IMG/VR virus record: IMGVR_UViG_3300032288_003197
Coordinates: 1 to 64,000 of that record
Direction: 5' to 3' (one strand)
Length of the DNA stretch: 64,000 bases
Source: a virus
Shown here: positions 1 through 64,000 of the stretch, one piece after another
How the letters are laid out: each line of letters begins with the position of its first letter
Position numbering within the stretch: position 1 is the stretch's first letter
Position numbers and translations under genes: made by a program
Notes under the pieces: generated by a model
What the model saw: only the letters and a program-made list of their open reading frames with translations
The model's database searches: none
Told to the model about the DNA's origin: nothing

Positions 1-308
1 AGTTTCAAAGGTTTGCCGTTGTGCTGATTGATCCCACAACAGGCACACAAGTATTCACGTTTTCTAGCGGGTTCTCTGAGCGGAACTGCTGATGCGGGCG
101 GCAGCCCCAGACTGTGATCTTGCGCATCATGCGGTGTGCGCTGTTTGACCAGTCCATCTATGCGACGTTGAATAAACGATTTTTGATTTAATCGTGTGTG
201 TTCAGATACTTCACAATCGCGACTACAAAACCCAGGGGTAATTTTTTCTTGGGATCTGGTGTATGCTTGGTTGCAATAACCACAGTAGTGTTGAAAGTAA
301 ATGCTCAT
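1..308 (-). CDS. HNH homing endonuclease, partial (runs off window start)
   Basis: Manual translation from ATG 308: MSIYFQHYCGYC...FCSRDC...YLCACCGINQHNGKPLK, paralleling the CEECGISNVYNGKPLSLELDH segment of the HNH at 2474-2980. Confidence 0.7.
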   Translation of the reverse strand, partial: MSIYFQHYCGYCNQAYTRSQEKITPGFCSRDCEVSEHTRLNQKSFIQRRIDGLVKQRTPHDAQDHSLGLPPASAVPLREPARKREYLCACCGINQHNGKPLK

Positions 309-319
309 ACTGTATTTAT

Positions 320-397
320 TGGAGCATCGGGCTGGATTTGAACCAGCGAATCAACGGATTTGCAATCCGCGCCATTAGACCGCTCTGGTACCGATGC
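320..397 (-). tRNA. tRNA-Cys(GCA)
   Basis: Cloverleaf, anticodon loop TTGCAAA, GGTTCAAATCC, encoded CCA. Confidence 0.95.
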
Positions 398-403
398 ATT
401 GTT

Positions 404-478
404 TGGTAGGTGGTGACGGGATCGAACCGCCGACAGCTGCCGTGTAAAGACAGAGTTCTACCGCTGAACTAACCACCC
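404..478 (-). tRNA. tRNA-Val(TAC)
   Basis: Cloverleaf, loop TTTACAC, GGTTCGATCCC, CCA. Confidence 0.95.
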
Positions 479-486
479 AAATTGCG

Positions 487-648
487 TTATTGTTTGGTGC
501 GTTTGCTGCCGCGCAGTTCGCTTTCAAGAATGCGAACATAGTCCCGAACAAATTCACCGCGATGGTGATCATCAAGAATCTTTGCAGCTATGCGTTTTAC
601 ACTCTTGGGGAGCTTCACTGCTCGTGGATCATAACCTCTGCATGTCAT
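487..648 (-). CDS. hypothetical protein (MTCRGYDPRAVKL...)
   Basis: ORF filling the gap between tRNAs; start trimmed to the ATG outside tRNA-Pro. Confidence 0.6.
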   Translation of the reverse strand: MTCRGYDPRAVKLPKSVKRIAAKILDDHHRGEFVRDYVRILESELRGSKRTKQ

Positions 649-667
649 ATCTACTCTTTCTAAAAAA

Positions 668-744
668 TGGTCGGAGTACAAGGATTCGAACCTTGGACCC
701 CCTGGTCCCAAACCAGGTGCGCTACCAGACTGCGCCACACTCCG
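668..744 (-). tRNA. tRNA-Pro(TGG)
   Basis: CGGAGTG acceptor, loop TTTGGGA, CCA. Confidence 0.95.
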
Positions 745-751
745 AATAAAC

Positions 752-967
752 TTACTTTAACTTTGGATCAATGCTTTTGTCAACTTCATGCGACTCTGCA
801 AACCGTTGTGGTTGGTCCATCCACATGGGAAAAAACTTCCACCCAAAACTTTTCCAGTATTTGTGAATGATGTTATTGATGAGCACTGCTCCAGCAACAA
901 TCACAATCAAACCCATCATTATCAAAATGCTTGCTGCTAAAAACACAGCTGACTGATCCATGTTCAT
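752..967 (-). CDS. small membrane protein
   Basis: AAGGA RBS; N-terminal hydrophobic helix. Confidence 0.65.
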   Translation of the reverse strand: MNMDQSAVFLAASILIMMGLIVIVAGAVLINNIIHKYWKSFGWKFFPMWMDQPQRFAESHEVDKSIDPKLK

Positions 968-977
968 GTTATTCCTT

Positions 978-1051
978 TGGAGCGGGGCAGGAGAATCGAA
1001 CTCCTCGCATGAGCTTGGAAGGCTCAGGTATTACCACTATACGAGCCCCGC
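978..1051 (-). tRNA. tRNA-Gly(TCC)
   Basis: Cloverleaf, loop CTTCCAA, CCA. Confidence 0.95.
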
Positions 1052-1065
1052 GTTGCAATTTAGTT

Positions 1066-1094
1066 ATTGTACGACAACTCGTCATTGTCGTCAA
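1066..1094 (-). promoter_or_regulatory. sigma70-type promoter inside tRNA array
   Basis: TTGACG-17nt-TACAAT upstream of tRNA-Gly(TCC). Confidence 0.65.
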
Positions 1095-1100
1095 CACATT

Positions 1101-1177
1101 TGGTGGTGAAGGTCAGGATCGAACTGACGACCTCAGGGTTATGAATCCTGCGCTCTCACCGGCTGAGCTACATCACC
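1101..1177 (-). tRNA. tRNA-Met(CAT), probably elongator
   Basis: Cloverleaf, loop TTCATAA, paired 1-72. Confidence 0.9.
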
Positions 1178-1178
1178 A

Positions 1179-1253
1179 TGGGGTGTCGTATGAGAATCGA
1201 ACTCATGATAGCGGAATCACAACCCGCGGTTTTACCACTAAACTAACGTCACC
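1179..1253 (-). tRNA. tRNA-His(GTG)
   Basis: Loop TTGTGAT, G-1/C73 signature, CCA. Confidence 0.93.
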
Positions 1254-1287
1254 ATATAGAAACACACTACAACAATAGGTTTTTATA

Positions 1288-1361
1288 TGGTAGGGGTGCA
1301 GGGGAACGATCCCTGTTTTACTGGTTAAAAGCCAGTTACTTCACCTTAAAGTTTCACCCCC
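1288..1361 (-). tRNA. tRNA-Lys(TTT), atypical T-loop
   Basis: ACTGG-CTTTTAA-CCAGT anticodon arm, CCA; T-loop reads GATCGTTC instead of GTTCGAATC. Confidence 0.85.
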
Positions 1362-1389
1362 TGGGTTTATCACTCTTGTCACTGTCCAT
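1354..1389 (-). CDS. putative 11-aa micropeptide MDSDKSDKPRG
   Basis: Strong AAGGAG RBS before ATG; stop TGA lies inside the 5' end of tRNA-Lys. Confidence 0.4.
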   Translation of the reverse strand: MDSDKSDKPRG

Positions 1390-1436
1390 GGGACTCTCCT
1401 TTTAATTAAACTTTTGATGCAATCTGTAAATATTGC

Positions 1437-2234
1437 ATGTCAGATATCACAGTAATTTTTCAAAATCAACCGCCAATACATATCAAACTCTATGATACTG
1501 CTGCTGCCGCGCATTGGCGCAAACTGTTTGTTCAAAACTATCAACAAAAATTTCCACTGTTTCGGGACATGCAAAAATATACCTGGAAATATCTTGAACA
1601 TCTAGTAGATCAGGCAAACAAAACATGTGGATGGAATTTTACAACACAAATTCAAAATCTTCAAGACACAGTGGATTTGCACAAACACATTGAAGTCACG
1701 TTGGCCAACGGATATCAAAACATCCCATCTGACTGGGACCACTTGCTGGACGAGTTACATTTTGCCTTGCATACTGTCCAGCAAACAAAACTGTCTAACA
1801 TATCACGCCGTGGTAACTTTCTTCAAATTGAGTGGTTCAACGATGATTATGTTCCATTACCAGAAGATTTTGTGTTTACATCAAATCTTCAATTTGGAGA
1901 TCTAAGACTTCAAAATGCCTATGTGGGGCACATCCCGTTACAGATTTTTGAACAAAATGATTTTGCCAATGTTTTTCAAACTTGTCGATTTCATGACAGA
2001 ATCAAACCGGGACTAAACATTACAATTTTTTCAGGCAACCGTGTACTACCCAACATCGAAACCTATACTCAATGGTGGAATACTCATGCCCCAGAGTTTG
2101 TCAAATATCATGGCTGGAACAAAATTATGTACTACACTGGACATCCAATCATTGGGCAAGTTGTCAACACCGATGATCTTGCCAAGGTTGCCACATGTGC
2201 CGAAGTATTAGAACTTCAAGAAGTGATTTACTGA
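1437..2234 (+). CDS. hypothetical protein
   Basis: 265-aa ORF, AT-richer than flanks; only convincing plus-strand gene in the window. Confidence 0.8.
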   Translation: MSDITVIFQNQPPIHIKLYDTAAAAHWRKLFVQNYQQKFPLFRDMQKYTWKYLEHLVDQANKTCGWNFTTQIQNLQDTVDLHKHIEVTLANGYQNIPSDWDHLLDELHFALHTVQQTKLSNISRRGNFLQIEWFNDDYVPLPEDFVFTSNLQFGDLRLQNAYVGHIPLQIFEQNDFANVFQTCRFHDRIKPGLNITIFSGNRVLPNIETYTQWWNTHAPEFVKYHGWNKIMYYTGHPIIGQVVNTDDLAKVATCAEVLELQEVIY

Positions 2235-2244
2235 TTTAAAAATT

Positions 2245-2325
2245 TGGTACCCCAGACGGGATTTGAACCCGCATTTAAATTTCTCCTTTTGAGAGAGACG
2301 ACTTTGCCAATTTGTCTACTGGGGC
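2245..2325 (-). tRNA. tRNA-Leu(CAA)
   Basis: Loop CTCAAAA, extended variable arm, CCA. Confidence 0.9.
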
Positions 2326-2332
2326 ACAAAAA

Positions 2333-2408
<76 letters not shown>

Positions 2409-2415
2409 ATTGTAT

Positions 2416-2491
2416 TGGCTCCCCGACCTGGATTCGAACCAGGCTTCACGGATTAACAGTCCGCCGCCTTCACCTAGATTGCTCTCGGGGA
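2416..2491 (-). tRNA. tRNA-Asn(GTT)
   Basis: Loop CTGTTAA, G73, CCA. Confidence 0.93.
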
Positions 2492-2980
2492 ATTTAATTT
2501 TTTGTATCTTATATTTTTTGCTCGGTGTGTCGGTGTTTGACTATGACAGTTCGGACACAAGATACGCAAGTTTTCAATTTTATTATTAACGTTGTTTCCG
2601 TCTATGTGATCTAATTCTAATGATAATGGCTTGCCGTTGTAAACATTGCTAATTCCACATTCTTCGCAAGTATGATTGCGTTCAACTAACAATCTTCTTC
2701 GCAATGAATCATGGGCCATTTCTTCGTGTGGACGACTCCAAGATTTTGCTCTATGAATTGCAGAAGTTTTTCTTTGGGCTTCCGCTTTATCATACTTTAA
2801 CATCTTTTGAGCATTAATTTCTTTGCGCTGTGCTTCGGTAGTATCAGAATAAAAGTCCAACATTGCCTTGCGCTTTTTTTCTTTAGATTTGTCTGTAAAA
2901 GTCCTGCTGTTAGCACAACTTCGGCTGCAAAACAAACCTTGTTTTTCATGAACCATGCTGCATTTTGGACATGCTTTCAT
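2474..2980 (-). CDS. HNH homing endonuclease
   Basis: CxxC...LELDHIDGNNVNNKIENLRILCPNCH; stop overlaps tRNA-Asn 5' end. Confidence 0.92.
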   Translation of the reverse strand: MKACPKCSMVHEKQGLFCSRSCANSRTFTDKSKEKKRKAMLDFYSDTTEAQRKEINAQKMLKYDKAEAQRKTSAIHRAKSWSRPHEEMAHDSLRRRLLVERNHTCEECGISNVYNGKPLSLELDHIDGNNVNNKIENLRILCPNCHSQTPTHRAKNIRYKKLNSPRAI

Positions 2981-2983
2981 ATT

Positions 2984-3021
2984 GAACCTCCGATACTTTT
3001 ATTTATATCTTTCGGAGGTTC
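2984..3021 (-). promoter_or_regulatory. RBS-sequestering hairpin with late promoter in its loop
   Basis: GAACCTCCGA/TCGGAGGTTC 10-bp stem hides GGAGG; TATAAATA in the loop. Confidence 0.8.
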
Positions 3022-3035
3022 GACGCTAGATAACT

Positions 3036-3110
3036 TGGTGCCCCGGGGGTGAATCGAACACCCGACCTCGGATTACAAAACCGATGTTTTACCACTAGAA
3101 CTAACGGGGC
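3036..3110 (-). tRNA. tRNA-Thr(TGT)
   Basis: Loop TTTGTAA, CCA. Confidence 0.94.
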
Positions 3111-3119
3111 TAAATTTTT

Positions 3120-3209
3120 TGGCGGAGAGTTAGGGAGTCGAACCCTATCAGCGGCTCGTCACCACCGCGGGATTAGCAATCCCGTGCCTTACCATCCGGC
3201 CCACTCTCC
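3120..3209 (-). tRNA. tRNA-Ser(GCT)
   Basis: Loop TTGCTAA, long variable arm, G73. Confidence 0.95.
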
Positions 3210-3218
3210 GTCTACGCT

Positions 3219-3247
3219 ATTATATAGTCGACACTGTTGTGTGTCAA
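3219..3247 (-). promoter_or_regulatory. sigma70-type promoter inside tRNA array
   Basis: TTGACA-17nt-TATAAT, perfect consensus, upstream of tRNA-Ser. Confidence 0.75.
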
Positions 3248-3255
3248 CAAAATCT

Positions 3256-3332
3256 TGGTGCCTGTTCGTGGTCTCGAACCACGGACCCCCGCGTTATCAA
3301 CACGGTGCTCTAACCAACTGAGCTAAACAGGC
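3256..3332 (-). tRNA. tRNA-Ile(GAT)
   Basis: Loop TTGATAA, CCA. Confidence 0.95.
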
Positions 3333-3335
3333 CAC

Positions 3336-3411
3336 TGGCAGGGGATGATGGGATCGAACCACCGAATGTCTGAATCAAAATCAGATGCCTTACCACTTGG
3401 CGAATCCCCTA
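3336..3411 (-). tRNA. tRNA-Gln(TTG)
   Basis: Loop TTTTGAT, CCA. Confidence 0.93.
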
Positions 3412-3417
3412 CAAACA

Positions 3418-3492
3418 TGGCATCCCGCCAGGGATTCGAACCCCGTCCCACGGTTTTGGAGACCGTCATGCTGCCGTTGACACCAGCGAGAT
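3418..3492 (-). tRNA. tRNA-Trp(CCA)
   Basis: Loop CTCCAAA, CCA end. Confidence 0.92.
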
Positions 3493-3499
3493 ACAAATA

Positions 3500-3575
3500 T
3501 GGTGGAGGTAAACGGGATCGAACCGATGACCCCCTGCTTGCAAAGCAGGTGCTCTCCCAGCTGAGCTATACCCCC
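3500..3575 (-). tRNA. tRNA-Ala(TGC)
   Basis: G3:U70, loop TTTGCAA. Confidence 0.96.
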
Positions 3576-3584
3576 AAACTTTTA

Positions 3585-3785
3585 ACACACTCTTGAGAAT
3601 GTGTGTATTAAAGCATACTAGCCGCTCTGTTTCTTCTGTATGCCTACAGATTGTATCCATTCGTCTAATATGCTTTAATACGCTGTGATTTTTCACACCA
3701 CACAAGGTGCTCCATCCCACAGGCCGCCCATTTGCAACTGTTTAGAGTGTGTTGCAGGATCGCGTTTCCTGGTCGCACTTGGAGA
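3585..3785 (-). ncRNA. unassigned structured RNA candidate(s)
   Basis: 17-bp stem 3605-3621/3665-3681 (G-U pair only on minus strand) plus a GC-rich multi-stem unit at about 3703-3782; no credible ORF. Confidence 0.5.
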
Positions 3786-3959
3786 TCAAAGATCAAAAAT
3801 TCGAGCTTTGGATTCTCTCTGGTTTACTTTTTCACGAAATGCTCGAGCTCGTTCATACTTTTCATCAATCAGTTTGCGAAACTGTTCCTCGGTAAGGTGA
3901 TTTTCAGTAGTGAATTTGATCTCTCGCATGCGTTTTCTAAAATCAATTTTTTCCTTCAT
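3786..3959 (-). CDS. small basic hypothetical protein (MKEKIDFRKR...)
   Basis: ORF starting just after the attenuator terminator. Confidence 0.6.
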   Translation of the reverse strand: MKEKIDFRKRMREIKFTTENHLTEEQFRKLIDEKYERARAFREKVNQRESKARIFDL

Positions 3960-3971
3960 AATCTTTTGCAA

Positions 3972-4039
3972 AACAAAAAACCCAGGGTGTTTAGTCCTGG
4001 GTCCTGGGGTAAGATACAGTTGTATGTTACTTAGGACCC
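3972..4039 (-). terminator. attenuator 1: mutually exclusive terminator/antiterminator
   Basis: Terminator ACCCAGG-loop-CCTGGGT+TTTTT; antiterminator GGGTCCT(4039-4033)/AGGACCC(4005-3999) shares ACCC with the terminator. Confidence 0.8.
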
Positions 4040-4141
4040 TGAGCCTCCTGGAATGCTGTTCAAGCCTGTAAATGTGCGTGGCCAGACTGATGTCTGAGGC
4101 ATCGCAGATTTTTGTAGCACTGAACACATTGTATGTTTCAT
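4031..4141 (-). CDS. leader peptide 1 (36 aa) MKHTMCSVLQKSAMPQTSVWPRTFTGLNSIPGGSGS
   Basis: Manual translation; directly behind promoter; last codons and stop overlap the antiterminator 5' strand. Confidence 0.72.
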   Translation of the reverse strand: MKHTMCSVLQKSAMPQTSVWPRTFTGLNSIPGGSGS

Positions 4142-4151
4142 CTTAAGTCCT

Positions 4152-4180
4152 ATTGTACTTTATTTATGATTGTTTGTCAA
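4152..4180 (-). promoter_or_regulatory. composite sigma70 + late promoter for leader 1
   Basis: TTGACA-17nt-TACAAT with CATAAATA inside the spacer. Confidence 0.75.
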
Positions 4181-4209
4181 CCAAGAATTGATTCCGTGTT
4201 ACGCGGAAT

Positions 4210-4284
4210 TGGTTGCGGGGGGAGGAATCGAACCTCCGGCTTCCAGGTTATGAGCCTGGCGGTCTACCGCTGACGTACCCCGCG
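4210..4284 (-). tRNA. initiator tRNA-fMet(CAT)
   Basis: C1:A72 mismatch, CGCGGGG acceptor, loop CTCATAA. Confidence 0.9.
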
Positions 4285-4312
4285 ATATGTTATAAATCAA
4301 ACAAGTTGTTGG

Positions 4313-5146
4313 TCAGCCCGGAAACCAATCTTTTTCTTCGTCGAACTTGTAGTTGTCTGGCAGTACAACCTTGTTTGAATGATCAACCAAATCAAGCAAT
4401 TGAGGTTTGGGAACCCCAGTAATTCTAATTTGTCTTCTACGTGAAGTGCAAACCGGAACTCCATGCAAAAAGTAATCACTGGACAAATACACCGGATCGT
4501 TGGATTTCAAAACTGTTTTGTTGTCAGCACCGTCCAAACTCCACCACAGTGGAACACCGCCATCACTGAGATTTAGCACCATGATCACATGTCCTTGTTG
4601 ATATACACCATTGTTGACACCTAAATTTTTAGTAAATGATGTTCCACTATCAAATTCATATCTCAAGTCGCGATGTATGCAGGCAAACGATCCCGGCTCC
4701 ATGCTTACGCAATGTATACTTACAATTCTTTGAAACGGTAATTTTTTTAAAATAAATTCTACAATTTTTAATTGCTTGAACTCGGGTTTTAACTTGTACA
4801 ATCTATGCAAATGATGATTGCGCATGGTAGAACCGCCTATGCCAGCACGTAGTTTTACATACTCACTATCTGAGTCAACAAGGTGAAGTTCCAATAATTG
4901 AGTTATATCAAATTGAGGAATCCCATCAGAAATACCACATTCTGTTTCCACACTGATCTTATCATACAAGTCTGGATCTACCATGCCCCAACTTTGATTG
5001 AGTTGCCGGGTGTTACTCCAAACTGATTCAAGAGATCTTATTTGTCGTGCCGCTGGTAAAATACAATTATCATATTCATCGATAAAAATTGTAGGATCAA
5101 AATCAATGTTGAGTTTTGCGTAGGCAAAATTTGCAAATGGGTGCAT
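4313..5146 (-). CDS. putative 2OG-Fe(II) oxygenase-like protein
   Basis: HxD (IHRD)...H (FLHGV)...R pattern. Confidence 0.55.
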   Translation of the reverse strand: MHPFANFAYAKLNIDFDPTIFIDEYDNCILPAARQIRSLESVWSNTRQLNQSWGMVDPDLYDKISVETECGISDGIPQFDITQLLELHLVDSDSEYVKLRAGIGGSTMRNHHLHRLYKLKPEFKQLKIVEFILKKLPFQRIVSIHCVSMEPGSFACIHRDLRYEFDSGTSFTKNLGVNNGVYQQGHVIMVLNLSDGGVPLWWSLDGADNKTVLKSNDPVYLSSDYFLHGVPVCTSRRRQIRITGVPKPQLLDLVDHSNKVVLPDNYKFDEEKDWFPG

Positions 5147-5191
5147 GGGGTATTTATTGGTACAAAGTCGCATTTCAAACTATTACAACTT

Positions 5192-5411
5192 CAATTTGTT
5201 TTGGTCAAACTGGTCGTCTTCTGCTTTGCGTTTAAAGGTACACAATGCTTGTGTGTAAAGCATGGTCTTCCTTCCAGGCACATGGACTGACTGTGACTAG
5301 CAGTCCAGAACTTAATCCCCAGCGGCCCTGGATTCAGTATTGTCCTCAGCAGATAGGCCCGTCGTCATCGAGTTTTTGACACAGACAGACCAGTTTGACC
5401 AAAACAAATTG
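5192..5411 (-). ncRNA. unassigned structured RNA closed by a perfect 24-bp inverted repeat
   Basis: CAATTTGTTTTGGTCAAACTGGTC (5192-5215) / its reverse complement (5388-5411); internal hairpins such as TGGACTG/CAGTCCA. Confidence 0.6.
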
Positions 5412-5500
5412 GTAGGAGTGGTGGGAATCGAACCCACATTCGCCGCCTTATCTAGACGGTGCTTACGAGGATATAAATCTCGCCCTTAGGCCAATATTAG
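5410..5500 (-). tRNA. atypical tRNA-like RNA, apparent anticodon TAT, very long variable arm
   Basis: GGGAGTG/CACTCCT-A-CCA acceptor and canonical T-arm; weak D-stem; loop TTTATAT; about 28-nt extra region with CCGTCT/AGGCGG stem. Confidence 0.7.
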
Positions 5501-5519
5501 CAACACTCCCATTATTCTC

Positions 5520-5667
5520 ATAGTCAAGCACCGAGAGATGCCGATTTGTCAACAAAGGTGCTTCCTCTGACAAGCGAATAGCAGTTATATCAGGACCTGT
5601 TCCTCGCACAGTTAGGCCCGCATAGTGACAGCGTCCCGTCACGATACCTGTATCGATGCTTGACTAT
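5520..5667 (-). ncRNA. unassigned structured RNA
   Basis: 15-bp closing stem ATAGTCAAGCATCGA/TCGGTGCTTGACTAT plus internal hairpins GTGACG/TGTCAC and TTGTCA/TGACAA. Confidence 0.55.
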
Positions 5668-5677
5668 AAAAACAAAA

Positions 5678-5875
5678 ATGCTCTGCATCCCCCGGCGGTA
5701 ATTGTACTGCATCAAGTACCAGGAACCCCCAGCACCATCACACACAGCTTCCACCCGCTTCACGACAGGGACCGTTATCGTATTGCCAACGCTGTTTAGG
5801 CTAGAACAGTACCGCCCGTGAGTGTCATCTCACTTCTCATCGTCTGGGACCAGACTATCCAGTGACGCTGGAACG
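5678..5875 (-). ncRNA. manA-motif RNA
   Basis: Recalled motif blocks CCCAGACGATGAGAAG, GGGCGGT, GCAATACGA, GCGGGTGGAAG, AATTACCGCCG; this motif is known from phage tRNA clusters. Confidence 0.75.
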
Positions 5876-5884
5876 TTTGTTTGC

Positions 5885-6073
5885 TCACCGAACTGGCGAG
5901 CGTAATTTAAATGTTGGTGACGGTGTCAAGTTCTCTGGCGGCTTGACAACCACAGTGTTGGACTGTCGATAATCTCGAAAAATTTCCAACACCAACCATG
6001 CCCATACTGCTATAGAAGTCACAGCGATCATGCTCAAAAGAACGATGCCAAACCAATGCATAATAGTCGTCAT
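5885..6073 (-). CDS. small membrane protein
   Basis: MTTIMHWFGIVLLSMIAV... single hydrophobic helix; start trimmed to avoid tRNAs. Confidence 0.6.
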   Translation of the reverse strand: MTTIMHWFGIVLLSMIAVTSIAVWAWLVLEIFRDYRQSNTVVVKPPENLTPSPTFKLRSPVR

Positions 6074-6084
6074 GTTGTATTTAA

Positions 6085-6161
6085 TGGCGCACCGTAGGGG
6101 ACTTGAACCCCTGACCCCTTGCGTGACAGGCAAGTGCGCTGACCAACTGCGCCAACGGTGC
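6085..6161 (-). tRNA. tRNA-Asp(GTC)
   Basis: Loop CTGTCAC, G73. Confidence 0.95.
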
Positions 6162-6162
6162 A

Positions 6163-6247
6163 TGGTGGAGATGATTGGGATCGAACCAATTGTGACCGAA
6201 GTCGGCGGATTTACAGTCCGCTGCCATACCATTACGGCGGCACCTCC
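6163..6247 (-). tRNA. tRNA-Tyr(GTA)
   Basis: Loop CTGTAAA, long variable arm. Confidence 0.95.
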
Positions 6248-6326
6248 ATGATACTTGCTACGGGACGCCAAATTCTTACGGTCGTTTAAGAGTAGGCGGC
6301 CACAGCCGCACACTCTCCCTTAAAAA

Positions 6327-6402
6327 TGGTACTCGGTACGGGAATCGAACCCGTCTTACTGACGTGAAAGGCCAGTGTCCTAAACCGATAGACGAACCGA
6401 GC
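6327..6402 (-). tRNA. tRNA-Glu(TTC)
   Basis: Loop CTTTCAC, CCA. Confidence 0.94.
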
Positions 6403-6477
6403 AATTCTATATGTAAACACACAAATTGTGTGCTTGCATATAGAGTCTGCACTCAACGCAGACTCTATACGAATCTA

Positions 6478-6545
6478 ATTTTTAAAGAACGTTGTCGGTT
6501 TCCCAACACAGCCTCTAGTATAACACTCTAGGCTTTTTGTGTCTA
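6478..6545 (-). promoter_or_regulatory. sigma70 promoter followed by rrn-like boxB-boxA
   Basis: TAGACA-17nt-TATACT; then TGTTGG-GAAA-CCGACA hairpin and CGTTCTTTAAAAAT. Confidence 0.65.
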
Positions 6546-6551
6546 CCACAT

Positions 6552-6618
6552 AAAGAAAAACCCTGCTAGTTGCAGGGCCTTTGTTGATGTAGTAATTTTT
6601 ACTTACTGACAAAGACCC
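6552..6618 (-). terminator. attenuator 2: terminator/antiterminator
   Basis: Terminator CCCTGC-AACTA-GCAGGG+TTTTTCTTT; antiterminator GGGTCTTTGT(6618-6609)/ACAAAGGCCC(6584-6575) overlaps its 5' arm. Confidence 0.78.
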
Positions 6619-6680
6619 AACAGAACACCCTGCTCATAATCTGAGCCCTGTATAGGATTGAATGCGATTGTTGTCATCAT
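6603..6680 (-). CDS. leader peptide 2 (25 aa) MMTTIAFNPIQGSDYEQGVLLGLCQ
   Basis: Manual translation; ATG 7 nt after the -10 box (leaderless); last codons overlap the antiterminator 5' strand. Confidence 0.68.
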   Translation of the reverse strand: MMTTIAFNPIQGSDYEQGVLLGLCQ

Positions 6681-6686
6681 GGTGTA

Positions 6687-6715
6687 ATTGTATATGATTA
6701 TTTATACTGTGTCAA
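6687..6715 (-). promoter_or_regulatory. composite sigma70 + late promoter for leader 2
   Basis: TTGACA-17nt-TACAAT with TATAAATA (6706-6699) inside the spacer. Confidence 0.75.
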
Positions 6716-6767
6716 GCGAAAGACTTCAAATTTGGACAAATAGATCGATTGCACAGCACGATCAAGC

Positions 6768-7490
6768 TCACAGAGCCCGAACCCACTCGGTGGGTCGCAA
6801 CCATGTGCTGTAGATATGATCTGCTGTGGCTTGATGTTGTGCCAAGTGTGGTTCTATGCCGGCCACTATGGCTGCACTGTCTTGTACAGATTCGTACAGC
6901 TCTCGTGCTTGGGCCCACTTGGGGTCTTCGTCTGCTGCCCAGGCCTGTGCTTTTTCTGCGTCCATTTCGATGTGAAACTGCATGGCTAGATGTGGACCCA
7001 TGCTCCAGGCTTGGTTAGGACAAGCACTGGATCCAGCCAAGCGTGTGGCGCCCCGAGGCACCGTGAATGCGTCATAGTGCCATTGAATCACTGTGGGTGT
7101 GGGTGCAGGACCAAACCATTTTTCAACTTCGGCATGGGTTTCATATTGTATAGACTGCCAACCAATCTCGGGCCGGGGCGAAGTGCCCACAGTTGCTCCT
7201 AGTGCTCGACTCATGAGTTGTCCGCCAAGACAGTGTCCAATCACTGGAACATCCCGAAGCACAGCCTGCAAGATCAATATTTCAGCCTGACGATTACTCA
7301 GCAAGTCATCATTGGCACTCATGCCACCGCCCATGACAGCCAAGGCTGCATAGGGTTCAATGCTGGCAGGGAATGGTTGTCCTAGCCCAGCGTTGTGAAC
7401 TTCAAACTTGATCTCGTGTTGGGTCAACCATGTCACAAGGTAAGCCGCCCACTCCGGGGTTTGATGCTGTAGTATTAGTATGGGTTTCAT
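6768..7490 (-). CDS. class I glutamine amidotransferase
   Basis: GHCLGGQ nucleophile elbow and QFHIE His-Glu. Confidence 0.9.
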   Translation of the reverse strand: MKPILILQHQTPEWAAYLVTWLTQHEIKFEVHNAGLGQPFPASIEPYAALAVMGGGMSANDDLLSNRQAEILILQAVLRDVPVIGHCLGGQLMSRALGATVGTSPRPEIGWQSIQYETHAEVEKWFGPAPTPTVIQWHYDAFTVPRGATRLAGSSACPNQAWSMGPHLAMQFHIEMDAEKAQAWAADEDPKWAQARELYESVQDSAAIVAGIEPHLAQHQATADHIYSTWLRPTEWVRAL

Positions 7491-8074
7491 TACAAGGCCT
7501 GTTGGATTCTATCAAGTATGATTTCTACTACTTGATTGCTGAGTACAACTTCGTAGTGATTTAGTGGTAATTCTATGAGTTCAAAGTCTGTTCTTGATCG
7601 CATGCTTTCTATTGTGACAACACCATCATTGGATTCTTGAATCCAAGGACTGTCGCCACGAGTTGTGACAATATTGGTCCAACGTGGTGGTGCAGGTAAT
7701 TTTTTTGCGTCCAGCATGGGTCCACTCATGGTTCCGATATCTTTCATCAAGCGATTAAAGGGCAAAAAGTATCGTGCAAAGTCTGCTTGAGCACACCCAC
7801 CATACGGAGTGCTGAGTGATATGCCACCGCAGGTTCGATCTTGATAATGATTGGCCAGGTGCAAGGCATAGATACCGCCCAGGCTATGGCTGACAAAAAA
7901 CAGTCTTTCTGCATCATCCAAGGCGCCTTTCATGAGGCCAAGGTTGTGGGCAAACCCATCTGCACTGTTGTATTCAAGTGCGATGTCTGGCAATTCGGTG
8001 TGTTCTCTCACATATTCTCTAATGTGGGTGAAGCTTTCGGCAGTGGCACTGGCACCGTGTATATACACTATCAT
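7490..8074 (-). CDS. alpha/beta hydrolase
   Basis: YIHG, SHSLGG, DGVV, NH catalytic motifs. Confidence 0.88.
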   Translation of the reverse strand: MIVYIHGASATAESFTHIREYVREHTELPDIALEYNSADGFAHNLGLMKGALDDAERLFFVSHSLGGIYALHLANHYQDRTCGGISLSTPYGGCAQADFARYFLPFNRLMKDIGTMSGPMLDAKKLPAPPRWTNIVTTRGDSPWIQESNDGVVTIESMRSRTDFELIELPLNHYEVVLSNQVVEIILDRIQQAL

Positions 8075-8093
8075 CGAAATATTTAGCCAAAGG

Positions 8094-8115
8094 AAAACCC
8101 GCCGAAGCGGGCTCC
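8094..8115 (-). terminator. intrinsic terminator after tmRNA
   Basis: GCCCGC-TTCG-GCGGGT-TTT. Confidence 0.8.
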
Positions 8116-8456
8116 GAGTTTCTGTTACGAGGTATGTCTTACCCTAGGCTGCGTTTAGGCTGCCAATGCGAACTGTTCGTCGTTTGCGTTTACGTTTTTT
8201 GCTTGATTTACGGTCATCGCCTACCGTGCTGTCCACTCCGTTACTCTTGACCCAATCGATCCTGTGTCAGGCCCATCAAAAAGATTCTTCCATCTGTCCA
8301 GTGCTTCGTGATAGCTGATCCAGACACATCCTTCGCAACCTCGGCCACAACAAGTAGTTGGCTCTTGTGGTCTAGGGTAAAAATCTTTTTGGTGGACCTG
8401 GGCGGCACTGCCCCGCCGTCTTGAATCCGTTTCTCTTTGCTTCATACAGCAATAAC
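8115..8456 (-). ncRNA. ssrA: permuted two-piece tmRNA, tag ANDEQFALAA
   Basis: Acceptor piece ends GGTCCACCA (8390); intervening segment 8389-8275; coding piece starts GGGCCTGAC (8274); tag frame 8187-8155; promoter TTGACG-17-TATACT upstream. Confidence 0.92.
8221..8445 (-). CDS. ORF through tmRNA carrying a Cys-rich oxidoreductase-like domain in the intervening segment
   Basis: [29 protein letters not shown] resembles the Oxidored-like N-terminal domain (PxEP..CC..GC..CVW..Y...L..W). Confidence 0.5.
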
Positions 8457-8472
8457 TTGCAGTATACTGTTT

Positions 8473-8691
8473 TTAGATATTGTCGTCAACCAGTTCGATC
8501 ACGTAGCCAATGTATTCTTTGGCGCGCTCACCGTCGCCAGCATCAATGGCTCCTTGTGCATCATCCAAGTAACCCATCATCTGACTGCGCAGATCGGCCA
8601 TGCTGCCTTCGCGTCGGTCTGGACGAGGAGCATCCATTGCGTCTGCTTCTTTGATGATGTCAATGTATCGTTTTAAATTGCTCATGGTCAA
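8473..8691 (-). CDS. hypothetical protein, possible internal virion protein
   Basis: TATAAATA late promoter and AGGA RBS; N-terminus LKRYIDIIKE. Confidence 0.7.
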   Translation of the reverse strand: MTMSNLKRYIDIIKEADAMDAPRPDRREGSMADLRSQMMGYLDDAQGAIDAGDGERAKEYIGYVIELVDDNI

Positions 8692-8724
8692 AATCCTTTG
8701 GTGTATTTATAGATAGATCAGTTT

Positions 8725-9378
8725 TTATTTGAGTATTTGTAGATCCTGGTGCTGGGACACGCGGGTAAACTCAATGTTGGGGGGCGTATTCCTACTGATT
8801 TGTATGGCCACACGAACGGACTCGACGTTCTCTACCGCATGCAATATTGCACTGTTGATACACACCCATTTCTCTGCGGGCAAGCAAACTCGATCAATTT
8901 CTTCCAATGTGTCAAAATTCTTTGTGATGAGATTGGGATCAAAAACTGACTTCAAGTCAGGGCGCAAGAGCGGATACCCATGCTGTCTGTACCATGATGT
9001 TTCTACACGACTGCCGCCAGTGTCCAGGATATACATGATAGTGTAGTCCCTACTGATGTCCACGTGCGGGGCAAAGAACGAACTGTGTGCGTCATATACT
9101 GCTACACCACATGGCGCAGGGTCTTGATCAAAATACTGGCGTACCCATGCATCAAACTCTTCGCTGATACTGTACCTATGAGACTTTATTGTCTTGACTT
9201 CCGACCCATCTCGCAGAGTAAAATTTCGATATTCATACTCTGCATAGCCTGGCCGATCAAGCCAATTATTCACCTTGACTTCGTGATTGCCCTTGTTTGT
9301 TTCTAGACTTGCCCAGGCCGCATCCACAATTGTTTGCGGCAAGGGTGGCAAGTCTAAAAATGCATAGGTAAATGTCAC
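8725..9378 (-). CDS. putative 2OG-Fe(II) oxygenase-like protein
   Basis: APHVD...LHAVEN...RVAIQ. Confidence 0.6.
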   Translation of the reverse strand: MTFTYAFLDLPPLPQTIVDAAWASLETNKGNHEVKVNNWLDRPGYAEYEYRNFTLRDGSEVKTIKSHRYSISEEFDAWVRQYFDQDPAPCGVAVYDAHSSFFAPHVDISRDYTIMYILDTGGSRVETSWYRQHGYPLLRPDLKSVFDPNLITKNFDTLEEIDRVCLPAEKWVCINSAILHAVENVESVRVAIQISRNTPPNIEFTRVSQHQDLQILK

Positions 9379-10262
9379 TTTTTGGTTTTTTCTGCTATTT
9401 GTTCAAAGATTCGAATTTCTCTGTTGGCATACTGCGCAGATCTCTGTGGTCCATAATTCAACACAGTAAGACCCAGCAAATCTTTGAAACTGGTATTGGT
9501 GGAATCTTGAACCAGTCGTGACATTTCTGTTACAGCAGTACGATCGGTGTCTTGTCTGGCCCAGACTGCGTACCAATTGTTGGTGTAATTTCCACTGAAT
9601 CCCATTTCACTGGCAGTGGGCACATTTGGCAGCTGAGGCAGTCTCCGCTCTCCAAACACCATGACAGGACGAACTTGTCCGTTGTTGAAAGACGGCCCAA
9701 TTCCGGTGTAAGCCAAAACTCCGTATTCAGTATGACCGGGCAACACATCGTTGACCATTGGTGCCAGCCCTTTGTAAGGAATCAAGTTGAGTCGCGTGGG
9801 CCATTTTAGATCATTGAGCCATATTTCTCCTTGATTGGCAACACCCACATTAATGATGTCTTGATTTCGGATCTGTTGTCTGATCTTGGTATCGCTGCCA
9901 GCGGTGAACATCACATATGGACTTTCGCCGATCAATGACACTGGTACAAATTCTCGATAAGTGTTGGTGCCCAGCATTGCCGGACCCACCACAAATCCAG
10001 CCTCGGCAACGATAAATGTGTGATTGTCGTTGGGCCTATTCAAAACATGTGTGGTAGCAACCGCCAGTGCCGCGCCAGGCATGTATTGAACTTCAACTGG
10101 AACTGAAACTTTACCTTGAAAGTCTTTTTGCATGGCTCTTGCAAATTTATCAATAAGTCCACCAGGCGGATACGGAACAATAAGAGTAATGGACTTAGAC
10201 GGCCATGCCAGTGCAGACACTGAGATTAGCATGGCCGAGATAAAGGTCAACAGTTTTTTCAT
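9375..10262 (-). CDS. Bug/TctC tripartite tricarboxylate transporter substrate-binding protein
   Basis: Signal peptide, WPSKSITLIVPYPPGG, IPYKG, RLPQLPNVPTASEMG. Confidence 0.88.
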   Translation of the reverse strand: MKKLLTFISAMLISVSALAWPSKSITLIVPYPPGGLIDKFARAMQKDFQGKVSVPVEVQYMPGAALAVATTHVLNRPNDNHTFIVAEAGFVVGPAMLGTNTYREFVPVSLIGESPYVMFTAGSDTKIRQQIRNQDIINVGVANQGEIWLNDLKWPTRLNLIPYKGLAPMVNDVLPGHTEYGVLAYTGIGPSFNNGQVRPVMVFGERRLPQLPNVPTASEMGFSGNYTNNWYAVWARQDTDRTAVTEMSRLVQDSTNTSFKDLLGLTVLNYGPQRSAQYANREIRIFEQIAEKTKK

Positions 10263-10352
10263 ATATCCTCTCAAAAAGTAATTGTTGAACAAAAGCACTG
10301 CTAGAGTGCTTTTGTCCGGTGCTGACAACGGGGACGATTCCCGCGTTGCTGT

Positions 10353-11312
10353 TTATTGATGTTGTTGAATGCTTTCGACCAAACCAGGAGTGAATGTATC
10401 GCGGAATTGATCATACACACCGCTCAGTGCAGCCTTGGCAGCTTCGCGTTGTTCTTGTGTCCACTTCACAATGTTGGCACCTTCTTCTGCAACAAGACGC
10501 TGTTCGGCACGAGCACCGTCACGAATGGTTTCGGCACGCTCTTCGCGACCAGCCAGCACAGCAGCTTGTTTGATCACTGCTTGAACTTCGGGACTCAATG
10601 TATCCCAGAACTTGTCGCCAATGATCATTGATGTAAGGAACAAACTGTGACCAGTGTCAATCACTGACTTGGTAACTTCGTTCTGACGCAGTGGATACAC
10701 ACGTGGGTAGTTGGTTTCACCGCCTTCAGCTTCACCGTCAACCACGACCTGACGCAGGTCTTCTACTTCGGCCACAACAGGCTTCATGCCCAGTGCAGAA
10801 ATAGTTGCTTGTGCAACAGGATTACGGTTTGAACGAACTGGTGTTCCTGCAAGCTCTTCCAATGTGCTGACTCGCTTGTTGGAAATCATTTGGCGGAAGC
10901 CACCTGAGTATGTGAAACTCAAGCCACGCACATTTGACTTGTCTGTGAGCTTGGCAAGCAGTGTTTCACCAACTTTGCCCTCTAGTACACGAGTTGCGTG
11001 ATCGTGGTCTTTGAACAAGAATGGGAGATCAAATACCAAAAAGTCCTGCTCGTACTTCTCAGCAAGCCATGTGGTGTACATTTGACTCATTTCAATTTTG
11101 CCCTGTTCCATGAGGTCCAGTAGATCGTGCTTGGTGACCACAACGCCGTTGTTGTAGCGTTGGCTGTACTCGGTAAGAGTCATGATTTCCACTTCGATTT
11201 TGTGCTCGCTTTGTTGCTCGTTTACACGACGCTCAAAGTCTTCAGCAGCACGAAGGAAAAGATTCAAAGGTTCATGGGCAATGACCCAGCGAATTTTGGT
11301 AGTGTTACTCAT
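10353..11312 (-). CDS. DctP-family TRAP substrate-binding protein without signal peptide
   Basis: FDLPFLFKDHDHA, GGFRQM, KFWDTLSPEVQAVI; N-terminus not hydrophobic. Confidence 0.85.
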   Translation of the reverse strand: MSNTTKIRWVIAHEPLNLFLRAAEDFERRVNEQQSEHKIEVEIMTLTEYSQRYNNGVVVTKHDLLDLMEQGKIEMSQMYTTWLAEKYEQDFLVFDLPFLFKDHDHATRVLEGKVGETLLAKLTDKSNVRGLSFTYSGGFRQMISNKRVSTLEELAGTPVRSNRNPVAQATISALGMKPVVAEVEDLRQVVVDGEAEGGETNYPRVYPLRQNEVTKSVIDTGHSLFLTSMIIGDKFWDTLSPEVQAVIKQAAVLAGREERAETIRDGARAEQRLVAEEGANIVKWTQEQREAAKAALSGVYDQFRDTFTPGLVESIQQHQ

Positions 11313-11455
11313 TTTTATATCCAGATTAGGTAGTTTAAATGTGCTTGCGAGGTTGCTCGCTACGGTTGGCGTTCTAGGCATAACATGCTAGTAAAGGAGT
11401 CCATACTCCAGGCGTCTTTGACCCGACGTCGACCACTTGATCGGCGCTGCCATGT

Positions 11456-12355
11456 TTATTTAGTCAGAGACACGCCTTGACTCAAACGTTTCCATAGTGC
11501 CACCTGTGAATCAAACCAAATCTGTGTGGCCGTGGTGTTGAGGTTGCTGGGATCACAGTAGTCCACAGCATAGGCACGCTGCACTGCATCTGTTCGGCCG
11601 GCTTGCAGTACCAAACTTCGCAGTTCTTGGTACTGTGCTTCGGGCATGGATTTTGGCACTTGCAAACTGTGCATGTTAACCACCTCGCCCACTCCAGCAA
11701 AGCCCTGACTTTCCAAGGTGGCAATGCCACGCACTGTTTTCTTGCCTGAAATGCCCAGGGCGTTGAGGTCACCCTTGTCCAAGAATCCTTCAACTTCGCC
11801 CAAGAATGCCACGCTGAGATCAATGTTGCCCGAGATAGCATCAATACTGGCTTCGCGTGTGCCTTTGTAGGGCACCGGGGTGGCGTTGGGATAGCGTTTG
11901 ACAATTTCCATGGCCATGAGGTGTGAAGTGGCGCCAAGGCCAGAAATGCCAATGCTGATCTTTTGATTGCGGTCAATTTCACGCCAACTACGATACTTCT
12001 TGCTCACAATCAACATGGGTGCTGCACACTGAGTCATCAGCGGACGGAAGTCACTGACTCGATGACTCTCATCGGGATAAAAGTTAGGGCGCACAAAAAA
12101 AGCTGTACTCGCGGCCAGCACAGCGTTTGGTGTAGCTGCCACATGTTTGGCACCAATGGTTGCACCGGCACCGGGCTTGTTCTCCAAGATAAAGTTGTAT
12201 TTCTTTTGACCAGCGTTGAGCTCTTCTACCAAGCTGCGACTGTACTGTGCCTGTGTATCGCCCATGCCAAACGGCCAAACAATAGAAATAGTTTGTTGTG
12301 CTTGTGCAGCAAAATATGTCAGAGCCGCTGCTGCAGAAATTAGAAGTTTTTTCAT
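11456..12355 (-). CDS. Bug/TctC-family substrate-binding protein
   Basis: Signal peptide, ENKPGAGATIG, SGLGATSHL, VPYKG. Confidence 0.88.
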   Translation of the reverse strand: MKKLLISAAAALTYFAAQAQQTISIVWPFGMGDTQAQYSRSLVEELNAGQKKYNFILENKPGAGATIGAKHVAATPNAVLAASTAFFVRPNFYPDESHRVSDFRPLMTQCAAPMLIVSKKYRSWREIDRNQKISIGISGLGATSHLMAMEIVKRYPNATPVPYKGTREASIDAISGNIDLSVAFLGEVEGFLDKGDLNALGISGKKTVRGIATLESQGFAGVGEVVNMHSLQVPKSMPEAQYQELRSLVLQAGRTDAVQRAYAVDYCDPSNLNTTATQIWFDSQVALWKRLSQGVSLTK

Positions 12356-13536
12356 TTGAGATTTCCTTGTATGATGTCTGTGTTGACAAAGTCAGCAGGA
12401 CCTAGGTCGTAGAAGGTGTCCATGAACCCCACAAAGCCCACTGGCCGTCCCAACTCATAGGTGAAAAATTTGGGATCAATTTTGTCTACCATGTGTTGCA
12501 CGCCGGCTTTCCATACTTCGTAGAAGCGTGTTTCTGTGAAGTTTTTAAAGAACCACCAACCCATTTCACTGTAGAAGTTGTTGGTACTTTTCATGGTTTG
12601 CCATGTTGTGGGATCGTAGTCCTCATAGATCAGTGGGCGAGCAATTTGCTCGTAGGCATTGCGTTGTGCCGGACTGTGATTGGGCCAGCGCATCAAGAAC
12701 TGCAAGTGCTTGGTGTGTGGCAGTTGGAACCAGTTGCGGATTGTGTGAGCTTGTTTGATGATCAACTCAGGAATGTCTGGTTGCCAGTAAAAGTACTCTG
12801 TGGTCAAGTTGGTATAAGGACCAATTGTGGCCTGGCTATGGTTGGCTTGTATGTCTAAGAAGTACAGGTACCAACGCCCGTCCCGGATACAAATTTTAGG
12901 TTTGTCAATACCGTATAGTATACAAATGCTTTTGCCAGACTCTGCTAATTGTTTGTGCCCATCTAGGCCCAGTGGATCGTGTTTGAATGTGTGCTCGGGG
13001 TGCAAGTAATCTCTTGCACGTTCTACCCACGACTCGTCACCTTTGTAGTCCAGTATGTTTTGACTGAAGTCGTGCATGGTGATCTTTGTATTGGGGTGAC
13101 TAAGAGCCAGCTTTTGCAACACCGGCTTGGCTGCAAAATGCCATTCGCTCAGCGTATTCTCGGCTTTCATGTTCTTGGGATCAGGTCCAAGATTCTTGTC
13201 GCCCTGTGCAGGATAACGAAATACCACTTCGTCTATGTGAAGTCCGTTGTTGATAAAACTATAGAGTACTGTTGTACTGTCACTACCACCTGAGAACTCT
13301 AATCGAATATAATCGTATCGGTCTCGAAGCTGTTGTGCCCGCATGCGATACAGTTCACGCAGACTCAATTGTGGCTCAACTGTGGTGTCTATTCGACTGT
13401 ATACTTCTCTGTTGAAATTAAAATGAGGAAAGTGCCCGGTGGCTGTTGCTTCCAACAAAGCCTGCGGCTTGCTGTAAAATCGTTTGTCGCCTACAGTATA
13501 AAATCCCAGTCTGGGATTTTGTTCTAGTTCAATCAT
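12352..13536 (-). CDS. PP-loop (adenine nucleotide alpha-hydrolase-like) protein
   Basis: FSGGSDS motif; paralog of 48884-50035. Confidence 0.7.
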   Translation of the reverse strand: MIELEQNPRLGFYTVGDKRFYSKPQALLEATATGHFPHFNFNREVYSRIDTTVEPQLSLRELYRMRAQQLRDRYDYIRLEFSGGSDSTTVLYSFINNGLHIDEVVFRYPAQGDKNLGPDPKNMKAENTLSEWHFAAKPVLQKLALSHPNTKITMHDFSQNILDYKGDESWVERARDYLHPEHTFKHDPLGLDGHKQLAESGKSICILYGIDKPKICIRDGRWYLYFLDIQANHSQATIGPYTNLTTEYFYWQPDIPELIIKQAHTIRNWFQLPHTKHLQFLMRWPNHSPAQRNAYEQIARPLIYEDYDPTTWQTMKSTNNFYSEMGWWFFKNFTETRFYEVWKAGVQHMVDKIDPKFFTYELGRPVGFVGFMDTFYDLGPADFVNTDIIQGNLK

Positions 13537-14092
13537 TGTTGTTTTCTTCTAGTACTTTCCAGCCCAACTTCAGTAGATCCTCTCGGATCTCATCAGTCAC
13601 AACACTCTCACCGACAAAGTTTTCTTGATACCACTCATGTTTGGCACGTTCGTCTTCAGTCATTGACTCTAGATCTTCGTCGGTGGGTTTACCGCGAATC
13701 CCGGTGCAATACCAGTCGATGTAGTCGCCCTCTTCGCGCATGTCTGCAACAATGCCCCCAGCATAACGCCATGAGCACGAGTAGGTTTGACCTTTGAGCA
13801 AAGGCCATGTTTCTAGCTTCTGGAAGTCATTGTTGCACATTGCGGCATACAGGTTCTGTGCATACTCTTCACGAGCTTTGGCCTTGTCGCAGATCCATTT
13901 GGTACTGCGCAAATCGTATTCAAGATTGTTTTCTTTCCACTCGGGCTTGGCTTCACGCTCAGCTTGGTGTTGAGCAAAAATGTTATGAAACTCAATCATT
14001 TCCTCAGCATGTTCGGCAGTGGTATTGCCCTCTTCCACACGTCGAAGAAGACTATCTCGTTGAAACTTACCACGCTCAGGACTGGAATTCAT
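13529..14092 (-). CDS. conserved phage hypothetical protein
   Basis: ORF translationally coupled to neighbours; SCSWRYAGGIVADMR, YIDWYC. Confidence 0.75.
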   Translation of the reverse strand: MNSSPERGKFQRDSLLRRVEEGNTTAEHAEEMIEFHNIFAQHQAEREAKPEWKENNLEYDLRSTKWICDKAKAREEYAQNLYAAMCNNDFQKLETWPLLKGQTYSCSWRYAGGIVADMREEGDYIDWYCTGIRGKPTDEDLESMTEDERAKHEWYQENFVGESVVTDEIREDLLKLGWKVLEENNND

Positions 14093-14322
14093 TGTCTCTG
14101 TAAGTTCGCCCATGCCAACCACTGTTTGAAAGCAAGATACACAGCCTCTGCTTCTTGGTCATCTGCAGACACTCGCACACCACGCACATAAAAACCATCT
14201 CGGGTAACCCGGAGCATCTCATCACCACCGGCAATGTGCATGGCAATTGCAGCCTCCTCGTAGGGCGCATAAATTTGAATTGCGCCGTCGCTTAGTCCTG
14301 TTTCCCGCATGTTGTCTGCCAT
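14089..14322 (-). CDS. hypothetical protein
   Basis: AAGGA RBS just after tRNA-Arg. Confidence 0.65.
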   Translation of the reverse strand: MADNMRETGLSDGAIQIYAPYEEAAIAMHIAGGDEMLRVTRDGFYVRGVRVSADDQEAEAVYLAFKQWLAWANLQRQ

Positions 14323-14334
14323 GTATATATCCTT

Positions 14335-14409
14335 TGGTCCGGCCACCAGGAATCGAACCTGGATTGACTGCTTAGAAGGCAGATGTTCTATCCATTGAAC
14401 TATGGCCAG
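14335..14409 (-). tRNA. tRNA-Arg(TCT)
   Basis: Loop CTTCTAA, CCA. Confidence 0.93.
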
Positions 14410-14412
14410 AAT

Positions 14413-14489
14413 TGGTGCGCCCACTAGGACTTGAACCTAGGACCAATGGATTATGAGTCCACTGCTCTGACCAACTGAGCTATAGGCGC
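14413..14489 (-). tRNA. tRNA-Ile2(CAT) (lysidine type) or Met
   Basis: GACTCATAATC-ATTGGTC resembles bacterial ileX; own promoter TTGACG-17-TATAAT at about 14500-14529. Confidence 0.85.
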
Positions 14490-14544
14490 ATTTAAACTTA
14501 TTATAACAGAAAATTTATTTAACCGTCAAGTTCTTTTTGGTATT

Positions 14545-14907
14545 TCATGTCACTAGCGAAACCAGCCAAATGTATGTCAAGGCATGTAGGAATTGATCCA
14601 GGCCCAGCAACCACCAAAATTGATCGTGTGTGCTGGGCGCCCAGCCCATTTTAGCGTTGAGATTAGTTTTGACCCAGTCGATGTGATAGTGAATTACAGC
14701 ATCCGCACAGGCCAACCAGGCCGCAGCCATGGGAGCATACCACGCAAAACAAATCCAGGTACCAATGCCATGCAGGCCTGCATGCAGTAGGCCGCCCGGG
14801 TGCAGGTAGATGCCTTTGTTGCTGTACTGATATCGATGTTGCAGTGGAAAATCTACCACAAAGTGTTTGGCAAACAATGCCAACACCAGCCACAAGGTTG
14901 GATTCAT
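14545..14907 (-). CDS. DUF3307-like membrane protein
   Basis: HFVVDFPLQ, H...H, HYHIDWVK, DQFLH. Confidence 0.8.
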   Translation of the reverse strand: MNPTLWLVLALFAKHFVVDFPLQHRYQYSNKGIYLHPGGLLHAGLHGIGTWICFAWYAPMAAAWLACADAVIHYHIDWVKTNLNAKMGWAPSTHDQFWWLLGLDQFLHALTYIWLVSLVT

Positions 14908-15134
14908 TGCACGGCTTTCATGTCAAAGTCATCCAGGATTTCCATGGCCAGGGCCTGCAAAGTTGACATGGCGTAGTGCTCTTCTTGTCGATACGCCTGG
15001 TCAATTTCTTTTTCAATTTTGTCTAGGATGTGCTTGACAATGGCTTCACCAAACTGTTGTTGTAGAGCAGGATTGATGGTGGGGTAGTGCGAACCACCGG
15101 CCATGAGACTGAAGTTTTTGAACACGTCATTCAT
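14904..15134 (-). CDS. hypothetical protein
   Basis: GGAG RBS; coupled ORF. Confidence 0.65.
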   Translation of the reverse strand: MNDVFKNFSLMAGGSHYPTINPALQQQFGEAIVKHILDKIEKEIDQAYRQEEHYAMSTLQALAMEILDDFDMKAVQ

Positions 15135-15399
15135 GTAGGTCTCCTTTGAGGCTGTGCCAAAGTTTGGGATCGGTGCCCAAGTAAATTTTATATTTGACAT
15201 AGTTTCGCCACCTGGTATAGCGATTGACCAGATGTTCTACCCAATTAAACATCCTGTCTCTGAACCACAGCGGGTTCAAAACGGCTGTGAGCAACATCAC
15301 AAACAAAAAAGGCACGGACACAACAACCGATGCCCAGTGAAAAGTCATGGCCTGATAGTAACGCCCACCTTCGGGGGTGAGTGTGATTTCTTTGTTCAT
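15127..15399 (-). CDS. small membrane protein
   Basis: Hydrophobic segment; coupled ORF. Confidence 0.65.
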   Translation of the reverse strand: MNKEITLTPEGGRYYQAMTFHWASVVVSVPFLFVMLLTAVLNPLWFRDRMFNWVEHLVNRYTRWRNYVKYKIYLGTDPKLWHSLKGDLHE

Positions 15400-15593
15400 T
15401 GCTGCACCTTTCTACATTCAAAGACGCCAGGCACCATTCTATTTTCTCGGACCATTTGGTCCATGTTTGCAACCAAGGAGGCCTTGACCTTTTCGCACTC
15501 TGCCACCTCACGAAACCGACTGATGTGTTCCGTGTGAGAACCTGCTGGGCCAGCCCGGGTCAAAATCAAAACAGTAAAGATCAGTTCGTACAT
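15396..15593 (-). CDS. small secreted/membrane protein
   Basis: Uses the repeat-derived GGAG RBS; two Cys. Confidence 0.6.
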   Translation of the reverse strand: MYELIFTVLILTRAGPAGSHTEHISRFREVAECEKVKASLVANMDQMVRENRMVPGVFECRKVQQ

Positions 15594-15802
15594 TCTTCAA
15601 CTCCGAAATGTTTTTTGATAGCATCGCCTTCTTCGCTTCTTTCAAAATCTTCTGCGTCAGGATAACGATCAAAGTAAATTTTGTTACAGATATCAGCACA
15701 TTCCCGCACAATCAACTCGGCGAACTTTTCTAACTTTGGGTGATGTTCTAACAACCATTCTATGTCAGCCTGTTCTGCAAGTTCTTTAATTCGTTCGTTC
15801 AT
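15581..15802 (-). CDS. MNERI-family mini-protein
   Basis: MNERIKELAEQA...EKFAELIVRECA...IKKHFGVEE. Confidence 0.8.
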   Translation of the reverse strand: MNERIKELAEQADIEWLLEHHPKLEKFAELIVRECADICNKIYFDRYPDAEDFERSEEGDAIKKHFGVEECTN

Positions 15803-15996
15803 TCTTCAACTCCGAAATGTTCTCGAATCTCTTCGTAAATGTCTAATGCATCGTGTTCAGCGGCAACATTGGCACATTCCCTCACAATCAGTTCAGCGAA
15901 CTTTTCTACGGTATATTCCCACTTGTATCTTTCCTTGCCTAGACCATATACATCTAAGTTGGATTCTCTAACAAGTTCTTTAATTCGTTCGTTCAC
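15799..15996 (-). CDS. MNERI-family mini-protein
   Basis: Same conserved blocks. Confidence 0.8.
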   Translation of the reverse strand: MNERIKELVRESNLDVYGLGKERYKWEYTVEKFAELIVRECANVAAEHDALDIYEEIREHFGVEE

Positions 15997-16187
15997 TCTT
16001 CAACTCCGAACCAAACCAACACATCTGCTCGGCCAGTGAATACCATCCAAGCGGCAGTTATTCTTTTTCGTAGATTTATTCCTGGCCATGACATAGGTCT
16101 TGCCTGAGTCCATAATCCATTTTTTCCGGCGGATTGAACATCCCAACATTTGATTTGGTCCGCAGAATATACCATAGGTGTTCTCAT
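15993..16187 (-). CDS. hypothetical protein with FGVEE tail
   Basis: Unrelated body, shared C-terminal repeat. Confidence 0.7.
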   Translation of the reverse strand: MRTPMVYSADQIKCWDVQSAGKNGLWTQARPMSWPGINLRKRITAAWMVFTGRADVLVWFGVEE

Positions 16188-16420
16188 TCTTCAACTCCGA
16201 AATGTTGTTTAATCAAATCATATGCTTGACCACGGCTAACCATGTCACGTAGCATAGGACTCAATGCTACACCACATTCCCGAACAATCAACTCAATCAA
16301 ACCGTCAACTTCTTCTCGATACATGAAATAGTGGTCATCTTCTACTGTTTCACCATACGAATTGAAGTAATCTCGGCAATAATGCTGTTTTAGGTATGCT
16401 TCAATATGTTCAATCATCAT
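16184..16420 (-). CDS. MNERI-related mini-protein with different N-terminus
   Basis: ELIVREC...IKQHFGVEE. Confidence 0.75.
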   Translation of the reverse strand: MMIEHIEAYLKQHYCRDYFNSYGETVEDDHYFMYREEVDGLIELIVRECGVALSPMLRDMVSRGQAYDLIKQHFGVEE

Positions 16421-16677
16421 TCAACTCCGAAATGTTCTTTGATCGTATCGCCACACGAATAAGCAGTATCTCTACCATCAGCATCATTGTATCCTGCTCT
16501 AACTGCCGCAATACCTGCACAAACTTCTACACATTCTGCCACAATCAACTCGGCGAACTTTTCAAACCGAATTTTATCCCACGTTTGAATATTAAACCCT
16601 TCTTCGGGTGTGTATGTATGTGTCTTGTCGGCATAGTCAATAGCCTCTTGGAAAAGTTCTCGAATTCGTTCGTTCAT
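16417..16677 (-). CDS. MNERI-family mini-protein
   Basis: Same conserved blocks. Confidence 0.8.
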   Translation of the reverse strand: MNERIRELFQEAIDYADKTHTYTPEEGFNIQTWDKIRFEKFAELIVAECVEVCAGIAAVRAGYNDADGRDTAYSCGDTIKEHFGVE

Positions 16678-16955
16678 CGTTCAATCCAATTATAAAAATT
16701 CAATACTTCGTCCACGCTGTTTGCCCACCGATCAAAATCCGACAAAGGGCAACTAACATCCACAAAGAACTCACCCTCATCACCCCACCAACGGAAACGA
16801 TATGCTCGGCCTTTATAATGCGATACAGAACCCATCTTGAAGAAGTCACGAGTTACACTATGTCCACGTTTCTTCAACATAGTTTTGAATTCGCTGGGAC
16901 TCATACCCCATAGTTGCTCTCTTGTTGGCTTGCGGTGTTTATATTTGAACTTCAT
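16674..16955 (-). CDS. hypothetical protein
   Basis: Coupled ORF within the array. Confidence 0.7.
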   Translation of the reverse strand: MKFKYKHRKPTREQLWGMSPSEFKTMLKKRGHSVTRDFFKMGSVSHYKGRAYRFRWWGDEGEFFVDVSCPLSDFDRWANSVDEVLNFYNWIER

Positions 16956-17179
16956 TCTTCAACTCCGAAACGTTTCTTAATCTCAGCCGCAGTCCAACTG
17001 TCTCGGTCATTCAGCCCCGAAGCTGCACTAAACTGTTCGTTAGCAATGTCAGCACATTCCCTTACAATCAACTCGGCGAACTTTTCTTTGAAATTGTCAA
17101 ACCATTCCAATCCCTGTGGTGTCACATACTCCGCATAATCTCTTGCCTGTTCAGCAAGTTCTCGAATTCGTTCATTCAT
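16952..17179 (-). CDS. MNERI-family mini-protein
   Basis: Same conserved blocks. Confidence 0.8.
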   Translation of the reverse strand: MNERIRELAEQARDYAEYVTPQGLEWFDNFKEKFAELIVRECADIANEQFSAASGLNDRDSWTAAEIKKRFGVEE

Positions 17180-17570
17180 AGTCATAGCCTTCAGTCTCGT
17201 AACTGCCGGCGGTTTCAATATGCACATGGCCGAAACGGATCAAGCCATGATCCTCACTGACTTCAAACGGCTGATCAAAATCCACAATGGCGCCCAGACG
17301 TTTGATATCGCGAGTGTTGTCGCGAATGTCGTCTACCAGGATGCAACCAATCAGGCCAGCATCCACTGAGTGGCTGGTGCCAATGTTTGATTGGTATACC
17401 CCGTCGCCATGCGCAGTTCCGAAGCTGGCAAAGCGTCGTCCGTCAGCAAACACAAACTCGCCATCTACACATTGATTGTTGGGCATGGTGATCTCACAGA
17501 ATTCACCCCACTCATCGTGCATCACATAGCACAGGTCACCGATGTAATAACGTCCAGCGGGCATGGTCAT
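17172..17570 (-). CDS. conserved phage hypothetical protein
   Basis: GRYYIGDLCYV, TAHGDG, VDAGLIG. Confidence 0.75.
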   Translation of the reverse strand: MTMPAGRYYIGDLCYVMHDEWGEFCEITMPNNQCVDGEFVFADGRRFASFGTAHGDGVYQSNIGTSHSVDAGLIGCILVDDIRDNTRDIKRLGAIVDFDQPFEVSEDHGLIRFGHVHIETAGSYETEGYDYE

Positions 17571-17572
17571 GA

Positions 17573-17830
17573 TCAACCCCAGTCCTTTTTGTCACCGTGT
17601 TGTTCATTGTAATTGAAGCCTGCGGTGTAGGCCACAATCTGTTCAGCAGTCATGTCGTCCATTTCCACGCGGCGTGAAGAGCCAGTGTCGCCCACATAGA
17701 AGTGTGGATTGTATCCGCGATGGTAATAACTGTCAGCCGAGCCGCGATCAAACGCACCGCCATGCCGGCGATCATACAGTCGGCCGTTGATTTCAATAGA
17801 TTGGTTCATGGTTGCAATTGATTCAGTCAT
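17573..17830 (-). CDS. hypothetical protein
   Basis: AAGGAG RBS; RHGGAFDRGSADSYY. Confidence 0.75.
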   Translation of the reverse strand: MTESIATMNQSIEINGRLYDRRHGGAFDRGSADSYYHRGYNPHFYVGDTGSSRRVEMDDMTAEQIVAYTAGFNYNEQHGDKKDWG

Positions 17831-17840
17831 GTCATACTCC

Positions 17841-18158
17841 TTAAAACGCAAGTTCTTGGGCGGGGAAGCGGATCTTGCCTTCAAACTCCAGCTGATCGCG
17901 CTCAAATTCAGTAAGGTAGTCATCGGCCACCACAGACCAGTGCACAATGCGTTCTTTGAAGGCATCATTGTCCTGTTCGACTTGGCCGCGCACACGATCC
18001 ACGATGATGTCCACCATGTCGCATTCATCCACACTGCGGACCACATAGTCCGAGCCGCCCTTGGCCTTCCAGTAGGCTTCGGCGCCAGTGCCTAGGCTAC
18101 CGTCTTCGCGCCAGGCGTAATTTTCGTAAACTTGAGTGGTGATCAGCAGTTTGGACAT
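17841..18158 (-). CDS. hypothetical protein
   Basis: AAGGAG RBS behind an early promoter. Confidence 0.75.
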   Translation of the reverse strand: MSKLLITTQVYENYAWREDGSLGTGAEAYWKAKGGSDYVVRSVDECDMVDIIVDRVRGQVEQDNDAFKERIVHWSVVADDYLTEFERDQLEFEGKIRFPAQELAF

Positions 18159-18187
18159 TTGGGCTCCTTGTTACTTTCTATGCTTCT

Positions 18188-18218
18188 ATTATAGCAAAAT
18201 GGGAATTATTGGTCAACC
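18188..18218 (-). promoter_or_regulatory. early sigma70 promoter
   Basis: GGTTGACC-N-TGCTATAAT with 17-nt spacer; near-identical copy at 18564-18594. Confidence 0.8.
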
Positions 18219-18557
18219 GATTTCTACGCCGCGCATGTCGGTGTTCAAGTTGGGGCAGTGCGCACGGATCAAATCACGCTCAAACGTGTGTGCTAAAGTT
18301 TTACCGCGCAACACAGCCAAGACGCTGACAGTGAACGCCTGGGTACCACGCTCGCGCAGGGCTTCATACAGTGCCCAGCTCTTGTCCTCGCTACGTGAGC
18401 GGTACAGGTGCTTGCGGCAACGAGTCATCACGCTGAGTTTAACAGTCGAAGCAGTCTTGGCAGTGACACCGATGTAGAAGTCCGAGCCCGAAGTCAGCAT
18501 GTAAACAATGTGGGTACGATCCGAGCGCTTCTTGCGTGACTGCTTTTTAAGTTCCAT
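18213..18557 (-). CDS. GIY-YIG-like endonuclease
   Basis: IVYMLT...FYIGVT...R...E...N; leaderless behind the promoter at 18564-18594. Confidence 0.75.
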   Translation of the reverse strand: MELKKQSRKKRSDRTHIVYMLTSGSDFYIGVTAKTASTVKLSVMTRCRKHLYRSRSEDKSWALYEALRERGTQAFTVSVLAVLRGKTLAHTFERDLIRAHCPNLNTDMRGVEIG

Positions 18558-18597
18558 ACAAGTATTATAGCAAAAAGGGAAATTCTGGTCAACCGTT

Positions 18598-18963
18598 TTA
18601 GTACCGTTGTAAACTTGCCACAAATCGGTTGACATCATTATACAGGGCATACATGGTGGCTTCTTTACTGGCAAAGAAGCATAGTTTGGAACGCTTGCCT
18701 GCTTTGATATAGTAAGGTGCAGTAAGTTTGCGGTCCAACATCAACAGTATTCTAGGAATGGCTTGAATAGCTACCTCGGTTTCAAAATCCCAGTGTTCGA
18801 GTTTGTATTGCTCAAATGCTTCAAACCCAACAGAGGAAAGCCGCCAGCCACCATCAGGATTTTGCCACCATTCTCTCATGGCTTCTTCCACGGTCCATAT
18901 GTCAGACTGTGCTACTAAATTTTTTGTGAATTTTGTTTTATTGGGCACTAACTGCAAATTCAA
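18598..18963 (-). CDS. hypothetical protein
   Basis: ORF in operon; start uncertain. Confidence 0.7.
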   Translation of the reverse strand: MNLQLVPNKTKFTKNLVAQSDIWTVEEAMREWWQNPDGGWRLSSVGFEAFEQYKLEHWDFETEVAIQAIPRILLMLDRKLTAPYYIKAGKRSKLCFFASKEATMYALYNDVNRFVASLQRY

Positions 18964-19247
18964 GGGAATATCTGAGTCCCAGCAGTCATTAAAACAACCG
19001 TGAACTTGTCGGTCTTGAATTGAACGTTTAGTTTCCGGGCTAAGTTGATTGCGTGGCCTTTGTTTGAAAACGAAACTTTTTTGTATTTGGGTCCAGGGTA
19101 TTGTGTGAGCATGTTTGATGTTTTTAAGTTGATGGGCTTGGTATCAAAAAACACAGCCCACACTCCCTCGGAGGCCAACACTTGCTCGGTCTTGTAAGTT
19201 GCTTTGTCAGTGTGCTCGATCAGCACCGTTGGCTTGGGTCTACTCAT
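18960..19247 (-). CDS. conserved phage hypothetical protein
   Basis: GGAG RBS; PGPKYKKVSFSN. Confidence 0.75.
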   Translation of the reverse strand: MSRPKPTVLIEHTDKATYKTEQVLASEGVWAVFFDTKPINLKTSNMLTQYPGPKYKKVSFSNKGHAINLARKLNVQFKTDKFTVVLMTAGTQIFP

Positions 19248-19278
19248 CGTTATCTCCGTAGTTTATTTATCTCAAAAA

Positions 19279-19488
19279 CTACGTGCTTTTAAAACCACCA
19301 CCACTCATCTCCACTGTGACAGTTTCTTCGCGACTGACCGAATTGCGCATACTTTCCAAGGTCAACAACAGTTTGGTAATGTCCCCGTGTAGGTCTTTGG
19401 CATCACGCAAGGTCATTGTGAGATCACGTTGGCCACGACTTTCTGCAGCCTTGATTGTATCCACAAAACGATTGATATGCAGACTCAT
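19279..19488 (-). CDS. hypothetical protein
   Basis: ORF in operon. Confidence 0.7.
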   Translation of the reverse strand: MSLHINRFVDTIKAAESRGQRDLTMTLRDAKDLHGDITKLLLTLESMRNSVSREETVTVEMSGGGFKST

Positions 19489-19489
19489 T

Positions 19490-19873
19490 TCAAGAAAATT
19501 TCTTCATGAAATGTGTTTTACTGAGATACTGCTCAAGTTCAGGTGGAGTCCATCCCTGTGGCTTGAGTACTTTGCCATCTTCACGTTTACGAACCTTGCC
19601 GGTGTCTCGATCGATCTTGGCAAAGTTTGTGCGCATGACTTCTTTCCAGGCACCTTCGCCGTCTGCACCCAGGCTGTGAATAGCACCAATTGTGACCACC
19701 AAGATGTCAATCAGGGCATCTAAGTCGTCTTTGGCTGTGGTGCTGGCCACAAGTTCATCAAATTCTTCTCTAATGAGGTTACAATACATTTGGTATTGTT
19801 GTTCATTGAACTCGCCTGTGGTTTGATCACAGGCCTTCATGAATTTTTCTTGATCACGAAACGGATTGGTCAT
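19490..19873 (-). CDS. MazG-like / PRA-PH nucleotide pyrophosphohydrolase
   Basis: LIREEFDEL...DALIDILVV...EVMRTNFAK...REDGKVLKP. Confidence 0.85.
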   Translation of the reverse strand: MTNPFRDQEKFMKACDQTTGEFNEQQYQMYCNLIREEFDELVASTTAKDDLDALIDILVVTIGAIHSLGADGEGAWKEVMRTNFAKIDRDTGKVRKREDGKVLKPQGWTPPELEQYLSKTHFMKKFS

Positions 19874-20306
19874 TGGCTTGCTCTTGAGTTTGAAAAGGAC
19901 CTTGGTAAGCATACCGCTCCAAGGCAATAAGTTTGGGGTGTTGTACCACTCGCCACTTGCGATGTTGTTTGACTCGGTACCAGCCTGCAGCGAACCAGGA
20001 CTTGGATTTTTCTTCTCTAGTAAACAACGGTAATTTATGTTTGACATCCCACAGTGGATTGAATACCGCACCCATGACCTCGTGTCCATATACCAGATTT
20101 GCCGGCTGCGGTGTTGCTGTTTCGGCTGGCTCGAATTGGATGTTTATGGCATCGCGAGCCATTTTAATGGTTTGATATTTTGCTACACTGTCTAGGATTT
20201 TTATAGTACAGTTGCCGTTGTCAGCAACTTCAAGTTGGCCAATCTTGCGATTATCCTTCTTGAGGATCCAATACTGATTCTCTACTATGGGTTTGGCTAG
20301 TATCAT
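19854..20306 (-). CDS. conserved phage hypothetical protein
   Basis: AGGAG RBS. Confidence 0.75.
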   Translation of the reverse strand: MILAKPIVENQYWILKKDNRKIGQLEVADNGNCTIKILDSVAKYQTIKMARDAINIQFEPAETATPQPANLVYGHEVMGAVFNPLWDVKHKLPLFTREEKSKSWFAAGWYRVKQHRKWRVVQHPKLIALERYAYQGPFQTQEQANDQSVS

Positions 20307-21300
20307 CTAGTACTCCTTTATATGTTTCGTTGAGCCATCGACTGACTTGTTCGGCGTTCTCACTGAGTTTGGTCAACTCATACCGGCCACAGAATCGCAT
20401 GAAGTGAACTCCAACTTGTCCAACATCCTTGTGACTGATTTGTTCACGAATGCAACCATCTACTACGGCCTTGACGTCATCTGGCTGTGCAGTGAGGTCA
20501 ACCAAGGTACGATTGCGTTCGTAATCATCTTTCACACGATGTTCCGCACCATTGTGGTCGGTCCAACGTTGTAGCATCAGGTTGTTCCAGTTGTAGCCTT
20601 TATTACCGCGATCCGCGTAGGCTTCACGGAGACCAACCTTATTCTTTGTGCCTTTTTCACGTACTCCCGGATAAGCACTAAACACATTGTCGGAGGTGTC
20701 CCCACGCATGCACTTTTCAAACAGTAGCCATTGCGGGTCCGGAGTGGTTTTTGGTTGTTTAGTTTTCTTATCAAGGACAGGGTTACCTTTGGCATCAAAT
20801 ATACCTTCCAGGGTCAATAGTTCGTCTGTGATACCGTTGTACTGTTGCACATTGGCGGCCAGCAACTGCACAAAATCTGTGTCCGAGCTTACAATGGTGT
20901 GTTCATCTTGGGGGTGTAGAGCAATCCAACGTGCAATGATGTCATCTGCTTCAGCAGTGGCGCAACGCACAACGCTACAGTTTGTTCGAGTAGACAAGTA
21001 TTTAGTCAGCTCATCATAGGTTTCCCAGAACAACCGGTCTTCTTCTGCTTCGGTTTCGCTCATGGCCCCACGTGCTACAGCACGGTTTTTCTTGTAGGGT
21101 TCGTAGAAGTCCTTGCGCCAGCTACGCCCTTCTAGTGCAAAAATCACATGATCTGCTTGGAAGCGTCGGGCCACTTTGTTGGCAGCCATGATGGTCACAT
21201 GCAGGGCAAAGCCCAATTTGGTCCATGTGTCACTGGCACGATGTGCACTGTGCCTGGCACGGAAAAACATGTTGGCAGTGTCAATCAGCAGATATTTCAT
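20251..21300 (-). CDS. 5'-3' exonuclease / T4 RNase H-like flap nuclease
   Basis: LLID, YKKNR, EADD, SSDTDF, GDTSDN. Confidence 0.92.
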   Translation of the reverse strand: MKYLLIDTANMFFRARHSAHRASDTWTKLGFALHVTIMAANKVARRFQADHVIFALEGRSWRKDFYEPYKKNRAVARGAMSETEAEEDRLFWETYDELTKYLSTRTNCSVVRCATAEADDIIARWIALHPQDEHTIVSSDTDFVQLLAANVQQYNGITDELLTLEGIFDAKGNPVLDKKTKQPKTTPDPQWLLFEKCMRGDTSDNVFSAYPGVREKGTKNKVGLREAYADRGNKGYNWNNLMLQRWTDHNGAEHRVKDDYERNRTLVDLTAQPDDVKAVVDGCIREQISHKDVGQVGVHFMRFCGRYELTKLSENAEQVSRWLNETYKGVLDDTSQTHSRESVLDPQEG

Positions 21301-22006
21301 TGGGCGCAATCAGATTGTTGTCGTTGATGTATTGTAACACATAGTTGGCCCAAAAGCAATGGGCATCAGCACCAAAATGGTAACTTTTGGGGTTGACATA
21401 TTCAAAACCGTTGTTTCTACACACAGCACTATAGGAATGATCTATGGAATAAGGTTGGATATACGAAATCCCCCAATCCCGATCTGCTGGCAATTCACTG
21501 AATGTACTGTGTCCGTTGAAGAACAAGTGTGGTATCTGAAGGTGGATCAACTCTTGATGGAAATCCCAAATTCGGTCATGTGCTCTGCGAGTGGCCACTT
21601 TCCAATCCACATCAATCACATACTGCTTGTACCTATCGCGTAGCTCAGGTGGAACTATATCCCAGCCACTGGCGTTGACTTGATACCAGATGCCATTGTG
21701 TAACCACTCCTCGCGTTCCCAAGTTGACCACTGTATGATCATAAAAGTGTTGGATAGTTTATCTGGATTGTTTGTGATCCAATCACGTGTGGTACGAATC
21801 ATGCGGTCATTGCTACTGGCCGATTCTGCATCACAATACATTTCAACACCAAGTTGTTGGGCCAATTTGGTACACCAACTCACTGCTAGATTTGCTGGAT
21901 GCGGCCTACGATCTATGCCATTCTGACCGTCATCTACAGCAAATGCTTCTTTGACTGCGGCTTCTGCAGCCGCGGTATGGCTACAGCCATTAACGTATAG
22001 TATCAT
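21281..22006 (-). CDS. SGNH-like hypothetical protein
   Basis: NGCSHT block and C-terminal H. Confidence 0.55.
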   Translation of the reverse strand: MILYVNGCSHTAAAEAAVKEAFAVDDGQNGIDRRPHPANLAVSWCTKLAQQLGVEMYCDAESASSNDRMIRTTRDWITNNPDKLSNTFMIIQWSTWEREEWLHNGIWYQVNASGWDIVPPELRDRYKQYVIDVDWKVATRRAHDRIWDFHQELIHLQIPHLFFNGHSTFSELPADRDWGISYIQPYSIDHSYSAVCRNNGFEYVNPKSYHFGADAHCFWANYVLQYINDNNLIAPNEISAD

Positions 22007-22242
22007 TTTTTATAGACTGGATTGGGTACTTCTAGTTCAAACACATGATATTCGCTGAACCCTGAGTCTGTGTTTTTGAGCAGCTCTAATGTTCTTAATT
22101 GTTCAGCTTCTTCTCGACTGCCATAAAATCCTGCACCAAATGTAACGCTGCTACCGCTGCCATACACATAGCTCATTTGAAGTCCGGTCTGTTTGATTAC
22201 AGCATAGACCTTGAATGTGGGCAAGGGTTTAAGTGGTTCCAT
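22003..22242 (-). CDS. hypothetical protein
   Basis: Coupled ORF. Confidence 0.6.
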   Translation of the reverse strand: MEPLKPLPTFKVYAVIKQTGLQMSYVYGSGSSVTFGAGFYGSREEAEQLRTLELLKNTDSGFSEYHVFELEVPNPVYKK

Positions 22243-22711
22243 CTTTCAACACCTTGAATGTTTCTGCAGCCACCACACGTTTGCGCAGGCTTGAACTGGA
22301 GAAGCTGTGATCTCGACGGTTGAAAACAAGTTCGATACCTCTCTCCCCACATTCATACCTTCCAGAGAAATCTTTGTTTTCGTACTCTACTCCTAGGATG
22401 CGCACATCCACAGGTAATATCAACAATAGGTCACAGAGATCTTGTTCGGTTTGGTACACAACAACTTCATCCACATAACGGCATGCTGCCAACTGAATTT
22501 GTCGCTCCACCACACTTTGAATAGGTTTGTTTTTGGTGTCAGGTCTATCGATAGTTGGGTCAGTTTGTAGTCCTGCGATGAGATAATCACAGTGATTTTT
22601 GGCTTCTGATAGCATTGCAATATGACCTGCATGCAACATGTCAAAGGTCGAGAATGTGATGCCAATTTTCTTACCGTCTGCTTTGAGCTTTTTGATGTGA
22701 TTAAAGATCAT
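22229..22711 (-). CDS. TagD-like cytidylyltransferase
   Basis: FDMLHAGH, RDHSFSSS. Confidence 0.9.
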   Translation of the reverse strand: MIFNHIKKLKADGKKIGITFSTFDMLHAGHIAMLSEAKNHCDYLIAGLQTDPTIDRPDTKNKPIQSVVERQIQLAACRYVDEVVVYQTEQDLCDLLLILPVDVRILGVEYENKDFSGRYECGERGIELVFNRRDHSFSSSSLRKRVVAAETFKVLKDGTT

Positions 22712-23112
22712 GATACTTCGCTCCGCCCCCCACCAATGTCGCGGGTACTGACATATTGACTACTGTATTTTTGTATGGCTTGTTCTTGTTCCCAAGTTTC
22801 CATCACAACATGCCTGCAGATATTTTGGAACCAGCGATCCACAATGTCTGCATCAGTGTCCGTGGGTTTCATCATGTAGCCAGCTTTGACCAGTCGTGCT
22901 ACAAAAATCTCATTCCAGTCCAATTCAAATGCGCCCTGATGCAGATTACTGGGATCAATGTCCATCTTGACAATGCTCACATACGGTTCATTGTTTTCTG
23001 TGGCTAGCTCTTTTTCGGTTTTCTCTGGTGCCCGTGGTTTGGGTTCAGATTTGACCTTGACTGGTTCAGGTTTTTTTCTAAAGCGATCAAATATCCCCAT
23101 TAGGTTCCCCAT
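22708..23112 (-). CDS. conserved phage hypothetical protein
   Basis: FELDWN; coupled ORF. Confidence 0.7.
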   Translation of the reverse strand: MGNLMGIFDRFRKKPEPVKVKSEPKPRAPEKTEKELATENNEPYVSIVKMDIDPSNLHQGAFELDWNEIFVARLVKAGYMMKPTDTDADIVDRWFQNICRHVVMETWEQEQAIQKYSSQYVSTRDIGGGRSEVS

Positions 23113-23936
23113 TCATTCTTGAAGAGTGGCACTTGAAGTCGATCACTGTACCGCCATCCTTTTCGCATTGCCATTTCTGCCACTGCACGATTGTTAAGGG
23201 TATACACCCGCTCAACACCACCAACGGGCATAATATAAACAGGACCCGTAAAACCTGCCGCACGATATTCATCAACAGCTCGTTCCGCATCATGGAGATC
23301 CTCCTCAGTGGACACAACAAACTTTAGATATGTATATCCAACATCTTGATATTCGCAAACAATTTCTGGACAGATAGCATCTTCCCACCGCTCACCACTG
23401 CATGGAAGTTTGGCGCTTACGCTGAATGTGATTTCTCGCCCTACCTTGTTCCAGTCTTGCAAGTAATTTTTGAACTCTGGTGAGAGTTTTTGAGTGCCAT
23501 TGGTTTCAAACGTAATCTCTGTTAGCTCACGCATGTCTGGATGATCCAACAAGTCTGGATAAGAACGTTGCCAACCCAACAATGGTTCACCACCTGTGAT
23601 TACTAGATGTTCGTCCCGCCATTTCTTGTGCGGTAGCGAATCCACAACAGCAAGGGCAACCGCATCAGTATCAAGAACGGGAGATAAATGACGAAAGCGA
23701 GGATCCCAACTAGCGTAACTATCACAACCTGTACTAACCAAAGGAAGAGACTTGTACTCGGTGTACTGATCAGGGTCAATATTGTTTGCTTCATTGCTTA
23801 GTTCTCCACGAGACATGCCAAAACCTGCACACTTGAAGTTGCAGCCAAAAACACGCAAGAATACACTGGGCACCCCCATGTAACGACCTTCGCCTTGAAT
23901 TGAATAAAATAGTTCTGCTACCTTGAGTTTAGACAT
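23100..23936 (-). CDS. queE: 7-carboxy-7-deazaguanine synthase (radical SAM)
   Basis: ELFYSIQGEG, CNFKC...CDS, ITGGEP, ETNGT. Confidence 0.92.
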   Translation of the reverse strand: MSKLKVAELFYSIQGEGRYMGVPSVFLRVFGCNFKCAGFGMSRGELSNEANNIDPDQYTEYKSLPLVSTGCDSYASWDPRFRHLSPVLDTDAVALAVVDSLPHKKWRDEHLVITGGEPLLGWQRSYPDLLDHPDMRELTEITFETNGTQKLSPEFKNYLQDWNKVGREITFSVSAKLPCSGERWEDAICPEIVCEYQDVGYTYLKFVVSTEEDLHDAERAVDEYRAAGFTGPVYIMPVGGVERVYTLNNRAVAEMAMRKGWRYSDRLQVPLFKNEWGT

Positions 23937-23999
23937 CTGTATCCTTTGTTGTATGCCCTGCTATTGTACATGAAATCAGCACAATCTGCAACACGCACA

Positions 24000-24896
24000 C
24001 TAGGCAATTTGGCCAATTGACTTTTGCACACCCGATTCAAACGACATGGGATTGTAGTCGGGCATGATGCTTTTGAGTTTTGATATATTGGGTCTACGGT
24101 TGGCTGTGCTTCCAGGTTTGCCGGGAGTGGTTTCCCAGTCAGCGTTGGGATGGCCCAAGGCAGTGGCAATGATTTTGGCTGCATCCATGATGGTGATTTC
24201 TCGGTCATTACCGATATTGATCACATCACGAGTTTGTGTTTCGGCACAGTAGATACTGGCTCTCACAGCATCTTCCACATGACAGAAACTTCTGGTCTCG
24301 TTGGCACCAAAGCACTCGAAGCGACCTGCTTTTATTTTTGTAATCTGATCGGCCAAGAAGTGTCCGGCCTTGCTGTTCTCTCCGTACACATTGAAATAAC
24401 GCAACATCACATAGGGCAAGTTGCTGTTGGCCAGGTAATTTTCACTGCATACCTTGGCCAGTCTGTAACTCCAGCGAGCATTGTGAATGTCTCGGATAGC
24501 AATGTCTGAGTGTTCAGGAACCGGGCTCACAGGATCGTCACTGACAATTTCGCTACTGCTGGCATACACAATTTTTTTAAGACCGGGCAACCGGGCAGCC
24601 CATTCAAACACATTGATGTCACACACAAAGTTATTGCGTAGCACTTGGTTGGGACGCTCATAAAAGTTTTTGGTACCATTGATAGCACCATAGTGATAGA
24701 TGTAGTCAAAGTCTTGCGGCAACCGGCTCAAAGCCGTGGGGTCGTTCAAGTCCATGGGCCGGAATTCATCACAGGGAGGTATGGTGCTACTACGACTGTG
24801 ATTGTCAACAGCCCACACTGTGTGGCCGCTGTTTTTGAGTTGTCTACAGATTTCAGTGCCCAACAATCCACTGGCACCAGTTACTAAAATTTTCAT
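24000..24896 (-). CDS. NAD-dependent epimerase/dehydratase (UDP-glucuronate decarboxylase-like)
   Basis: TGASGLLG, ASSSE, YRLAK, RYFNVYG. Confidence 0.9.
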   Translation of the reverse strand: MKILVTGASGLLGTEICRQLKNSGHTVWAVDNHSRSSTIPPCDEFRPMDLNDPTALSRLPQDFDYIYHYGAINGTKNFYERPNQVLRNNFVCDINVFEWAARLPGLKKIVYASSSEIVSDDPVSPVPEHSDIAIRDIHNARWSYRLAKVCSENYLANSNLPYVMLRYFNVYGENSKAGHFLADQITKIKAGRFECFGANETRSFCHVEDAVRASIYCAETQTRDVINIGNDREITIMDAAKIIATALGHPNADWETTPGKPGSTANRRPNISKLKSIMPDYNPMSFESGVQKSIGQIA

Positions 24897-25666
24897 TTGC
24901 TTACCTTGTTGTTGTCGTCAATCACACTTTGAATCAGTGTATAGGGCAGGCCAAGATTGTGAATCAAGTTGTTCCATGCACTGGTGTCTTTGGGCAAACA
25001 ATGTCCGCCGTAACCACGCATGTTCTCATTGGCCATCAAGTAGTGTGGGTTGATACATTCTCTGCGAGTGATTGCATCATACACATTCTTGTAGTCAGCA
25101 CCCAATTTCTTGCACACATCATATGTGATATTGGCAAAGGTCACGCTCATGGCATGATGCACGTTGTTGAAATATTTCACCACTTCAGCTTCAGTGGGAC
25201 TCACACGAGCCACGGTCTTTGGGAAATGTCCGTGTATTTTTTCAATTAGGTCAAAATCTTCCTCGCGGTCACTGCCAATGATCAATAGGTCATGATTGTA
25301 AACAAAATCTGCTAGAGCTGTTTTGGCACGTAAAAATTCAGGCACACTGCAAATCTTTAAATTGGGATATGCTTCACTCAGTCGTCGACTGGTACCAGGA
25401 ACCACAGTGCTCTTGATTGCTACCAATCCCGAGTACCGGTGTTGGTTCAATTCCGCAACCACTCGTTCAACAATGCTGGTGTCGCAATCTCCGTTGGCTG
25501 CTTGATTTGTGGGCACACTGAGAAACACACATTCGGCATCCAGCACATCAGCAAGTTTGCTGCCTTCATAAGCCGGATCATAGAAACACATGTTGTGTCC
25601 AAGGTATTCAAGGCCTTCGTACACAGCCTTGCCCACTGTGCCTTTTCCAATAATTCCTATTTTCAT
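24893..25666 (-). CDS. UDP-glucose/GDP-mannose dehydrogenase, short form
   Basis: GKGTVG, KSTVVPG, PEFL, GYGGHCLPKD. Confidence 0.9.
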   Translation of the reverse strand: MKIGIIGKGTVGKAVYEGLEYLGHNMCFYDPAYEGSKLADVLDAECVFLSVPTNQAANGDCDTSIVERVVAELNQHRYSGLVAIKSTVVPGTSRRLSEAYPNLKICSVPEFLRAKTALADFVYNHDLLIIGSDREEDFDLIEKIHGHFPKTVARVSPTEAEVVKYFNNVHHAMSVTFANITYDVCKKLGADYKNVYDAITRRECINPHYLMANENMRGYGGHCLPKDTSAWNNLIHNLGLPYTLIQSVIDDNNKVSK

Positions 25667-26277
25667 TTTACATCCTTAAAAGTCATGTCTACGCAACTAC
25701 TGGCCAAATTGGATTTGGCCAATTTGAAAATTTCTTCAGCCACCTGTTGGGGTTCTAGATAGTCCAACTTGGGATCAAATTGTTTGCCTGCTGTGGCCAT
25801 CCGGGTGCGTGTTCGCACTGGGTTTAGTAAATCTACTTGAGTGCTGGATCCAGCAAAGTGATCTCTAGCCGATTCCCACAAATTGTATAAAGCAGCCTTG
25901 CTGGCACTGTACAGTGGATACAGCACTCGCCCGCCGGTGTAACTGCTGCTGCCGATCATGATGATTCTTGCGGGCTTGGCGGAATCTTGGTGCGACATAT
26001 AGTAACTGACAATGGACCAATTGCTGCCAAAATTAATATTCATGGTTGCTGTGTGAGTATCAGAGTGTCCGTTGACAAATATTCCAACACAGTTCACAAC
26101 CACATCGGCCTGTGTGTAATGCAGTAGCCTAGCAACATCTTTGTGACTTTGTGCATACTCAAAATTTAGCTGATCGCGATTCACCGCAATCACACGATAA
26201 CCTTGATCTTGAAACAGTTTGGCAGCGGCACTGCCAATCCCACCGTTTGCACCAAAGATCACCACAGTTCTTGTCAT
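25663..26277 (-). CDS. short-chain dehydrogenase/reductase
   Basis: GANGGIG, YSASK. Confidence 0.88.
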   Translation of the reverse strand: MTRTVVIFGANGGIGSAAAKLFQDQGYRVIAVNRDQLNFEYAQSHKDVARLLHYTQADVVVNCVGIFVNGHSDTHTATMNINFGSNWSIVSYYMSHQDSAKPARIIMIGSSSYTGGRVLYPLYSASKAALYNLWESARDHFAGSSTQVDLLNPVRTRTRMATAGKQFDPKLDYLEPQQVAEEIFKLAKSNLASSCVDMTFKDVK

Positions 26278-26279
26278 TG

Positions 26280-26693
26280 TTATACCGCGGTGATGTCATC
26301 TACTCGATAGGTGTCAGATTCGTAGTCTGCACCGCCTCTTGGTCCTTCTGCAAATGCAATAAAGGTGCATCCATCTGGCCCTGCCCGCATGGCATGAATT
26401 TCAAAAGGCTCGCTGATGATCATATCACCAGCACTGGCCTGTAACACATTTGGAGGCTGATCGGTAATATACAAGTTTTTACTGTAGTATGTCAACGTGC
26501 CCGACATCACAAAAGTGTATTGTGTAGTCAACTTGTGATAGTGATTACCACGCACTGCACCGGGCTGGTTGGTAATCACGCAACCGTGATTCATGTTGGC
26601 CTGATAAAAAATGTCAGTGATACTGCCGCGATCGTCTTTGAATGCACCAAGTCCAGGCAATCCGTGTTGGCTATAGATGTTGTAAGTTTTCAT
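26280..26693 (-). CDS. cupin, FdtA/WxcM-like sugar isomerase/epimerase
   Basis: DDRG, RGNHYH, EIHAM. Confidence 0.8.
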   Translation of the reverse strand: MKTYNIYSQHGLPGLGAFKDDRGSITDIFYQANMNHGCVITNQPGAVRGNHYHKLTTQYTFVMSGTLTYYSKNLYITDQPPNVLQASAGDMIISEPFEIHAMRAGPDGCTFIAFAEGPRGGADYESDTYRVDDITAV

Positions 26694-27925
26694 TGTGAAA
26701 TAAATCTTGTGTTGGGGTTGATATTTAATATGGCGCGGCGCAGGCCCTCACCAATGTTCCAGCTCAAAATCAAAGCATATGGTTGTCGATGTTGGGCAAA
26801 CTCTTCGTCTCCAACAACAGGAATTCTGGTCAACGGCGTAAACTTGCCCTGTTTGTGTTCACTGGCATCAGTTATGCAGTGAATCACTGTGTTGTCAAGC
26901 CCATGCCACTTCAGCCATGTGTTGGCTTTGGCGGCAGCCCCCACACCAATTACCACTGCATCGGGATCTTGTTCCAGCAAATTATAAAAATTGGCCAACC
27001 AGGTGACCTTGGCTTTTTCAAATTTGCGCTGTAGGCCTTGATAAAAATCGGGATCAAATAGTCCCATTTGGGTTTCTTGGCTGATGGCCTGTTGAATTTT
27101 GTCAGGCATGCCAGCACCTGTGGCATGTCTGGCGAATACTCTCAAACTGCCGCCGTGATAGTCAACCACATCAAAATCAACTATTTCTAATCCGGCTGCC
27201 TGTAGCACACTGCTGGCCATTTTGACAGTGAAATAAGCGGGATGCTCATGATACACCATGTCAGTGAATCTGCCGGACTCAATCATGCTGAGCCAATACG
27301 GAACTTCAAACACAAACTCACCAGCAGGAGCCAGCAGTTTTGCCACACTGCGAGCAAATGCCACAGGGTTGTTGGCATGGTTGAACACATTGTTGGCAAT
27401 CACAGTTTGGGCTGTTCCATGTCGCGATCGTATCAGTTCAGCGGTGCTGTTATCAAACAAGGCATGCACAGTTTCAACACCTCGAGCCTGGCTCAATGCA
27501 CACATTTCTGCACTGCTGTCCACAGCCACTGCTTGATCAAACTGCGAAACAAGATACCCGTCGTTGCTGCCAATCTCAACCACAAGTCCCGAACGCCCAC
27601 GATGTTTGATTGTTTGAACATATTCGTCCCAGTGGTCTCTAGCAGTCTTGCTGTTGCTGGAGGTGTAACTGTAACTGTAGAGATTGTAACGGTCTTCGGC
27701 TGAACTTAGATAGCCCAACTGTATACTGCCAGTGTCACTGTTCAAGAAAACCTGTAGTGGAAACACTGGTTCACTGAGATGAAGTTGGTCGGCCCTGACA
27801 AAAGTGTCAGCATAGGCATGCTGACCAAAATCAAGTATTTTTACAACCGGCTGTTGGGAAACTACACATTTGGTAACCGCATCACTCACAGTTATATTAT
27901 TTTTTGACAACACCATTCCTGACAT
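26690..27925 (-). CDS. NDP-hexose C-methyltransferase
   Basis: EIGSNDG, NVFNH, YHEH, HGGSLR, GAAAKANT, KQGKFTP. Confidence 0.88.
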   Translation of the reverse strand: MSGMVLSKNNITVSDAVTKCVVSQQPVVKILDFGQHAYADTFVRADQLHLSEPVFPLQVFLNSDTGSIQLGYLSSAEDRYNLYSYSYTSSNSKTARDHWDEYVQTIKHRGRSGLVVEIGSNDGYLVSQFDQAVAVDSSAEMCALSQARGVETVHALFDNSTAELIRSRHGTAQTVIANNVFNHANNPVAFARSVAKLLAPAGEFVFEVPYWLSMIESGRFTDMVYHEHPAYFTVKMASSVLQAAGLEIVDFDVVDYHGGSLRVFARHATGAGMPDKIQQAISQETQMGLFDPDFYQGLQRKFEKAKVTWLANFYNLLEQDPDAVVIGVGAAAKANTWLKWHGLDNTVIHCITDASEHKQGKFTPLTRIPVVGDEEFAQHRQPYALILSWNIGEGLRRAILNINPNTRFISQ

Positions 27926-28787
27926 CCTCACTTCTTTGATCCGGTTCAACGGATATTATTTGGCCTTGGTCGTCTAGTCTCATCACGAATTGGCTCATTT
28001 GTCGATTGACATCTAGTTCGGCCAATTTTTGCCAGGCATAGTTTTTGCCGCTTTTGACACCTTCCCACCAAGAAGTATCCAGGCCCAGTGTTTTCATGTA
28101 TTCAGCAATGGCGTTGCATCGTTCCACTCGAAGAAATGTATTTTGCGGATAATGAAAGTCAATGGGGTTGGTTGGGTCACCTTCAAATCTCACCTTGGGC
28201 TTGAGCGGATCCTTTTCATCCTTGGTGAGTTCGACTTGATTGTGCACAACATCAACGTCAACGACCTGCATGAGATCCAACAGAAAAGCAATCTGACTCA
28301 ACTCAGCATCAATCATTTGATGTCTGCTGAGCTCTTGTGTGAGCTCATACCATGCTCGAGGAACTATGGGAAAAATACTGTAGGGATGATCGTTGTGAGT
28401 GTGAACTTTCAGCAATCGAAATTGGCCGGTGTATTGACCAATAACAGTGTCCCAGCCCTGCGTCTGCATCACAGCATCGTCATTCCACACAAACAGCCAG
28501 TCTGACGAAGTTGACTTGGCCAAATGATTGTAATATCTATTGAGTCCAGCATAGCCCATGCTTTTGAACACCTGAGCCTCGTAGACAACTTCGTGCTGAT
28601 CTAAAAATGGTTGAATAACTTTGGCAAAGTGATCCAGGCCCACCTGATCGTCGTCATCAAAGCCAAACAACAATTGTATGCGTGAAACGTCGTCGGCTAG
28701 ATTTACAATGCTGGTCACACTAGAAGTCAATGCATCAGTGCGACTGCGGGTGGGCAGCAAAACTGCTATGCTGTATTCGTTGGTCAT
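27897..28787 (-). CDS. GT-A (family 2-like) glycosyltransferase
   Basis: LLPTRSR, DDDD, WNDD. Confidence 0.75.
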   Translation of the reverse strand: MTNEYSIAVLLPTRSRTDALTSSVTSIVNLADDVSRIQLLFGFDDDDQVGLDHFAKVIQPFLDQHEVVYEAQVFKSMGYAGLNRYYNHLAKSTSSDWLFVWNDDAVMQTQGWDTVIGQYTGQFRLLKVHTHNDHPYSIFPIVPRAWYELTQELSRHQMIDAELSQIAFLLDLMQVVDVDVVHNQVELTKDEKDPLKPKVRFEGDPTNPIDFHYPQNTFLRVERCNAIAEYMKTLGLDTSWWEGVKSGKNYAWQKLAELDVNRQMSQFVMRLDDQGQIISVEPDQRSEDVRNGVVKK

Positions 28788-28814
28788 TGTAAAAATTTTT
28801 ATATGCGTATATTA

Positions 28815-29318
28815 TTATGCAAATAAATCTTCGTTCCACTCACGGTGGCCTTCACGGAAAGCCATGTTGGCCTGTGTTTCGCGAACTTCTACTCTATAGC
28901 ACCACAAGCGAGCAGCCTCTCCTGGCCCCCACATTTCGGGAATGTAAACACCGTTGACATATTTGTAAAGCATGTCACTAAGACCTTCACAGCCCAATTT
29001 AGGCAGCACCACAATTTTGGCCATGTTACGCTCTTGTAGCAATTGGAACGTGGCCATCTCAGGGTCGTCTTGTGCCACAATAAGTGTGTGGTCAAACTGA
29101 TCTTCTAATGTCTTCTTTAGTTCTTTGAGTCCACCATAATCAGCCGCCCAGTTGCGAACGTCTAGATCGTTGGTGCCAAAGTAAAATTTCATAGAAAAAC
29201 TATAACCATGAATGAGATTACAGTGACTATCAGCACGCCATTGGCGATAAGCGCAGGGAAAAGCATCATGATACTCCTTTGTGCTGGTATATTTGTAAGT
29301 TACGGGTAGATTTGCCAT
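28815..29318 (-). CDS. queD: 6-carboxy-tetrahydropterin synthase
   Basis: CNLIHGY, FDH, VEVRET. Confidence 0.9.
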   Translation of the reverse strand: MANLPVTYKYTSTKEYHDAFPCAYRQWRADSHCNLIHGYSFSMKFYFGTNDLDVRNWAADYGGLKELKKTLEDQFDHTLIVAQDDPEMATFQLLQERNMAKIVVLPKLGCEGLSDMLYKYVNGVYIPEMWGPGEAARLWCYRVEVRETQANMAFREGHREWNEDLFA

Positions 29319-29321
29319 ATT

Positions 29322-29390
29322 GTCCTCCTATGTACTATAGCATAGGCAGCAGAGTTTGTATAGCGGGATGATGCCGGACAGGCCGCATAG
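29322..29390 (-). promoter_or_regulatory. candidate preQ1-I-like pseudoknot leader of queD
   Basis: GCGG-loop-CATC-CCGC-TATACAAACT; loop GGCA can pair with TGCC; CCTATG/CATAGG hairpin overlaps the RBS. Confidence 0.45.
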
Positions 29391-29398
29391 AGAAATAT

Positions 29399-29803
29399 TT
29401 AGTTGGGTTTTTGATAGCCTGCAGTTTTGTAATTCTGCTGACCAAAAATAACACCACGAACACCGCCAGTGGGATCGTCACAGTCGCCGTGTTTGCGTGG
29501 AATCAAATGCACATGTGGATACATCACTGTTTGTCCAGCTGCTTGACCTTGATTTAGGCCAATGTTGAAACCATCGCAATGATTGTTTGCTACCCAGTCA
29601 CGACCGGTAGACAAAGCAAGTTCCATGGCTTCTGCAATTGATTGGTCGGTGTTGAATCGAGGCACAAACAGCAAATGACCTTGTGTGACCGGATAAGCAT
29701 CTCGAAACACTGCCACGTGTAAATTGCCAAGTTCAGGAACGCTGTGGGTCCAAGGTGCCACATTGGCCTCTTGTGCGGCTGTCAACGTTGTGTATAAAAT
29801 CAT
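29399..29803 (-). CDS. HIT-family hydrolase
   Basis: AGQTVMYPHVHLIPR. Confidence 0.92.
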   Translation of the reverse strand: MILYTTLTAAQEANVAPWTHSVPELGNLHVAVFRDAYPVTQGHLLFVPRFNTDQSIAEAMELALSTGRDWVANNHCDGFNIGLNQGQAAGQTVMYPHVHLIPRKHGDCDDPTGGVRGVIFGQQNYKTAGYQKPN

Positions 29804-29827
29804 TTTTGTTTTTCCTAATGAGTGACG

Positions 29828-32200
29828 TTAAAGATTAAACTTAAAAGTTGCCTTGGCTTGGTAAGCTTTCTGATCATTGATCACTGCACCAATATTGAAC
29901 AAATGCTTTCCTACTTTCCAAGTGTAATCCGATCCGACAAACGTCACTGCTTGGTTACGAATTGCAACACTGTGTGTAGTATAATGCATGGTTCCCTGTG
30001 TGTCAACGGAAGTTGGCAATTTTACTTTTATATTGCCGCTGAATGCAGTGGGTTGTAGACCACCATACACTGTAAGTCCGTTGCCTTTCCATCCTCCCAC
30101 AACATAGCCCAACCACATGGGAGAAATTTTTTCAACTAATCCAGGTGTGAGGTCCACCATGGATTGAATTGTGCCCAGTTGCCCAAAAAATCCATTGTTC
30201 CAAAATCTCGTGGCATTGAAATCATACATTGTGGTTCGATTTATGCTGCCAAACATACCACCCACACTGATCCACGGATTGCCTTTTTGCAACACTGCCA
30301 CACCCATGCGATATACCCACGACGAGTTGGTATTTAGATCAAGGGCTTTGTTGGTAAAACTCAATGAATACGACGACTCGTCGCTGCCACTGAGGCTAAA
30401 TCCATTGACGTTGTAATTTTCCGCACCGGTAAATCTGCTGCTCCAATTTTGAGTAATGTCAGAAGTGTATAGATTAAATTTGATTGGAATGCCCAAGGGC
30501 TGCGGCGCCATGCCCTCAAGATTTACAGAAAAATTTCGATTCAACGAATCAACGGCTTGAATGTTGTTCAGCAGTGCAGAATTCATTCCAGGAACACTCA
30601 AAGAACCATTGATGGGAATCCTGTGTCCTGTTCGACCGTTCAAAGTAATTGCCAGTGTGCCAATGGGCTTCATCACTGCGTCGAAGTCTATGACCGGAAT
30701 GCCATCTACCCAGTTTACAACAGATTTGGCCAACGCTGAGTTGGCCTCTGCCGGACTCATCCAGGGCCATGCTTGTTGTAACACTGCCACAGTGGCTGGT
30801 GCAGTCACAGTTCCGGTTGAACCGATCAAACTTAGATAAACAGCAATCTGCGGCGCACCGTTGGCATCAGTGGTTTCAACACCGGTCATTAAGTATCGTT
30901 TCCCCTCAGGTCCCGATACTATGGCAATGGCCTGATTTTGTATTGCACCAGGAGTCATTGCCTTGGTTTGATTGGCAAAATCGGTAAACACCTGACTGTA
31001 ACTTTCAACAAACTTGCCTTCTTTGGTGGCCAGCAACACAGATGTAGACGCCTGGCCGGTGTAATCTGTGGCTGAAATCAAAATGTCCATCAGCCCGTCG
31101 TTGTTGACGTCAATCAACTGTGGGTTATACGTTGTGGTTTTGTTGGTGTTGTAGTTGACCAGCACTGTATCAGTCACATCGACAAATCTACCACTGCCGT
31201 AGTTTTTAAGAAACTGCACTTCGCTATAGCCATGTGCATTACTGCCCTTGGGCATGGTGCTGAACACCACAACATCTGGCACACCGTCGTTGTCAAAATC
31301 CATGGTAATGTTACGAACTGCGTGTGGAGCTAGACTGGTCGACGCACGAACTGTGTTCCATTTGGGCAACATAAATCTGTCCGGAGGCAGGTCTGCAATT
31401 TTTGTAAGAACCAGTTTGCCATTTTCGATTTTCCAAGAAAATAGCCTGGTGTCATCACCACCACTAGTGCCTTGTGGAGAATCAGTGATTACCATGGTTT
31501 TGGTTCCGTTGCCTAAGTAGTCAGCAACACTGATACCCGCACCACCGCCAAAATTATCGCTGCGATACACCGTGAAGTTGCCAGACCTTGATCCAAATGC
31601 CACAGCGGGTTTGGTGTTTAAAATATCAGTGACAAAAATGTCAGCAATGCCATCACCGTTGAGATCTGTTACAATACTGTCGTGCGCACCCACATCGCCA
31701 AGATTCACATTGACTCGGGTGAAACTGCTGCCGTTGTTGAAAAACACAGGCATGGGCGCGGTGATGTTGGTGTCCGAAAACGTGGCAGCAAACATATCAA
31801 TCTTGCCATCACCGTTGAAATCGCCAAATCTAATTGTGGTGCCGCCCAGGTAACGAGTGTCTGTGCCCGAAAGCCATCTAGTGGTTTCGTTTGAAAATTT
31901 ACCTGTGTTGAATCCGTAAATTTGTAAATTGGAATCTTTCCACCCACCTGGTTTGTTTTGACTGTTGAACGCCACCGACGAAACAACAACTTCGTCGCTG
32001 TTGTCGTTGTTCAAGTCTCGGGTGAAAATTTCTGTAACAGGTGTTGTATAGGACGAAGTTACAACGGGATTGTAGTGGTTAATGGCTTGGGGCGCATAAA
32101 AAGGAACTTCCGAGCGGAGGTATCCACCAGCGGTCCCGCCACCACCACCACACCCAGTTAAAACCAAAGTTGACAGAAAGAGCGCAACAATTTTTTTCAT
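29828..32200 (-). CDS. lipoprotein with FG-GAP/VCBS repeats
   Basis: Lipobox LTGC; repeated DxNxDGxxD loops; beta-rich C-terminus. Confidence 0.8.
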   Translation of the reverse strand: MKKIVALFLSTLVLTGCGGGGGTAGGYLRSEVPFYAPQAINHYNPVVTSSYTTPVTEIFTRDLNNDNSDEVVVSSVAFNSQNKPGGWKDSNLQIYGFNTGKFSNETTRWLSGTDTRYLGGTTIRFGDFNGDGKIDMFAATFSDTNITAPMPVFFNNGSSFTRVNVNLGDVGAHDSIVTDLNGDGIADIFVTDILNTKPAVAFGSRSGNFTVYRSDNFGGGAGISVADYLGNGTKTMVITDSPQGTSGGDDTRLFSWKIENGKLVLTKIADLPPDRFMLPKWNTVRASTSLAPHAVRNITMDFDNDGVPDVVVFSTMPKGSNAHGYSEVQFLKNYGSGRFVDVTDTVLVNYNTNKTTTYNPQLIDVNNDGLMDILISATDYTGQASTSVLLATKEGKFVESYSQVFTDFANQTKAMTPGAIQNQAIAIVSGPEGKRYLMTGVETTDANGAPQIAVYLSLIGSTGTVTAPATVAVLQQAWPWMSPAEANSALAKSVVNWVDGIPVIDFDAVMKPIGTLAITLNGRTGHRIPINGSLSVPGMNSALLNNIQAVDSLNRNFSVNLEGMAPQPLGIPIKFNLYTSDITQNWSSRFTGAENYNVNGFSLSGSDESSYSLSFTNKALDLNTNSSWVYRMGVAVLQKGNPWISVGGMFGSINRTTMYDFNATRFWNNGFFGQLGTIQSMVDLTPGLVEKISPMWLGYVVGGWKGNGLTVYGGLQPTAFSGNIKVKLPTSVDTQGTMHYTTHSVAIRNQAVTFVGSDYTWKVGKHLFNIGAVINDQKAYQAKATFKFNL

Positions 32201-32263
32201 AAAAATAGGTGCAGATAGTTAATCATACACCTATTATAAACGATTTTTAATTTTTAGTCAAAT

Positions 32264-32965
32264 TTATCGTGGTGCAAAGTCCTGTTGCAGTTTGATATTG
32301 TCAAAGAATTCTTTCTTCACGCTTTGGTCTGTTTTAAAGGCACCGTGAAGCACTGTGGTCTGGGTGAGACTACTATGAGCCATAATACCACGATTCTCAC
32401 AACAACCATGGGTAGCTTGTATATAAACGGCCACATCTTGAGATCCGGTTGCGCTCCTGATTTCACTAGCGATATCCATACATAGTTCTTCTTGGAGAGT
32501 ACCACGTCGTGCACACCACTGGGCAATACGGGTGTACTTGGAAAGACCAATGAGTTTGGGACCAGCAATGATTCCAATATAAGCCACACCCGAGACAGGT
32601 TGGTGATGATGGCTACACATGCTCTTAAGCTCCGAACGCACCACAAGCATACCGTCGTATGCTCCTTCCGTGTCGTTCGGGAAAGCCGTTGCATTAGGGC
32701 TCTCCTCGTACCTACCAGCCATGATTTCATATACATACATCTTTGCTAAACGTCGGGCTGTGCCTTGTGAGTTCGGATCATTGAATCGATCAATAATCAA
32801 ACTATCTAGTACCCCTTCAAACTTGCCAGTGAGTTCATCCACTAGCAAGTCTTTCTCTTTGTCAGTGATGTATTCACTGATGTTGTCTCCGGCCCAATAA
32901 CGTTTGTCTGCGTCCGTAAGGCGTTTGCGAATTACTTGTGATAGATTCAAACTGTTGTCGGTCAT
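32264..32965 (-). CDS. folE: GTP cyclohydrolase I
   Basis: SMCSHH, GLSK, LQE, HGCCENRG. Confidence 0.95.
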   Translation of the reverse strand: MTDNSLNLSQVIRKRLTDADKRYWAGDNISEYITDKEKDLLVDELTGKFEGVLDSLIIDRFNDPNSQGTARRLAKMYVYEIMAGRYEESPNATAFPNDTEGAYDGMLVVRSELKSMCSHHHQPVSGVAYIGIIAGPKLIGLSKYTRIAQWCARRGTLQEELCMDIASEIRSATGSQDVAVYIQATHGCCENRGIMAHSSLTQTTVLHGAFKTDQSVKKEFFDNIKLQQDFAPR

Positions 32966-32966
32966 T

Positions 32967-33554
32967 TTAGTCCTTGATGGTGATTGTTCTTAAATCTGGA
33001 TATACAACTTGTCGTGGTGGCGGGCAGTATTCTTTCAAACCTTCCAGTAAAGCAATTCCTTGCATGGCTTCTTCAGGGGTAGGCTTGTAGTGATAACCAA
33101 CTTCAAATTCATGCTGTGTTGCCCAGGGTGATATACTTAGATCGCGACCATCATACCGCATGCGAATCAGTCTACGATATGCTGTCTCGTCATCCAACAG
33201 TATAGCACCTCCGCGGCCTATGTGTAAAGGCTTGTCATGCCCAAAACTCAAACATTGCATTTGCCCAGTTCTATACATATTGGGTTCCAGTCGGCGAGCA
33301 CTATCCCAAATTCGGGTACCGTGGAATTGATATTCGCCTGTCCACTCTTCTTCGCGGTAGTAGTATTTGATGCCCAGCTTGTGCATGGTCATGGGGATGC
33401 TCAAGTAGCTGTAAGGAGTCATTACCAATTCTTGCACACGATCATACCGCAAACACAGTTCAATGGCATGAGTGCAGCAGTCGGTCATGACTGCATAAGG
33501 TGCACCAGTGAACTCAGCCAGCTCTTGTTCAAATTTTAAAATCTTATCGAACAT
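32967..33554 (-). CDS. DegT/DnrJ-family PLP aminotransferase, short form
   Basis: CTHAIEL, DSA, SFGHDKPL, GRGG. Confidence 0.8.
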   Translation of the reverse strand: MFDKILKFEQELAEFTGAPYAVMTDCCTHAIELCLRYDRVQELVMTPYSYLSIPMTMHKLGIKYYYREEEWTGEYQFHGTRIWDSARRLEPNMYRTGQMQCLSFGHDKPLHIGRGGAILLDDETAYRRLIRMRYDGRDLSISPWATQHEFEVGYHYKPTPEEAMQGIALLEGLKEYCPPPRQVVYPDLRTITIKD

Positions 33555-34491
33555 ACCAATTCCATGCATGGTTGATAACATCATTTAAATTGTGATTGCG
33601 CCAGGCCTGGCCCACTGCTGTATCAAATTTGTCGGGGTTGGCAGTGAGCATGGCAGGATCGCCTGCTCTTGCAGACACAACATCAATTTCTGGCAGCCGT
33701 CCCACAACCTCTTGAACACTGTTGATTATTTCACGCACACTGGTGCCTGACCCTTGTGCAAGATTGTAAGCGCCACTCTTGATACTGGAATTCAAGGCCA
33801 AGATGTGTGCATGGGCAATATCATCCACGTGCACATAATCTCTAACACAGGTACCATCTGTAGTGGGATACCCGTCGCCGTAGATGGAAAATTTGCTGTT
33901 GTCTCGTGTGGCTTCGAGTAATCGAGCAACCACGTGTGTTGCCCCAGGTTCTTGACCGTGCCTGCACTGGGGGTCAGCACCGCAGGCATTGAAATAACGA
34001 AATGCCACGTAGTCCAGGCCATATGCTCGATGGTAACTGGCCAAGATTTGTTCTATCATGCGTTTGCTCTCGCCATAGGGAGATATTGGTTCGCAAGGAT
34101 CAACTTCGTGACAAGGATTCATGATGGGTTCACCGTAAACAGCAGCACTGCTACTAAACACAAACCTCACCCGCGGTAGAGCCAGTCGCACAATGTCCAA
34201 CAATTTTAATGTCTTTACTACATTGTTGTTGTAGTATTCGGCTGGGTTTTTCATGCTTGGTCCAACCAAACTGGTGCCGGCACAGTGTATGATGGCTGTG
34301 GGCTGTACTTCAATCATTTTGGTCAATGCTTCTTTTTCTGCAAAATCGCCTTGCACAAATTTAGTAAATGCTGACGCAATGCCAGAGTGAGCAGGACGCA
34401 GGTCAATGCCCATGACCTTTTGTCCAGCATCGGCCAGTTTCAATGCAATTTGTCCACCAATATAACCAGCGGCTCCTGTTACAACAATCAT
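33544..34491 (-). CDS. galE: UDP-glucose 4-epimerase
   Basis: GAAGYIG, YGESK, RYFNACGA, DGTCVRDYVHV. Confidence 0.9.
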   Translation of the reverse strand: MIVVTGAAGYIGGQIALKLADAGQKVMGIDLRPAHSGIASAFTKFVQGDFAEKEALTKMIEVQPTAIIHCAGTSLVGPSMKNPAEYYNNNVVKTLKLLDIVRLALPRVRFVFSSSAAVYGEPIMNPCHEVDPCEPISPYGESKRMIEQILASYHRAYGLDYVAFRYFNACGADPQCRHGQEPGATHVVARLLEATRDNSKFSIYGDGYPTTDGTCVRDYVHVDDIAHAHILALNSSIKSGAYNLAQGSGTSVREIINSVQEVVGRLPEIDVVSARAGDPAMLTANPDKFDTAVGQAWRNHNLNDVINHAWNWYVR

Positions 34492-34503
34492 GATACTCCT
34501 GCT

Positions 34504-35718
34504 TTAGTTTTCAATTTTTACAACCGGATATTTTTCGTGAGCAACGTGGTCACGATAGCGATTGCCCGCTCGATTCCACTGCTCACCTTGTCCAAGAATA
34601 ATGTCAACCACACGATCCACAGTGGCATTGTTCCAGTCGCTAATAAGTCCCATGTTGTGATGTGGTTCTCGCAATAGGTTTTGTAACTTGTGATAAGCAT
34701 CATCTATGCTCCATGGTACATAAAGACGGTTGGGGTCATTAGCAAAGGTTTCAGGGAAAGAGCGATACGCTGGATACAATACATTGCATCCAAGAGTATC
34801 GGCCTCTGATACGGTGTTTGAAACCCAGTCCTGTAGAGCACAATTAAACAACACACGAGTATCGTTGACAAGAGCATAATACTGATCCTTCTTCAAGTTA
34901 TCATAGATCTTGAGCCGGCCCTCTGCCTCCATACGGCGGGCACGAACAATATACTCTGGGTTATTGGATCTGAGAGGTCCGCCACTGAAAATTGCAAATT
35001 CACATGGTTCCTTGGCAAGCTCACCATACATTTCAATAAGGTCCATGAAAAAGCCAGGTTGCTTTTCTTGGTCAAAGCGAGCTGCGAAGCCAACCCTGCG
35101 GGCCCGCTGAGCAAAGGGCGTAATTTTTGTCCGTCCTCCAATGCGCTCAAGAACTTCTTCTTTTCCAAATGCAAGACCGGAAATGTTGTAGATCGGAGCA
35201 GTCCACCCAGCAATCCGCATGTGAGCGACCATTTCTTCGTTGGTTGCAAGAACTGCGCCACCACTGAACGCCACCACCTCATTGACCATTTGTTCATATA
35301 GATTCATCCACTTGCTCATACCCCACACATGCACAAAGTCATCGGGATCAATGGCCTGTGCCAAACAGCGAACATAGATTCGGGGACATTGTTCGCGTGG
35401 AATCTGGTTCATGATGTAGCCCAGACTTTCAAAGCCAGGCTGGAACATATCTTCAAAGTAGATCACATCCTCACCGGTGACTTCTCCGTTCTTCATGAGT
35501 TGAACCAAGTTCATCATTTGGCTCATGGAGAAGTAACTGCGGCCATGTGCATCCAACACTTGCCCCACACTGATAGCCTGTGTGTTGTCAATGGTGTTGC
35601 CAGGCACATAAACAACGTCCAAGCCACGGCGCTCAAACACACGACGATTCCACTCAGTGAGTTGCAGTGTGTATCGGGCTTCGTAACTTTCCAAGCCCAT
35701 GTAATACAGTTTTCTCAT
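34504..35718 (-). CDS. GT-B glycosyltransferase
   Basis: ARFDQEKQP, SEADTLG, YPAYRSFPE. Confidence 0.75.
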   Translation of the reverse strand: MRKLYYMGLESYEARYTLQLTEWNRRVFERRGLDVVYVPGNTIDNTQAISVGQVLDAHGRSYFSMSQMMNLVQLMKNGEVTGEDVIYFEDMFQPGFESLGYIMNQIPREQCPRIYVRCLAQAIDPDDFVHVWGMSKWMNLYEQMVNEVVAFSGGAVLATNEEMVAHMRIAGWTAPIYNISGLAFGKEEVLERIGGRTKITPFAQRARRVGFAARFDQEKQPGFFMDLIEMYGELAKEPCEFAIFSGGPLRSNNPEYIVRARRMEAEGRLKIYDNLKKDQYYALVNDTRVLFNCALQDWVSNTVSEADTLGCNVLYPAYRSFPETFANDPNRLYVPWSIDDAYHKLQNLLREPHHNMGLISDWNNATVDRVVDIILGQGEQWNRAGNRYRDHVAHEKYPVVKIEN

Positions 35719-35720
35719 AC

Positions 35721-35945
35721 TCAACCCCTAGAGGTAGCAAATCGACGCAGGTCCTCACTCCACATGTTCTTGGCGTTCTTGCCTTGTGTGAATTTGTTGA
35801 ACTGTTGCCATGCATAGCTCTTGAAGTTGTAGAGATCTGACTCATTGTAACGATACCCGTAGTCTTGACAGAACTCCAAGAATTTGTCAAGGTCGTTGAA
35901 AATCTCAGCAACACGGGGATTGGGTTTGAACGATGGCTTGGCCAT
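35721..35945 (-). CDS. hypothetical protein
   Basis: AAGGA RBS. Confidence 0.7.
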   Translation of the reverse strand: MAKPSFKPNPRVAEIFNDLDKFLEFCQDYGYRYNESDLYNFKSYAWQQFNKFTQGKNAKNMWSEDLRRFATSRG

Positions 35946-35954
35946 TTTATTTCC

Positions 35955-36410
35955 TTAGATATTAACAGAAAGTGAAGGACGGTGAGTTTCGTATTTGATG
36001 AGAGCCCCGTTTTCACCATCTTCGGAGACCTCAATCCAGACCGCACGGTCAGGATAGCGTGATGCAATTTGAATGTACAGATCGTCTGCCATCATTTCGC
36101 AAGATTTGTAATCGAGTTGGAGTGTGCCCGACTCGTAGAGTTTTTGGAGCCATCGTTTGAATTGGATGAACTCGATGTCTCGATCGTTGTGTACGACATC
36201 GATCCACACCCGGAAGTGGAAGATATGACGGTGAGGGCTACCAAGGAAACTAACATCATACTCATCGCCCGTCGCAAGTTCGGGCGCTGTGGCGGCTGCT
36301 GGGTAACAGTGGATTCCTTCTTTTTGGAAGGTAACCCAGATTTTTCGTTCTGCATGTTGCATGATCCTTTCTTTTTGTTCTACCAGTGCTTGTTCTCGTT
36401 GTGTGTTCAT
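35955..36410 (-). CDS. QueD paralog, DpdL-like (putative CDG decarboxylase)
   Basis: LGSPHRHIF fits the recalled LxxxHRHxF DpdL signature; SCE and VSEDGENGA T-fold motifs. Confidence 0.7.
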   Translation of the reverse strand: MNTQREQALVEQKERIMQHAERKIWVTFQKEGIHCYPAAATAPELATGDEYDVSFLGSPHRHIFHFRVWIDVVHNDRDIEFIQFKRWLQKLYESGTLQLDYKSCEMMADDLYIQIASRYPDRAVWIEVSEDGENGALIKYETHRPSLSVNI

Positions 36411-36820
36411 GATTTTAATGCTTCCAGGGTTATGATTTGACCAATGGCTTGGCCAAGATCTTGATTGTCACCGATTACATGTAGTTCATACACACTGTCT
36501 CCGGTGCGTCGATCAGGTCTACGTGTTTCAATCACTGTGCCACCATTGGCACGATACACTTCAAATCTGATGCCAGTGGCGCTGATTCTACAGGTGTCTT
36601 CTGATATTGCAATATCTTCTTGACGCTGATGGTCATCGGCCAGGCTCCAGGTGACCAAGCCTCTGATGATTCGCTTAAACATATTGGGTCCTTTTGTTTG
36701 ATATTTTCTTACTGGTTTGACTGCGGTACCGGTACTGATGGCGGTGCCATAGATTTTGTTCATTCTATGTTGTTTGCTACTGGTTTTAGCACCTATAACT
36801 TGTGGATATGTTGCCATCAC
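36407..36820 (-). CDS. hypothetical protein
   Basis: Coupled ORF. Confidence 0.65.
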   Translation of the reverse strand: MMATYPQVIGAKTSSKQHRMNKIYGTAISTGTAVKPVRKYQTKGPNMFKRIIRGLVTWSLADDHQRQEDIAISEDTCRISATGIRFEVYRANGGTVIETRRPDRRTGDSVYELHVIGDNQDLGQAIGQIITLEALKS

Positions 36821-37332
36821 AGCACCCGATCTTTGGTGTATTCGGACCAGTCGGTGAACTGTGATCTGGTCATCAGGTCATGAATGCTGTGACACCAAAC
36901 ACCAGGGTTGGAATGATCAAAGTCGGTATCATCCAGTTTGAGAGTGGCATTGTAGCCCAGCAAACCAATGTAAGGCAATTTGGCTGAAATCATGGGAATA
37001 AAATATCTGTTCTCACACAGGCCAGATTCGGCTAGACCTTCCACACAACTGATGTCTAGATCCAATGTACATTGAATATTTTTTCCCAGAAAGTGAAAAA
37101 TCATGAGTTCCCACTTGGCCCATTCGCCGCCATCATTGACTTTAAGATTGGGAAAACTGTGATTGGCACCAAAATAAATGTGCTCAATACTGTGATTCTC
37201 ATCTAGATATTTTTGAATATCAGCAACCGACTGGACTCCCACAACAAACAGAGTTGTTTTACCATGTGCAGGTGTGCGCTCAACTTCGGTGCCAATAAAA
37301 AAGTTGGCTGTTTCGTGCCCGTGTCTATTCAT
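36817..37332 (-). CDS. conserved hypothetical protein adjacent to TGT-like gene
   Basis: HIYFGANHSF, NPGVWCH. Confidence 0.7.
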   Translation of the reverse strand: MNRHGHETANFFIGTEVERTPAHGKTTLFVVGVQSVADIQKYLDENHSIEHIYFGANHSFPNLKVNDGGEWAKWELMIFHFLGKNIQCTLDLDISCVEGLAESGLCENRYFIPMISAKLPYIGLLGYNATLKLDDTDFDHSNPGVWCHSIHDLMTRSQFTDWSEYTKDRVL

Positions 37333-38896
37333 TGTGAATCGCTTTTTCCATTTGATCCAATGTGGTAGTGTCTAATATTACACTATCATCGCTGGTGTTG
37401 TCAACATCATCTTCTTCAAAACTGAACAGTGCATTGAATTGAGTACGAGCATTCTTGGTTTTCTTGCCTTTGAAACCTCGTGTGCCCACAATCTCCATCC
37501 AATACGTATCGTACAATTCTATAATATCTTCGGCAGTTTGTCTATCCGGTGCGGCAAATATGGCTTCCACAATATCTTCAAATCGAGCATAGTCTCCGGT
37601 GCTACGACGCATCATGGCCGGATGTTCTCCTGCATCAAAACGTCGATTGGCTTCTTGCACAGCGGTCAGGTGCATGTAAACATTGTGGCCCATTAGCAAC
37701 GCATAACTGAAACTATCCCACGACGTTTTGCCTTCCTTGCCGTTTTTATTTAGATCGCCAGGCCGGTAGATACAGATATCTTTCATCTGCAACATGTTGC
37801 TGATGGGACTGTCTTGCCAACGTGGATAGATGCCGTCTGCAACTACCCCTTGTGCCCAAGGTCTTGTGTCTGTGGCGTATTTTTTGTCATCGGCTGAAGG
37901 AGCCATGCGATACGACCACTTTGAGTCGTGTTCAAATACGTTTTCAAAGTAGACCTGTCCGTTTGCTGTTGCAAGGAACGGTGAGGCGCAGTCAAACGAG
38001 ATTGTGAATTGTGGATTGACATATTTTCTTACGGCCCTTTGGATCACAGTTAATAAAACAGCCCACTCCAGTTTGGAGGTTCCCAAGAAGTGCATCCAGT
38101 CATGAACACCTTCTTGAAGTAGATTGTCGTAGCGCAGAGCCACCAGGCGTTTGAGCACCAGGTGCACGTCGCACATGTTCTGGCCGCCCATGGCCCAACC
38201 GTCAAAGTGAGTGTTGGGATACTTTACAGGGTCACAGTACTCTTTCATGATCTGGTACCATTCTTCAGCAGATGTGTGATTGTCGCCCTGCAACACATTC
38301 AAGAATCGGGCGCCGCCATTGTTCTTGCCCCGGCGGTTGGCCATGAAGTATTCGTTGTTGAACTTGGTGGCTGCCACTGCTTCTTCCAGTGTGGTGATAC
38401 CGCACGCCTGGCTGGCTTCTCGACTGTGTATGACCCATGTGGGGATATCCAAGATCATGCCATAGTCGGCCACATTGTCCAGCCAATTCAGAACGAGTTG
38501 CCGCTTCTTTTGGGCCCGAGCACAACCCGAGTTGGCCTTCCAATCTCCTTCCCAAAGTCCCTTAGCAATCTGAAAGCCGCCCGAGTCTCCCAATATAAAA
38601 GTCCCAGGTTCCCGGTTTCGTACCATGTCCTCTGACCAGTCCTGCTTGGCAAGATCAAGGTTGGCATGTCCACCCGAATAAAGCGACCACTTGTAAGGAA
38701 ACAAGCCTTTGGTAGAGTTGAGCCAATTAAGTTGTTCCATATCCGTGAGGCCCTGCGGAAATCGTGCGGGATCCACATAAGGTTCATTCCTTTGCTTGCC
38801 TATGAATGTGGCATAGAAGCCGGAGATAGCCGGAAGAAACACAGCATAGTCCAACTGCTTGGCAGTCAAGTTGTCTCGAACTACGGGCTCGGTCAT
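37325..38896 (-). CDS. TGT-fold transglycosylase (DpdA-like DNA guanine transglycosylase)
   Basis: DSGGFQ, LDIP, VLQG, HFLG, SFD, HN motifs; located between deazaguanine genes and replication genes. Confidence 0.8.
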   Translation of the reverse strand: MTEPVVRDNLTAKQLDYAVFLPAISGFYATFIGKQRNEPYVDPARFPQGLTDMEQLNWLNSTKGLFPYKWSLYSGGHANLDLAKQDWSEDMVRNREPGTFILGDSGGFQIAKGLWEGDWKANSGCARAQKKRQLVLNWLDNVADYGMILDIPTWVIHSREASQACGITTLEEAVAATKFNNEYFMANRRGKNNGGARFLNVLQGDNHTSAEEWYQIMKEYCDPVKYPNTHFDGWAMGGQNMCDVHLVLKRLVALRYDNLLQEGVHDWMHFLGTSKLEWAVLLTVIQRAVRKYVNPQFTISFDCASPFLATANGQVYFENVFEHDSKWSYRMAPSADDKKYATDTRPWAQGVVADGIYPRWQDSPISNMLQMKDICIYRPGDLNKNGKEGKTSWDSFSYALLMGHNVYMHLTAVQEANRRFDAGEHPAMMRRSTGDYARFEDIVEAIFAAPDRQTAEDIIELYDTYWMEIVGTRGFKGKKTKNARTQFNALFSFEEDDVDNTSDDSVILDTTTLDQMEKAIHNE

Positions 38897-39618
38897 TACT
38901 TGCTTTGTGCAGGAAGGGTGTAGTTATAAACTGCCAGGCCAGAATCCACAGTGATTTCAGCGGCACCATCATCCGAGATGCGTACTTTCTTGTCACCGGT
39001 CAAGTCCATGATGCTGACAAATTGCTTGGCGGGCCAGGACCATGCACGTTTGAGTTGGCCGCTTACGCCAGGGTGGAACACAAAGTTGCCCGAGTGCGTG
39101 GAGTGATCACCAAAGAAGAATTTGAGATCACCGCCATCGGTCTTGGCTTGGAAGTTGGCTTCTTCTGCGTTGGCGCTCATCTGCCACTTCAGTCTCTGAA
39201 TGGCAGCATTGGTGGGTTCAAACTCAATGTGCCAAGTCACAGGACGAATCTTGGCAGTTTTGAGTTTTTCTTTTACCACTCCCGACGCCATGAAGCGATA
39301 GTTGTTTTTAAAGTCGCCCACTTTGTTTTCAAAGTTGATACCATCGGGTTCACCAGTTGAGCCTTTGGTGATACTGAGTTTGCTGTCTTCACGATACTCT
39401 TGCAAGTTCAGCAGTGTTTTGAGTTTGCCTAGATTGGGCATACCAAATGTTCCCACGAAGTCGGCCACAGGGTTGTGAAAGTTGCCGCGAATCACAACAC
39501 TCAGGTCTTCGGCCAGACCCACAATTTCAGTTTTGCTGGTATCGCCAACAATTTTGATCAAGTCAATGCAGCCAAGATCATAAGTGTGTTCTACTAAATC
39601 TAACAGGTAATCTCTCAT
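38896..39618 (-). CDS. putative DNA polymerase sliding clamp
   Basis: 240-aa two-domain beta-rich protein ending YNYTLPA, near the polymerase. Confidence 0.6.
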   Translation of the reverse strand: MRDYLLDLVEHTYDLGCIDLIKIVGDTSKTEIVGLAEDLSVVIRGNFHNPVADFVGTFGMPNLGKLKTLLNLQEYREDSKLSITKGSTGEPDGINFENKVGDFKNNYRFMASGVVKEKLKTAKIRPVTWHIEFEPTNAAIQRLKWQMSANAEEANFQAKTDGGDLKFFFGDHSTHSGNFVFHPGVSGQLKRAWSWPAKQFVSIMDLTGDKKVRISDDGAAEITVDSGLAVYNYTLPAQSK

Positions 39619-39649
39619 GTGTTTCTCCTAATGTTAAAGTGTACAGGAA

Positions 39650-40594
39650 TCATGTTGTTTTTGCAACAACTTTGGCCAAAGTCTGGCCGCCTCGTAGACT
39701 GGACAAGTCGCCAGGCTTTTTGAATTCAAACCAACTTACGTCTCCTTGACCATCATAGGCTTCACGCAGTTCAAACCCCAGTGCCACAGCATGTGCTTCG
39801 ATCATTCTGCGCGGTGTGTACATCATCCATGCATGTTCAGCACGTATCACACCGTATGCAAGATCGCAGTTGTTGTAGGTCATGATCACTACACCGCCGG
39901 GCCGCAATTTTTCAAAAAACTCATCTAGAAATTTGCATATGATTGGCACGGGTTTGTGATTGAAATAGTTGTAGGCAAATATTGCACCAAATTGATTGTT
40001 GGGCAGTTGGTGCAGTATTGGCCCCGGTGCCCAATCATTTATCACGTACTCACGCAGTCTGCGTTGATATGCAGGAGTAAATTTTTCAATGGCTGGTTGC
40101 ATGAGTTCTGACTTGTGATCAACCACATACAGTGGATCCAACGGAACCATGTCTTCAATATAGTTTTCAAGGCCGGGCCGCAGAATCATGCCCGGCAGTC
40201 GCCAGTCAGTGATGTTTCTTAGATGAGTTCTCAAGCGTAGATCATCTTCGCTGTCAATACCCATGCGCCGTGCAAATATAGCATTTGCAGAGTCACGCCA
40301 GTGCTCTTCAAGATAGATATGCATGCTTTTCTCAAGATACTCATGTTCTCCAATGGCTATTTGTTGTTTTAAAGTTTGTTTTAAATTTTCTACCTGGTCG
40401 GCAAATTTGTCAATTGAGTATGAAATATCACTGTAAGTGCTATCAATCAGTTTTGATATGCCTTCAAATTGATCTGCATGTTCAGCAACGGTGTGACGAA
40501 TGTGGTTGATTTTACCAACCGCAGTCACACACTCACTTCTAACATCAAGTGAGTCTAACAAATTGAGATAGGCAACTAATTTACTGAGCTTCAT
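39650..40594 (-). CDS. coiled-coil plus SAM-methyltransferase-like protein
   Basis: QFGAIFAYNYF, KLRPGGVVIMTYN. Confidence 0.55.
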   Translation of the reverse strand: MKLSKLVAYLNLLDSLDVRSECVTAVGKINHIRHTVAEHADQFEGISKLIDSTYSDISYSIDKFADQVENLKQTLKQQIAIGEHEYLEKSMHIYLEEHWRDSANAIFARRMGIDSEDDLRLRTHLRNITDWRLPGMILRPGLENYIEDMVPLDPLYVVDHKSELMQPAIEKFTPAYQRRLREYVINDWAPGPILHQLPNNQFGAIFAYNYFNHKPVPIICKFLDEFFEKLRPGGVVIMTYNNCDLAYGVIRAEHAWMMYTPRRMIEAHAVALGFELREAYDGQGDVSWFEFKKPGDLSSLRGGQTLAKVVAKTT

Positions 40595-43251
40595 TCAAAT
40601 TCAAACAAACTACTAAATGTATTTTCTGTGTTGGTTGCACTTGCAAGATCCCAATCCAACACACCCAACAAGTTGTCAACTTTGCCATCCACCACAGTTG
40701 CCTCCATCTCTCCGTCATCAAACGGCAAAGACGTAAACCAACTTGGCAATCTTTGTTCATCTGTTGGATAACCAATTGAAGTCCAACCTAGAGCATTGCT
40801 TCTTAGTTTGCAAACAATAGTTTTCATGCCATCCACAATCTGCATACTATAGTTGTCGCCATTCATCTTGCGCATGTTGTTCCAGTTGATTGCGGCTCGC
40901 ACATGCCCGGGCATGTTGGCTTTGCCAAGTCTTGCTTCCTCTGCTGAATACTTGGTCAAGTTGTTCACACGCTTGGGGCTACCCTTTTCCCAACCTGGAC
41001 GTTCTTTGAACTCGTATTTGAATTCACGGATGCGTTCCACAATCTCATCTCGACCTGCACCAGCAAGTAGTTTATTTAGAATTTCCAACAAGAAGTCTTG
41101 AATTACCTTGGGGGTATCTGAGCGTTTAAGGTCAAGTCCTGTGGCTTTGGTTTTGCCAATTGAGCCATTGACATCAAGACGCTTGCCTTCGATGTCAATG
41201 GCGTTGACAGCATAACGCTTTTTTGTGATAAACAAGCCACGGTCTGCCACAGTTTCACGACCGCATTTGATCAGTTCACCCATGTCTCGGGGGCAGTGGA
41301 ACGCCTGTTCCATAAAGCCCGGGAAACTCGAGTTGACTTGGTCAGCAAGGCTGTCATACAGTTGAATACAAGTCTCTTTTGACCACGCCATACGTCCTTC
41401 TTCAACTTCCTTCTTAAGCGCGGGCCATGCTGAAAAATAACATGAGTCCGTATCTCCATATATGACTGCTTTTCCAACATGATCATACTCGCCCGTGATG
41501 AGTTCGTTAAGATAAGCATCCATGTGTTTTGCAATCGAACGACCAGTAAGAGTGGTGGACTGCCCAATACGTTTGTCAAAGAACCTACAGCCAGGATTAA
41601 GAATAGCACCGTACAAACTGTTGAGGTTAATCTTTTTAACTAACTGACGCTTGTCCCAGAATGCAATTTCTTTGGCATCTTTGGCTTCCTTCTTCTTGGC
41701 CTGCAATTCCTTACGTTCCGAATACCAACGCTCTAGCAAGCCGGGGATGATGCCCTTCTTCTCAAATGTGAGAATAGTGCCGTTGGCAGTCAATATCCAC
41801 GGCTGGTTACTATCAAAGATAATGTTCCAGATTTCTGCGGCTGAGTGTACACTTTCTTCGCCGTTTTCCCAGTCAATGGTGATCTCAGTGCCGCGTTCTT
41901 GATTCATCACAGCAGTGTATTCAAGACAAGCAAACAAACCTTCCCAAGCAGCCGCAAAGCTCTGACCCTTGGCCATGTTGTTTTTGATCAACTGGTTGGT
42001 CATCACAGGGCGCAGTTGACCCACAATGGTTTCTGGTCCCATGTTGCAGGCACGAATCGCACTGGGGTATAGGCTGTTGATGTCCACTGACCCAATCCAT
42101 TCATGCACACCTTTCTTGGGATAGGCCACATAAGCACCTGCGGCCTGTGTGTCTTCATCTGTAAGGCGTTGCTTGCGGTTAGGCACAACCATGCCACGTT
42201 CATGTGCTTCGTTGATGATGGCTTGTTCAGTCACTGCCACGGCACCCATGGTGGTCTGTAATAACACAGTGTTGGCATGTGCCAGTTCGTTGGCCAGATC
42301 CAAAAAGCGCAACTTCTTGTCTAGTTTACCAATCAGTGCAGTGTCTTGGCGGTTGTATTCAATGAACGTTCGGAAGTGCTGGTTGTACAGTTGATCCAGT
42401 GTGCCTTCAAACTGTGTCTTGCGTTCGCCCAGTTCGTATTCACAAATAGCATCCAAGCTGTATGAATGGCGTTCTTCGTATGTGTACTTGCGATACAGTT
42501 GCATATAGTCCATATGCACACGACCGATCAAATCATAAGTTTCGTTTTCAGCGCCAAAGCGTTCAAACATGCGCTTCTTGGGCAGTTGCCCCCACAAGCA
42601 GAATTTACGTGTGTCATCTTTTGACAGCACACGCACACATCTGTTGACAGTATAAGGAATATCATAGCCCTCTGAGTTCCAACCACTCAGCACATCGGCG
42701 TCGTCAATCAAGTCAAGGAATGTCTTGATCATTTCAGCTTCGTCTTCAAACAAAATAGTGTTGTCAAAGTCTTTGACCAACTCATGTGCAGTTTCCCAAC
42801 TTAGATGTCGGGGCGGTACTGCCAATGTAACAAGTTGATCTAACCAATCAAGGTAAACTGAAATAGCGGTGATAGGATTGAATGGATCCTCAACTGGTGA
42901 GAAACCACGCTCTTTGTCAAATGCAACCTCGATGTCGAAAAAAGCTGTGTGTAGTTCAGGGGCGTCAGCACCTTTGTAGTTTTCTTCAAGACATCGGAAT
43001 ATGGGATTGATGTCTGATTCATAAAGTTGCTTGCCGCTGTGAATACGGACTTCCTTGCGGAACTCTTTGTTATTGCGTGTAGAAAATCTTGATACGGGTG
43101 TGCCGTAGATGCTGCGAAACTTTCCACGTGGATCATCGTAATAGAAAATGTAATTTGCTGGATACTCTTTGTAGACTCGCACGCCGTCACGGCGTTCCAC
43201 AGTATGAATGCGATCGTGTTCACGATCAAATAGTGCGTCAATATAACTCAT
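40591..43251 (-). CDS. family B DNA polymerase
   Basis: FDIE, WNSEGYD, YNRQD exonuclease motifs; DINSLYPS, KINLNSLYG, YGDTDS, KKRY. Confidence 0.98.
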   Translation of the reverse strand: MSYIDALFDREHDRIHTVERRDGVRVYKEYPANYIFYYDDPRGKFRSIYGTPVSRFSTRNNKEFRKEVRIHSGKQLYESDINPIFRCLEENYKGADAPELHTAFFDIEVAFDKERGFSPVEDPFNPITAISVYLDWLDQLVTLAVPPRHLSWETAHELVKDFDNTILFEDEAEMIKTFLDLIDDADVLSGWNSEGYDIPYTVNRCVRVLSKDDTRKFCLWGQLPKKRMFERFGAENETYDLIGRVHMDYMQLYRKYTYEERHSYSLDAICEYELGERKTQFEGTLDQLYNQHFRTFIEYNRQDTALIGKLDKKLRFLDLANELAHANTVLLQTTMGAVAVTEQAIINEAHERGMVVPNRKQRLTDEDTQAAGAYVAYPKKGVHEWIGSVDINSLYPSAIRACNMGPETIVGQLRPVMTNQLIKNNMAKGQSFAAAWEGLFACLEYTAVMNQERGTEITIDWENGEESVHSAAEIWNIIFDSNQPWILTANGTILTFEKKGIIPGLLERWYSERKELQAKKKEAKDAKEIAFWDKRQLVKKINLNSLYGAILNPGCRFFDKRIGQSTTLTGRSIAKHMDAYLNELITGEYDHVGKAVIYGDTDSCYFSAWPALKKEVEEGRMAWSKETCIQLYDSLADQVNSSFPGFMEQAFHCPRDMGELIKCGRETVADRGLFITKKRYAVNAIDIEGKRLDVNGSIGKTKATGLDLKRSDTPKVIQDFLLEILNKLLAGAGRDEIVERIREFKYEFKERPGWEKGSPKRVNNLTKYSAEEARLGKANMPGHVRAAINWNNMRKMNGDNYSMQIVDGMKTIVCKLRSNALGWTSIGYPTDEQRLPSWFTSLPFDDGEMEATVVDGKVDNLLGVLDWDLASATNTENTFSSLFEFE

Positions 43252-43323
43252 TGTTCTCCGTTTGTGGCCGGCTAGCCTTGATACATGCTCGTGACGTGAG
43301 CGACTCGTCTACTGAGTAGATAT

Positions 43324-43584
43324 TTATAGAGTTTTGCCCACAGTTTCAAGAATTGTTTCCAGGGTCTCGTGGTCTTGCTTTTCTTTGCCGAATTCTGCTT
43401 TGTGAGCCAGCTTGATGGCTTTCTTGAGAATGGCAGGTTTGACTTCTAACTCTTCGGCCACAGCCTTGATGGTATCGTTGAGGCCACCTTGCAGCGTGTC
43501 AATCTCATGCATGACCTGCATGCCTTCGTTGATGATTTGAGTGAGTTTGACCTTTTGGTCACCGTTGAATGTTTTGGTTGACAT
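43324..43584 (-). CDS. DsbA/GapR-like dsDNA-binding protein
   Basis: Short helical protein, IKAVAEELEVKPAILKKAIKLAHK; promoter TTGACA-N-TATAAT upstream. Confidence 0.6.
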   Translation of the reverse strand: MSTKTFNGDQKVKLTQIINEGMQVMHEIDTLQGGLNDTIKAVAEELEVKPAILKKAIKLAHKAEFGKEKQDHETLETILETVGKTL

Positions 43585-43713
43585 AGACATCTCCTAAAGT
43601 GTTATTATAACACTTATTTTGGAGATGTCAAGGTGTATGTGCTCGTTTTGGACCTCAAGGTAGCGAATCTCTTGGTCCAGGCAGCAGCCGCCCACTCGGT
43701 CCTAAGGGCTGAG

Positions 43714-46700
43714 TTACTTGGCCATTCGCTGGCTGTATTCTCTACGACGTTGAGCACCAACTCGGGTTACATGTTCAATCAGTTGGTTGCGAACTGCAAA
43801 TGCTGATTCGCTTACTGCACCGTATCGCACAAATGTTTGGTCAATAAACTGTTTGATACGAGCAATGTCTTCTTTGGTTTCTACCATGTTCAACATTTCT
43901 GCCACAGGCTGTTTTGCTGCCTGAGCAATACGTTGGGCCAATTTGGCTTGTTCCTCGGGAGTTGGTCCCCCGGCGGTTACTTTGGGTCCTGCGGGCACAG
44001 CAGCCTTTACACCTGCGCCACCACCTGCTGGCAATGAGGCAGTGGTTGGGGCAGCAGTTTTCATGCCTGGAATACCAGTCATGGGCTTGACTGTGGTTGT
44101 GGTTTTGCCATAGCCGCTGGGTCCTGCAAAACTAGGTGTCTGGGCAGGTGCAGTCTTCTTGGCATACTTTTCCATGCCAGGCAGTTTCATTACATTGGCG
44201 CCACTGAATGTTGCTGGGCCAGTTGATTTGGTGGTTGCTGTCTGTGGCGCCGGTTGCGTATCCGGGGCAGCAGCCTGCTCGGGCTCCTTGCCATAAGCCA
44301 ATAACTCATCCACGGTGTAAGGTTTCTCGGTTTTAGGATTAATACCAGCATAAGCCTGTCGTTGTGCCCCACCAGCAACAGGTGCACGGGGAACTCCAGC
44401 CTTTTCTGCACCTGCTGGTTGATCAGCAGTGGTTGGTGTTGCAGAGACTGGCAGGCCCATGGTTGAATACACAGAATTGACCACGCCAATTGGAACGCCT
44501 TGTTTGACCAGCCAAGCAGACAATTGATCGCTGTCTGTAGGCTTGCCGCCCTGTTGCCAATTCATCTTGAGTTTTTCTTTTGTGACGTTTCTAGTAAGCT
44601 GCCGCCCAGCAGTGCTCAATGCACTGCCCACTGCCTTGGTGCCACGATCTAAGGCATCAAGTCCCCGGCCAAACCAACTCTTTTTTGCAGGGTCTGCGGG
44701 TGTGTACGGTGCATCGGGTGCATCAGGACGATAAAGATCAGGCAGTTCTTCACGACCGGGGCCTGTTGGGGTAGTGTTAACAGGTGCAGTAGGTGCCGGA
44801 GTAGGTGCCGGAGTAGGTGCTAATGGCACAGTGGTCGCAGACCGGCTACGACTTCTATTGATTGTGTCCTCGGGTGATCCAAACTTTAGTTCTGGTCCCA
44901 ACGGAGCAGGTGCTGGCGTGGGTGTAGGTGCTGGCCTAGGTGTCGGGGGCGGATTGTATTGAAATGGATCTAATGGTTCTGGTGGAACTTCATCTACTGG
45001 CCCAAATGGTTCAGGAGCTGGCCCGGACACAGGTTTATCACCAGCAGCAAGTCGTCGTTCCAATTCTGCTTTGACTTGGCGGGAAACATCATTGTCTTTA
45101 TCACCATGCATTCCCACCCAGTTTTGTAAATCTTGTGTAGATCTTTTAGCCAGTGTAGCAGAAAGATCAAGTTCTGCTAGGGTTTGAATGTTTTCAAACA
45201 CTGCATCGATACCGCGCTGTGTTAAGTGTACACTACGACCTTGTGGCTTGCCTACGCTTTCATTTAAAGCCCAAGACAACTTGGTGAGCTTTTGATCAAT
45301 CATTTGTTCAGCTGGCAAGGTGCGTAGTTTTACACTTTCTTTAATGGCACCAGCCATGGCAGCCTTGGCCTTGAGTGTGGCAATCTGCTGTGCAGACTGA
45401 ATTGCTCTGGCACTGGGTTCAGCACCGTATTTGGCAATCTCTTGTGCATAGATTTGTTTGTAAACAGGATTGTCAAAAATATTTTGAGCAGTTACACCAC
45501 CAAGTGTGCCGGCGCCGCCGGTTGTTGCACTACTGACCGCATCAGCTGGAAATTTTGTAAAGTAAGCTGTACCATTGTAAACGTATCCAGTGACTTCTTG
45601 TCCGTTGTATGGAATTACAATTTTTTCTGCGCCTACTGGGATCCTTGGTTGGAATTGACCACCTTGTGGGAACACTGCTGCCTTGATAGTTTCTCCGGAA
45701 GGCAGTTGCACTGTGCCTGAGTTTGTGACAGGATCAAAAGTCAAGGGACTACTTGCAGGTGCAGCAGCCGCAGCAGAGGCAACATCATCCATTGGAACCA
45801 AACGCATTGGTTGACCGTTTGGGCCAATTGGGGTAATGCCTGAATCAAATGGCTTGCCTATTGTACTGCCACCAGCAGCAGAGGCAGCATCACCAGCAGC
45901 GGGACCACCCAGCAATTCTGGTCCAGTCACTTTGTCCCCGTACATGCCACCTTGGTAGCCAGACCACACACTGCCTTGTCCAGGTGTGCCACCGGGCGGC
46001 AAGTTGAGTTCCATGCCCTTTTGCAATGCTTTGCTGAAATCAATGTTGGGATTGGCGGCTCGAATGGCTTCGGGGGTAGTGCCTTGTGCTTGTGCAATAA
46101 AGCCTAGTTGATCTCCATCTACCACAGTATAAGAACCGCCTCCGGTTGGAGCAACACTACCACTTGGGGCAGCGTCAAATTTAGTACCTTGAGGAACAGT
46201 GTCTGCAGCAGCAGCGTCGCCGCTAAACATTGAAGCGACTTTTGATGCAGCCCAAGCAGTGGCAGCAGCTCCGCCGGCCTTGAGTGCAATATCTGAGAAC
46301 TTCTCGCCCTTGATGGCCGAATCCAATCCATACACAAATGCAGCAATTGCAGGAGCACCTGCGCCTCCAGTGGCAAGACCAGTGATGGCAACTATGGCAG
46401 CTTTGGCCAGGCCAGCTGTCTTGGGATATTCTTTGGCCAACATGCGATACTTCTTGATCGCTGACATGATTTTGCCTTTTTCGCCGCCAGCAACGTCGGC
46501 CAGCGCATCTGTGGCTTTGTCGTAGGCCACGTCAACAAAAGAAATAGGAGTAGAACTTTGGATGCCGCTCCAAACACCTTTCAGTGCATCGGCCACACCA
46601 CCTGCAAAATCTGTAGCGGTATCTTTACCACGGCCCAGCCAAGTACGGTTAGCACCAGTGGCTTTGTCAGTCATGCCGTTTTCAACATCAGCAAACACTT

Positions 46701-47190
46701 GCAAGATTTCTTTTTCTGTCATCTTGCGTTCAGCAATATAGCGGCCTACCTTTTTAAAATTACGATAGACAGGATCTTCCATGAGCCAGGCTTCGTCAAT
46801 GCGACGCTTTTTGTTTTGTTTGCCTTCGGCCATGCCTTGCTTTAACTTTTGTTTGATAGCGTTGATCTGTTGATTAATTCCGTGCTGTTCTTTCCAGAAT
46901 CTGTGATCATCGCTGTATTCAAAACTAGGATCAAATTCAGCTTCTAGCTTTTTTAGTTTGGATTCAAGGCCAGCACGTTCTTCGTCGCTGAGTGGTATAG
47001 GAGCAGGAGCAGGTGCGTTGGCACGATCAGCCGCACGTTGCTTTAGCATGGCATCAGTTCTAGCACGTTCTTCGTCAGGAGTTCCTGCCAGGCGCGGGTT
47101 CATGCCTTTGGCTTTTGCCATGGCCATGAATTCATCTGCGAGACCTTCTTGGAGATTTTTTTTGTTATCAAATAATTGGTCTACTATCAT
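43714..47190 (-). CDS. large LysM-domain, Pro/Ala-rich protein (putative internal virion/ejection protein)
   Basis: YTVVDGDQLGFIA...IRAANP...LQKGMELNLP LysM; hydrophobic Gly/Ala segments; PAPT repeats. Confidence 0.7.
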   Translation of the reverse strand: MIVDQLFDNKKNLQEGLADEFMAMAKAKGMNPRLAGTPDEERARTDAMLKQRAADRANAPAPAPIPLSDEERAGLESKLKKLEAEFDPSFEYSDDHRFWKEQHGINQQINAIKQKLKQGMAEGKQNKKRRIDEAWLMEDPVYRNFKKVGRYIAERKMTEKEILQVFADVENGMTDKATGANRTWLGRGKDTATDFAGGVADALKGVWSGIQSSTPISFVDVAYDKATDALADVAGGEKGKIMSAIKKYRMLAKEYPKTAGLAKAAIVAITGLATGGAGAPAIAAFVYGLDSAIKGEKFSDIALKAGGAAATAWAASKVASMFSGDAAAADTVPQGTKFDAAPSGSVAPTGGGSYTVVDGDQLGFIAQAQGTTPEAIRAANPNIDFSKALQKGMELNLPPGGTPGQGSVWSGYQGGMYGDKVTGPELLGGPAAGDAASAAGGSTIGKPFDSGITPIGPNGQPMRLVPMDDVASAAAAAPASSPLTFDPVTNSGTVQLPSGETIKAAVFPQGGQFQPRIPVGAEKIVIPYNGQEVTGYVYNGTAYFTKFPADAVSSATTGGAGTLGGVTAQNIFDNPVYKQIYAQEIAKYGAEPSARAIQSAQQIATLKAKAAMAGAIKESVKLRTLPAEQMIDQKLTKLSWALNESVGKPQGRSVHLTQRGIDAVFENIQTLAELDLSATLAKRSTQDLQNWVGMHGDKDNDVSRQVKAELERRLAAGDKPVSGPAPEPFGPVDEVPPEPLDPFQYNPPPTPRPAPTPTPAPAPLGPELKFGSPEDTINRSRSRSATTVPLAPTPAPTPAPTAPVNTTPTGPGREELPDLYRPDAPDAPYTPADPAKKSWFGRGLDALDRGTKAVGSALSTAGRQLTRNVTKEKLKMNWQQGGKPTDSDQLSAWLVKQGVPIGVVNSVYSTMGLPVSATPTTADQPAGAEKAGVPRAPVAGGAQRQAYAGINPKTEKPYTVDELLAYGKEPEQAAAPDTQPAPQTATTKSTGPATFSGANVMKLPGMEKYAKKTAPAQTPSFAGPSGYGKTTTTVKPMTGIPGMKTAAPTTASLPAGGGAGVKAAVPAGPKVTAGGPTPEEQAKLAQRIAQAAKQPVAEMLNMVETKEDIARIKQFIDQTFVRYGAVSESAFAVRNQLIEHVTRVGAQRRREYSQRMAK

Positions 47191-47191
47191 G

Positions 47192-47929
47192 TCAACGTTC
47201 TTCTATGTAATCTTGACTGAGATCTTGTTTTTGTCTACGCTTCTGGAACAGGCGTACCGCAATGTCAGCTTCGTCGGGTGTTCGAAAGCGTGATGGCAAT
47301 GCTTTGTTGTTTCTGCGCAGTTCGTATCCTTGCTTGTCGTCACCCCAGCATTCCAAACAAGAACCATCTTCCATGGCGTAGGTTTTTACAGGCGCTTCGC
47401 TCACAGCTGACATTGGTGCAGCAGGTGCAGCCACAGCAGCCGCAATATGATCTTCTATGCCATGTGCCACTTCTGAATCAGCTGGATCACCAATGGGTTG
47501 CACATCTTGGTCCCAGGTGGCATTTTCTTCGACTTCGCTTTCGGTTTGCGGATCATCGTCAATGTTTAATTCGGCCTTGGCCTTGCGAACCAAGCGGCGA
47601 TCGAGACGATTTTCGCGCTCCAATTTCTCAAGATAGTCTGCAAAGTTTGCCTTGACCTTGCCCAGCATGTCTTCTTCAATGCCCTGCATGGCTTCTTCCA
47701 AGGCATTCTTTTTGGGTTCAACGGAATCGCCCACTAACTTGCCATCCATGGGATGTTTTTGATAGGGTTTCTTTGACAGTGTGGGTGAGATGTCTCGGGG
47801 CTTGAACAATGCAGGTAGCTGTCCTGCTGATCGTTGTTGAGGATTCAAGCCGTGTTTGACTGAAACTGGTGTGGTCTTGCCCTCGATCAAGGCCAGGCGT
47901 TCGATTATCTTGTAGATTGGGTCACTCAT
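47192..47929 (-). CDS. hypothetical protein
   Basis: 245-aa coupled ORF. Confidence 0.75.
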   Translation of the reverse strand: MSDPIYKIIERLALIEGKTTPVSVKHGLNPQQRSAGQLPALFKPRDISPTLSKKPYQKHPMDGKLVGDSVEPKKNALEEAMQGIEEDMLGKVKANFADYLEKLERENRLDRRLVRKAKAELNIDDDPQTESEVEENATWDQDVQPIGDPADSEVAHGIEDHIAAAVAAPAAPMSAVSEAPVKTYAMEDGSCLECWGDDKQGYELRRNNKALPSRFRTPDEADIAVRLFQKRRQKQDLSQDYIEER

Positions 47930-48369
47930 GCTCGCTCATCTTTCAGGAAACTTCTCAACATCCAGCCATGCTTTTGATGGGCATCGATGCGTTCTGCTAT
48001 GAAGTTGGCAATGCCCTGCTGATTTTCTTGTTCAGCAGTGGCAAATGTTTCGTTGAGCAATTCAAGAAGTTGATCGTTGTTGGCCAATAATTCTTGAATC
48101 ATGAGACGAGCACGCGGAATCTTGGTTTGTCCTTTGATAATTGACAGTTCTGCAAAACGTTCAAAACTGCCTGGGCTGTAGTCTCCCATGGCACGAATGT
48201 ATTCAGCAGTCTGGTCTATACTACCATCGTAGACTTCTTCGTATAGATTACCAAAGAACTCGTGCAATTGTGCAAAGTCTGGTCCTTCTACGTTCCAGTG
48301 AAATAGTTGGGCCTTGATACTGAATGCGTATTCAGTTGCCAGGAGAATTTTTAAACTGTCCGCGAGCAC
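47926..48369 (-). CDS. dps: Dps/ferritin-like protein
   Basis: HWNVEGPDFAQLHEFF, D..AEYIRA, KHGWMLRS. Confidence 0.92.
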   Translation of the reverse strand: MLADSLKILLATEYAFSIKAQLFHWNVEGPDFAQLHEFFGNLYEEVYDGSIDQTAEYIRAMGDYSPGSFERFAELSIIKGQTKIPRARLMIQELLANNDQLLELLNETFATAEQENQQGIANFIAERIDAHQKHGWMLRSFLKDERA

Positions 48370-48550
48370 GATTTCGATTCCTTTTGTATTCTTTAGGCGT
48401 GTTCGGAGTAGGATCCGAACTCGTTACATATTTACCTGTGAGCATGCTTCCGCCTGATCTTGATATCATGCCCATGGGCATGACAACCGGAGCAAATCCG
48501 CCGCTGACAGTGCCCGCTGAGCTTTCCATTATTTCATGTATTTTCATCAA
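48332..48550 (-). CDS. small hypothetical protein
   Basis: MKIHEIMES N-terminus shared in style with neighbouring late genes. Confidence 0.6.
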   Translation of the reverse strand: MMKIHEIMESSAGTVSGGFAPVVMPMGMISRSGGSMLTGKYVTSSDPTPNTPKEYKRNRNRARGQFKNSPGN

Positions 48551-48842
48551 CGGATTTCCATATTGTTACACAGCCATGTTGATCCACTGAGCCTGATCCT
48601 GACTGAATTTTATAGTTGGCGGCGTGCAATTTTACATCACAATCAGTGTCTACAAGTTCATATCTTACTTGATACGTGCCCGGTGCACCCTGTATAACCA
48701 GGGCTTCTTCCAAGTACATGTCACTCCAGATCCAGGTGCGTTCTGTAAACAGTTCATCGTTGACATAACATCTATAACGTGGGGGATTGCGAAACCACTC
48801 GCAGTCCACATCAACCACAACAGTGACACATTCATTTTGCAT
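48534..48842 (-). CDS. hypothetical protein
   Basis: YRCYVNDELFTERTW; late-promoter-like CTAAATA. Confidence 0.7.
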   Translation of the reverse strand: MQNECVTVVVDVDCEWFRNPPRYRCYVNDELFTERTWIWSDMYLEEALVIQGAPGTYQVRYELVDTDCDVKLHAANYKIQSGSGSVDQHGCVTIWKSVDENT

Positions 48843-48883
48843 ATGATATTTAGCAAAATGTATGCCTATATTTTTGTGTTTGA

Positions 48884-50035
48884 TTACTTGGGCACTACAC
48901 CAATGGGAAAATTTCTACCATAAAATGTCTTGATACTGTGAACACGATTGGAGTTGGGATAAAAAGTAAAATATTTAGAATCAATCATGTTGGTGTGAGC
49001 GTTCAACGTACTTTGCCAAGCCTCTAGTGCTGTGGTTTTTTCTCGCATGATCCAGGAATGTTGCGAGCTCCACACAGTTGAATCTGCTTTGTCGGCTTGA
49101 AAAATGTTGAGATCCCAGTCTGGGTAAATGATACTTTTTATCAAGTTCTGTCGGTATGCTGTGTATTTTGATTGTGTGTCAAACAAGTGTTTTAATTTGG
49201 GATTGGCCAACACATGTTGGTATATCAGGTGTGCTTGTTCGCGCACAATCTCTGGCATGTCGCCGCTCCAATAAAAATACTCAACCACACGATTTTCGGG
49301 CACATGAGATGACTTGAAGAAACAGTGATTGTCCCCGACAATCACACAAAAAATATTTTTTTCAATGAACACCTCGGGTTTGTCGCAGCCCAAAATTATA
49401 GCAGCACGATCGATTTTTTTGTTGATTTCGCTGAATCTCCGGGCCACATTTTTGTATCGTTTGGTGCTTTGATACGGCCCCATGTGGCTGATGGTAAAGG
49501 TATGTTCGGTATCTTCTATGGATAAATCTTCGGTGGTGTCGGTGATGGTTATTTTTATTCGGGGATGGTGCTCCCTAACATAGTTTAACATGGGTTTGAT
49601 GGCTAGTTCCCATTCGCTGATGTGATTGTACGGTGTGGGATCATTGGACACTGTCCAGTCACTGGTGTGTTTCAACGGCCAGTCACATATGATTTCATCC
49701 AGGTGTATGTTGTTGCTGATAAAACTTTTCAGTATGGTGGTGCTGTCAGATCCACCGCTGAAACACAGCATCAGGTAATCATAGCGGTCTCGCAATTGTT
49801 GCGCTCGCTGTCGGTACAGAGATCTAATGTCCACCTGCAACGGACGGCGCCAATCAAGAGATCTAAATTGCGCACTATTAAATTCCCACTTAACGTCCTG
49901 CTGGGTTTTTGATGCATACATCAAGGCATTGAATTTGAAATTAAAATTCTTGTTTCCTACGATGTAGTATCCGTTTTTCTCCACAAGCGGAACCGTGGCT
50001 GAATCATCTTCGAGCTGAATATTAAGTGGAGTCAT
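48884..50035 (-). CDS. PP-loop protein (paralog of 12352-13536)
   Basis: RAQQLRDRYDY..L.FSGGSDS, GCDKP, EYFYW. Confidence 0.7.
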   Translation of the reverse strand: MTPLNIQLEDDSATVPLVEKNGYYIVGNKNFNFKFNALMYASKTQQDVKWEFNSAQFRSLDWRRPLQVDIRSLYRQRAQQLRDRYDYLMLCFSGGSDSTTILKSFISNNIHLDEIICDWPLKHTSDWTVSNDPTPYNHISEWELAIKPMLNYVREHHPRIKITITDTTEDLSIEDTEHTFTISHMGPYQSTKRYKNVARRFSEINKKIDRAAIILGCDKPEVFIEKNIFCVIVGDNHCFFKSSHVPENRVVEYFYWSGDMPEIVREQAHLIYQHVLANPKLKHLFDTQSKYTAYRQNLIKSIIYPDWDLNIFQADKADSTVWSSQHSWIMREKTTALEAWQSTLNAHTNMIDSKYFTFYPNSNRVHSIKTFYGRNFPIGVVPK

Positions 50036-50075
50036 TGAAAAATTACTTACCGATGACTCTGTTGGTGTTAGTTTT

Positions 50076-50300
50076 TTATGCTATTTGTACCACGTTGGTA
50101 ATCACAGAATCTTTGCCGTACTGTGCCATCAGCAGCTGACGAGCCATTGCGGGATTCTTGGCAAATATGGCCACATCCATAGAATTGGTATACAATTCGT
50201 TTTTGACTTTGACTCGGGCTTGGTACACATGAAATCCAGGTACCACTGCTTCCTGTAAATTGTACTGCGATCCGCGAGAGTTGTTTTGATATTGTTTCAT
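50076..50300 (-). CDS. hypothetical protein
   Basis: ORF immediately after the upstream stop. Confidence 0.6.
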   Translation of the reverse strand: MKQYQNNSRGSQYNLQEAVVPGFHVYQARVKVKNELYTNSMDVAIFAKNPAMARQLLMAQYGKDSVITNVVQIA

Positions 50301-50301
50301 T

Positions 50302-50733
50302 TTAGTCGGCTGCTTTGTTGCGATCTTTTTCGGTGATGGGTCCGCCTGTGATCCAGGCCTTGCAACTACGTGAGCCCGCGCACTTGAAATGCAGGAAATT
50401 ACAGTAACCAAGGTCTGCCAAGTTGATACTGGCATTGGCATCCACTGCGGGCTCATCTCCTCGGATACCGTTGGCAATGCATTCTCTCATGCTGTCACTG
50501 ACATCAAAAGCTCCGCAGTTGCCGCACTGCATGGTCCGGGCAGTGGCCACGCTGACTTTGAATATTTTTGCGCTTTTCTTCCAGTAGTCTTCGGCACGAT
50601 CAGGATTGGCAGGTCCGTAGTGATAATCGTCTATGGCCCGTTGACGGTTTTTCAAGTTCACATCTATGTCATGTGTTGCTGTGGGGCAACCTTTTTCGAT
50701 TGCCTCCAGTAGATTGATATAGTTTCTCATCAT
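50302..50733 (-). CDS. Cys-rich hypothetical protein
   Basis: CGNC, GYC, FKCAGSRSCKAW. Confidence 0.75.
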   Translation of the reverse strand: MMRNYINLLEAIEKGCPTATHDIDVNLKNRQRAIDDYHYGPANPDRAEDYWKKSAKIFKVSVATARTMQCGNCGAFDVSDSMRECIANGIRGDEPAVDANASINLADLGYCNFLHFKCAGSRSCKAWITGGPITEKDRNKAAD

Positions 50734-51383
50734 GTATTTACTTGAAAACTAAAACCAATTTGATTTGGAGTTAGCCCAACATGTGCAATTTTTAAAAATC
50801 CTTTGCTTCTGCACAGACTCAAATATGATATAGGAATTTGATTTTTAAAAGTGCAAAAGTTGAGAATGGCAACGGCGGATATATTAGATGATGGACATGC
50901 TTTTGCAGCAAGTCTTGACGATTCATAAGTCCCCCACGGAGTCACATAATGTCCTTTATAGTTAGGATTGTTTTTTCCAGTTTTGGATTCTGAATAATTT
51001 TTTCTTGCAATGGCACTACGTGATGGTTGTGTGCAACCTTTCTTTTGTTCGCTTACAAATTTAGATACTTGTATTCTTAAATTTTCATAAAGTTGAGACT
51101 TTTTGACTCGATTATATCGACTCGACTTACCTCTTCCTGTTAGATAAAACACAGATGATATCATCTTCCTTTTATCCATTCCTGCGGTCATTTTAGTAAG
51201 CAAGATATGACAAATAAAATGTTCACGTGCAGTCAATGCAACAAGATTTACTTTTGCGTCGGTGCCGCCCAGGCTACGAGGAATAATGTGATGCTTTTCT
51301 GTATAACAAGAAATTGATCTTGTTTTTGCTCTGTCTATTATTTTGTAATATACTCGAGTATATTTGTTATCTATAAATATCAT
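50730..51383 (-). CDS. HNH homing endonuclease
   Basis: EKHHIIPRSLGG...NLVALTAREHFICH; AT-rich insertion. Confidence 0.9.
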   Translation of the reverse strand: MIFIDNKYTRVYYKIIDRAKTRSISCYTEKHHIIPRSLGGTDAKVNLVALTAREHFICHILLTKMTAGMDKRKMISSVFYLTGRGKSSRYNRVKKSQLYENLRIQVSKFVSEQKKGCTQPSRSAIARKNYSESKTGKNNPNYKGHYVTPWGTYESSRLAAKACPSSNISAVAILNFCTFKNQIPISYLSLCRSKGFLKIAHVGLTPNQIGFSFQVNT

Positions 51384-51442
51384 TGCTGATGCCCTCCACG
51401 GCGTTAGGGTAGTTGGGAACGCCAATTCCGCGAACTACACTT

Positions 51443-52003
51443 TTATTTATTCTTTTTTGCTTTCCCGCGACGCATGTTCAACTGCCACTGAGCCATTCTT
51501 CTTCGTTCTCCGGTGCTTGACTTAGCAATTTTGGATAGCTGTGCGAGAGTTGGTTTTTTTGGAATACCAACTCTTCTGCTCAATCCTTTGCGTCCGGGAT
51601 TCTTGCCGTCCGCAAAGTTTTCATTGAGTCTAGTCAACGCTTGTTGCAATCCTGGATGTAAAGGTTCGGGCCAATCTCCGGCTTCTACCCAACATGAGTC
51701 CTGACTTTCAGAGTTTAGTCGGGGTTCAAATTCATGTGGCACATGTCCAATATAAGTGGCATAGCGTTGATTCATCATCAAGGGCTCCAGCTTCAACGGT
51801 CCGGTGTATCCACCTTCTTCTGCCAGCTCTCTGCGCACTGTTTGTTCTAGTGTTTCGCCAGGCTCGCGTCCACCGCCCCAGGTTGACCATACACCGGGAT
51901 CACCGACGTCTTCACTGCGTTGCTGTAAGCACCAACGGCCGGTATCTGCTGCTCGAAGGATGCAGCCTGCTGCTCGAGGTTCAGTGAATTCTCGGGCTCT
52001 CAT
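51443..52003 (-). CDS. NUDIX hydrolase with basic C-terminal module
   Basis: GGREPGETLEQTVRRELAEEGG Nudix box. Confidence 0.9.
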   Translation of the reverse strand: MRAREFTEPRAAGCILRAADTGRWCLQQRSEDVGDPGVWSTWGGGREPGETLEQTVRRELAEEGGYTGPLKLEPLMMNQRYATYIGHVPHEFEPRLNSESQDSCWVEAGDWPEPLHPGLQQALTRLNENFADGKNPGRKGLSRRVGIPKKPTLAQLSKIAKSSTGERRRMAQWQLNMRRGKAKKNK

Positions 52004-52551
52004 GCTTGACCTCGTATGCGATCAAAAAAGCTGGGCCCTGGCCTACCTCGTACTTTGCCATGTCTGCGATGTTGTTCGGCGTAGTTGTAATATTTGCCCA
52101 CAACATCAAAACCGTAAGTAAAAAATATTGCCGCTGGCGGTCGAGTCATTCTTATAATACCCACACGCTGTTTGCCAGCAGGTGCTGCCACAGCTTGACG
52201 ATCGCCGTCTTTTACTGTTTGCAGCCAAGCATTGGGTTTGAGTTTGACCAACCAAGCATATGGTTTGTCTGTGGCATAGGCCCCATGAATTTCTTTGAGA
52301 TAATATGCGGCAGGATAAAACCACAAGCTACGGCGTCCAGTGTTTTGTCCCAGAGCATCGAAGTCAAAGTTGGGATCATCAACATCAGGAGTTTTCTTGA
52401 ACGTTTGTTTATTGCTGAAGCCCAACTTGTCTGTGTCAGTGAATCGCACAAAGTAATCGTCCACACTGCCGCCGTGTCGGCGAACATCAGCAATGATCTG
52501 ATCACGCACTGGCGGAACTCGGGCTTCTACAATGAACTCTTGTGCTCTCAT
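52000..52551 (-). CDS. hypothetical protein (MRAQEFIVE N-terminus)
   Basis: Coupled ORF. Confidence 0.7.
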   Translation of the reverse strand: MRAQEFIVEARVPPVRDQIIADVRRHGGSVDDYFVRFTDTDKLGFSNKQTFKKTPDVDDPNFDFDALGQNTGRRSLWFYPAAYYLKEIHGAYATDKPYAWLVKLKPNAWLQTVKDGDRQAVAAPAGKQRVGIIRMTRPPAAIFFTYGFDVVGKYYNYAEQHRRHGKVRGRPGPSFFDRIRGQA

Positions 52552-52563
52552 GTTATCGTCTCA

Positions 52564-55500
52564 TCATCTCATGATTGGGAGTACTTCTACTTGGGTTCCG
52601 TATGTATAACCTTGTTGCGCCAGCCAGCGAGTTGCAACACGATTTGCATCACCTTGACTGTTGCCCACACCACCAAATCGATACAGCTCGCGACCATTGT
52701 TGTCGACCACTTGCCACTCGCCTGTGAACCTGCCGCTGGCAGCAAGACCTTGATCTATTAGACTGCCAGGATCTGAACTTTGCTGTGTGCTCGGAGTCTG
52801 CGTAGCCAGTGGAATATCAAGTTCAACGTCAGTGACTCCCGGTATAGGCACAGATTGATATTGAGCTGCTCGTTGACGTTGTAGGTCTAGAGTGGATCCA
52901 GGAACAGGTGGTTGTCCTAATCGTTGGCCGGGATCATATCTCAGTTGCCATTCTCCAGGATTCTCACGGCTCCATTGCAGCAACACTGTGTCGGCATCGC
53001 CGGCATCTGCTGCCATGAAACGATAGGCGATTGGATCGTCCACAGAGGCACGGTTTCTCACTATAACATAGGAGCCATCAGGATTGCTGGGACGACCGTT
53101 CACAGTCGGTCCTGCACTTTTCGGTGCGGATCCTTGATATGGGCGAAGCGGTTTTGCTCGTAGAGATTGCGCAGCCTGACTCATTGGATGAATTCCCCAC
53201 TCTCGTACCGCAGCAGCAATGGCTTCTTGCGCATTGCTGGCCACAACTTCTATGCTGCGAGTGTTTTCCCATTCCACATTCCACCACATGGCACCAGTTT
53301 GTTTGCCCTTGGCCACACTGCGTTGCAACTGTGCTTGGCGCACAAAACTCTTCAAGGCCTGCTGAGGCAAATCACCAACTGCATATTTTGTAAAGTATTG
53401 TATTGTGTCTGTATCTGCTGAATCTTTTGACAACAACTTGTACAGCTTTTTTTGATATTCTTCTCGATATGCTTCAGGATCCAGGGCCGCGCTCATGGCC
53501 ACTGTAAATCTCAACAATGTGTTTTCAATTTGATCAAAGTTTTCGTTGAGCCAATCACCACCTGGTGAGCGAAATTCTATCCAGCCCTCTTTGGTGTTGA
53601 TACTGGTGTATTTTCCTGTTTCACCTGAATGTATGGCCTTGGATGCCAAGTCCTCCATGTGTCCGCGCATTTTGTTCAGCAGCGATTGTGCAGCATTAGG
53701 ATCCTGTTTTACTCTGTCTTTGACAATTTTCAAAGCAGATTCACAATAGGAGTTGCTGGATCTGCCAAATGTGTCCAGTACATATTGATCGCCCATGAGC
53801 AAGGCCAGTTTAACAAAGTCTAATCGGTCCTGAGAATATCCCGGCACCGAAATGTTGATGTGTAAACCTGTGCTGCTATTGGTGTAACAACCACGACTCG
53901 TGGCCCAGGCCTTGACTTTGTTAAGATCACTCAGCATTTGATCAATGGGCAAGGGCGGAGATACAAATTCTAGACCGGCATCGTTGTGGTCGTCGGCTTC
54001 AATACTGCCATCAGGCTCTACCACATAGTGTCCGGCTTCTCTGCGACCTTGACTATAGCTAGAGCTGGTATTGACAGGACGACCGATGGCCGCTTCAAAA
54101 TCGTCACCAACGCTGTCTATAGCAGTATTGGTTTCTGGATATACCCAGTGCGGCCAGTTAACATCATAGTTACGGAGAACATCACGCATGGTTTCAATAC
54201 CTTCTGACTCCAACCACTCTGATTCCAGGGCCGCATTTTCATTAAATTCTTCGCTCCATTCTTCATAGGCAGCATCCATGTCGCTGCTGCCCACACCGTC
54301 AAGGGCTGCGTCGTGTTTTTCTTGAACCAATTCTTCAATCTTGGATCTGAGTTCTTCATCGTTGACGCCAAACTCAGGAGCACTGTCTAGAATTTGTTGT
54401 TCGGCTTCTTGGCGCCATTCATCTTCGTAGGTTCGCCAAAGCCAGTCACGAACATAATCATCAACGTCTTCTTTCCACTGTTGCTCTCTCCGCTCTTCCA
54501 ACCACTCATAATATTGATTGGTCATTTCTTCCCGCAAGTCGGCAATCTCTCTACCACCGTTGTATTCGCCGTCATCAAAGAATCGAACTGCATCTTCAAT
54601 GTCACCTACTGATTCGTTGTAATTCCAATCGGGCTCTGGGTCGACGCTGCCTACGCCATCGCCATTATCAATATCTACGTTGGGCACAACCATTTCAAAT
54701 TCCATGCCCGCACGTGCACCGGTTTTTGCAGCTTCTTGACGCAGATTGCTGGGACTCATTCGAATCTCGCCCAGCACTTCATCTTCTAATAGTTCAAACT
54801 CTCTACGCAGGCTTTCCACCAGATCATCTTCTTCGTCTACATTGTACGTGGGATCTGTCTTGATCTTACGCATGCCTGCAGGTTGCTGGGGATCCTTGGG
54901 GTCAATGTCTGTGACGTCAAGTCCTGTGGCTTTGAGATCTTTGATAAATTTGTGTTCGGTTTCTTCGTCGCCGAAGCTTATGATAGCACTGGGCGGTCCC
55001 TTGCCAAAATCATGTTTGCCCAGGCCTTTCATGTTGCTGATATGCTGTCCCAACTTATACCAATCATACACATCACTCACATCCACTCGCACAGTGCCTG
55101 CAGGCATGGTAGGCGGAGTCTCAGGACCCAGGGGCTGATTCAGTTCGCGATACTGGCCGGGACCTTGGCTGGGCTGTGGCATACGACCTTCGCGTAGGTT
55201 CACAGTTTTCATAAGCAACGCAGGTTTACCTTGACTGTCGGTGTCCAAGGCCAGCTTGTTGGCTTCCCGGCCAACTTGACCTGGTTTGATGTCCACAGTC
55301 AGAGCCATTGAGTAACGTGGATCGCGAGCTTGTTTTTTGTTCTTGGGAATGTAGCCACTTGCACTTTCCTCTAGCGACACATCTCGAAACATTTCAGGGT
55401 GTTTGTCCGCCCAGTGACGCATGATTCTGCCGGCCATGGCATTGGCTTCATCTTCCCAGGGACTGCCTGTACCACCTGCATCGTCCGGCAAAGTTTGCAG

Positions 55501-56670
55501 TTCGTTTTGTCGGCAATGAGTGAGCTCATGTGCCATGGTTCTCAGGATGTCCAACACATGACGTCCGCTGGTGGCTAGATGCAATAAGTTGTTATCTGGA
55601 TCAAATTGACCAAAGCTGCCGGTGCTTTCGCTCCAGTCTGTGTTGTGATGCAACACCATTTCGGGAGCGTTTTCAATATCTAAAAAGTCTATGCAATTGT
55701 CGAAAAATCTTGATAGAACAATGTCAATGTCATTTTCAGTGAGGAACATGGCAGTGGTGGGATTCACACCATCTGGTGATTCATCAACAGGTTCTTCCAG
55801 GATGCTCTTGGTACTGGGGTTGACACCATCTGGTGATTCTGAAAAGCGACTTTCGCCGCCACCACCGTCACCGCCGACCTCGCCGCTGTCACTGAAGCTG
55901 AAGCCGGGAGCCCAATAACCACCAAAGCCATATTTGACTTTTTTCTTTTTGTTTTTCTTTTTAGCTTCAGCCATGCTCAAGTCTCGATCTCGAGCAGCAG
56001 TCACGGCGTCTTTCAGCAACTTGATGCAACCACTGTTTCTCAACAGTTTGAAAGCAATGTTTTCGCAACCAAACTCACCGTGTTGAGCCAGGCCAGCTTG
56101 ACGCATCTGTTTGATCTTTTGCCACAGTGCGTTGATAACAGTCTCGTCGCCTTGCTTGACTGCATCATGAATTCGTGCGTCAAGGTCAGCCACTTTGTCA
56201 CGCACACAGGCATCATCTATCTTGGCACGTCTGCGACGAGGAACTGAGATCCACTTGCGGTCTTTTACGGAATAGATGCCTTGACTGTGATGCGGTTGAT
56301 CAGCGGGTTGCACATACAACTCAACGTCAGCACCACCAATGGTTATGTTGTGCTCGTTGTTGTACTGATATTTCTTGGCCGTGAACAGTTCTTGATACAC
56401 CGGATCCGACGGCATTTGCACCACAAGGTGCAAATCAATGTCAGAATTGGGAGTGTAACTGTAGGCTGCGTTTGAGCCTGAAAGTGTGATGTCTTGGATG
56501 TCAAGATTTTCTACACCCAAAAATTCTTGGAAATCAGCAGCGATGGCCAAGAGTTTTTCACGCACTTGCGGCAACAAGTGTTCGTCACGACCCCAGAGCT
56601 TGGGGTTGAGACGATTGTGAAATTTTACCGCATCGGCAAGATTATAAGAGTCCAGTTCTAGAATGTTCAT
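52564..56670 (-). CDS. polyvalent protein: Pol-beta nucleotidyltransferase + HExxH zincin-like + putative amidoligase
   Basis: SGSN...SDIDLH; AHELTH...EDEAN; GMEFE...DGSI...GLEFVSPP...STGLHINIS...IEFRSPG. Confidence 0.8.
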   Translation of the reverse strand: MNILELDSYNLADAVKFHNRLNPKLWGRDEHLLPQVREKLLAIAADFQEFLGVENLDIQDITLSGSNAAYSYTPNSDIDLHLVVQMPSDPVYQELFTAKKYQYNNEHNITIGGADVELYVQPADQPHHSQGIYSVKDRKWISVPRRRRAKIDDACVRDKVADLDARIHDAVKQGDETVINALWQKIKQMRQAGLAQHGEFGCENIAFKLLRNSGCIKLLKDAVTAARDRDLSMAEAKKKNKKKKVKYGFGGYWAPGFSFSDSGEVGGDGGGGESRFSESPDGVNPSTKSILEEPVDESPDGVNPTTAMFLTENDIDIVLSRFFDNCIDFLDIENAPEMVLHHNTDWSESTGSFGQFDPDNNLLHLATSGRHVLDILRTMAHELTHCRQNELQTLPDDAGGTGSPWEDEANAMAGRIMRHWADKHPEMFRDVSLEESASGYIPKNKKQARDPRYSMALTVDIKPGQVGREANKLALDTDSQGKPALLMKTVNLREGRMPQPSQGPGQYRELNQPLGPETPPTMPAGTVRVDVSDVYDWYKLGQHISNMKGLGKHDFGKGPPSAIISFGDEETEHKFIKDLKATGLDVTDIDPKDPQQPAGMRKIKTDPTYNVDEEDDLVESLRREFELLEDEVLGEIRMSPSNLRQEAAKTGARAGMEFEMVVPNVDIDNGDGVGSVDPEPDWNYNESVGDIEDAVRFFDDGEYNGGREIADLREEMTNQYYEWLEERREQQWKEDVDDYVRDWLWRTYEDEWRQEAEQQILDSAPEFGVNDEELRSKIEELVQEKHDAALDGVGSSDMDAAYEEWSEEFNENAALESEWLESEGIETMRDVLRNYDVNWPHWVYPETNTAIDSVGDDFEAAIGRPVNTSSSYSQGRREAGHYVVEPDGSIEADDHNDAGLEFVSPPLPIDQMLSDLNKVKAWATSRGCYTNSSTGLHINISVPGYSQDRLDFVKLALLMGDQYVLDTFGRSSNSYCESALKIVKDRVKQDPNAAQSLLNKMRGHMEDLASKAIHSGETGKYTSINTKEGWIEFRSPGGDWLNENFDQIENTLLRFTVAMSAALDPEAYREEYQKKLYKLLSKDSADTDTIQYFTKYAVGDLPQQALKSFVRQAQLQRSVAKGKQTGAMWWNVEWENTRSIEVVASNAQEAIAAAVREWGIHPMSQAAQSLRAKPLRPYQGSAPKSAGPTVNGRPSNPDGSYVIVRNRASVDDPIAYRFMAADAGDADTVLLQWSRENPGEWQLRYDPGQRLGQPPVPGSTLDLQRQRAAQYQSVPIPGVTDVELDIPLATQTPSTQQSSDPGSLIDQGLAASGRFTGEWQVVDNNGRELYRFGGVGNSQGDANRVATRWLAQQGYTYGTQVEVLPIMR

Positions 56671-56687
56671 TGAACTCTTATTTATTG

Positions 56688-57569
56688 TTAATCGCCGTTG
56701 GCTGCTTTCTTGGGTTTCTTCCGGCTGGCAGCAATCACCTTGCTCTCAGGTTCGGCCACTGGTTCAGGAGCTGCAGGTGCAGGTGCAGGTTCAAATACTG
56801 CTTTGAGATCACGGTACACTTGTTCTTGTGCATTGCCGTCAAATGTGTAGGTGCCAGTATGGCGCAACAACACACGTTTATCCACCCAGACTTGACCGCC
56901 TAGATCACGCCAGTTTTCACAGAATGTCCAGTCTTCACTGTAGTAGCGGCCTTCGCGCACAGCAGTGTCAAAGTAGGTTTTCATGTACTGGTCAAGTTCA
57001 CGTGGCAAACCAATGTCATTGGCAAAAGTACGCACAGCAGGGTGAGCATTCAACTTGTCAAATACATCACGCTTGATCAACAAGAATCCTGTGCCAGTTT
57101 TTGATACTTCAATCAAGGGCGAATTAGGATCTTCCACCACACCAGGAATGCCGTTCACACACCATTTCACTGGCAGACTCTTCATGGGGTACAAACCGCC
57201 TATGACGTCTTTTTGTGCATCCAACATCACCAGTAAATGCCAGGGCTCCCAGCCAATGTCTGCGTCAATAAACATCAAGTGTGTGCTGTCTTTGTTGTGC
57301 AAGAACTTGGCAGTAAGCGTGTTTCTAGCACGACTAATCAAGCTCTCGTTGGTCATGGTTTCTACAGTCCAATCCAGGCCCAGTTGTCTAGCAGTATTGC
57401 TCCACTTGATGTAACTCATGAATGTTGATTCAGTGAGTTGTCCACCGTAACATGGCATACAGATGTGAACTCGAGTGGTTCTCAAATAGTCAATGTTGAC
57501 TTGAATGTTTTGTTGATTTGTTTGCGCAGGATTGGTGGGCGCAGTTGTTGTGGGTTGGGCGTCAGCCAT
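56688..57569 (-). CDS. GT-A glycosyltransferase-like protein
   Basis: ISRARN, FIDAD, GTGF, SEDWTFC. Confidence 0.8.
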   Translation of the reverse strand: MADAQPTTTAPTNPAQTNQQNIQVNIDYLRTTRVHICMPCYGGQLTESTFMSYIKWSNTARQLGLDWTVETMTNESLISRARNTLTAKFLHNKDSTHLMFIDADIGWEPWHLLVMLDAQKDVIGGLYPMKSLPVKWCVNGIPGVVEDPNSPLIEVSKTGTGFLLIKRDVFDKLNAHPAVRTFANDIGLPRELDQYMKTYFDTAVREGRYYSEDWTFCENWRDLGGQVWVDKRVLLRHTGTYTFDGNAQEQVYRDLKAVFEPAPAPAAPEPVAEPESKVIAASRKKPKKAANGD

Positions 57570-57632
57570 GTTTACTCCATAAAAGTTGTGTATTATTTAC
57601 AGAGTATAACACCCCAGCTGAATTTTTTCTAG

Positions 57633-58202
57633 TTATTTCCGGCCAATAACCATGAAACGACTGTATTCAGTTTCGGGATCTTCTAGATCTAGACTGCCTG
57701 AATACAGCACTTGACTCAAGGGAAATTGTTGTTCGATGTCTTGGGCACCGCGAAATTTGGCACCAGGGTCTTGGTCTCGGGCCTGCAAGGCCACCAAGGT
57801 TCCCGGAGGAATATTATCAAACCATGCACGACCTGGCATGTCTGTAAGACTGGTGTTGACCACAGCGCCCTTGCGATCCAGCTGTCTGTAGTCTATGTCA
57901 TTGGCATCTTTCAGCATGAATTCAACGCGGGGTACTCCGTGCCGGCGCAGCATTTTTTCACTGGTTCGGACAAATTCTGGGTCAGTTTCCACGTTGATGA
58001 TTTGATCTACTTGTAGATATCCTGACTTGTCAATCAGCATGGCGAGATTGCCATACCATGCACCCAGCACATACATCACAGTGATATGCGGTTGTATTTT
58101 TGCCAGTTCACTGATCAGCCACAACTTACTGAACACCAGGTCGGGTGTGTAACTGCCTTCAAGACTGTAGCCCGAACTTTCGGTCAAGTCTGCGATTTTC
58201 AT
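57633..58202 (-). CDS. SAM-dependent methyltransferase-like protein
   Basis: VLGAWYG, VETD, VVNTS. Confidence 0.6.
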   Translation of the reverse strand: MKIADLTESSGYSLEGSYTPDLVFSKLWLISELAKIQPHITVMYVLGAWYGNLAMLIDKSGYLQVDQIINVETDPEFVRTSEKMLRRHGVPRVEFMLKDANDIDYRQLDRKGAVVNTSLTDMPGRAWFDNIPPGTLVALQARDQDPGAKFRGAQDIEQQFPLSQVLYSGSLDLEDPETEYSRFMVIGRK

Positions 58203-59086
58203 TTCTTTTTGCGTCCAGCGCAGTGAGCACGTTGACTGAAGCCTTGAGGGCGGGCACAGTTGATTGACTTTTTGTACTTCTGGCTCCACTTTTCTTCAAC
58301 GTAGTCTTCGTCAATGGGCTGATTTTCACGCTGTTGATATCCAGCCCACATACCGCCCACAGCCGGTGTGCCGGCCATTTGTCCCGACTCTTCATCCATG
58401 GGCTCACGATGCAGTCTTTGCTGTAGCTGACGAAACTGCGGAGTCAATTCTGGTCGCTGGCTTTCCAAGGTGGCTGCCCAGCCTTGATTTTCATCCACTG
58501 TGCTGCCAATCGCTGTGTCCAACATCTTGACCACCGTGGTAGCCAACTTAGGATTCTTTTGTGTGGCAGGATACAGGCTCATCACAAGAGCAGTCTTGCG
58601 CTTTTCATTCAATTGCGGCCAAGCAGTGCGAATCTCTGTGGCCGATGTCATACCAGGGCCAAACTCCACTGTGGGCAAGTAGGCCATGTAGGCGTGCCGA
58701 TTAAATGATTCCAATCGATTGGCTCCCTCCAAGGGTTGCAAGTATGCTGGCTCACCATTCTTTTTGACTCCACCGGCCTGTGGTGGTTTGTCAGCGTCTT
58801 TTTCTGAACGCACAAAAATCAGTCGATCCGATTCGGGGTCAAAACTCTTGGTGATTTCTTCGGCTCTAAATGGTGACTTGACCTGTACAAAGTGTCCGGG
58901 TTCAACGCCGGCCAGTTGAGCCAGCTTTTCTTTTACAGCAAAGGGAAATGGTCTTGAACTGGTGTCATTTGTGGCTGCCACAAATACTTCAGCGTCGGGA
59001 AATGCTCGTTGAATGCTGTGATAAAGCGCCGCGTGTCCTGCGTGAAACGGGTGAAAGCCCCCGGGCATGATGACTACTGTACTCAT
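58199..59086 (-). CDS. HxGH cytidyltransferase-like protein with basic C-terminal module
   Basis: PGGFHPFHAGH, TSATEIR. Confidence 0.8.
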   Translation of the reverse strand: MSTVVIMPGGFHPFHAGHAALYHSIQRAFPDAEVFVAATNDTSSRPFPFAVKEKLAQLAGVEPGHFVQVKSPFRAEEITKSFDPESDRLIFVRSEKDADKPPQAGGVKKNGEPAYLQPLEGANRLESFNRHAYMAYLPTVEFGPGMTSATEIRTAWPQLNEKRKTALVMSLYPATQKNPKLATTVVKMLDTAIGSTVDENQGWAATLESQRPELTPQFRQLQQRLHREPMDEESGQMAGTPAVGGMWAGYQQRENQPIDEDYVEEKWSQKYKKSINCARPQGFSQRAHCAGRKKK

Positions 59087-59101
59087 AATGAGTATTTAGC
59101 G

Positions 59102-59545
59102 TCACATGTTTTCTAGGAACCAAAGGTATATGGGAGTGGTAAACTTGAATTTTACAGCACCGTTGCAGCCCATGAATCCGTAAAATTTATGATCTGCTGA
59201 TGACTGTGAGCCGTTGAAATCATGAGTGTACGTGGCCAGCTGCTGAAATAGATGGTTGATATCTATTTCATCCATGTTCAAGTTTGTCACACTCAACATG
59301 GCGTCCGACAGTATTTCACCAGCTTCGTTGATTTTGGTATGTTCGGGTAATTTTCCAAACATTTCAAATGCCAATTCGTGTTCGCCATCATCGTCTGAAA
59401 AATCATGCTGTATCTCTGTTTCACTGCTTACGTGAGCATTTTCGTATATCACTGCGCCGTTGAAATGAATACGCAATCCCAAGGGCACAGCAAAGTCAGT
59501 GGATCCCACAGTGAGTTTTAGCGTAATTTTTTCGGAGGTTGACAT
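59102..59545 (-). CDS. hypothetical protein
   Basis: MGCNG...F.TPIYLW; AGGA RBS. Confidence 0.7.
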   Translation of the reverse strand: MSTSEKITLKLTVGSTDFAVPLGLRIHFNGAVIYENAHVSSETEIQHDFSDDDGEHELAFEMFGKLPEHTKINEAGEILSDAMLSVTNLNMDEIDINHLFQQLATYTHDFNGSQSSADHKFYGFMGCNGAVKFKFTTPIYLWFLENM

Positions 59546-59555
59546 TCTTGATTCC

Positions 59556-59921
59556 TCAGTACGTAATAGTTACTTGATTGATGGTACCACCTGAAAAACC
59601 CTCCACTCTCACTCGCATCCAAGTAAAGTTTCCAGTCACTGTTTCGGGGTGATAATCCGTGAGTGGGGTAGTGGAGCCATCGCCGTACACAAAAGTGGTG
59701 AACCAAGTGGCCGAATCTGCGTCAGAATCCAAGGTGGCTTCCAGGGTCATGACACCTTCAAAGCCCGTGACCGAAAACAACACAGTCTGAACTCCGCCTT
59801 GACCACGATAGTAATTTGATGCCAGGCGGGCATCACTTATCCAATCTTGACTTGACCCGTCGTAGTTGCCCGAAGGTGTTCCGTACACAGTGGTATCAAG
59901 AATGGTGTACGTTGTGGTCAT
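59556..59921 (-). CDS. hypothetical beta-rich protein, possibly structural
   Basis: GNFTWMR; coupled ORF. Confidence 0.7.
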   Translation of the reverse strand: MTTTYTILDTTVYGTPSGNYDGSSQDWISDARLASNYYRGQGGVQTVLFSVTGFEGVMTLEATLDSDADSATWFTTFVYGDGSTTPLTDYHPETVTGNFTWMRVRVEGFSGGTINQVTITY

Positions 59922-60085
59922 TATGCTCGTTCCGCTTCCACAACCACGCCAGCCCCGGCTAGTTCTTCGGCCACTGATTGCAGTGCAGCCACAATATCAG
60001 ATGTGGCAATCTCGCCGCCCTGATCGCTGTCTTTGACCAATTTTGATAGTTTGATCACAACTATTTCTTCGTGAATTTTTGCCAT
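59921..60085 (-). CDS. small hypothetical protein (MAKIHEEIVVIKLSKLVKD...)
   Basis: 54-aa ORF found manually; fills the gap exactly. Confidence 0.65.
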   Translation of the reverse strand: MAKIHEEIVVIKLSKLVKDSDQGGEIATSDIVAALQSVAEELAGAGVVVEAERA

Positions 60086-60091
60086 AGTCAA

Positions 60092-60751
60092 TTATTTAGC
60101 ACGGCCCACTATTGGCAGGGTCTTTCTTACTACCCCGGGCACAACCATGCTGATCAATAGATCTGCGTTGGGCTCGTTGTGATCTACAAAGTTGTTAGAA
60201 CCCAAATAAATGCGCTTGCTGTTTACAAATCTTTCAAACCCCGGACTCAATCTGAATTGATCAGATCTTGTAGAAAAGTATTTGCGCAGTGATTCGATTT
60301 CATCTTGACTGATCCAGCGTTCTCGAAAGTAGGTTCTGAAACAGTGTTGAGGATCAACCAACGTGACAGCATTGGGCATGAGAGTCAGTGAAGCTTGATC
60401 AATTTTTTTGATTTTTCCAGTGGGCATGGACTCTAGATCTTGAAAATCTTCCGGGTGATTGGTATACAACCACATGCAGTGCCCCGAAACTGTTTTCTTA
60501 AATGGTCGGGTGCGAGACTGTAAAAAGTCACATACCCGGTGCAAAATGTCCTGTGTTGTCTGATCAATGTGTGAAGGGGCCGCCAGGTGGCGGCTATGCC
60601 AACTGTTTCTATAACGTATGGCTGTGTTGATTTTTGCATGATCTAATTCACGCAAAAAACTAGCATGCGGCAAATCAAACTGAACTGCATACTGCCACTG
60701 GCCAAAGTACAATTCACTGCGGGCCACCTCACGGATCTTGGAATCAAACAT
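60092..60751 (-). CDS. hypothetical protein
   Basis: Coupled to the ClpA stop. Confidence 0.7.
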   Translation of the reverse strand: MFDSKIREVARSELYFGQWQYAVQFDLPHASFLRELDHAKINTAIRYRNSWHSRHLAAPSHIDQTTQDILHRVCDFLQSRTRPFKKTVSGHCMWLYTNHPEDFQDLESMPTGKIKKIDQASLTLMPNAVTLVDPQHCFRTYFRERWISQDEIESLRKYFSTRSDQFRLSPGFERFVNSKRIYLGSNNFVDHNEPNADLLISMVVPGVVRKTLPIVGRAK

Positions 60752-63011
60752 CCGCTACCTTTATGATACCATTCTCTGAGACACCAATGTTGGATCTAGG
60801 AACCACATCAAATTCAACTTGGTCATCCAGCATGTTCACTGTGATGTCACAATCAGTGAGTCGATCAAACAAGATCTTCTTTGACAGCGGCACACGAATC
60901 AGCTGGTCGATTTTGCGCGACAGCGGTCTTGCACCCATTTTGGGATCGTAGCCTCGGTCGGCCAGCATGTCCACAACTGCTTCACTCAAGTTGAGTCGAA
61001 TGCCTTTGGCACTCAAGCTGGTCTTGAGTTCGTCCACGAATTTAACAACAACTTTCTTGATGGCCAAAGTATCCAACTTGTTGAACTTGACAATTTGATC
61101 AATACGATTGCGCAGTTCAGGTTTGAAGAACTCCTTGACTGCTTTGTCATCTTCGCCGGTCTTTTCAAAGTTGCCAAAGCCAATGTTGTTGGCTTCACTG
61201 TCTCGTGCACCTAGATTTGACGTCATAATGATGATGCAGTTTTTGCAGTTGGCTTTTTTGCCATTGCTGCTGGTGATAACACCTTCGTCCAACATCTGCA
61301 GCAGGATATTGGTGACATCGGGGTGTGCTTTTTCAATCTCATCAAACAAGATAACACTGAACGGATTTTTAGTAAGATCAGAGATCAGTTTGCCACCGCC
61401 TACGTTGCCATCCTCAAAGCCCACATAGCCCGGAGGAGCACCAATCAAACTACTCACTGAATGACGCTCTTGATATTCACTCATGTCATATTTGAGCAGC
61501 TTCATATCCAAGTTGTCACTCAGCAGTCGTGCCAGTTCAGTTTTACCTGTACCGGTTGGACCCAAGAACAAGAAGCTGGCCATGGGCCGTTTGTCATTGG
61601 CAATGCCGGCAAAGTTGATGTACACCCGCTCCAGCACACTATCCACTGCTGAGTCTTGTCCGTACAACTTCTGCTTGATGTTGCCTTCCAGCTCCATGAT
61701 CTTGGCACTACGCTCGTTTTGCAGTTTGTCTGTGGGCACGCCTGTCACACGAGTCAGCTGTTCTTCGATCATGCTTTTGGTAACTGTTACCAAGCCAGCA
61801 TCTTTCACACGCTCACGAGCACAGGCTGCATCAATCAAGTCAATGCTTTTGTCAGGATTCTTTTTATCGTGGATATAGCGATTTGCAAGTTCCACGGCAC
61901 TGGTGATCGCCTCGGTTTCAATGAGTACATTATGAAACTGTTCGAGCCTAGGTGATAGGCCAATGAGGATTTGTTCAGTGGTCGACGCATCCGGTTCATC
62001 AATCGCCAAGCGATAGAAACGCCGCATGAGTGCGCGATCTTTCTCAAAACTTTCATAGAATTCTTCCCAGGTGGTGCTGGCCACAACTTTAAGACTGCCC
62101 TTGGTGATAGCTGGTTTCAACATGTTGGCAAAGTCCAGGCTGCTGTTGCTGCCTGCACCAGCACCCTTCATGGTGTGTGCTTCGTCCACAAACAAGATAC
62201 AGTTCCGCTTGGCTTCCAGTGCAGCAATCACTGCCTTGAACTTTTCTTCAAATTCGCCGCGGTACTTGCTTCCTGCCAACAGCGAGCCAATTTCCAAGCT
62301 CCATACTTCGTGTCCCTTTAAGAATTCGGGCACACGGTCAGCGGCAATCTCCTGCGCCAAGCCGTCAATGATGGCAGTTTTGCCTACACCAGGATCGCCT
62401 ACCATGAGCACGTTGGCCTTGAAACGTCGAGCCAGCACAGTGATCATTTCTTCCAGTTCTTTGCTGCGACCAATTAGCGGCTCCAGTTGATTTTTGTTGG
62501 CTCGGGCAGTGAGATTTTCACAGTATTCATTCAAGATGTCGTCGGCTTGATCGGTGCTCATACCAGTGTCGGCAGCCGAAGTTTTGTAGGCCTTTTGCCA
62601 GTGATCCACAAACTCCTGTTTCTTCACACCGTATTTCAGCAAGAAGTAGTGTGCATGGCTGTTGGTTTCGGCCATGATTGACAGATACATGTCTATGGTT
62701 GTGACCAGTCTGCGGCCGGTAAACATCACCTGCACATGCACACGATTGAAAATGCGCTCCAAGGCCACAGTGCGTCGTGGTTGGGCGTCGGTGCTGTTGG
62801 TCACAAGATGTACTTGACTCAACAAATACTGCTGGATCTCGTTTTCCATTTGGTCAACTTCTACACCAAAAGCATCCAGGCATTTTCTAAATGCTGGATA
62901 ACGGATCATGCTCAACAGCAGGTGTTCAGTGGTGACATACTCGTGTTTGAGATTTTGGGCCAGTTTGACTGCGTTGTCAACAATGTGTTTGATTTCGGGA
63001 TTTTCTTGCAT
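60744..63011 (-). CDS. clpA: ATP-dependent Clp protease ATP-binding subunit
   Basis: Clp N domain, GDPGVGKT and GPTGTGKT Walker A, GYVG pore loop, IGF ClpP-binding loop. Confidence 0.95.
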   Translation of the reverse strand: MQENPEIKHIVDNAVKLAQNLKHEYVTTEHLLLSMIRYPAFRKCLDAFGVEVDQMENEIQQYLLSQVHLVTNSTDAQPRRTVALERIFNRVHVQVMFTGRRLVTTIDMYLSIMAETNSHAHYFLLKYGVKKQEFVDHWQKAYKTSAADTGMSTDQADDILNEYCENLTARANKNQLEPLIGRSKELEEMITVLARRFKANVLMVGDPGVGKTAIIDGLAQEIAADRVPEFLKGHEVWSLEIGSLLAGSKYRGEFEEKFKAVIAALEAKRNCILFVDEAHTMKGAGAGSNSSLDFANMLKPAITKGSLKVVASTTWEEFYESFEKDRALMRRFYRLAIDEPDASTTEQILIGLSPRLEQFHNVLIETEAITSAVELANRYIHDKKNPDKSIDLIDAACARERVKDAGLVTVTKSMIEEQLTRVTGVPTDKLQNERSAKIMELEGNIKQKLYGQDSAVDSVLERVYINFAGIANDKRPMASFLFLGPTGTGKTELARLLSDNLDMKLLKYDMSEYQERHSVSSLIGAPPGYVGFEDGNVGGGKLISDLTKNPFSVILFDEIEKAHPDVTNILLQMLDEGVITSSNGKKANCKNCIIIMTSNLGARDSEANNIGFGNFEKTGEDDKAVKEFFKPELRNRIDQIVKFNKLDTLAIKKVVVKFVDELKTSLSAKGIRLNLSEAVVDMLADRGYDPKMGARPLSRKIDQLIRVPLSKKILFDRLTDCDITVNMLDDQVEFDVVPRSNIGVSENGIIKVADV

Positions 63012-63081
63012 AGAATTTGATCTAGGTTCCTATGGTTTATTATATTACTTACTGCTTTGATAAGCAAGCATTCTGACACTA

Positions 63082-63870
63082 TTATCGGTGTTGTTGAATG
63101 GCCTCGGCCAATTCTGGCGAGATTGACTCTGGTAACTGCGCTTGTAGTCGTACAAAAAGATCTCCTTGGTTGCTGTGCCGATCCTGAATCCCACGCCCGC
63201 GCAGACGCAGGGTTGTGCCGTTGGCAGTGAGTGGCGGAATTGTGACCACTAACCGGTGGCCGTCAATGTTGACAACTTCGGTTTCGCCGCCTAGAATCAT
63301 GTCCCAAACACTGGCACGGTGTTCTGTGGTGAGATTCAATTCATCTCTGCGAAACTGTGGGTGTGGTTGCACTCTGAATTCAATCACAAGATCTTGACCA
63401 CCGGGCGCAATGCCTTGATACTGCACCATGTCGCCGTCGTTGATGCCCCGGGGAATATCTATTTCTATGGTACTTTGGCCTTGCATGCTGCCCAGGGCCA
63501 CTTGCCTGCGGCCGCCGGTGACCACATCTCGCAGTGTGATCCACAAGCTCATTCTCATGTGATTGCGTCGGGGATGTTGGCCAGCAAAACCTCCCATGTG
63601 CTGCCCAAACATTTGATTGAGTATGTCGTTCATGTTGAACTGTGCACCAAAACCATTGGGAACGCCTTGAAACTGTGGTTGTGGATTGTCGTAGGCCCTG
63701 CGCTTGGCTTCATTGCCCAGCACATCATAGGCTGCTTGTATCTGCTGAAATCTAGCGGTGTCGCCACCTTTGTCGGGATGATGTTGACTGGCCAACTTTC
63801 TAAAAGCTCGCTTGATGTCATCTGCTGTAGCTGTTTTTGCAACACCCAAGGTGGCGTAGTGATCGGTCAT
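63082..63870 (-). CDS. DnaJ/CbpA-type co-chaperone
   Basis: J domain with HPD, G/F region, C-terminal domain, no Zn finger. Confidence 0.93.
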
Positions 63871-64000
63871 AGAAAAGGCCCTGTGTGTTTAATTATACAG
63901 GGCCTGTGTGGATGAGTTAAAACTTATTTCTTTTTGGGATCGGGTACTTTTTCAGCGTCTTCTAGTTTCTTGTGTGCTTTGACTTCTTTGCAATTTTGTT

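Follow-up and report, generated by a model that had tools for sequence, protein, structure and literature searches.

Two short leader ORFs on the minus strand of the window (the whole 64,000-nt stretch of phage DNA that was analyzed) probably belong to ribosome-mediated transcription attenuators, which would control whether transcripts from strong sigma-70-type promoters extend into phage tRNA genes. We assign this reading a probability of about 0.55. Sequence comparison supports the view that the codon content of the leaders tracks the downstream tRNA species, in frame only, in diverged relatives and in G004, a distant, independent phage. Codons mirroring the downstream tRNAs suggest that the virus tunes its own supply of tRNAs by a mechanism that is not known to have been described before. 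The computation revealed the anatomy, an open frame without peptide conservation, covariation in leader 1, a need for read-through, and the in-frame codon match; from these we infer that the ORFs are translated, that ribosome stalling drives a switch between folds, and that this switch changes the tRNA output. Both elements and their structural parts were confirmed to be real and to lie where the original prediction had placed them, and its interpretation as a whole was partly supported.

Each element consists of a promoter, an ATG at the predicted start site, an ORF of 25 or 36 codons, and a helix competing with an intrinsic terminator. The leader 2 promoter (TTGACA-17-TACAAT, 6715 to 6687; 11 of 12 matches) contains a TATAAATA box (6699-6706) inside its spacer. 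Leader ORF 2 (MMTTIAFNPIQGSDYEQGVLLGLCQ; 25 codons plus stop, 6603-6680) begins 6 nt after the -10 box with an ATG at the predicted transcription start, and a hairpin within it (GCTCA-GATTA-TGAGC, 6632-6646) contains the Asp-Tyr-Glu codons. Codons 22 to 24, GGGTCTTTG (6618-6610), could pair with CAAAGGCCC (6583-6575) as a candidate antiterminator (6575-6618). The latter strand overlaps the intrinsic terminator (6582-6556; 11 pairs plus T-run), which forms in the minimum-energy fold and is directly followed by a second promoter (TAGACA-17-TATACT, 6545-6517).

The leader 1 promoter, also TTGACA-17-TACAAT with 11 of 12 matches (4152-4180), has a CATAAATA/TAAATAAA box at 4159-4166 inside its spacer. 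Directly upstream lies tRNA-Met (4210-4284; ARAGORN), which occupies the same position in relatives. The ATG of leader ORF 1 (MKHTMCSVLQKSAMPQTSVWPRTFTGLNSIPGGSGS; 36 codons plus stop, 4031-4141) is located 10 nt after the -10 box. In helix A of the antiterminator (3999-4052), GGGTCCT (4039-4033) ends in the ORF 1 stop codon and is paired with AGGACCC (4005-3999), whose CCC also belongs to the terminator. Furthermore, TCCAGG of ORF 1 (4052-4047) is able to pair with the 3' arm of the terminator. The latter (3975-4002) comprises ACCCAGG, a 9-nt loop and CCTGGGT (stem 4002-3981), followed by TTTTTT (3980-3975), and was missed by a simple terminator scan because of its 9-nt loop. We counted such composites (promoter with at least 10 of 12 matches, ATG 5 to 10 nt past the -10 box, ORF of 12 to 60 codons, hairpin plus T-run) on both strands of the window and found 2, versus a mean of 0.025 per shuffle in 40 approximately dinucleotide-preserving shuffles. 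The architecture is therefore not a chance product, and its predicted parts, including the short ORF at the start site, were present at both elements.

ARAGORN detected 22 tRNAs in the window, all on the minus strand. Behind leader 2 and its second promoter lie tRNA-Glu(ttc), tRNA-Tyr(gta) and tRNA-Asp(gtc) (6085-6402). An atypical long tRNA-like gene at 5413-5510 is probably tRNA-Ile(tat); it scored 41 bits with the Rfam tRNA model, and ARAGORN gives Ile(tat) only with the intron option. One ATA codon is present in leader 2. The block behind leader 1 (320-3575) contains 16 tRNA genes, arranged as Ala-Trp-Gln-Ile, Ser-Thr, Asn-Gly-Leu, Lys-His-Met, Gly, Pro and Val-Cys. Since the contig ends 320 nt past the last tRNA, the count of 16 is possibly truncated.

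The elements belong to a conserved family, for which homology searches yielded 16 distinct leader-1 and 8 leader-2 sequences, with L010, L048, L062 and L101 as more distant forms. Of 80 loci fetched via the neighboring RNA motif (see below), 34 yielded 24 further distinct leaders; 18 of the 80 had no terminator upstream, and no leader was seen in G005, G007 and G008. All 16 leader-1 homologues retain the promoter with the TAAATAAA box, and all 8 leader-2 homologues retain the promoter, with the ATG at the same 6-nt distance. The late box that had been predicted for the spacers is thus present in both window promoters and throughout leader 1, but only in 3/8 leader-2 sequences. The ATG follows the -10 box by 6 to 7 nt in 14/16 leader-1 and 8/8 leader-2 sequences, and most predicted leader mRNAs are leaderless and lack a Shine-Dalgarno sequence. 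In the window and in L029, the AUG of leader 1 is predicted to be preceded by 3 nt of transcript, which should make leaderless initiation less efficient. Some related loci keep the ORF behind a 5' UTR instead of a leaderless start.

The 157 substitution events in ORF 1 were spread over codon positions 1, 2 and 3 as 46/52/59, and synonymous changes numbered 49 versus 45 expected (P = 0.27). New stops were absent versus 7.2 expected (P = 0.0006, or 0.008 with a parsimony intermediate included). Indels in this ORF were 3, 3 and 6 nt long, and 1-nt indels occurred just outside it. ORF 2 has 25 codons in 8/8 homologues, with 66 substitution events (21/22/23 over positions 1/2/3) and no new stops versus 3.6 expected (P = 0.025). 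The substitution patterns of neither ORF revealed purifying selection on the peptide. A frame that stays open and has indels in threes, together with a peptide that is not conserved, is what one expects of a regulatory ORF.

Both alternative helices of leader 1 covary. In the antiterminator, 95.7% of the cells are paired, the helix A pair 117:159 is CG in 10 and UA in 6 sequences, and helix A is rebuilt from other letters in L048 and L062; none of 500 shuffles reached the observed score. The terminator has three pairs changed on both sides and 98.6% of the cells paired, and again 0/500 shuffles scored as high. The minimum-energy fold was the competing fold in 14/16 leader-1 sequences (-21.6 to -31.1 kcal/mol); in L032 and L031, a terminator-type hairpin was already present in the free fold. 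When the ORF end was masked, the terminator formed in all 16 sequences, including that of the window (-13.1 to -17.9 kcal/mol). The outer helix, formed by TCCAGG and the terminator 3' arm, had no compensatory change. In the modeled competing fold it still abuts the U-run, and termination might occur anyway. In leader 2, the hairpin within the ORF had 91.7% of its cells paired and one-sided changes only, and the terminator had one compensatory pair (CG in 6, GC in 2 of the 8 sequences). In the same 8 sequences, 7 of the 9 antiterminator pairs were invariant, none showed a compensatory change, and one was unpaired in 5/8; this helix is possible but unproven. The antiterminator predicted to use the last ORF codons is thus supported by covariation for leader 1, where both stems covary in relatives as proposed, but is only a candidate for leader 2.

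Leader 1 of the window contains a cognate codon for 16/16 downstream anticodon species, compared with 10.8 ± 1.6 under a null of uniform codons (P about 0.0005 to 0.0006). This coverage was reached by 0 of 40,000 36-codon windows taken from the window's own genes. Coverage was 17/17 in L080, 13/13 in L036, 15/15 in L038, 18/19 in L005 and 10/11 in L010 (P = 0.004). It was modest in L045 (16/19, P = 0.07), L152, L111 and L150. A comparison of leader codons with downstream tRNA sets in relatives had been proposed; across 8 clusters with less than 50% peptide identity, 117/127 downstream species were covered versus 95.8 expected (combined P = 3.6e-5). Species absent downstream were covered at the chance rate (83/121). 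In a frame control, 110/120 species were covered in frame, but shifting the frame lowered this to 85 and 84, and frame 0 was best in 24/27 leaders. Drift simulations from a covering ancestor gave P = 0.001 to 0.01 in 7/8 lineage pairs, and shuffles that reassigned leaders to tRNA sets gave only P = 0.044. The share of leader codons readable by any phage tRNA was ordinary (0.72 versus 0.70, P = 0.45), and the single-codon runs of classical leaders were absent.

The original prediction also held that Asp, Glu and Tyr codons partition with the tRNA blocks. In the window, leader 1 and its 16 downstream tRNA genes indeed lack all three amino acids, and leader 2 has Asp-Tyr-Glu in tandem before tRNA-Glu, -Tyr and -Asp. 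The probability of such a tandem in 25 codons ranged from 0.004 (uniform codons) to 0.02 (real genes). The clean partition is not general, as an Asp codon occurs in most leader-1 relatives despite the upstream position of tRNA-Asp, and the L151 and L152 leaders carry Glu and Asp codons without those tRNAs downstream. Avoidance of Glu codons was not significant (2 versus 3.9 expected). The stalling-based tRNA sensor is favored by the anatomy, the open frame and the in-frame codon match, but the two-by-two partition test gave only P = 0.06 for the window (P = 0.28 for L034). In G004, which has two leaders and tRNAs split differently between them, leader A has 15 codons cognate to block A only and 2 to block B only, and leader B has 8 and 22 (Fisher P = 5.8e-5; shifted frames, P = 1.0 and 0.69; shuffles, P = 0.0003 and 0.002). 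Behind leader B, block B has a promoter with 12/12 matches.

The codon match would have no function of its own if the elements were translation-coupled attenuators that responded to nothing more than overall translation capacity or timing (ribosome availability, initiation or infection stage); it would then arise from a freely drifting ORF facing a near-complete tRNA set. The near-neutral evolution of the peptides, the ordinary share of cognate codons and the lack of codon runs fit this explanation, as do the codons of leader 2, which are mostly those of the other block, and the number of distinct amino acids, which is ordinary in the window (17/20, P = 0.35), L080 and L045. We nevertheless consider it unlikely, because coverage exceeds the uniform-codon, own-composition and drift nulls, is frame specific and falls to chance for species that are not encoded, and because the two leaders of G004 are complementary in composition, following its two tRNA blocks.

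The prediction that the terminators are followed by tRNA genes is correct for leader 1 insofar as the 16 tRNAs lie behind it, but a 57-aa ORF and an approximately 200-nt structured RNA intervene. The ORF (3786-3959) starts about 15 nt behind the T-run without a promoter of its own. It is retained in L029 and L035 and has a 60-aa form in L080; a family search with the 58-residue translation of 3789-3962, which starts one codon before the ATG, gave no match. The conserved RNA (3578-3782), located between the leader 1 terminator and the first tRNA, has 36 predicted pairs, 16 of them with compensatory change, and no Rfam match; its motif was found in 96 IMG/VR stretches. In leader loci, genes or a tRNA begin 5 to 25 nt behind the T-run, namely, a 15-aa ORF with a Shine-Dalgarno sequence (7/16) or a 57- to 60-aa ORF (4/16) after 15 to 25 nt, and tRNA-Gly after 12 nt in L010. 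Being so close and without a promoter, they must be reached by read-through. Between 3975 and 3575 of the window there is no promoter with at least 9 of 12 matches, so the Ala, Trp, Gln and Ile tRNAs need read-through or upstream transcripts; L005 likewise has no promoter between the terminator and the first tRNAs. The sigma70 promoters that had been noted downstream of the terminators were confirmed. Those internal to the 16-tRNA block (3247-3219 and 1094-1066) feed most tRNAs, and the one at 6545-6517 is conserved in 8/8 leader-2 homologues, so that tRNA-Glu does not depend on read-through alone. These predicted promoters limit the control of the attenuators over the tRNAs.

Small RNA genes have the same anatomy of a strong promoter and, within about 130 to 170 nt, a strong terminator. 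The elements could then be self-contained small genes in an RNA-gene island, either regulatory RNAs of about 130 to 170 nt or micropeptide genes, with the terminators as ordinary gene ends and the competing helix as a stabilizing 3' structure. The conserved promoter immediately behind leader 2, the lack of Shine-Dalgarno sequences, and the outer helix that abuts the U-run would suit such genes. A plain small RNA, however, is not expected to avoid stops, keep indels in threes and match tRNAs in one frame, and a functional micropeptide would show purifying selection. Promoterless genes and a tRNA right behind the T-run, and an ORF that is kept where a 5' UTR replaces the leaderless start, also make this explanation improbable.

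NAN codons make up the conserved center of leader 2 (Asp-Tyr-Glu-Gln in the window, Glu-His-Glu-x-Asp in relatives), and NAN codon boxes correspond to tRNAs known as anticodon nuclease targets. This, and the fact that any sensor of tRNA shortage would respond to such nucleases too, is what speaks for the originally proposed counter-defense sensor tuned to host anticodon nucleases, which deplete tRNAs such as those for Lys, Tyr, His, Asn, Asp, Glu and Gln. That sensor is the least probable explanation: nothing ties the elements to defense, leader 1 draws on every codon class instead of concentrating on the known targets, the NAN codons in leader 2 are also part of the conserved hairpin, and plain feedback control or host tRNA loss during infection explains the same data.

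According to the attenuation mechanism that we favor, the transcript would start at or at most 3 nt from the AUG, and a ribosome would load once the 5' end emerges. In the competing helix, the last ORF codons would supply the 5' strand, and the CCC base of the terminator's 5' arm would be sequestered. A ribosome arriving at the stop codon in time would cover this strand, so that the terminator forms and the transcript ends; if it is late or stalled, the competing helix would form and RNA polymerase would continue into the downstream RNA and tRNA genes. Because nearly all tRNA species encoded downstream are represented by one or more codons in the leader, transcription of a block would increase when any one of the tRNAs it supplies becomes scarce. 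The overall scheme would amount to a negative-feedback tRNA homeostat.

The elements resemble the leader-peptide attenuators of Proteobacteria (trp, his, leu, thr, ilv, pheA and pheST) in having a short ORF upstream of an intrinsic terminator. As in the amino acid operons, a mutually exclusive helix overlaps the terminator 5' arm, ribosome position would select the fold, and the peptide itself seems unimportant. Unlike those systems, the present leaders sit in a phage, and the genes under their control would be those for tRNAs and a structured RNA rather than for biosynthetic enzymes or a synthetase. They have about one codon per downstream tRNA species instead of a single-codon run, their mRNA is predicted to be leaderless and lacks a proven region 1:2 pause hairpin, and their default fold without a ribosome would be read-through. 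In mycobacteria, leaderless polycysteine short ORFs at the transcript 5' end similarly attenuate expression of the downstream operon; according to that report, they carry Cys codon runs, respond to cysteine and precede protein genes, and neither phages nor tRNA genes are involved (bioRxiv 10.1101/834739). Like T-box riboswitches, the phage leaders would be cis-acting RNAs that switch between antiterminator and terminator by tRNA status. A T-box binds one uncharged tRNA directly via a specifier codon, without translation, whereas in the phage leaders the ORF would be the reading device, and an Rfam search of the leaders found no match to the T-box or any other family. The tRNA gene cluster of phage T4 contains stable small RNAs (species 1 and 2 RNAs), for which we know of no described leader ORF or attenuator. 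Like them, the conserved RNA at 3578-3782 is a non-tRNA structured RNA that is colocated and probably cotranscribed with phage tRNA genes, and by this analogy it may be of the same kind.

The promoters, start-site ORFs, terminators and competing RNA segments listed in the original prediction were all present in the window, on the minus strand. The promoter of leader 2 (6715-6687) has 11/12 matches and carries TATAAATA in its spacer. An ATG 6 nt past its -10 box opens an ORF of 25 codons (6680-6603), in which codons 22-24, GGGTCTTTG, are complementary to CAAAGGCCC; in this candidate antiterminator, CAAAGGCCC overlaps the intrinsic terminator (6582-6556; an 11-pair stem and a T-run). A second promoter (6545-6517) follows, and then tRNA-Glu, -Tyr and -Asp. 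Leader 1 has its promoter at 4180-4152, an ATG 10 nt past the -10 box and an ORF of 36 codons (4141-4031) without Asp, Glu and Tyr. Its antiterminator helix, helix A, pairs GGGTCCT (4039-4033) with AGGACCC (4005-3999); the stop codon begins with the final base of GGGTCCT, and CCC is common to AGGACCC and the terminator, ACCCAGG...CCTGGGT-TTTTTT. When both strands were searched, the full composite was found twice in the window, compared to a mean of 0.025 in 40 shuffles. A tRNA block follows each terminator, as predicted, but for leader 2 only after the second promoter, and for leader 1 not directly, since an ORF of 57 aa and ~200 nt of structured RNA intervene. The 16 tRNAs downstream of leader 1 are a lower bound, the contig ending 320 nt past the last of them.

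The window covers 64 kb from the start of a 72-kb viral contig in IMG/VR with a CheckV completeness of 21%, and the source is therefore a jumbo phage. ARAGORN called 22 tRNA genes in the window, all on the minus strand. A search for a cultured relative, by megablast and blastn of 3500-6800 against GenBank phages, gave tRNA-sized matches only. A tmRNA gene (8092-8489, minus strand; Rfam permuted tmRNA, 124 bits; beta-proteobacterial tmRNA, 110 bits) was absent from the ARAGORN output. A long tRNA-like gene (5413-5510, minus strand) scored 41 bits with the Rfam tRNA model and was called by ARAGORN, as tRNA-Ile(tat), only with introns allowed; in the related loci L038 and L080, the same program called tRNA-Ile(tat) genes of 92 nt. 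The tRNA array also harbors an HNH endonuclease gene (2474-2980, minus strand; Pfam PF01844; PHROG 10822, E=1.5e-26), and class-I glutamine amidotransferase-like and alpha/beta-hydrolase-like genes adjoin leader 2 upstream (6768-8074, minus strand). Between tRNA genes, long inverted-repeat arms recognized by eye (TAGTCAAGCA.../...TGCTTGACTA) flank ~130 nt in the window (~5515-5665, minus strand) and in the related locus L005 (~1840-1985), which may be another structured RNA.

Relatives of the leaders were collected by anchoring on a 286-aa gene between both leaders, which has many metagenomic homologues. This yielded 23 viral and 67 metagenome loci (designated by L numbers). Leader 1 was represented by 16 distinct versions, all with the promoter and with an ORF of 35-42 codons that ends at or adjoins helix A; the ATG is located 7 nt past the -10 box, or 10 nt in the window and L029. 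The 8 leader 2 sequences all have 25 codons and an ATG 6 nt past the -10 box. In total, the ATG lies 6-7 nt past the -10 box in 22/24 leader sequences, close to the predicted start sites; in some other relatives, the ORF lies behind a 5' UTR. More distant leaders follow the common plan in other letters: L048 (37 aa; helix GGGTTTTGG:CCAAAACCC), L062 (48 aa), L010/L052 (21 aa) and L101 (39 aa).

Between the leader 1 terminator and the first tRNA, we detected a conserved structured RNA of ~150-210 nt (3578-3782, minus strand, in the window; 5232-5419 in L005; 1338-1530 in L101). Of the 36 pairs predicted by RNAalifold, 16 show compensatory changes, and the window copy had no Rfam match. The motif CAAATGGGCGG-N6-GGATG of this RNA marks 96 IMG/VR stretches, and the contigs that carry it reach 364 kb. 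In two loci, ARAGORN reported a 'tmRNA' spanning leader 1 terminator, structured RNA and tRNA-Ala (L044, 3941-4259; L045, 5593-5911), which is probably a false call resting on the tRNA-Ala end. A strict leaderless scan was passed by 34 of the 80 RNA-motif loci retrieved, with 24 distinct peptides. Among the 46 that failed, 2 were at a contig end, 18 had no terminator within 420 nt, and 26 had a terminator. In all four inspected loci of these 26, a homologous ORF stops before the terminator, but a 5' UTR precedes it or its start is more distant; the remaining 42 of the 46 were excluded from every count. A search for more two-leader phages, under the criteria used, revealed no leader in G005, G007 and G008, and in G006 a repeat of only leader A of the two-leader phage G004 (described below). 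The leader family occurs widely among contigs of uncultured jumbo phages from freshwater.

A late box in the promoter spacers had been noted for both leaders. It was present in both spacers in the window and retained in all leader 1 promoters, but only in 3/8 leader 2 promoters. TATAAATA occurs 5 times in the window (0.85 expected) and TAAATAAA 8 times, always on the minus strand (1.85 expected), with minus-strand copies at 3000, 8704, 19262, 14514 and other positions. Several copies precede a Shine-Dalgarno sequence and ATG by 15-25 nt, or lie ahead of the tRNA-Met at 14489. These boxes could be T4-type late promoters.

The surroundings of the terminators bear on whether they are passed. In the window clade and L080, an ORF of 57-60 aa begins 15-20 nt behind the T-run of leader 1. 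In the window this Lys/Arg/Glu-rich ORF of 57 aa (3786-3959, minus strand) had no family match in Pfam and PHROG; it is kept in L029, L035 and L080, and ORFs of 55-62 aa were observed at the matching place in L107 and L160. In 7/16 relatives, an AAGGAG Shine-Dalgarno sequence leads an ORF of 15 aa that starts ~20-25 nt behind the T-run, and in L010 a tRNA-Gly starts 12 nt behind it. Furthermore, in the window (first tRNAs: Ala, Trp, Gln, Ile) and in L005 (Trp, Ala, Tyr), the stretch from the leader 1 terminator to these tRNAs is free of promoter-like sites. Since genes or a tRNA 12-25 nt behind the T-run leave no room for a promoter, transcripts must pass the terminator at a useful rate. The structured RNA may be the first product of this read-through. 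The 15-aa ORF itself (MTTEEYWKWIHDNVQ and variants) is conserved, in L030 (2867-2940) and at the same place in L031, L032, L038, L039, L042 and L090. It is Trp/Tyr-rich, lies just upstream of tRNA-Trp, -Ala and -Tyr, and could encode a second, classical-looking leader peptide. Leader 2 and leader B of G004 each have a promoter of their own behind them, which for leader 2 is conserved in 8/8 sequences, and internal promoters at 3247 and 1094 serve later tRNAs of the window. These promoters, already listed in the original prediction for the window, mean that control is partial at most.

For leader 1, an alternative fold that competes with the terminator is predicted. Its terminator contains 3 pairs altered on both sides, with 98.6% of cells paired, and helix A contains one pair that is CG in 10 and UA in 6 sequences, with 95.7% of cells paired; for neither helix did any of 500 shuffles match the score. 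Helix A is rebuilt with other letters in L048 and L062. Without a ribosome, the competing fold was the minimum-energy structure in 14/16 leader 1 sequences (-21.6 to -31.1 kcal/mol); in the other two, L032 and L031, a terminator-type hairpin appeared already in the free fold. When the ORF end was masked, the terminator was formed in 16/16 (-13.1 to -17.9 kcal/mol). In 15/16 sequences, the stop codon begins with the last base of helix A, and in L080 the stop comes 5 codons later. In the competing fold, TCCAGG(AG) of the ORF pairs with the 3' arm of the terminator, and the resulting helix still abuts the U-run and might itself terminate transcription; this outer helix showed one-sided changes only. 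For leader 2, one compensatory pair supports the terminator, while the antiterminator is invariant, with no covariation among the 8 sequences, and this helix is a possible but unproven one. Thus, the expected covariation of both stems was found for leader 1, and in leader 2 for the terminator but not for the antiterminator.

We then compared leader codons with downstream anticodons, counting an anticodon species as covered if the leader contains at least one cognate codon. Leader 1 of the window covers 16/16 downstream species, compared to a null of 10.8 +/- 1.6 (P=0.0006 with uniform codons), and 0/40,000 windows from real genes reached this coverage. It contains no cognate codon for Glu, Tyr and Asp; the joint probability of this absence and full coverage is 7.5e-5. 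Coverage of their own downstream tRNAs was similarly determined for the relatives L080 (17/17, P=0.002), L036 (13/13), L038 (15/15), L005 (18/19, P=0.003), L042 (15/16), L031 (10/11) and L045 (16/19, P=0.07), and for the distant leaders L010 (10/11, P=0.004), L062 (14/15) and L048 (10/10), the last of which has all 20 amino acids in 37 codons. The positions of His, Asn, Ala, Cys and Phe codons differ between leader 1 lineages. When drift from a covering ancestor was simulated at the divergence observed (25-44% of sites), ~11.5-14 species were expected to be covered (P=0.001-0.01 in 7/8 lineage pairs; P=0.14 for L005 to L045).

Whether leader codon content follows downstream anticodon sets had been suggested as a check of the original prediction, and in the relatives the two matched. 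Leaders were grouped into 8 clusters below 50% peptide identity, each represented by the member with most tRNAs as the sole criterion. The representatives cover 117/127 species, compared to 95.8 expected (combined P=3.6e-5), and 83/121 of the species not detected downstream. The match was specific to the reading frame: for the clusters, 110/120 species were covered in frame and 85 and 84 in the shifted frames, and across the 27 leaders that have 8 or more tRNA species, 367/404 in frame and 283 and 271 in the shifted frames, with frame 0 being best in 24/27. Shuffled reassignment of leaders to tRNA sets gave only P=0.044, because the tRNA sets resemble each other.

The proposed partition of codons between the blocks (the tRNA genes behind one leader) received mixed support. 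It is clearest in G004, a phage of 91.6 kb that divides its tRNAs otherwise than the window does. The block behind its leader A (MLNAKLLPGNTGPATEDTPRP) comprises Gly, Glu, Leu, Asp, Asn, Met, Ala, Val, Thr, Met, Pro and Gly; that behind leader B (MTNTFISRLSQWCSKQSMSFCDSFSMSYRVRHILGACPG), 10 kb on, comprises Met, Arg, Cys, Met, Lys, His, Phe, Gln, Ile, Trp, Ser, Arg, Leu, Ser, Leu and Arg. Leader A contains 15 codons cognate to block A only and 2 cognate to block B only, compared to 8 and 22 for leader B (Fisher P=5.8e-5), with P=1.0 and 0.69 in the shifted frames, P=0.0003 against mononucleotide shuffles and P=0.002 against within-codon-position shuffles. The same table gave 3/14 vs 0/25 in the window (P=0.06) and P=0.28 in L034. 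This partition is weak because the codons of leader 2 mostly belong to the other block. Other findings also speak against a strict partition: an Asp codon is present in most leader 1 relatives despite the upstream tRNA-Asp, L151 and L152 have Glu and Asp codons with no such tRNA within 5 kb downstream, and the avoidance of Glu codons in leader 1 is not significant (2 vs 3.9 expected). Some exceptions lie in or behind the 5' strand of the antiterminator, where a stall could not open the terminator. A rescue of the partition by codon position was dropped, since Ile, Ser(gct), Pro and Gly(tcc) codons are located there too. We also give no weight to the switch of Tyr (tRNA-Tyr moved to block 2, Tyr out of leader 1 and into leader 2), which has the predicted direction and is a single event on a long branch.

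Taken together, we consider it somewhat more probable than its negation (roughly 0.55) that both elements are ribosome-mediated attenuators with a stop-codon/stall switch, the codons of which are tuned to the downstream tRNAs and provide feedback on tRNA supply. A ribosome at the stop codon would cover the 5' strand of the antiterminator, and the terminator would form; if the ribosome were late or stalled, the polymerase would continue into the tRNA genes. A leader codon repertoire tuned to the downstream tRNAs would thereby enable feedback control of tRNA supply. Translation of the ORFs, which the in-frame tRNA match supports only indirectly, and every later step are what we infer here. The observation behind the original prediction was confirmed, and its interpretation, codon-matched attenuators acting as a sensor of tRNA depletion, was supported in part. 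More tentatively, each tRNA block may be under its own leader ORF that serves as a test translation: a shortage of any one species would stall the ribosome, open the terminator and top up the scarce tRNAs. Host anticodon nucleases, decay of host tRNAs induced by the phage, or simply demand could cause such a shortage.

Among the rival explanations, a general translation sensor with a codon match devoid of function is unlikely, though the likeliest of them. The share of leader 1 codons readable by any phage tRNA is not raised (0.72 vs 0.70), and the number of distinct amino acids alone is ordinary for the window leader. Stand-alone genes for small RNAs or micropeptides are improbable. The ORF is open in 16/16 leader 1 and 8/8 leader 2 sequences, in line with the ORF conservation asked of the original prediction. 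In leader 1, 157 parsimony events are evenly distributed over the codon positions (46/52/59), and synonymous changes number 49, compared to 45.1 at random placement (P=0.27). New stop codons were not observed, with 7.2 expected (P=0.0006; P=0.008 with one parsimony intermediate included). Indels inside the ORF are of 3, 3 and 6 nt, while 1-nt indels occur just past the stop. Similarly, in leader 2, 66 events are distributed 21/22/23, 21 changes are synonymous (19.6 expected), stops number 0 (3.6 expected, P=0.025), and the ORF has no indel. An open frame with a freely changing peptide has, judged from sequence, the look of a regulatory leader ORF, and it argues against a plain small RNA as well as against a micropeptide with a function. 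Least likely is a dedicated anticodon-nuclease sensor, a special case to which none of the evidence points specifically.

To our knowledge, the regulation of phage tRNA genes by the phage itself is essentially undescribed. Phage tRNAs are now thought to keep translation going when defense systems degrade or cleave host tRNAs. If a leader ORF read the tRNA pool and gated tRNA transcription, the phage would have a simple feedback device, and attenuation would sense not only amino acids but also tRNAs. If the block-wise test translation holds true, this would be the first known attenuator to respond to the supply of tRNAs instead of amino acids and the first to use several codons, and it would add a new layer to phage counter-defense. 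The question is directly testable: the elements comprise ~180 nt with consensus sigma-70 promoters and intrinsic terminators, and should function in reporters and coupled in vitro systems.

In the full-text literature searched, which comprised papers outside subscription journals, we found no description of leader-peptide control of tRNA genes or phage tRNA arrays. An Rfam scan of 1-16000 at E<=1 gave no T-box match; apart from chance hits, its matches were to tRNA and tmRNA. For mycobacteria, a preprint reports leaderless short-ORF attenuators (bioRxiv 10.1101/834739). By computation, the elements share with classical leader-peptide attenuation the ORF, the terminator, the geometry at the ORF end and the read-through, and for leader 1 only, an overlapping antiterminator. 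The run of one regulatory codon typical of classical attenuators is absent. Instead, the leaders hold 11-20 different amino acids, and their sole codon cluster is that of leader 2, Asp-Tyr-Glu or Glu-His-Glu-x-Asp.

What the first reader, a model, noticed from the sequence alone, without database searches (positions are those of the whole stretch)
3972..4180. Attenuator 1: 36-codon leader containing a codon for every one of the 16 downstream tRNAs
Seen: the codons just upstream of the antiterminator are TGG CCA CGC ACA TTT ACA GGC TTG AAC AGC ATT CCA GGA GGC. Downstream anticodons include Trp-CCA, Pro-TGG, Thr-TGT, Gly-GCC, Leu-CAA, Asn-GTT, Ser-GCT, Ile-GAT and Gly-TCC. So nine consecutive codons (ACA to GGC) are read by array tRNAs, including the specific TTG and AGC isoacceptors. 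AAA, CAT, ATG, TGT, GTG, CAA and GCG cover Lys, His, Met, Cys, Val, Gln and Ala (some by wobble). A ribosome reaching TAA would mask GGGUCCU and allow termination; a stalled one would free it to pair with AGGACCC.
Basis: partly seen in the sequence, partly recalled or inferred. Interest (0 to 1): 0.88.

Follow-up and report, generated by a model that had tools for sequence, protein, structure and literature searches.

The report
Codon-matched attenuator before phage tRNA genes
A giant lake phage places a tiny test gene, written in the codons that its own tRNA genes read, plus a switchable transcription stop in front of its row of tRNA genes, so it probably makes more tRNA when ribosomes read those codons slowly.

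Summary
On the minus strand, a near-consensus promoter (4180-4152) is followed at once by a 36-codon ORF (4141-4031). Its last codons form the 5' strand of a helix (4039-4033 with 4005-3999) that competes with an intrinsic terminator (4005-3977). All 16 downstream tRNAs have a cognate codon in the ORF (about 5 in 10,000 random ORFs).

The comparative evidence is stronger. The unit recurs in uncultured lake-phage contigs, with the frame kept open in 16 of 16 homologues and only in-frame indels. The terminator/antiterminator pair is present in 30 of 30 units. Leaders cover tRNA species encoded downstream (198 of 235) but avoid those encoded only upstream (7 of 40).

One prediction was made before looking and confirmed. 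Phages whose main leader lacks His, Arg, Tyr and Asp carry an upstream leader with a contiguous His-Asp-Tyr-Arg-Glu run, placed before exactly those tRNAs.

Best reading: a trp-style ribosome-mediated attenuator that gates the phage tRNA genes. Nothing has been shown experimentally. Internal promoters and several codon exceptions remain.

This scan has already found the same kind of element in other phage genomes. My literature searches found no published account. Classed as a new variant of a known kind.

The parts
4175..4180 (-). -35 hexamer TTGACA of the unit's promoter
   Evidence: 11 of 12 consensus matches, 17-nt spacer. Conserved in all homologous units.
4152..4157 (-). -10 hexamer TACAAT. 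The predicted start of transcription is about 4146-4143.
   Evidence: The start site is inferred from promoter geometry only. In relatives the ATG lies 6-7 nt after the -10 (a leaderless mRNA). Here it lies 10 nt after, because the first ATG has mutated.
4031..4141 (-). Leader ORF: 36 sense codons plus TAA
   Evidence: The frame is open in 16 of 16 homologues and ORF-internal gaps are 3 or 6 nt only. No Pfam family matches.
4052..4130 (-). Predicted long hairpin inside the ORF (possible pause or structure element)
   Evidence: single-sequence folds. Only short parts recur in the alignment consensus.
4033..4039 (-). Antiterminator 5' strand GGGUCCU: the last two sense codons plus the first base of the stop codon
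   Evidence: The helix is 95.7% paired across 16 sequences, and 2 pairs show compensatory change.
4009..4030 (-). Small hairpin enclosed by the antiterminator helix
   Evidence: 83.9% of cells are paired in the alignment.
3999..4005 (-). Antiterminator 3' strand AGGACCC, shared with the terminator 5' arm
3975..4005 (-). Intrinsic terminator: 5' arm 4005-3996, loop, 3' arm 3986-3977, U tract 3980-3975
   Evidence: -13.9 kcal/mol. 97.6% paired, with 3 pairs showing compensatory change.
3786..3959 (-). 57-codon ORF directly behind the terminator, the first gene that read-through would reach
   Evidence: Conserved in L003 and L009 but absent from most relatives. No Pfam family matches.
320..3575 (-). 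The 16 tRNA genes downstream (Ala Trp Gln Ile Ser Thr Asn Gly Leu Lys His Met Gly Pro Val Cys), interrupted by an HNH gene and a plus-strand ORF. The array is cut by the contig end.
   Evidence: Internal promoter-like sites lie at 3247-3219, 1094-1066 and 783-754.
6550..6715 (-). Second unit of the same architecture, outside the finding. Promoter 6715-6687; 25-codon ORF 6680-6603 with Asp-Tyr-Glu codons at 6641-6633; antiterminator 5' strand about 6620-6610; terminator 6582-6556. It lies upstream of tRNA-Glu, Tyr and Asp (6402-6085).

Best explanation
This is a ribosome-mediated (leader-peptide) transcription attenuator that gates a phage tRNA gene array.

Proposed steps:
1. A very strong sigma-70-type promoter starts an RNA at, or a few bases before, the AUG of a 36-codon ORF.
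2. If a ribosome translates quickly to the stop codon, it covers the last codons (GGGUCCU). The downstream strand is then free to form the terminator hairpin, and transcription ends at about 3975.
3. If the ribosome is absent, or is held up earlier in the ORF, GGGUCCU pairs with AGGACCC. The terminator cannot form, and RNA polymerase runs on into the 57-codon ORF and the tRNA genes.

The ORF is written in codons read by the tRNAs encoded downstream, and it avoids codons whose tRNA genes lie upstream. Slow decoding of any of these codons would therefore raise synthesis of the matching phage tRNAs. That is a negative feedback on tRNA supply.

Shown by sequence and comparison: the promoter, the conserved open frame, the two competing helices, and the codon-to-tRNA match.

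Inferred: the transcription start, translation of the ORF, the masking logic, and the physiological signal.
For: Architecture:
- Searches show the layout in the window.
- The RNA folds better than its shuffles (z = -3.8).

Conservation:
- blastn finds the unit at 69-90% identity beside homologues of the neighbouring 286-aa gene, in many metagenomic and IMG/VR contigs.
- The frame is kept in 16 of 16 homologues, and ORF-internal gaps are 3, 3 and 6 nt. Gaps outside the ORF are 1, 2, 10 or 11 nt.
- Pairwise codon differences are 210 synonymous against 627 non-synonymous, and variable columns by codon position are 14, 16 and 17 of 37. So the frame is conserved, not the peptide.

Structure:
- RNAalifold picks the antiterminator helix.
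- 95.7% of antiterminator cells and 97.6% of terminator cells are paired, with compensatory pairs, against 17-62% when partners are slid.
- In 30 of 30 distinct units of several unrelated sequence types, the terminator 5' arm pairs with the last 33 nt of the ORF before the 3' arm exists. The same holds in 254 of 1,200 codon-shuffled controls.

Location:
- 26 of 29 strictly defined units have same-strand tRNAs downstream. The other 3 run off their contig.

Codon match:
- The window leader covers 16 of 16 tRNAs (P about 5e-4).
- At the amino-acid level, agreement is 18 of 20 (P = 8e-4).
- Across 14 representatives, downstream species are covered 198 of 235 times and upstream-only species 7 of 40 times.
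- For 11 representatives under every wobble and tail setting, the ranges are 100-181 of 197 against 1-12 of 28.
- Leaders are not simply more diverse than random. The window leader has 17 distinct amino acids against a null of 15.9 (P = 0.35).

Prediction confirmed:
- In L115 and L118 the upstream unit encodes a contiguous His-Asp-Tyr-Arg-Glu run before Glu, Tyr, Asp, Arg and His tRNAs. Their main leader lacks His, Arg, Tyr and Asp.
Against: - No expression, start-site or termination data exist.
- In this window the ATG lies 10 nt after the -10 and the RNA would carry no Shine-Dalgarno sequence, so how well it is translated is uncertain.
- Most tRNAs are represented by one codon, unlike the codon runs of classical attenuators.
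- Ten of 36 codons are not read by the visible array.
- Promoter-like sites inside the array (3247-3219 scores 12 of 12) could express most of the 16 tRNAs independently of the attenuator.
- There are exceptions among relatives:
  - Val tRNA in the array without a Val codon in 5 of 14 leader/array sets.
  - One subfamily keeps a Tyr codon although its tRNA-Tyr is upstream.
  - Leader L074b has four Asn codons although its Asn tRNAs are upstream.
  - Amino-acid agreement is not significant for L029, L074b, L027 and L058, nor for the small second-type arrays taken alone.
- The pooled P values are not corrected for shared ancestry. Independent lineages with distinct upstream sets number about six.
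- No conserved helix competes with the antiterminator in the absence of a ribosome.
Confidence: 0.72

Rival explanations
1. A generic sensor of translation capacity. The attenuator works as described, but it reports only the overall speed or availability of ribosomes. The codon match to the array is a by-product, not a designed panel.
For: - Most tRNAs get only one codon in the leader.
- Arrays in L027 and L058 hold nearly all amino acids, so their match is uninformative.
- Precision is modest in several leaders (P = 0.1-0.7).
- Attenuators that sense general translation stress are in print for other genes (listing, e.g. PMC4191407; abstract only seen).
Against: - Upstream-only tRNA species are avoided: 7 of 40 are covered against about 65-70% expected.
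- The avoided set changes with gene order in different lineages: Asp/Glu/Tyr; Cys/Asp/Glu; His/Arg/Tyr/Asp.
- The His-Asp-Tyr-Arg-Glu and Asp-Tyr-Glu clusters match their small arrays.
- The leaders are not unusually diverse.
Confidence: 0.13
2. The terminated transcript of about 170 nt is itself the product: a trans-acting small RNA. The ORF and its position near tRNA genes would then be secondary.
For: - Strong promoter, stable fold (z = -3.8) and own terminator.
- Attenuator-derived small RNAs are known, such as rnTrpL of Sinorhizobium meliloti (PMC6614838; abstract and one passage seen).
Against: - The frame is kept in 16 of 16 homologues with only in-frame indels.
- The ATG is fixed at the predicted start.
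- The stop codon always lies at the antiterminator strand.
- The codon pattern follows tRNA gene order.
- None of this is expected of a purely non-coding RNA. The two roles could coexist.
Confidence: 0.06
3. A small functional protein gene with its own terminator. The peptide itself acts, and the alternative helix is incidental.
For: The ORF is conserved in length, and some residues recur across the main type.
Against: - Synonymous to non-synonymous differences are 210 to 627, and variation shows no third-position excess.
- Unrelated peptide sequences share the same RNA architecture.
- No Pfam family matches.
Confidence: 0.05
4. Chance: a spurious ORF lying between a promoter and the terminator of the upstream tRNA-Met unit.
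For: - The full-coverage statistic was chosen after looking.
- With 187-342 small ORFs in the contig, about 0.1-0.2 such ORFs are expected somewhere.
Against: Conservation, covariation and the comparative codon tests.
Confidence: 0.02

Closest known systems
Leader-peptide attenuators of amino-acid operons (trp, his, leu, phe; the multivalent thr and ilvGMEDA leaders). Named from established knowledge; the trp mechanism is as summarised in PMC4007540 (passages seen).
   Same: - A short ORF at the head of the transcript.
- A terminator whose 5' arm can instead pair with a strand at the end of the ORF.
- The ribosome's position chooses between the two helices.
- The control codons name the regulated product.
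   Different: - The regulated genes are tRNA genes of a phage, not biosynthetic enzymes.
- The leader carries a panel of many different codons, mostly once each, not a run.
- The mRNA is leaderless or nearly so.
- No conserved helix blocks the antiterminator when translation is absent.
- No Rfam leader family matches.
Leaderless leader peptides: 14 predicted in Deinococcus deserti before tRNA-synthetase or amino-acid genes (PMC4007540; abstract and passages seen), and the leaderless trpL RNA of Sinorhizobium meliloti (PMC6614838; one passage seen).
   Same: The AUG lies at the transcription start, and a short ORF is proposed or shown to control a downstream terminator. Some of these control translation-machinery genes (aminoacyl-tRNA synthetases).
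   Different: Those sense one amino acid and control protein genes. Here the target is a tRNA array, the leader is multivalent, and the start site is only inferred.
The tRNA array (trn operon) of Anabaena PCC 7120, induced under translational stress (PMC8421152, passages seen; PMC10272220, abstract seen).
   Same: An accessory tRNA array is switched on when translation is impaired.
   Different: Control there works through direct repeats at the promoter and the repressor TrcR. The words 'attenuat', 'leader peptide' and 'terminator' occur 0 times in PMC8421152. That array is cellular, not phage-borne.
T-box riboswitches
   Same: Transcription attenuation that responds to the state of the tRNA pool.
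   Different: T-boxes bind uncharged tRNA directly and need no ORF. No Rfam match of any kind falls within unit 4180-3969, even at E up to 10, and here a translated frame is conserved.

Membership tests
Ribosome-mediated leader-peptide transcription attenuators | A short ORF at the 5' end of the transcript, kept open in relatives | tested here: met
   36 codons. The frame is open in 16 of 16 homologues found by nucleotide similarity, and ORF-internal indels are 3 or 6 nt only.
Ribosome-mediated leader-peptide transcription attenuators | A factor-independent terminator between the ORF and the regulated genes | tested here: met
   Hairpin of -13.9 kcal/mol plus a U tract. 97.6% paired with 3 compensatory pairs.
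Ribosome-mediated leader-peptide transcription attenuators | An antiterminator helix mutually exclusive with the terminator | tested here: met
   The strand 4005-3999 is shared. It is the RNAalifold consensus and 95.7% paired.
Ribosome-mediated leader-peptide transcription attenuators | The antiterminator 5' strand lies where a terminating ribosome would cover it | tested here: met
   It is the last two codons plus the first base of the stop. The same holds in 30 of 30 units, against 254 of 1,200 codon-shuffled controls.
Ribosome-mediated leader-peptide transcription attenuators | Control codons correspond to the regulated product | tested here: met
   16 of 16 tRNAs are covered. Downstream species are covered 198 of 235 times against 7 of 40 for upstream-only species. 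Clusters in the second unit type match their arrays. Exceptions are listed in the Against line.
Ribosome-mediated leader-peptide transcription attenuators | An upstream helix (1:2) that sequesters the antiterminator strand when no ribosome stalls | tested here: not met
   The consensus shows a 5-bp helix (columns 64-68 with 102-106) that does not use the antiterminator strand. Untranslated RNA folds into the antiterminator.
Ribosome-mediated leader-peptide transcription attenuators | Termination responds to the supply of charged tRNA in vivo or in vitro | not testable with these tools
   No usable RNA data, and no cultured relative.
Rfam leader families (Trp, His, Leu, Thr leaders) and T-box | A match to the curated covariance model | tested here: not met
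   No match in 3969-4180 at gathering score, nor at E up to 10.
Leaderless mRNAs | The AUG lies at the transcription start | tested here: inconclusive
   The ATG is 5-7 nt after the -10 in most units, but 10 nt in this window, L003, L029 and the L100/L104 variants. No start-site data exist.

The most novel reading that the evidence does not exclude
The leader is a multiplexed detector of tRNA loss. Suppose a host defence nuclease or infection-driven decay removes any one tRNA species. Ribosomes would then stop at that codon in the leader, the antiterminator would form, and the phage would switch on its own replacement tRNAs. Phages partition their tRNA genes into blocks, each with a leader written for that block. 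This would make the system a sensing arm of phage counter-defence against tRNA-targeting immunity.
Probability: 0.25. Interest if true: 0.92.

Novelty: new variant of a known kind. Interest (0 to 1): 0.85.

Why it matters
Why phages carry tRNA genes, and how those genes are controlled, has been debated for decades (abstract of PMC10264068, seen in the listing). A leader ORF written in the codons of the tRNAs behind it would be a direct read-out of decoding speed, wired to tRNA synthesis.

That gives the old trp-type switch a new target and a new logic. It also makes the question testable with a simple reporter: fuse the unit to a reporter gene and remove single tRNAs.

It offers a rule for annotating tRNA blocks in uncultured giant phages too. 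The leader predicts which tRNAs follow, as the His-Asp-Tyr-Arg-Glu case showed.

Four searches aimed at attenuator control of tRNA genes found no account of leader-peptide attenuation of tRNA genes. One search gave leaderless leader-peptide precedents, and one search gave background on phage tRNAs. A follow-up search and reading found only the Anabaena tRNA array, which is repressor-controlled.

Tried and rejected
Searches that gave nothing:
- No cultured relative. blastn of the region against the phage collection found only tRNA matches. tblastn of the neighbouring 286-aa protein found nothing.
- Three viral-contig scans found nothing: the 265-aa ORF, the 57-aa ORF and the exact terminator stretch. 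The single-protein scan gave one contig that stops short of unit 1 but covers unit 2.
- Expression. The look-up of sequencing runs listed 12 runs, each holding 0.05 of the sampled words, probably conserved tRNA words. I did not lay them. This is no evidence either way.
- Rfam gave no leader or T-box match.

Readings I dropped:
- For unit 2 I first took two short hexamers inside the ORF as antiterminator strands. The 91%-identical L001 does not keep them. The conserved helix lies further 3'.
- The 'pangram' idea, that the leaders are merely unusually diverse, is not supported (P = 0.03-0.96 for the number of distinct amino acids).
- A functional micro-protein is not favoured by the substitution pattern.

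Negative observations:
- In one subfamily (L098) the place of the upstream unit holds a promoter and a weak hairpin but no ORF.
- The Met and Arg-TCT cluster at 14489-14335 has a promoter directly before it and no leader.

Not used: structure prediction, complex prediction, read laying, the search of protein representatives and the protein-atlas search. Supplementary files of papers were not opened, so any supplementary promoter maps of the Anabaena papers were not seen.
Full report
**What is there**

The window is the first 64,000 bases of a 72,339-base virus contig. It carries 22 tRNA genes and a permuted tmRNA, all on the minus strand.

Reading the minus strand, the order is:
- tRNA-Met (4284-4210).
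- A promoter, TTGACA-17 nt-TACAAT (4180-4152; 11 of 12 consensus positions).
- An ATG at 4141 opening a 36-codon ORF that ends with TAA at 4033-4031.
- A small hairpin.
- An intrinsic terminator (4005-3977, U tract 3980-3975).
- A 57-codon ORF (3959-3786).
- tRNA-Ala at 3575, the first of 16 tRNA genes that run to the contig end.

**Is the codon coverage more than chance?**

With standard wobble, all 16 tRNAs find a codon in the ORF. Measured against three nulls:
- 100 of 200,000 random ORFs drawn from the contig's codon usage did as well.
- 1 of 187 small ORFs of at least 36 codons did (this one).
- 0 of 1,537 windows in long ORFs did.

The fraction of decodable codons (26 of 36, P = 0.015) and the run of nine (P = 0.04) are weaker. 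The statistic was chosen after looking, so a single locus could not settle the matter. I therefore looked for relatives.

**Relatives**

No cultured phage is close. The neighbouring 286-aa gene has 100 homologues in metagenomes. With their alignment (A2), I fetched 68 metagenome loci and 26 viral loci.

blastn then showed that the stretch from promoter to terminator is conserved at 69-90% identity in many of them. The 57-codon ORF is often absent. A motif from the conserved core found 24 more stretches in IMG/VR, on contigs of up to 331 kb.

**Is the ORF read?**

In all 16 homologues found by nucleotide similarity:
- The frame from the promoter-proximal ATG stays open and ends at the same helix.
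- One other frame has 2-4 stops in every sequence, and the third is open in 8 of 16.
- Alignment gaps inside the ORF are 3, 3 and 6 nt. Outside it they are 1, 2, 10 or 11 nt.

Variation shows no third-position excess (14, 16 and 17 variable columns of 37 per codon position). Differing codons are 210 synonymous against 627 non-synonymous.

So the act of translation and the frame are conserved, not the peptide. That is what is expected of a regulatory leader and not of a functional micro-protein.

The ATG lies 5-7 nt after the -10 hexamer in nearly all units, so the mRNA should be leaderless. In this window, and in L003, L029 and the L100/L104 variants, it lies 10 nt after. Here and in L003 the first ATG of an ATG-ATG pair has mutated. 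Leaderless leader peptides have precedent (PMC4007540, passages seen; PMC6614838, one passage seen).

**Structure**

The transcript folds better than its shuffles (z = -3.8). RNAalifold on the 16 sequences selects the antiterminator helix.

| Helix | Cells paired | Pairs with compensatory change | Paired when partners are slid |
|---|---|---|---|
| Antiterminator | 95.7% | 2 | 21-44% (whole structure counted) |
| Terminator | 97.6% | 3 | 17-62% |

The architecture is wider than one sequence family. A scan for a promoter, a nearby ATG, a short ORF and a hairpin with a T run found 29 distinct units of several unrelated sequence types.

I added two that the scan missed and dropped one that duplicated another's RNA. 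In 30 of 30 units, the fold of the RNA truncated before the terminator's 3' arm pairs at least 5 nt of the 5' arm with the last 33 nt of the ORF. The same held in 254 of 1,200 codon-shuffled controls.

Folds with a ribosome-sized mask give the terminator when the mask sits at the stop codon, and the antiterminator when it sits at codons 19-28. These are predictions only.

No conserved helix sequesters the antiterminator strand without a ribosome. The default state should therefore be read-through, unlike trp.

**Link to tRNA genes**

Of the 29 strictly defined units, 26 are followed by same-strand tRNA genes within the locus. The other 3 run off their contigs.

A looser scan gave 45 candidate sequences, counting second ATGs separately. 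Apart from the units that run off their contigs (L007, L009, L015 and the second L024 unit), two do not head tRNA arrays. One is an alternative frame inside a known unit. The other is a weak candidate in L081.

In the 72-kb contig only two units exist, both before tRNA blocks.

**Codon matching tested across phages**

Coverage of the array's tRNA species by leader codons exceeds random draws in most representatives:

| Representative | Species covered | P |
|---|---|---|
| Window | 16 of 16 | 6e-4 |
| L049 | 20 of 20 | 3e-4 |
| L029 | 23 of 24 | 6e-4 |
| L074a | 11 of 12 | 8e-4 |
| L008 | 18 of 20 | 0.004 |
| L027 | 21 of 23 | 0.08 |
| L058 | 21 of 24 | 0.13 |

The small second-type arrays are not significant taken alone. 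The leaders are not simply diverse: the window has 17 distinct amino acids against 15.9 expected (P = 0.35).

The sharper test uses gene order. tRNA genes upstream of a unit cannot be under its control. I counted over the leader minus its first codon and its last six codons.
- **Amino-acid level, 24 leaders.** Amino acids whose tRNA lies downstream are present 291 of 308 times. Those whose tRNA lies only upstream are present 19 of 60 times. 21 of 45 rows were dropped beforehand for having fewer than 4 downstream tRNAs or no upstream tRNA.
- **Codon level, 14 representatives.** Downstream species are covered 198 of 235 times and upstream-only species 7 of 40 times. Each representative has P between under 5e-5 and 0.057.
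- **Sensitivity, 11 representatives, one per subfamily.** The contrast holds for strict, wobble or extended wobble rules, and for 0, 4, 6 or 8 tail codons removed. The ranges are 100-181 of 197 against 1-12 of 28.

These pooled figures are not corrected for ancestry. The avoided set does differ among about six lineages:
- Asp, Glu and Tyr in this window.
- Asp and Glu in the main clade, where Tyr is in both the leader and the array.
- Cys, Asp and Glu in one subfamily.
- His, Arg, Tyr and Asp in another.

**A prediction**

I first saw that the last subfamily has its His and Arg-ACG tRNAs upstream, and a main leader without His or Arg. I then predicted that an upstream unit would carry those codons.

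The scan then found, in L115 and L118, an upstream unit whose leader holds a contiguous His-Asp-Tyr-Arg-Glu run. It sits before Glu, Tyr, Asp, one further tRNA, Arg-ACG and His.

The homologous second unit shows the same pattern elsewhere:
- In this window (6715-6550) it has Asp-Tyr-Glu before tRNA-Glu, Tyr and Asp.
- Relatives whose block lacks tRNA-Tyr have Glu-x-Glu-x-Asp, or Glu-Arg-Glu-Asp-Asp before Glu, Asp, Glu.

**What speaks against**

- Nothing is known about expression.
- Ten of the 36 codons are not read by the visible array.
- Promoter-like sites inside the array could drive most of the 16 tRNAs independently. One at 3247-3219 matches the consensus perfectly. Only Ala, Trp, Gln and Ile depend clearly on this unit.
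- Single codons should sense shortage weakly, unless a tRNA is nearly absent.
- The exceptions are Val (5 of 14 leader/array sets), a retained Tyr codon in one subfamily, and four Asn codons in leader L074b.

**Comparison with what is known**

This is the trp/his/thr/ilv type of switch in every structural respect that I could test. The one exception is the missing protector helix. It matches no Rfam leader family or T-box.

What is different:
- The target is the tRNA genes themselves.
- The leader is a multivalent panel.
- The mRNA starts leaderless.
- The setting is a phage.

The nearest functional parallel in print is the Anabaena tRNA array, which is induced by translational stress. It is controlled by promoter repeats and the repressor TrcR. 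'Attenuat', 'leader peptide' and 'terminator' occur 0 times in PMC8421152.

Four searches aimed at attenuator control of tRNA genes found no published leader-peptide attenuator for tRNA genes. Searches gave only leaderless precedents and phage-tRNA background.

This scan's own records show that the same kind of element was reported on other phage genomes, and on this window, by earlier agents and readers. I reached my reading before the second look-up. I checked one lead from those records, the Anabaena paper.

**Verdict**

- It is a new variant of a known kind.

Noticed in passing
window 4158-4174 and 6693-6709; loci: Many unit promoters carry a (T/C/G)ATAAATA(A) or CTAAATAA motif in the spacer or just upstream. 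It resembles the T4-type late promoter box as I recall it. It is absent from some units (L005-B, L011-B, L020, L029, L072). It could be a second, late promoter that gives a longer 5' end.
   Followed up: no
window 3786-3959 (-): A 57-codon ORF starts about 15 nt after the terminator's U tract. It is conserved in L003 and L009 but missing in most relatives. There, either a different small gene with a clear ribosome-binding site or the tRNAs follow directly. No Pfam family matches.
   Followed up: partly
window 3584-3770 (-): The spacer between the unit and tRNA-Ala is conserved in relatives (blastn query positions 551-654 and 702-737). It includes a hairpin just before the tRNA, which may be a processing signal.
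   Followed up: no
window 5413-5510 (-): Rfam reports a 98-nt tRNA match (41 bits) that ARAGORN does not call. It may be a tRNA with an insertion or a long extra arm.
   Followed up: no
window 2474-2980 (-) and 1437-2234 (+): An HNH endonuclease gene and an unrelated plus-strand ORF sit inside the tRNA array.
   Followed up: partly
window 8092-8489 (-): A permuted two-piece tmRNA (Rfam 124 and 110 bits) lies a few kb upstream of the tRNA blocks. A ribosome-rescue RNA sits next to ribosome-stalling leaders.
   Followed up: no
window 14335-14560 (-): The tRNA-Met and Arg-TCT pair has a TTGACG-17-TATAAT-like promoter directly in front of it and no leader ORF. So not every tRNA block is attenuated.
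   Followed up: partly
L098 480-600; L101; L118; L005, L006, L010, L013: In one subfamily the upstream unit is reduced to a promoter and a weak hairpin without an ORF. Odd anticodons appear in relatives' arrays: CTA (reads the amber stop) in L101, AAT in L118, and ACT in several.
   Followed up: partly

What the first reader, a model, noticed from the sequence alone, without database searches (positions are those of the whole stretch)
6552..6715. Attenuator 2: leaderless 25-codon ORF with GAT-TAT-GAG (Asp-Tyr-Glu) upstream of tRNA-Glu/Tyr/Asp
Seen: the ATG sits at the predicted +1. The D-Y-E triplet ends 14 nt before the antiterminator strand GGGUCUUUGU, about the edge of a stalled-ribosome footprint. 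That strand pairs 10 bp with ACAAAGGCCC and takes CCC from the terminator stem. The first three genes downstream are exactly the Glu, Tyr and Asp tRNAs. Inference: stalling at D/Y/E causes read-through.
Basis: partly seen in the sequence, partly recalled or inferred. Interest (0 to 1): 0.85.

Follow-up and report, generated by a model that had tools for sequence, protein, structure and literature searches.

The report
Leader-peptide attenuator before phage tRNA genes
A giant freshwater phage puts a tiny translated reading frame and a switchable stop signal in front of its own tRNA genes, an arrangement that could raise tRNA output when the cell's protein synthesis falters.

Summary
On the minus strand there is a near-consensus promoter, a start codon at the predicted first transcribed base, a 25-codon frame with adjacent Asp, Tyr and Glu codons, an intrinsic terminator, and a 10-pair alternative helix that takes three bases of the terminator stem. 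tRNA-Glu, -Tyr and -Asp follow.

It is not a one-off. I found about 24 distinct units of the same design heading tRNA arrays in related uncultivated jumbo-phage contigs. In every unit tested, the strongest partner of the terminator's 5' flank lies at the end of the short frame, although the sequences differ. The conserved core of that strand is read in three different frames. This supports a ribosome-dependent transcription attenuator: finishing the frame causes termination, and stalling before the end causes read-through.

The claim that Asp, Tyr and Glu are the sensed codons is only partly supported.
- **For:** the Glu codon is invariant in 11 of 11 close relatives, the motif sits at the last permissive stall position, and cognate residues are modestly enriched.
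- **Against:** there are counter-examples, a second promoter lies behind the terminator, and there are no expression data.

It is a new variant of classical attenuation, here applied to phage tRNA genes.

The parts
6710..6715 (-). P1 -35 hexamer, 6 of 6 to consensus
6687..6692 (-). P1 -10 hexamer, 5 of 6, 17-base spacer
6603..6680 (-). Leaderless 25-codon leader frame including its stop codon. The start codon is at the predicted first transcribed base.
   Evidence: The frame is kept open in relatives despite mostly non-synonymous change.
6633..6641 (-). Adjacent Asp, Tyr and Glu codons, the proposed stall site. They lie inside a small 5-pair hairpin at 6646-6632.
6609..6618 (-). Antiterminator 5' strand, formed by the last codons of the leader frame
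6575..6584 (-). Antiterminator 3' strand. Its last three bases are the first three of the terminator stem.
6561..6577 (-). Intrinsic terminator hairpin: 6-pair stem, 5-base loop
   Evidence: It has one compensatory pair in 4 of 11 relatives.
6552..6560 (-). T-rich tract of the terminator
6517..6545 (-). Second promoter-like site (P2), 10 of 12 with an extended -10, directly behind the terminator
   Evidence: A promoter at the same place occurs in relatives.
6477..6508 (-). Hairpin (6508-6493) followed by a motif (6490-6477) that resembles the boxA of ribosomal RNA operons. The resemblance is recalled, not tested.
6408..6442 (-). Inverted repeat just before tRNA-Glu. Relatives carry variable inserts in its loop.
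6327..6402 (-). tRNA-Glu (anticodon ttc)
6163..6247 (-). tRNA-Tyr (anticodon gta)
6085..6161 (-). tRNA-Asp (anticodon gtc)
3969..4180 (-). Sibling unit of the same design. It has the same promoter type, a 36-codon frame (4141-4031), an antiterminator across the stop codon, and a terminator hairpin at 4001-3981. A 57-codon gene, a structured non-coding stretch and six tRNAs follow.

Best explanation
This is a ribosome-mediated transcription attenuator at the head of the phage's main tRNA region.

**Proposed mechanism.** Host RNA polymerase starts at P1, and the transcript begins with the start codon of a 25-codon frame, so it is translated without a leader.
- If the ribosome runs to the end of the frame, it covers the strand at 6618-6609. 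The terminator hairpin at 6577-6561 then forms and the transcript ends about 155 bases before tRNA-Glu.
- If the ribosome is held up earlier, that strand pairs with 6584-6575 and withholds three G-C pairs from the terminator. Transcription then continues into tRNA-Glu, -Tyr and -Asp, adding to what the second promoter P2 provides.

**Where stalling works.** The Asp, Tyr and Glu codons lie at the last place where a stalled ribosome still leaves the strand free. Shortage of exactly those charged tRNAs is therefore the most likely trigger. This would be a feedback loop in which the phage makes more of a tRNA when that tRNA runs short.

**Shown:** the sequence elements, their conservation as a design across a family, and their association with tRNA arrays.
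**Inferred:** the transcription start, translation of the frame, the switch itself, and the identity of the signal.
For: **1. A family of units exists.**
- A scan of 174 held sequences (1.69 Mb) for a promoter, a start codon 3-12 bases after it, a 15-65-codon frame and a hairpin with T run gave 30 units. 26 of the 30 are followed by same-strand tRNAs.
- Among hits to a bare promoter-plus-start pattern, 11 of 15 with a short frame and terminator have tRNAs within 3 kb. Only 10 of 58 without them do (Fisher p = 7e-5). A further 51 hits with long frames were not examined.
- In a complete 344-kb relative, the single unit sits at the head of a 28-tRNA array.

**2. The alternative pairing is conserved as a design.**
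- In 19 of 19 distinct units, an unbiased search of the whole leader places the best partner of the terminator's 5' flank within -32 to +11 bases of the stop codon.
- 17 of the 19 are matched by at most 3 of 300 shuffles. The sequences differ between subfamilies.

**3. Translation matters, but the peptide sequence does not.**
- All 11 close relatives have the start codon exactly 6 bases after the -10 hexamer.
- Change between close relatives is mostly non-synonymous, yet the frame stays open.
- The invariant 9-base antiterminator core is read in three different frames in different relatives. Each frame still stops within or just after it.

**4. Stall model.** I used a constrained partition function with the RNA cut at the end of the hairpin.
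- Terminator probability is 0.75 with no ribosome.
- It is 0.2, 0.1 and 0.2 with the A site on Asp, Tyr and Glu, and at least 0.8 from two codons later.
- In 8 of 9 close relatives the Asp/Tyr/Glu-rich motif lies at the last permissive positions.

**5. Codon and tRNA matching.**
- The Glu codon is invariant in 11 of 11, and tRNA-Glu is in the first cluster of all 11.
- The leaders use the Glu codon that makes up only 25% of Glu codons in the phage's genes in 14 of 18 cases.
- A relative with the Tyr codon replaced by Asp has Glu then Asp tRNAs with no Tyr between.
- Leu-rich leaders go with two Leu tRNAs at the front in L039, L177 and L185.
- Over 24 units, the share of leader residues cognate to the first 3 tRNAs is 0.188, against 0.152 +/- 0.009 with arrays permuted.

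**6. Population variants.** A Tyr codon change seen in contigs of 3 runs is synonymous, and it breaks a pair of the small hairpin.
Against: - **A second promoter.** A promoter-like site lies between terminator and tRNAs here and in most relatives. The attenuator can only modulate tRNA output, not gate it.
- **Few regulatory codons.** There is one codon each of Asp, Tyr and Glu, 3 of 23 residues, where about 16% is expected. Classical attenuators have runs of such codons.
- **A weak equilibrium switch.** With six bases of the T tract included, the terminator wins at every ribosome position (at least 0.7). RNAalifold lets 6 of the 10 antiterminator pairs coexist with the terminator, so only 3-4 pairs compete. 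In variant L041 the model gives 0.3, 0.7 and 0.9 at Asp, Tyr and Glu.
- **A counter-example.** L176 has two Tyr and four Leu codons and no Val codon, yet is followed by Val, Glu, Asp and so on, with no Tyr or Leu tRNA in 3.5 kb.
- **Family motifs independent of the array.** Trp occurs in 17 of the first 19 leaders, and Tyr-Trp and Asp-Arg motifs recur whatever tRNAs follow.
- **Limits of the statistics.** Clustering of cognate residues is not significant against within-peptide shuffles (p = 0.13-0.21). The units are homologous, so the permutation p-values overstate independence.
- **Within-subfamily covariation is uninformative.** 7 of 10 antiterminator pairs are invariant and none is compensatory.
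- **Other units control other genes first.** Units of the sibling type are followed first by a small protein gene and a non-coding RNA, not by tRNAs.
Confidence: 0.45

Rival explanations
1. The same ribosome-dependent attenuator, but without codon specificity. It would report whether the leader can be translated at all, through ribosome availability or general elongation rate. It would raise tRNA-region transcription under any translation stress. The Asp/Tyr/Glu motif would be inherited family sequence or RNA structure.
For: - In many units the model gives read-through by default and termination only when a ribosome occupies the last 6-10 codons. Examples are the sibling unit in the window, L064, L134, L175 and L185.
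- Stalling at codons 4-8 of this leader also gives antitermination.
- Enrichment of cognate residues is small, 0.19 against 0.15, and their clustering is not significant.
- L176 is a counter-example to matching.
- Trp and Tyr motifs recur irrespective of the array.
Against: - The Glu codon is invariant in 11 of 11, using the codon that is rare in the phage's own genes.
- Tyr-to-Asp and Leu-richness changes go with changes in the tRNA set.
- Permutation of arrays gives lower matching than observed.
- A synonymous Tyr change occurs in natural variants.
Confidence: 0.27
2. P1, the short frame and the terminator form a separate small transcription unit, either a micro-protein gene or a small RNA. 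The tRNAs would be transcribed only from P2, and the pairing of the frame's end with the terminator flank would be part of a compound 3' structure.
For: - P2 lies directly behind the terminator.
- RNAalifold draws a 6-pair helix stacked on the terminator hairpin as one consensus structure.
- At equilibrium with the T tract included, the terminator always forms in this unit.
- Some peptide motifs are conserved in the wider family.
Against: - The C-terminal part is read in three frames.
- There is no ribosome-binding site.
- Change is mostly non-synonymous, and length ranges from 25 to 49 codons.
- In several units the terminator cannot form in the model unless a ribosome is at the end of the frame.
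- One unit, L046, has no second promoter, and its terminator is followed at once by the tRNAs.
- The units are tightly associated with tRNA arrays.
Confidence: 0.13
3. A factor-dependent switch. A phage or host protein, or a tRNA, would bind the leader RNA and decide between the two helices, as in temporal early-to-middle control. The frame would be incidental.
For: - Near-consensus host-type promoters followed by terminators are typical of phage early units. This is general knowledge, not tested here.
- The antiterminator core is invariant in 11 of 11.
Against: - No Rfam family, T-box included, matches the leader at E up to 1.
- The start codon at a fixed distance from the -10 hexamer and the stop codon in the antiterminator strand are kept throughout the family. 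A protein-binding switch would not require either.
Confidence: 0.07

Closest known systems
Classical leader-peptide attenuators of amino-acid biosynthetic operons in enterobacteria (trp, his, phe, thr, leu, ilv leaders). Established knowledge, recalled.
   Same: - A promoter-proximal short frame and an intrinsic terminator before the regulated genes.
- A mutually exclusive upstream helix.
- A ribosome at the stop codon covers the antiterminator strand, so termination follows.
- A ribosome stalled earlier gives read-through.
- In this unit the model also finds an upstream pairing that sequesters the strand when nothing is translated.
   Different: - The regulated genes are tRNAs of a phage, not biosynthetic enzymes.
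- The frame is leaderless.
- There is one codon each of three amino acids rather than runs of one.
- Only half of the terminator stem is shared with the antiterminator.
- A second, unattenuated promoter follows.
- Many family members lack the upstream pairing and default to read-through.
Attenuator of the phenylalanyl-tRNA synthetase operon (pheST, with its Phe-rich leader peptide). Recalled.
   Same: A leader-peptide attenuator that couples expression of a component of the translation apparatus to the supply of the matching charged tRNA.
   Different: It controls a synthetase gene of a cell through several Phe codons. Here the tRNA genes themselves would be controlled, in a virus, by mixed codons.
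Leaderless cysteine-rich short frames acting as attenuators in mycobacteria. Recalled from the literature, not retrieved in my searches.
   Same: A leaderless short frame upstream of the regulated genes, whose translation speed sets downstream expression.
   Different: Those act in actinobacterial chromosomes on cysteine metabolism. I did not check their mechanism or sequences here.
T-box riboswitches
   Same: A terminator/antiterminator choice that reports the charging state of a particular tRNA.
   Different: - T-box leaders bind the tRNA directly, need no translation and are 200-300 bases long.
- No T-box match was found.
- Here a translated frame is the conserved feature.
Phage tRNAs as counter-defence (Azam et al. 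2024, PMC11555353; abstract read)
   Same: Phage tRNA regions supply tRNAs that host defences destroy. In that work tRNA-Tyr is degraded by retron-Eco7 effectors and T5 rescues infection with its own tRNA-Tyr.
   Different: That work describes a strong constitutive promoter for the T5 tRNA. It describes no sensing or feedback element.

Membership tests
Ribosome-mediated (leader-peptide) transcription attenuator | Short translated frame between promoter and regulated genes | tested here: met
   There is a 25-codon frame at 6680-6603. The frame is kept open in 11 of 11 close relatives and in 24 distinct family units. Translation itself is not shown.
Ribosome-mediated (leader-peptide) transcription attenuator | Intrinsic terminator upstream of the regulated genes | tested here: met
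   Hairpin at 6577-6561 plus T run. It is 100% paired in 11 relatives, with one compensatory pair.
Ribosome-mediated (leader-peptide) transcription attenuator | Antiterminator helix mutually exclusive with the terminator | tested here: met
   The 10-pair helix shares 3 bases with the stem. The overlap is 4-13 bases in 19 units. The partner is located at the frame's end in 19 of 19. Caveat: 6 of the 10 pairs can coexist with the terminator.
Ribosome-mediated (leader-peptide) transcription attenuator | Stop codon placed so that a terminating ribosome covers the antiterminator strand | tested here: met
   The stop codon at 6605-6603 lies 4 bases after the strand. In 19 of 19 units the strand lies within -32 to +11 bases of the stop codon.
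Ribosome-mediated (leader-peptide) transcription attenuator | Upstream segment that sequesters the antiterminator strand when there is no translation (pause or anti-antiterminator hairpin) | tested here: inconclusive
   The minimum-energy fold pairs bases 3-21 with 51-67 of this leader. Terminator probability without a ribosome is 0.75 here but near 0 in many relatives.
Ribosome-mediated (leader-peptide) transcription attenuator | Regulatory codons for the amino acid(s) linked to the regulated genes, enriched and placed at the stall position | tested here: inconclusive
   Placement is met. Enrichment in this leader is not met, at 3 of 23. The family-wide share is 0.188 against 0.152 on non-independent units. 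L176 is a counter-example.
Ribosome-mediated (leader-peptide) transcription attenuator | Read-through rises when the cognate charged tRNA is scarce | not testable with these tools
   This needs reporter or transcript-end measurements.
T-box riboswitch | Stem I with specifier loop and the conserved T-box sequence in the antiterminator | tested here: not met
   No Rfam match other than tRNAs and tmRNA in 1-16000 at E up to 1.
Ribosomal-RNA-type antitermination leader (boxB hairpin and boxA) | boxA-like sequence shortly after the promoter | tested here: inconclusive
   A motif at 6490-6477 after P2 recurs at the same place in relatives. The core occurs twice in the window against 0.2 expected. 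Its likeness to boxA rests on recall only. It concerns P2, not the finding's switch.

The most novel reading that the evidence does not exclude
These jumbo phages may carry a family of leaderless 'mirror' leader peptides. The codons of each would reflect the first tRNAs of the array behind it. When a host defence or starvation depletes those particular host tRNAs, ribosomes would stall on the leader, the terminator would fail, and the phage would switch on its replacement tRNAs. That would be an inducible, self-correcting tRNA supply and counter-defence sensor built from a classical attenuator.
Probability: 0.3. Interest if true: 0.9.

Novelty: new variant of a known kind. Interest (0 to 1): 0.72.

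Why it matters
Phage tRNA arrays are usually treated as constitutively expressed codon-usage helpers or as spare parts against tRNA-cleaving defences. A translation-sensing switch at their head would mean the phage measures the state of the host's decoding machinery and adjusts its own tRNA output.

It would also be, to my knowledge, the first leader-peptide attenuator described for tRNA genes and for a virus. Six literature searches found none.

The family is short, modular and easy to test in reporter assays. It could serve as a natural sensor of the availability of specific tRNAs.

Tried and rejected
**Readings considered and rejected**
- **T-box or another known RNA family.** No Rfam match on the leader at E up to 1.
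- **Second register of the antiterminator.** It would use the Glu-Gln-Gly codons against the whole terminator 5' strand and is the best duplex in this sequence. I rejected it as the conserved one because L041 and L054 lose it.
- **Overlapping 12-codon frame starting inside the Tyr-Glu codons.** It has no ribosome-binding site and is not considered further.
- **The small hairpin around Asp/Tyr/Glu as the reason for their conservation.** This is weakened by a natural synonymous Tyr change that breaks its closing pair.

**Searches that led nowhere**
- **Neighbour synteny.** Of 31 loci encoding relatives of the upstream 240-residue protein, only 1 (L002) carries this leader. 3 of the 31 have any tRNA within 1.8 kb.
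- **tRNA-Glu anchor.** Of 19 loci sharing the tRNA-Glu 3' part, only 1 carries the leader, on the same contig as L002.
- **Cultured phages.** 124 records matched, but only over tRNAs.
- **Five relatives' whole records searched with the 721-base region.** Only tRNA-sized matches appeared.
- **Expression.** No RNA holder was listed.
- **Widening the sample through the small protein behind the sibling unit.** The alignment was too divergent and the single protein found nothing.
- **PHROGs on that protein.** No family.
- **Supplementary files of papers** were not consulted and do not bear on any claim here.

**A test not run.** An exploratory 'best window' test asked how many of the first tRNA identities fall within one short window of the leader.
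Full report
**What the window is.** It is the first 64 kb of a 72-kb viral contig that CheckV rates 21% complete, so it is a fragment of a jumbo phage of roughly 340 kb.
- Almost all long frames and all 22 tRNA genes lie on the minus strand.
- A permuted tmRNA of the betaproteobacterial type lies at 8092-8489.
- No cultured phage record resembles the region beyond its tRNAs.

**The observation.**
- Promoter P1 scores 11 of 12 to consensus, with a 17-base spacer.
- A start codon begins on the seventh base after the -10 hexamer.
- A 25-codon frame follows, with adjacent Asp, Tyr and Glu codons at 6641-6633.
- Fourteen bases further on is a 10-base strand (6618-6609). It pairs with 6584-6575 with one G-U pair, at -14.2 kcal/mol.
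- The terminator hairpin lies at 6577-6561 (-10.0 kcal/mol) with a T tract, and its first three bases belong to that pairing.
- tRNA-Glu, -Tyr and -Asp are the next three genes.
- The leader folds better than shuffles (z = -3.05).
- A contiguous Asp/Tyr/Glu in any order has probability 0.017 in a random 23-residue peptide of this phage's composition.

- a second promoter-like site directly behind the terminator (6545-6517);
- a hairpin and a conserved motif behind that promoter (6508-6477);
- an inverted repeat just before tRNA-Glu (6442-6408).

**Close relatives.** The neighbouring protein gene was a poor guide. Only 1 of 31 loci encoding a relative of it carries the leader. The tRNA-Glu sequence led to the same contig only.
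- A terminator pattern found one more copy, in a metagenome contig (L054). Homology there begins about 25 bases upstream of the -35 hexamer, so the unit moves as a module.
- Among the window, L041 and L054, the first twelve codons and codon 18 change, mostly non-synonymously.
- The promoter, the Ser-Asp-Tyr-Glu-Gln codons, the antiterminator strand, the terminator and P2 do not change.
- Contigs of three sequencing runs add variants with the same pattern. One carries a synonymous change of the Tyr codon that breaks a pair of the small hairpin in which the three codons sit.

**A family.** Scanning all held loci for a promoter followed by a hairpin with T run gave units of the same design in front of other tRNA arrays. 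A bare promoter-plus-start pattern gave many more.
- In all, 30 units turned up in 1.69 Mb, and 26 of them are followed by same-strand tRNAs.
- About 24 distinct units remain after removing near-duplicates.
- Among pattern hits, a short frame plus terminator goes with downstream tRNAs in 11 of 15. Without them the figure is 10 of 58 (p = 7e-5).
- The window holds a second unit at 4180-3969.
- A complete 344-kb relative has exactly one, at the head of its 28-tRNA array.
- A gapped pattern taken from the window's antiterminator pair gave the closest subfamily, 11 distinct sequences aligned as A1.

**Why this is an attenuator and not a small gene.**
- First, in 19 of 19 distinct units the best partner of the terminator's 5' flank, searched over the whole leader, lies at the end of the frame. 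That is within -32 to +11 bases of the stop codon, and 17 of 19 are beyond 297 of 300 shuffles. The paired sequences differ between subfamilies.
- Second, the start codon sits 6 bases after the -10 hexamer in 11 of 11 subfamily members and in most other units. It sits at 3, 7, 10 or 11 bases in four others. One relative (L040) has only a two-codon frame there and a longer one further on.
- Third, the peptide is not conserved as a protein. Lengths run from 25 to 49 codons, and close relatives differ mostly by non-synonymous changes.
- Fourth, the invariant nine-base core of the antiterminator strand is read in three different frames, each ending within or just after the strand.
- Within the subfamily the antiterminator is too conserved to show covariation. 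The terminator has one compensatory pair.

**The switch in this unit.** I computed the probability of the terminator hairpin with a 28-base stretch masked for a ribosome at each codon.

| State (RNA cut at the end of the hairpin) | Terminator probability |
|---|---|
| No ribosome | 0.75 |
| A site at codons 4-8 | 0-0.1 |
| A site at the Ser codon | 0.7 |
| A site at Asp, Tyr, Glu | 0.2, 0.1, 0.2 |
| A site at the next codon | 0.5 |
| A site beyond that | 0.8 or more |

- In 8 of 9 subfamily members the Asp/Tyr/Glu-rich motif lies at the last permissive positions. In L041 only the Asp position is permissive.
- The switch is weak at equilibrium. With six bases of the T tract added, the terminator wins everywhere.
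- RNAalifold shows that six of the ten antiterminator pairs can stand beside the terminator hairpin, so only three or four pairs compete. Kinetic control has to be assumed.
- Many other family members behave more simply in the model. They read through by default and terminate only when a ribosome occupies the last six to ten codons.

**Are Asp, Tyr and Glu the sensed codons?**

Evidence for:
- The Glu codon is the only invariant codon of the frame body in 11 of 11, and tRNA-Glu is in the first cluster behind all 11.
- The leaders use the rarer Glu codon, which makes up 25% of Glu codons in the phage's genes, in 14 of 18 cases. They use one Tyr codon in 14 of 15.
- L175 has Glu-Arg-Glu-Tyr-Asp before Glu, Tyr, Asp, Asp. 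Its near relative L182 has Glu-Arg-Glu-Asp-Asp before Glu, Asp, Ile. That contig ends 0.5 kb later, so a more distant tRNA-Tyr cannot be excluded.
- Leaders in front of two Leu tRNAs are Leu-rich (L039 group, L185).
- Other subfamilies show similar echoes, for example Pro and Ala codons close together before Pro and Ala tRNAs in the complete relative.
- Over 24 units, the share of residues cognate to the first 3, 4 and 5 tRNAs is 0.188, 0.220 and 0.260. With arrays permuted it is 0.152, 0.184 and 0.222. Proteome expectation is 0.148, 0.181 and 0.217. With 19 units, p was 0.004-0.02.

Evidence against:
- The units are homologous, so these p-values overstate independence.
- The enrichment is small.
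- Clustering is not significant against within-peptide shuffles (p = 0.13-0.21).
- This leader has just one codon each of the three amino acids.
- L176 contradicts the matching.
- Trp (17 of the first 19 leaders) and some motifs recur whatever follows.
- Units of the sibling type are followed first by a 57-codon gene and a structured non-coding stretch.

**Role of the second promoter.** Behind the terminator, nearly all subfamily members have a further promoter, then a hairpin and a conserved motif that recalls the boxA of ribosomal RNA operons (recalled, not tested), then the tRNAs. One unit (L046) lacks that promoter. The tRNAs are therefore probably made at a basal level from P2. P1 would add to this only when its transcripts pass the attenuator.

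**Comparison with what is known.** The design is that of the classical leader-peptide attenuators. The differences are listed under Closest known systems. Six full-text searches found no attenuator described for tRNA genes or for phage tRNA arrays. I saw listings only, except for passages of PMC3082878 (not relevant) and the abstract of PMC11555353. The latter shows that phage tRNAs rescue infection when defences destroy host tRNA-Tyr or tRNA-Lys. That gives the proposed feedback a plausible use.

**Verdict.**
- The attenuator reading is well supported by comparison, at about 0.7 when the specific and general versions are counted together.
- The codon-specific reading is plausible but unproven.
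- No expression evidence could be obtained.

Noticed in passing
window 3969-4180 (-): A second unit of the same design. It has the same promoter type, a 36-codon frame, an antiterminator across the stop codon, and a terminator. In the model it reads through unless a ribosome is in the last six codons.
   Followed up: partly
window 3789-3959 (-) and 3610-3800 (-): Behind the second unit lie a conserved 57-codon gene with no PHROG match and a roughly 170-base conserved non-coding stretch. The stretch has no Rfam match and fold z = -2.0. The same pair follows units of this type in L033, L040, L052 and L053.
   Followed up: partly
window 8092-8489 (-): A phage-encoded permuted (two-piece) tmRNA of the betaproteobacterial type, with its own promoter-like site at 8489-8461. 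It hints at the host group.
   Followed up: no
window 6477-6545 (-): A second promoter, a hairpin and a motif resembling the boxA of ribosomal RNA operons (recalled) stand ahead of the tRNAs. The same order is seen in L035, L036, L037, L039 and L046.
   Followed up: partly
window 6408-6442 (-); L041, L054, L037, L039: An inverted repeat sits directly before tRNA-Glu. In relatives its loop carries unrelated inserts of about 45-80 bases, as if it were a processing stem or an insertion site.
   Followed up: no
window 6248-6326 (-); L038, L039: The spacer between tRNA-Glu and tRNA-Tyr is a conserved two-hairpin sequence also present in distant relatives. It has no Rfam match.
   Followed up: no
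window 5413-5510 (-): Rfam's tRNA model matches a 98-base stretch (41 bits) that ARAGORN did not call. It may be a tRNA with an insert or a long arm.
   Followed up: no
window 2474-2980 (-): An HNH endonuclease gene sits inside the tRNA region, between the Thr and Asn tRNAs.
   Followed up: no
L176 4917 and 6208: Two tRNA-Val genes with unusual anticodons (aac and cac) stand where relatives have Leu tRNAs. This is the locus that contradicts the leader-to-tRNA matching.
   Followed up: no
window 5888-6071 (-): A short hydrophobic frame begins 14 bases after tRNA-Asp, so the transcription unit seems to continue into protein genes.
   Followed up: no
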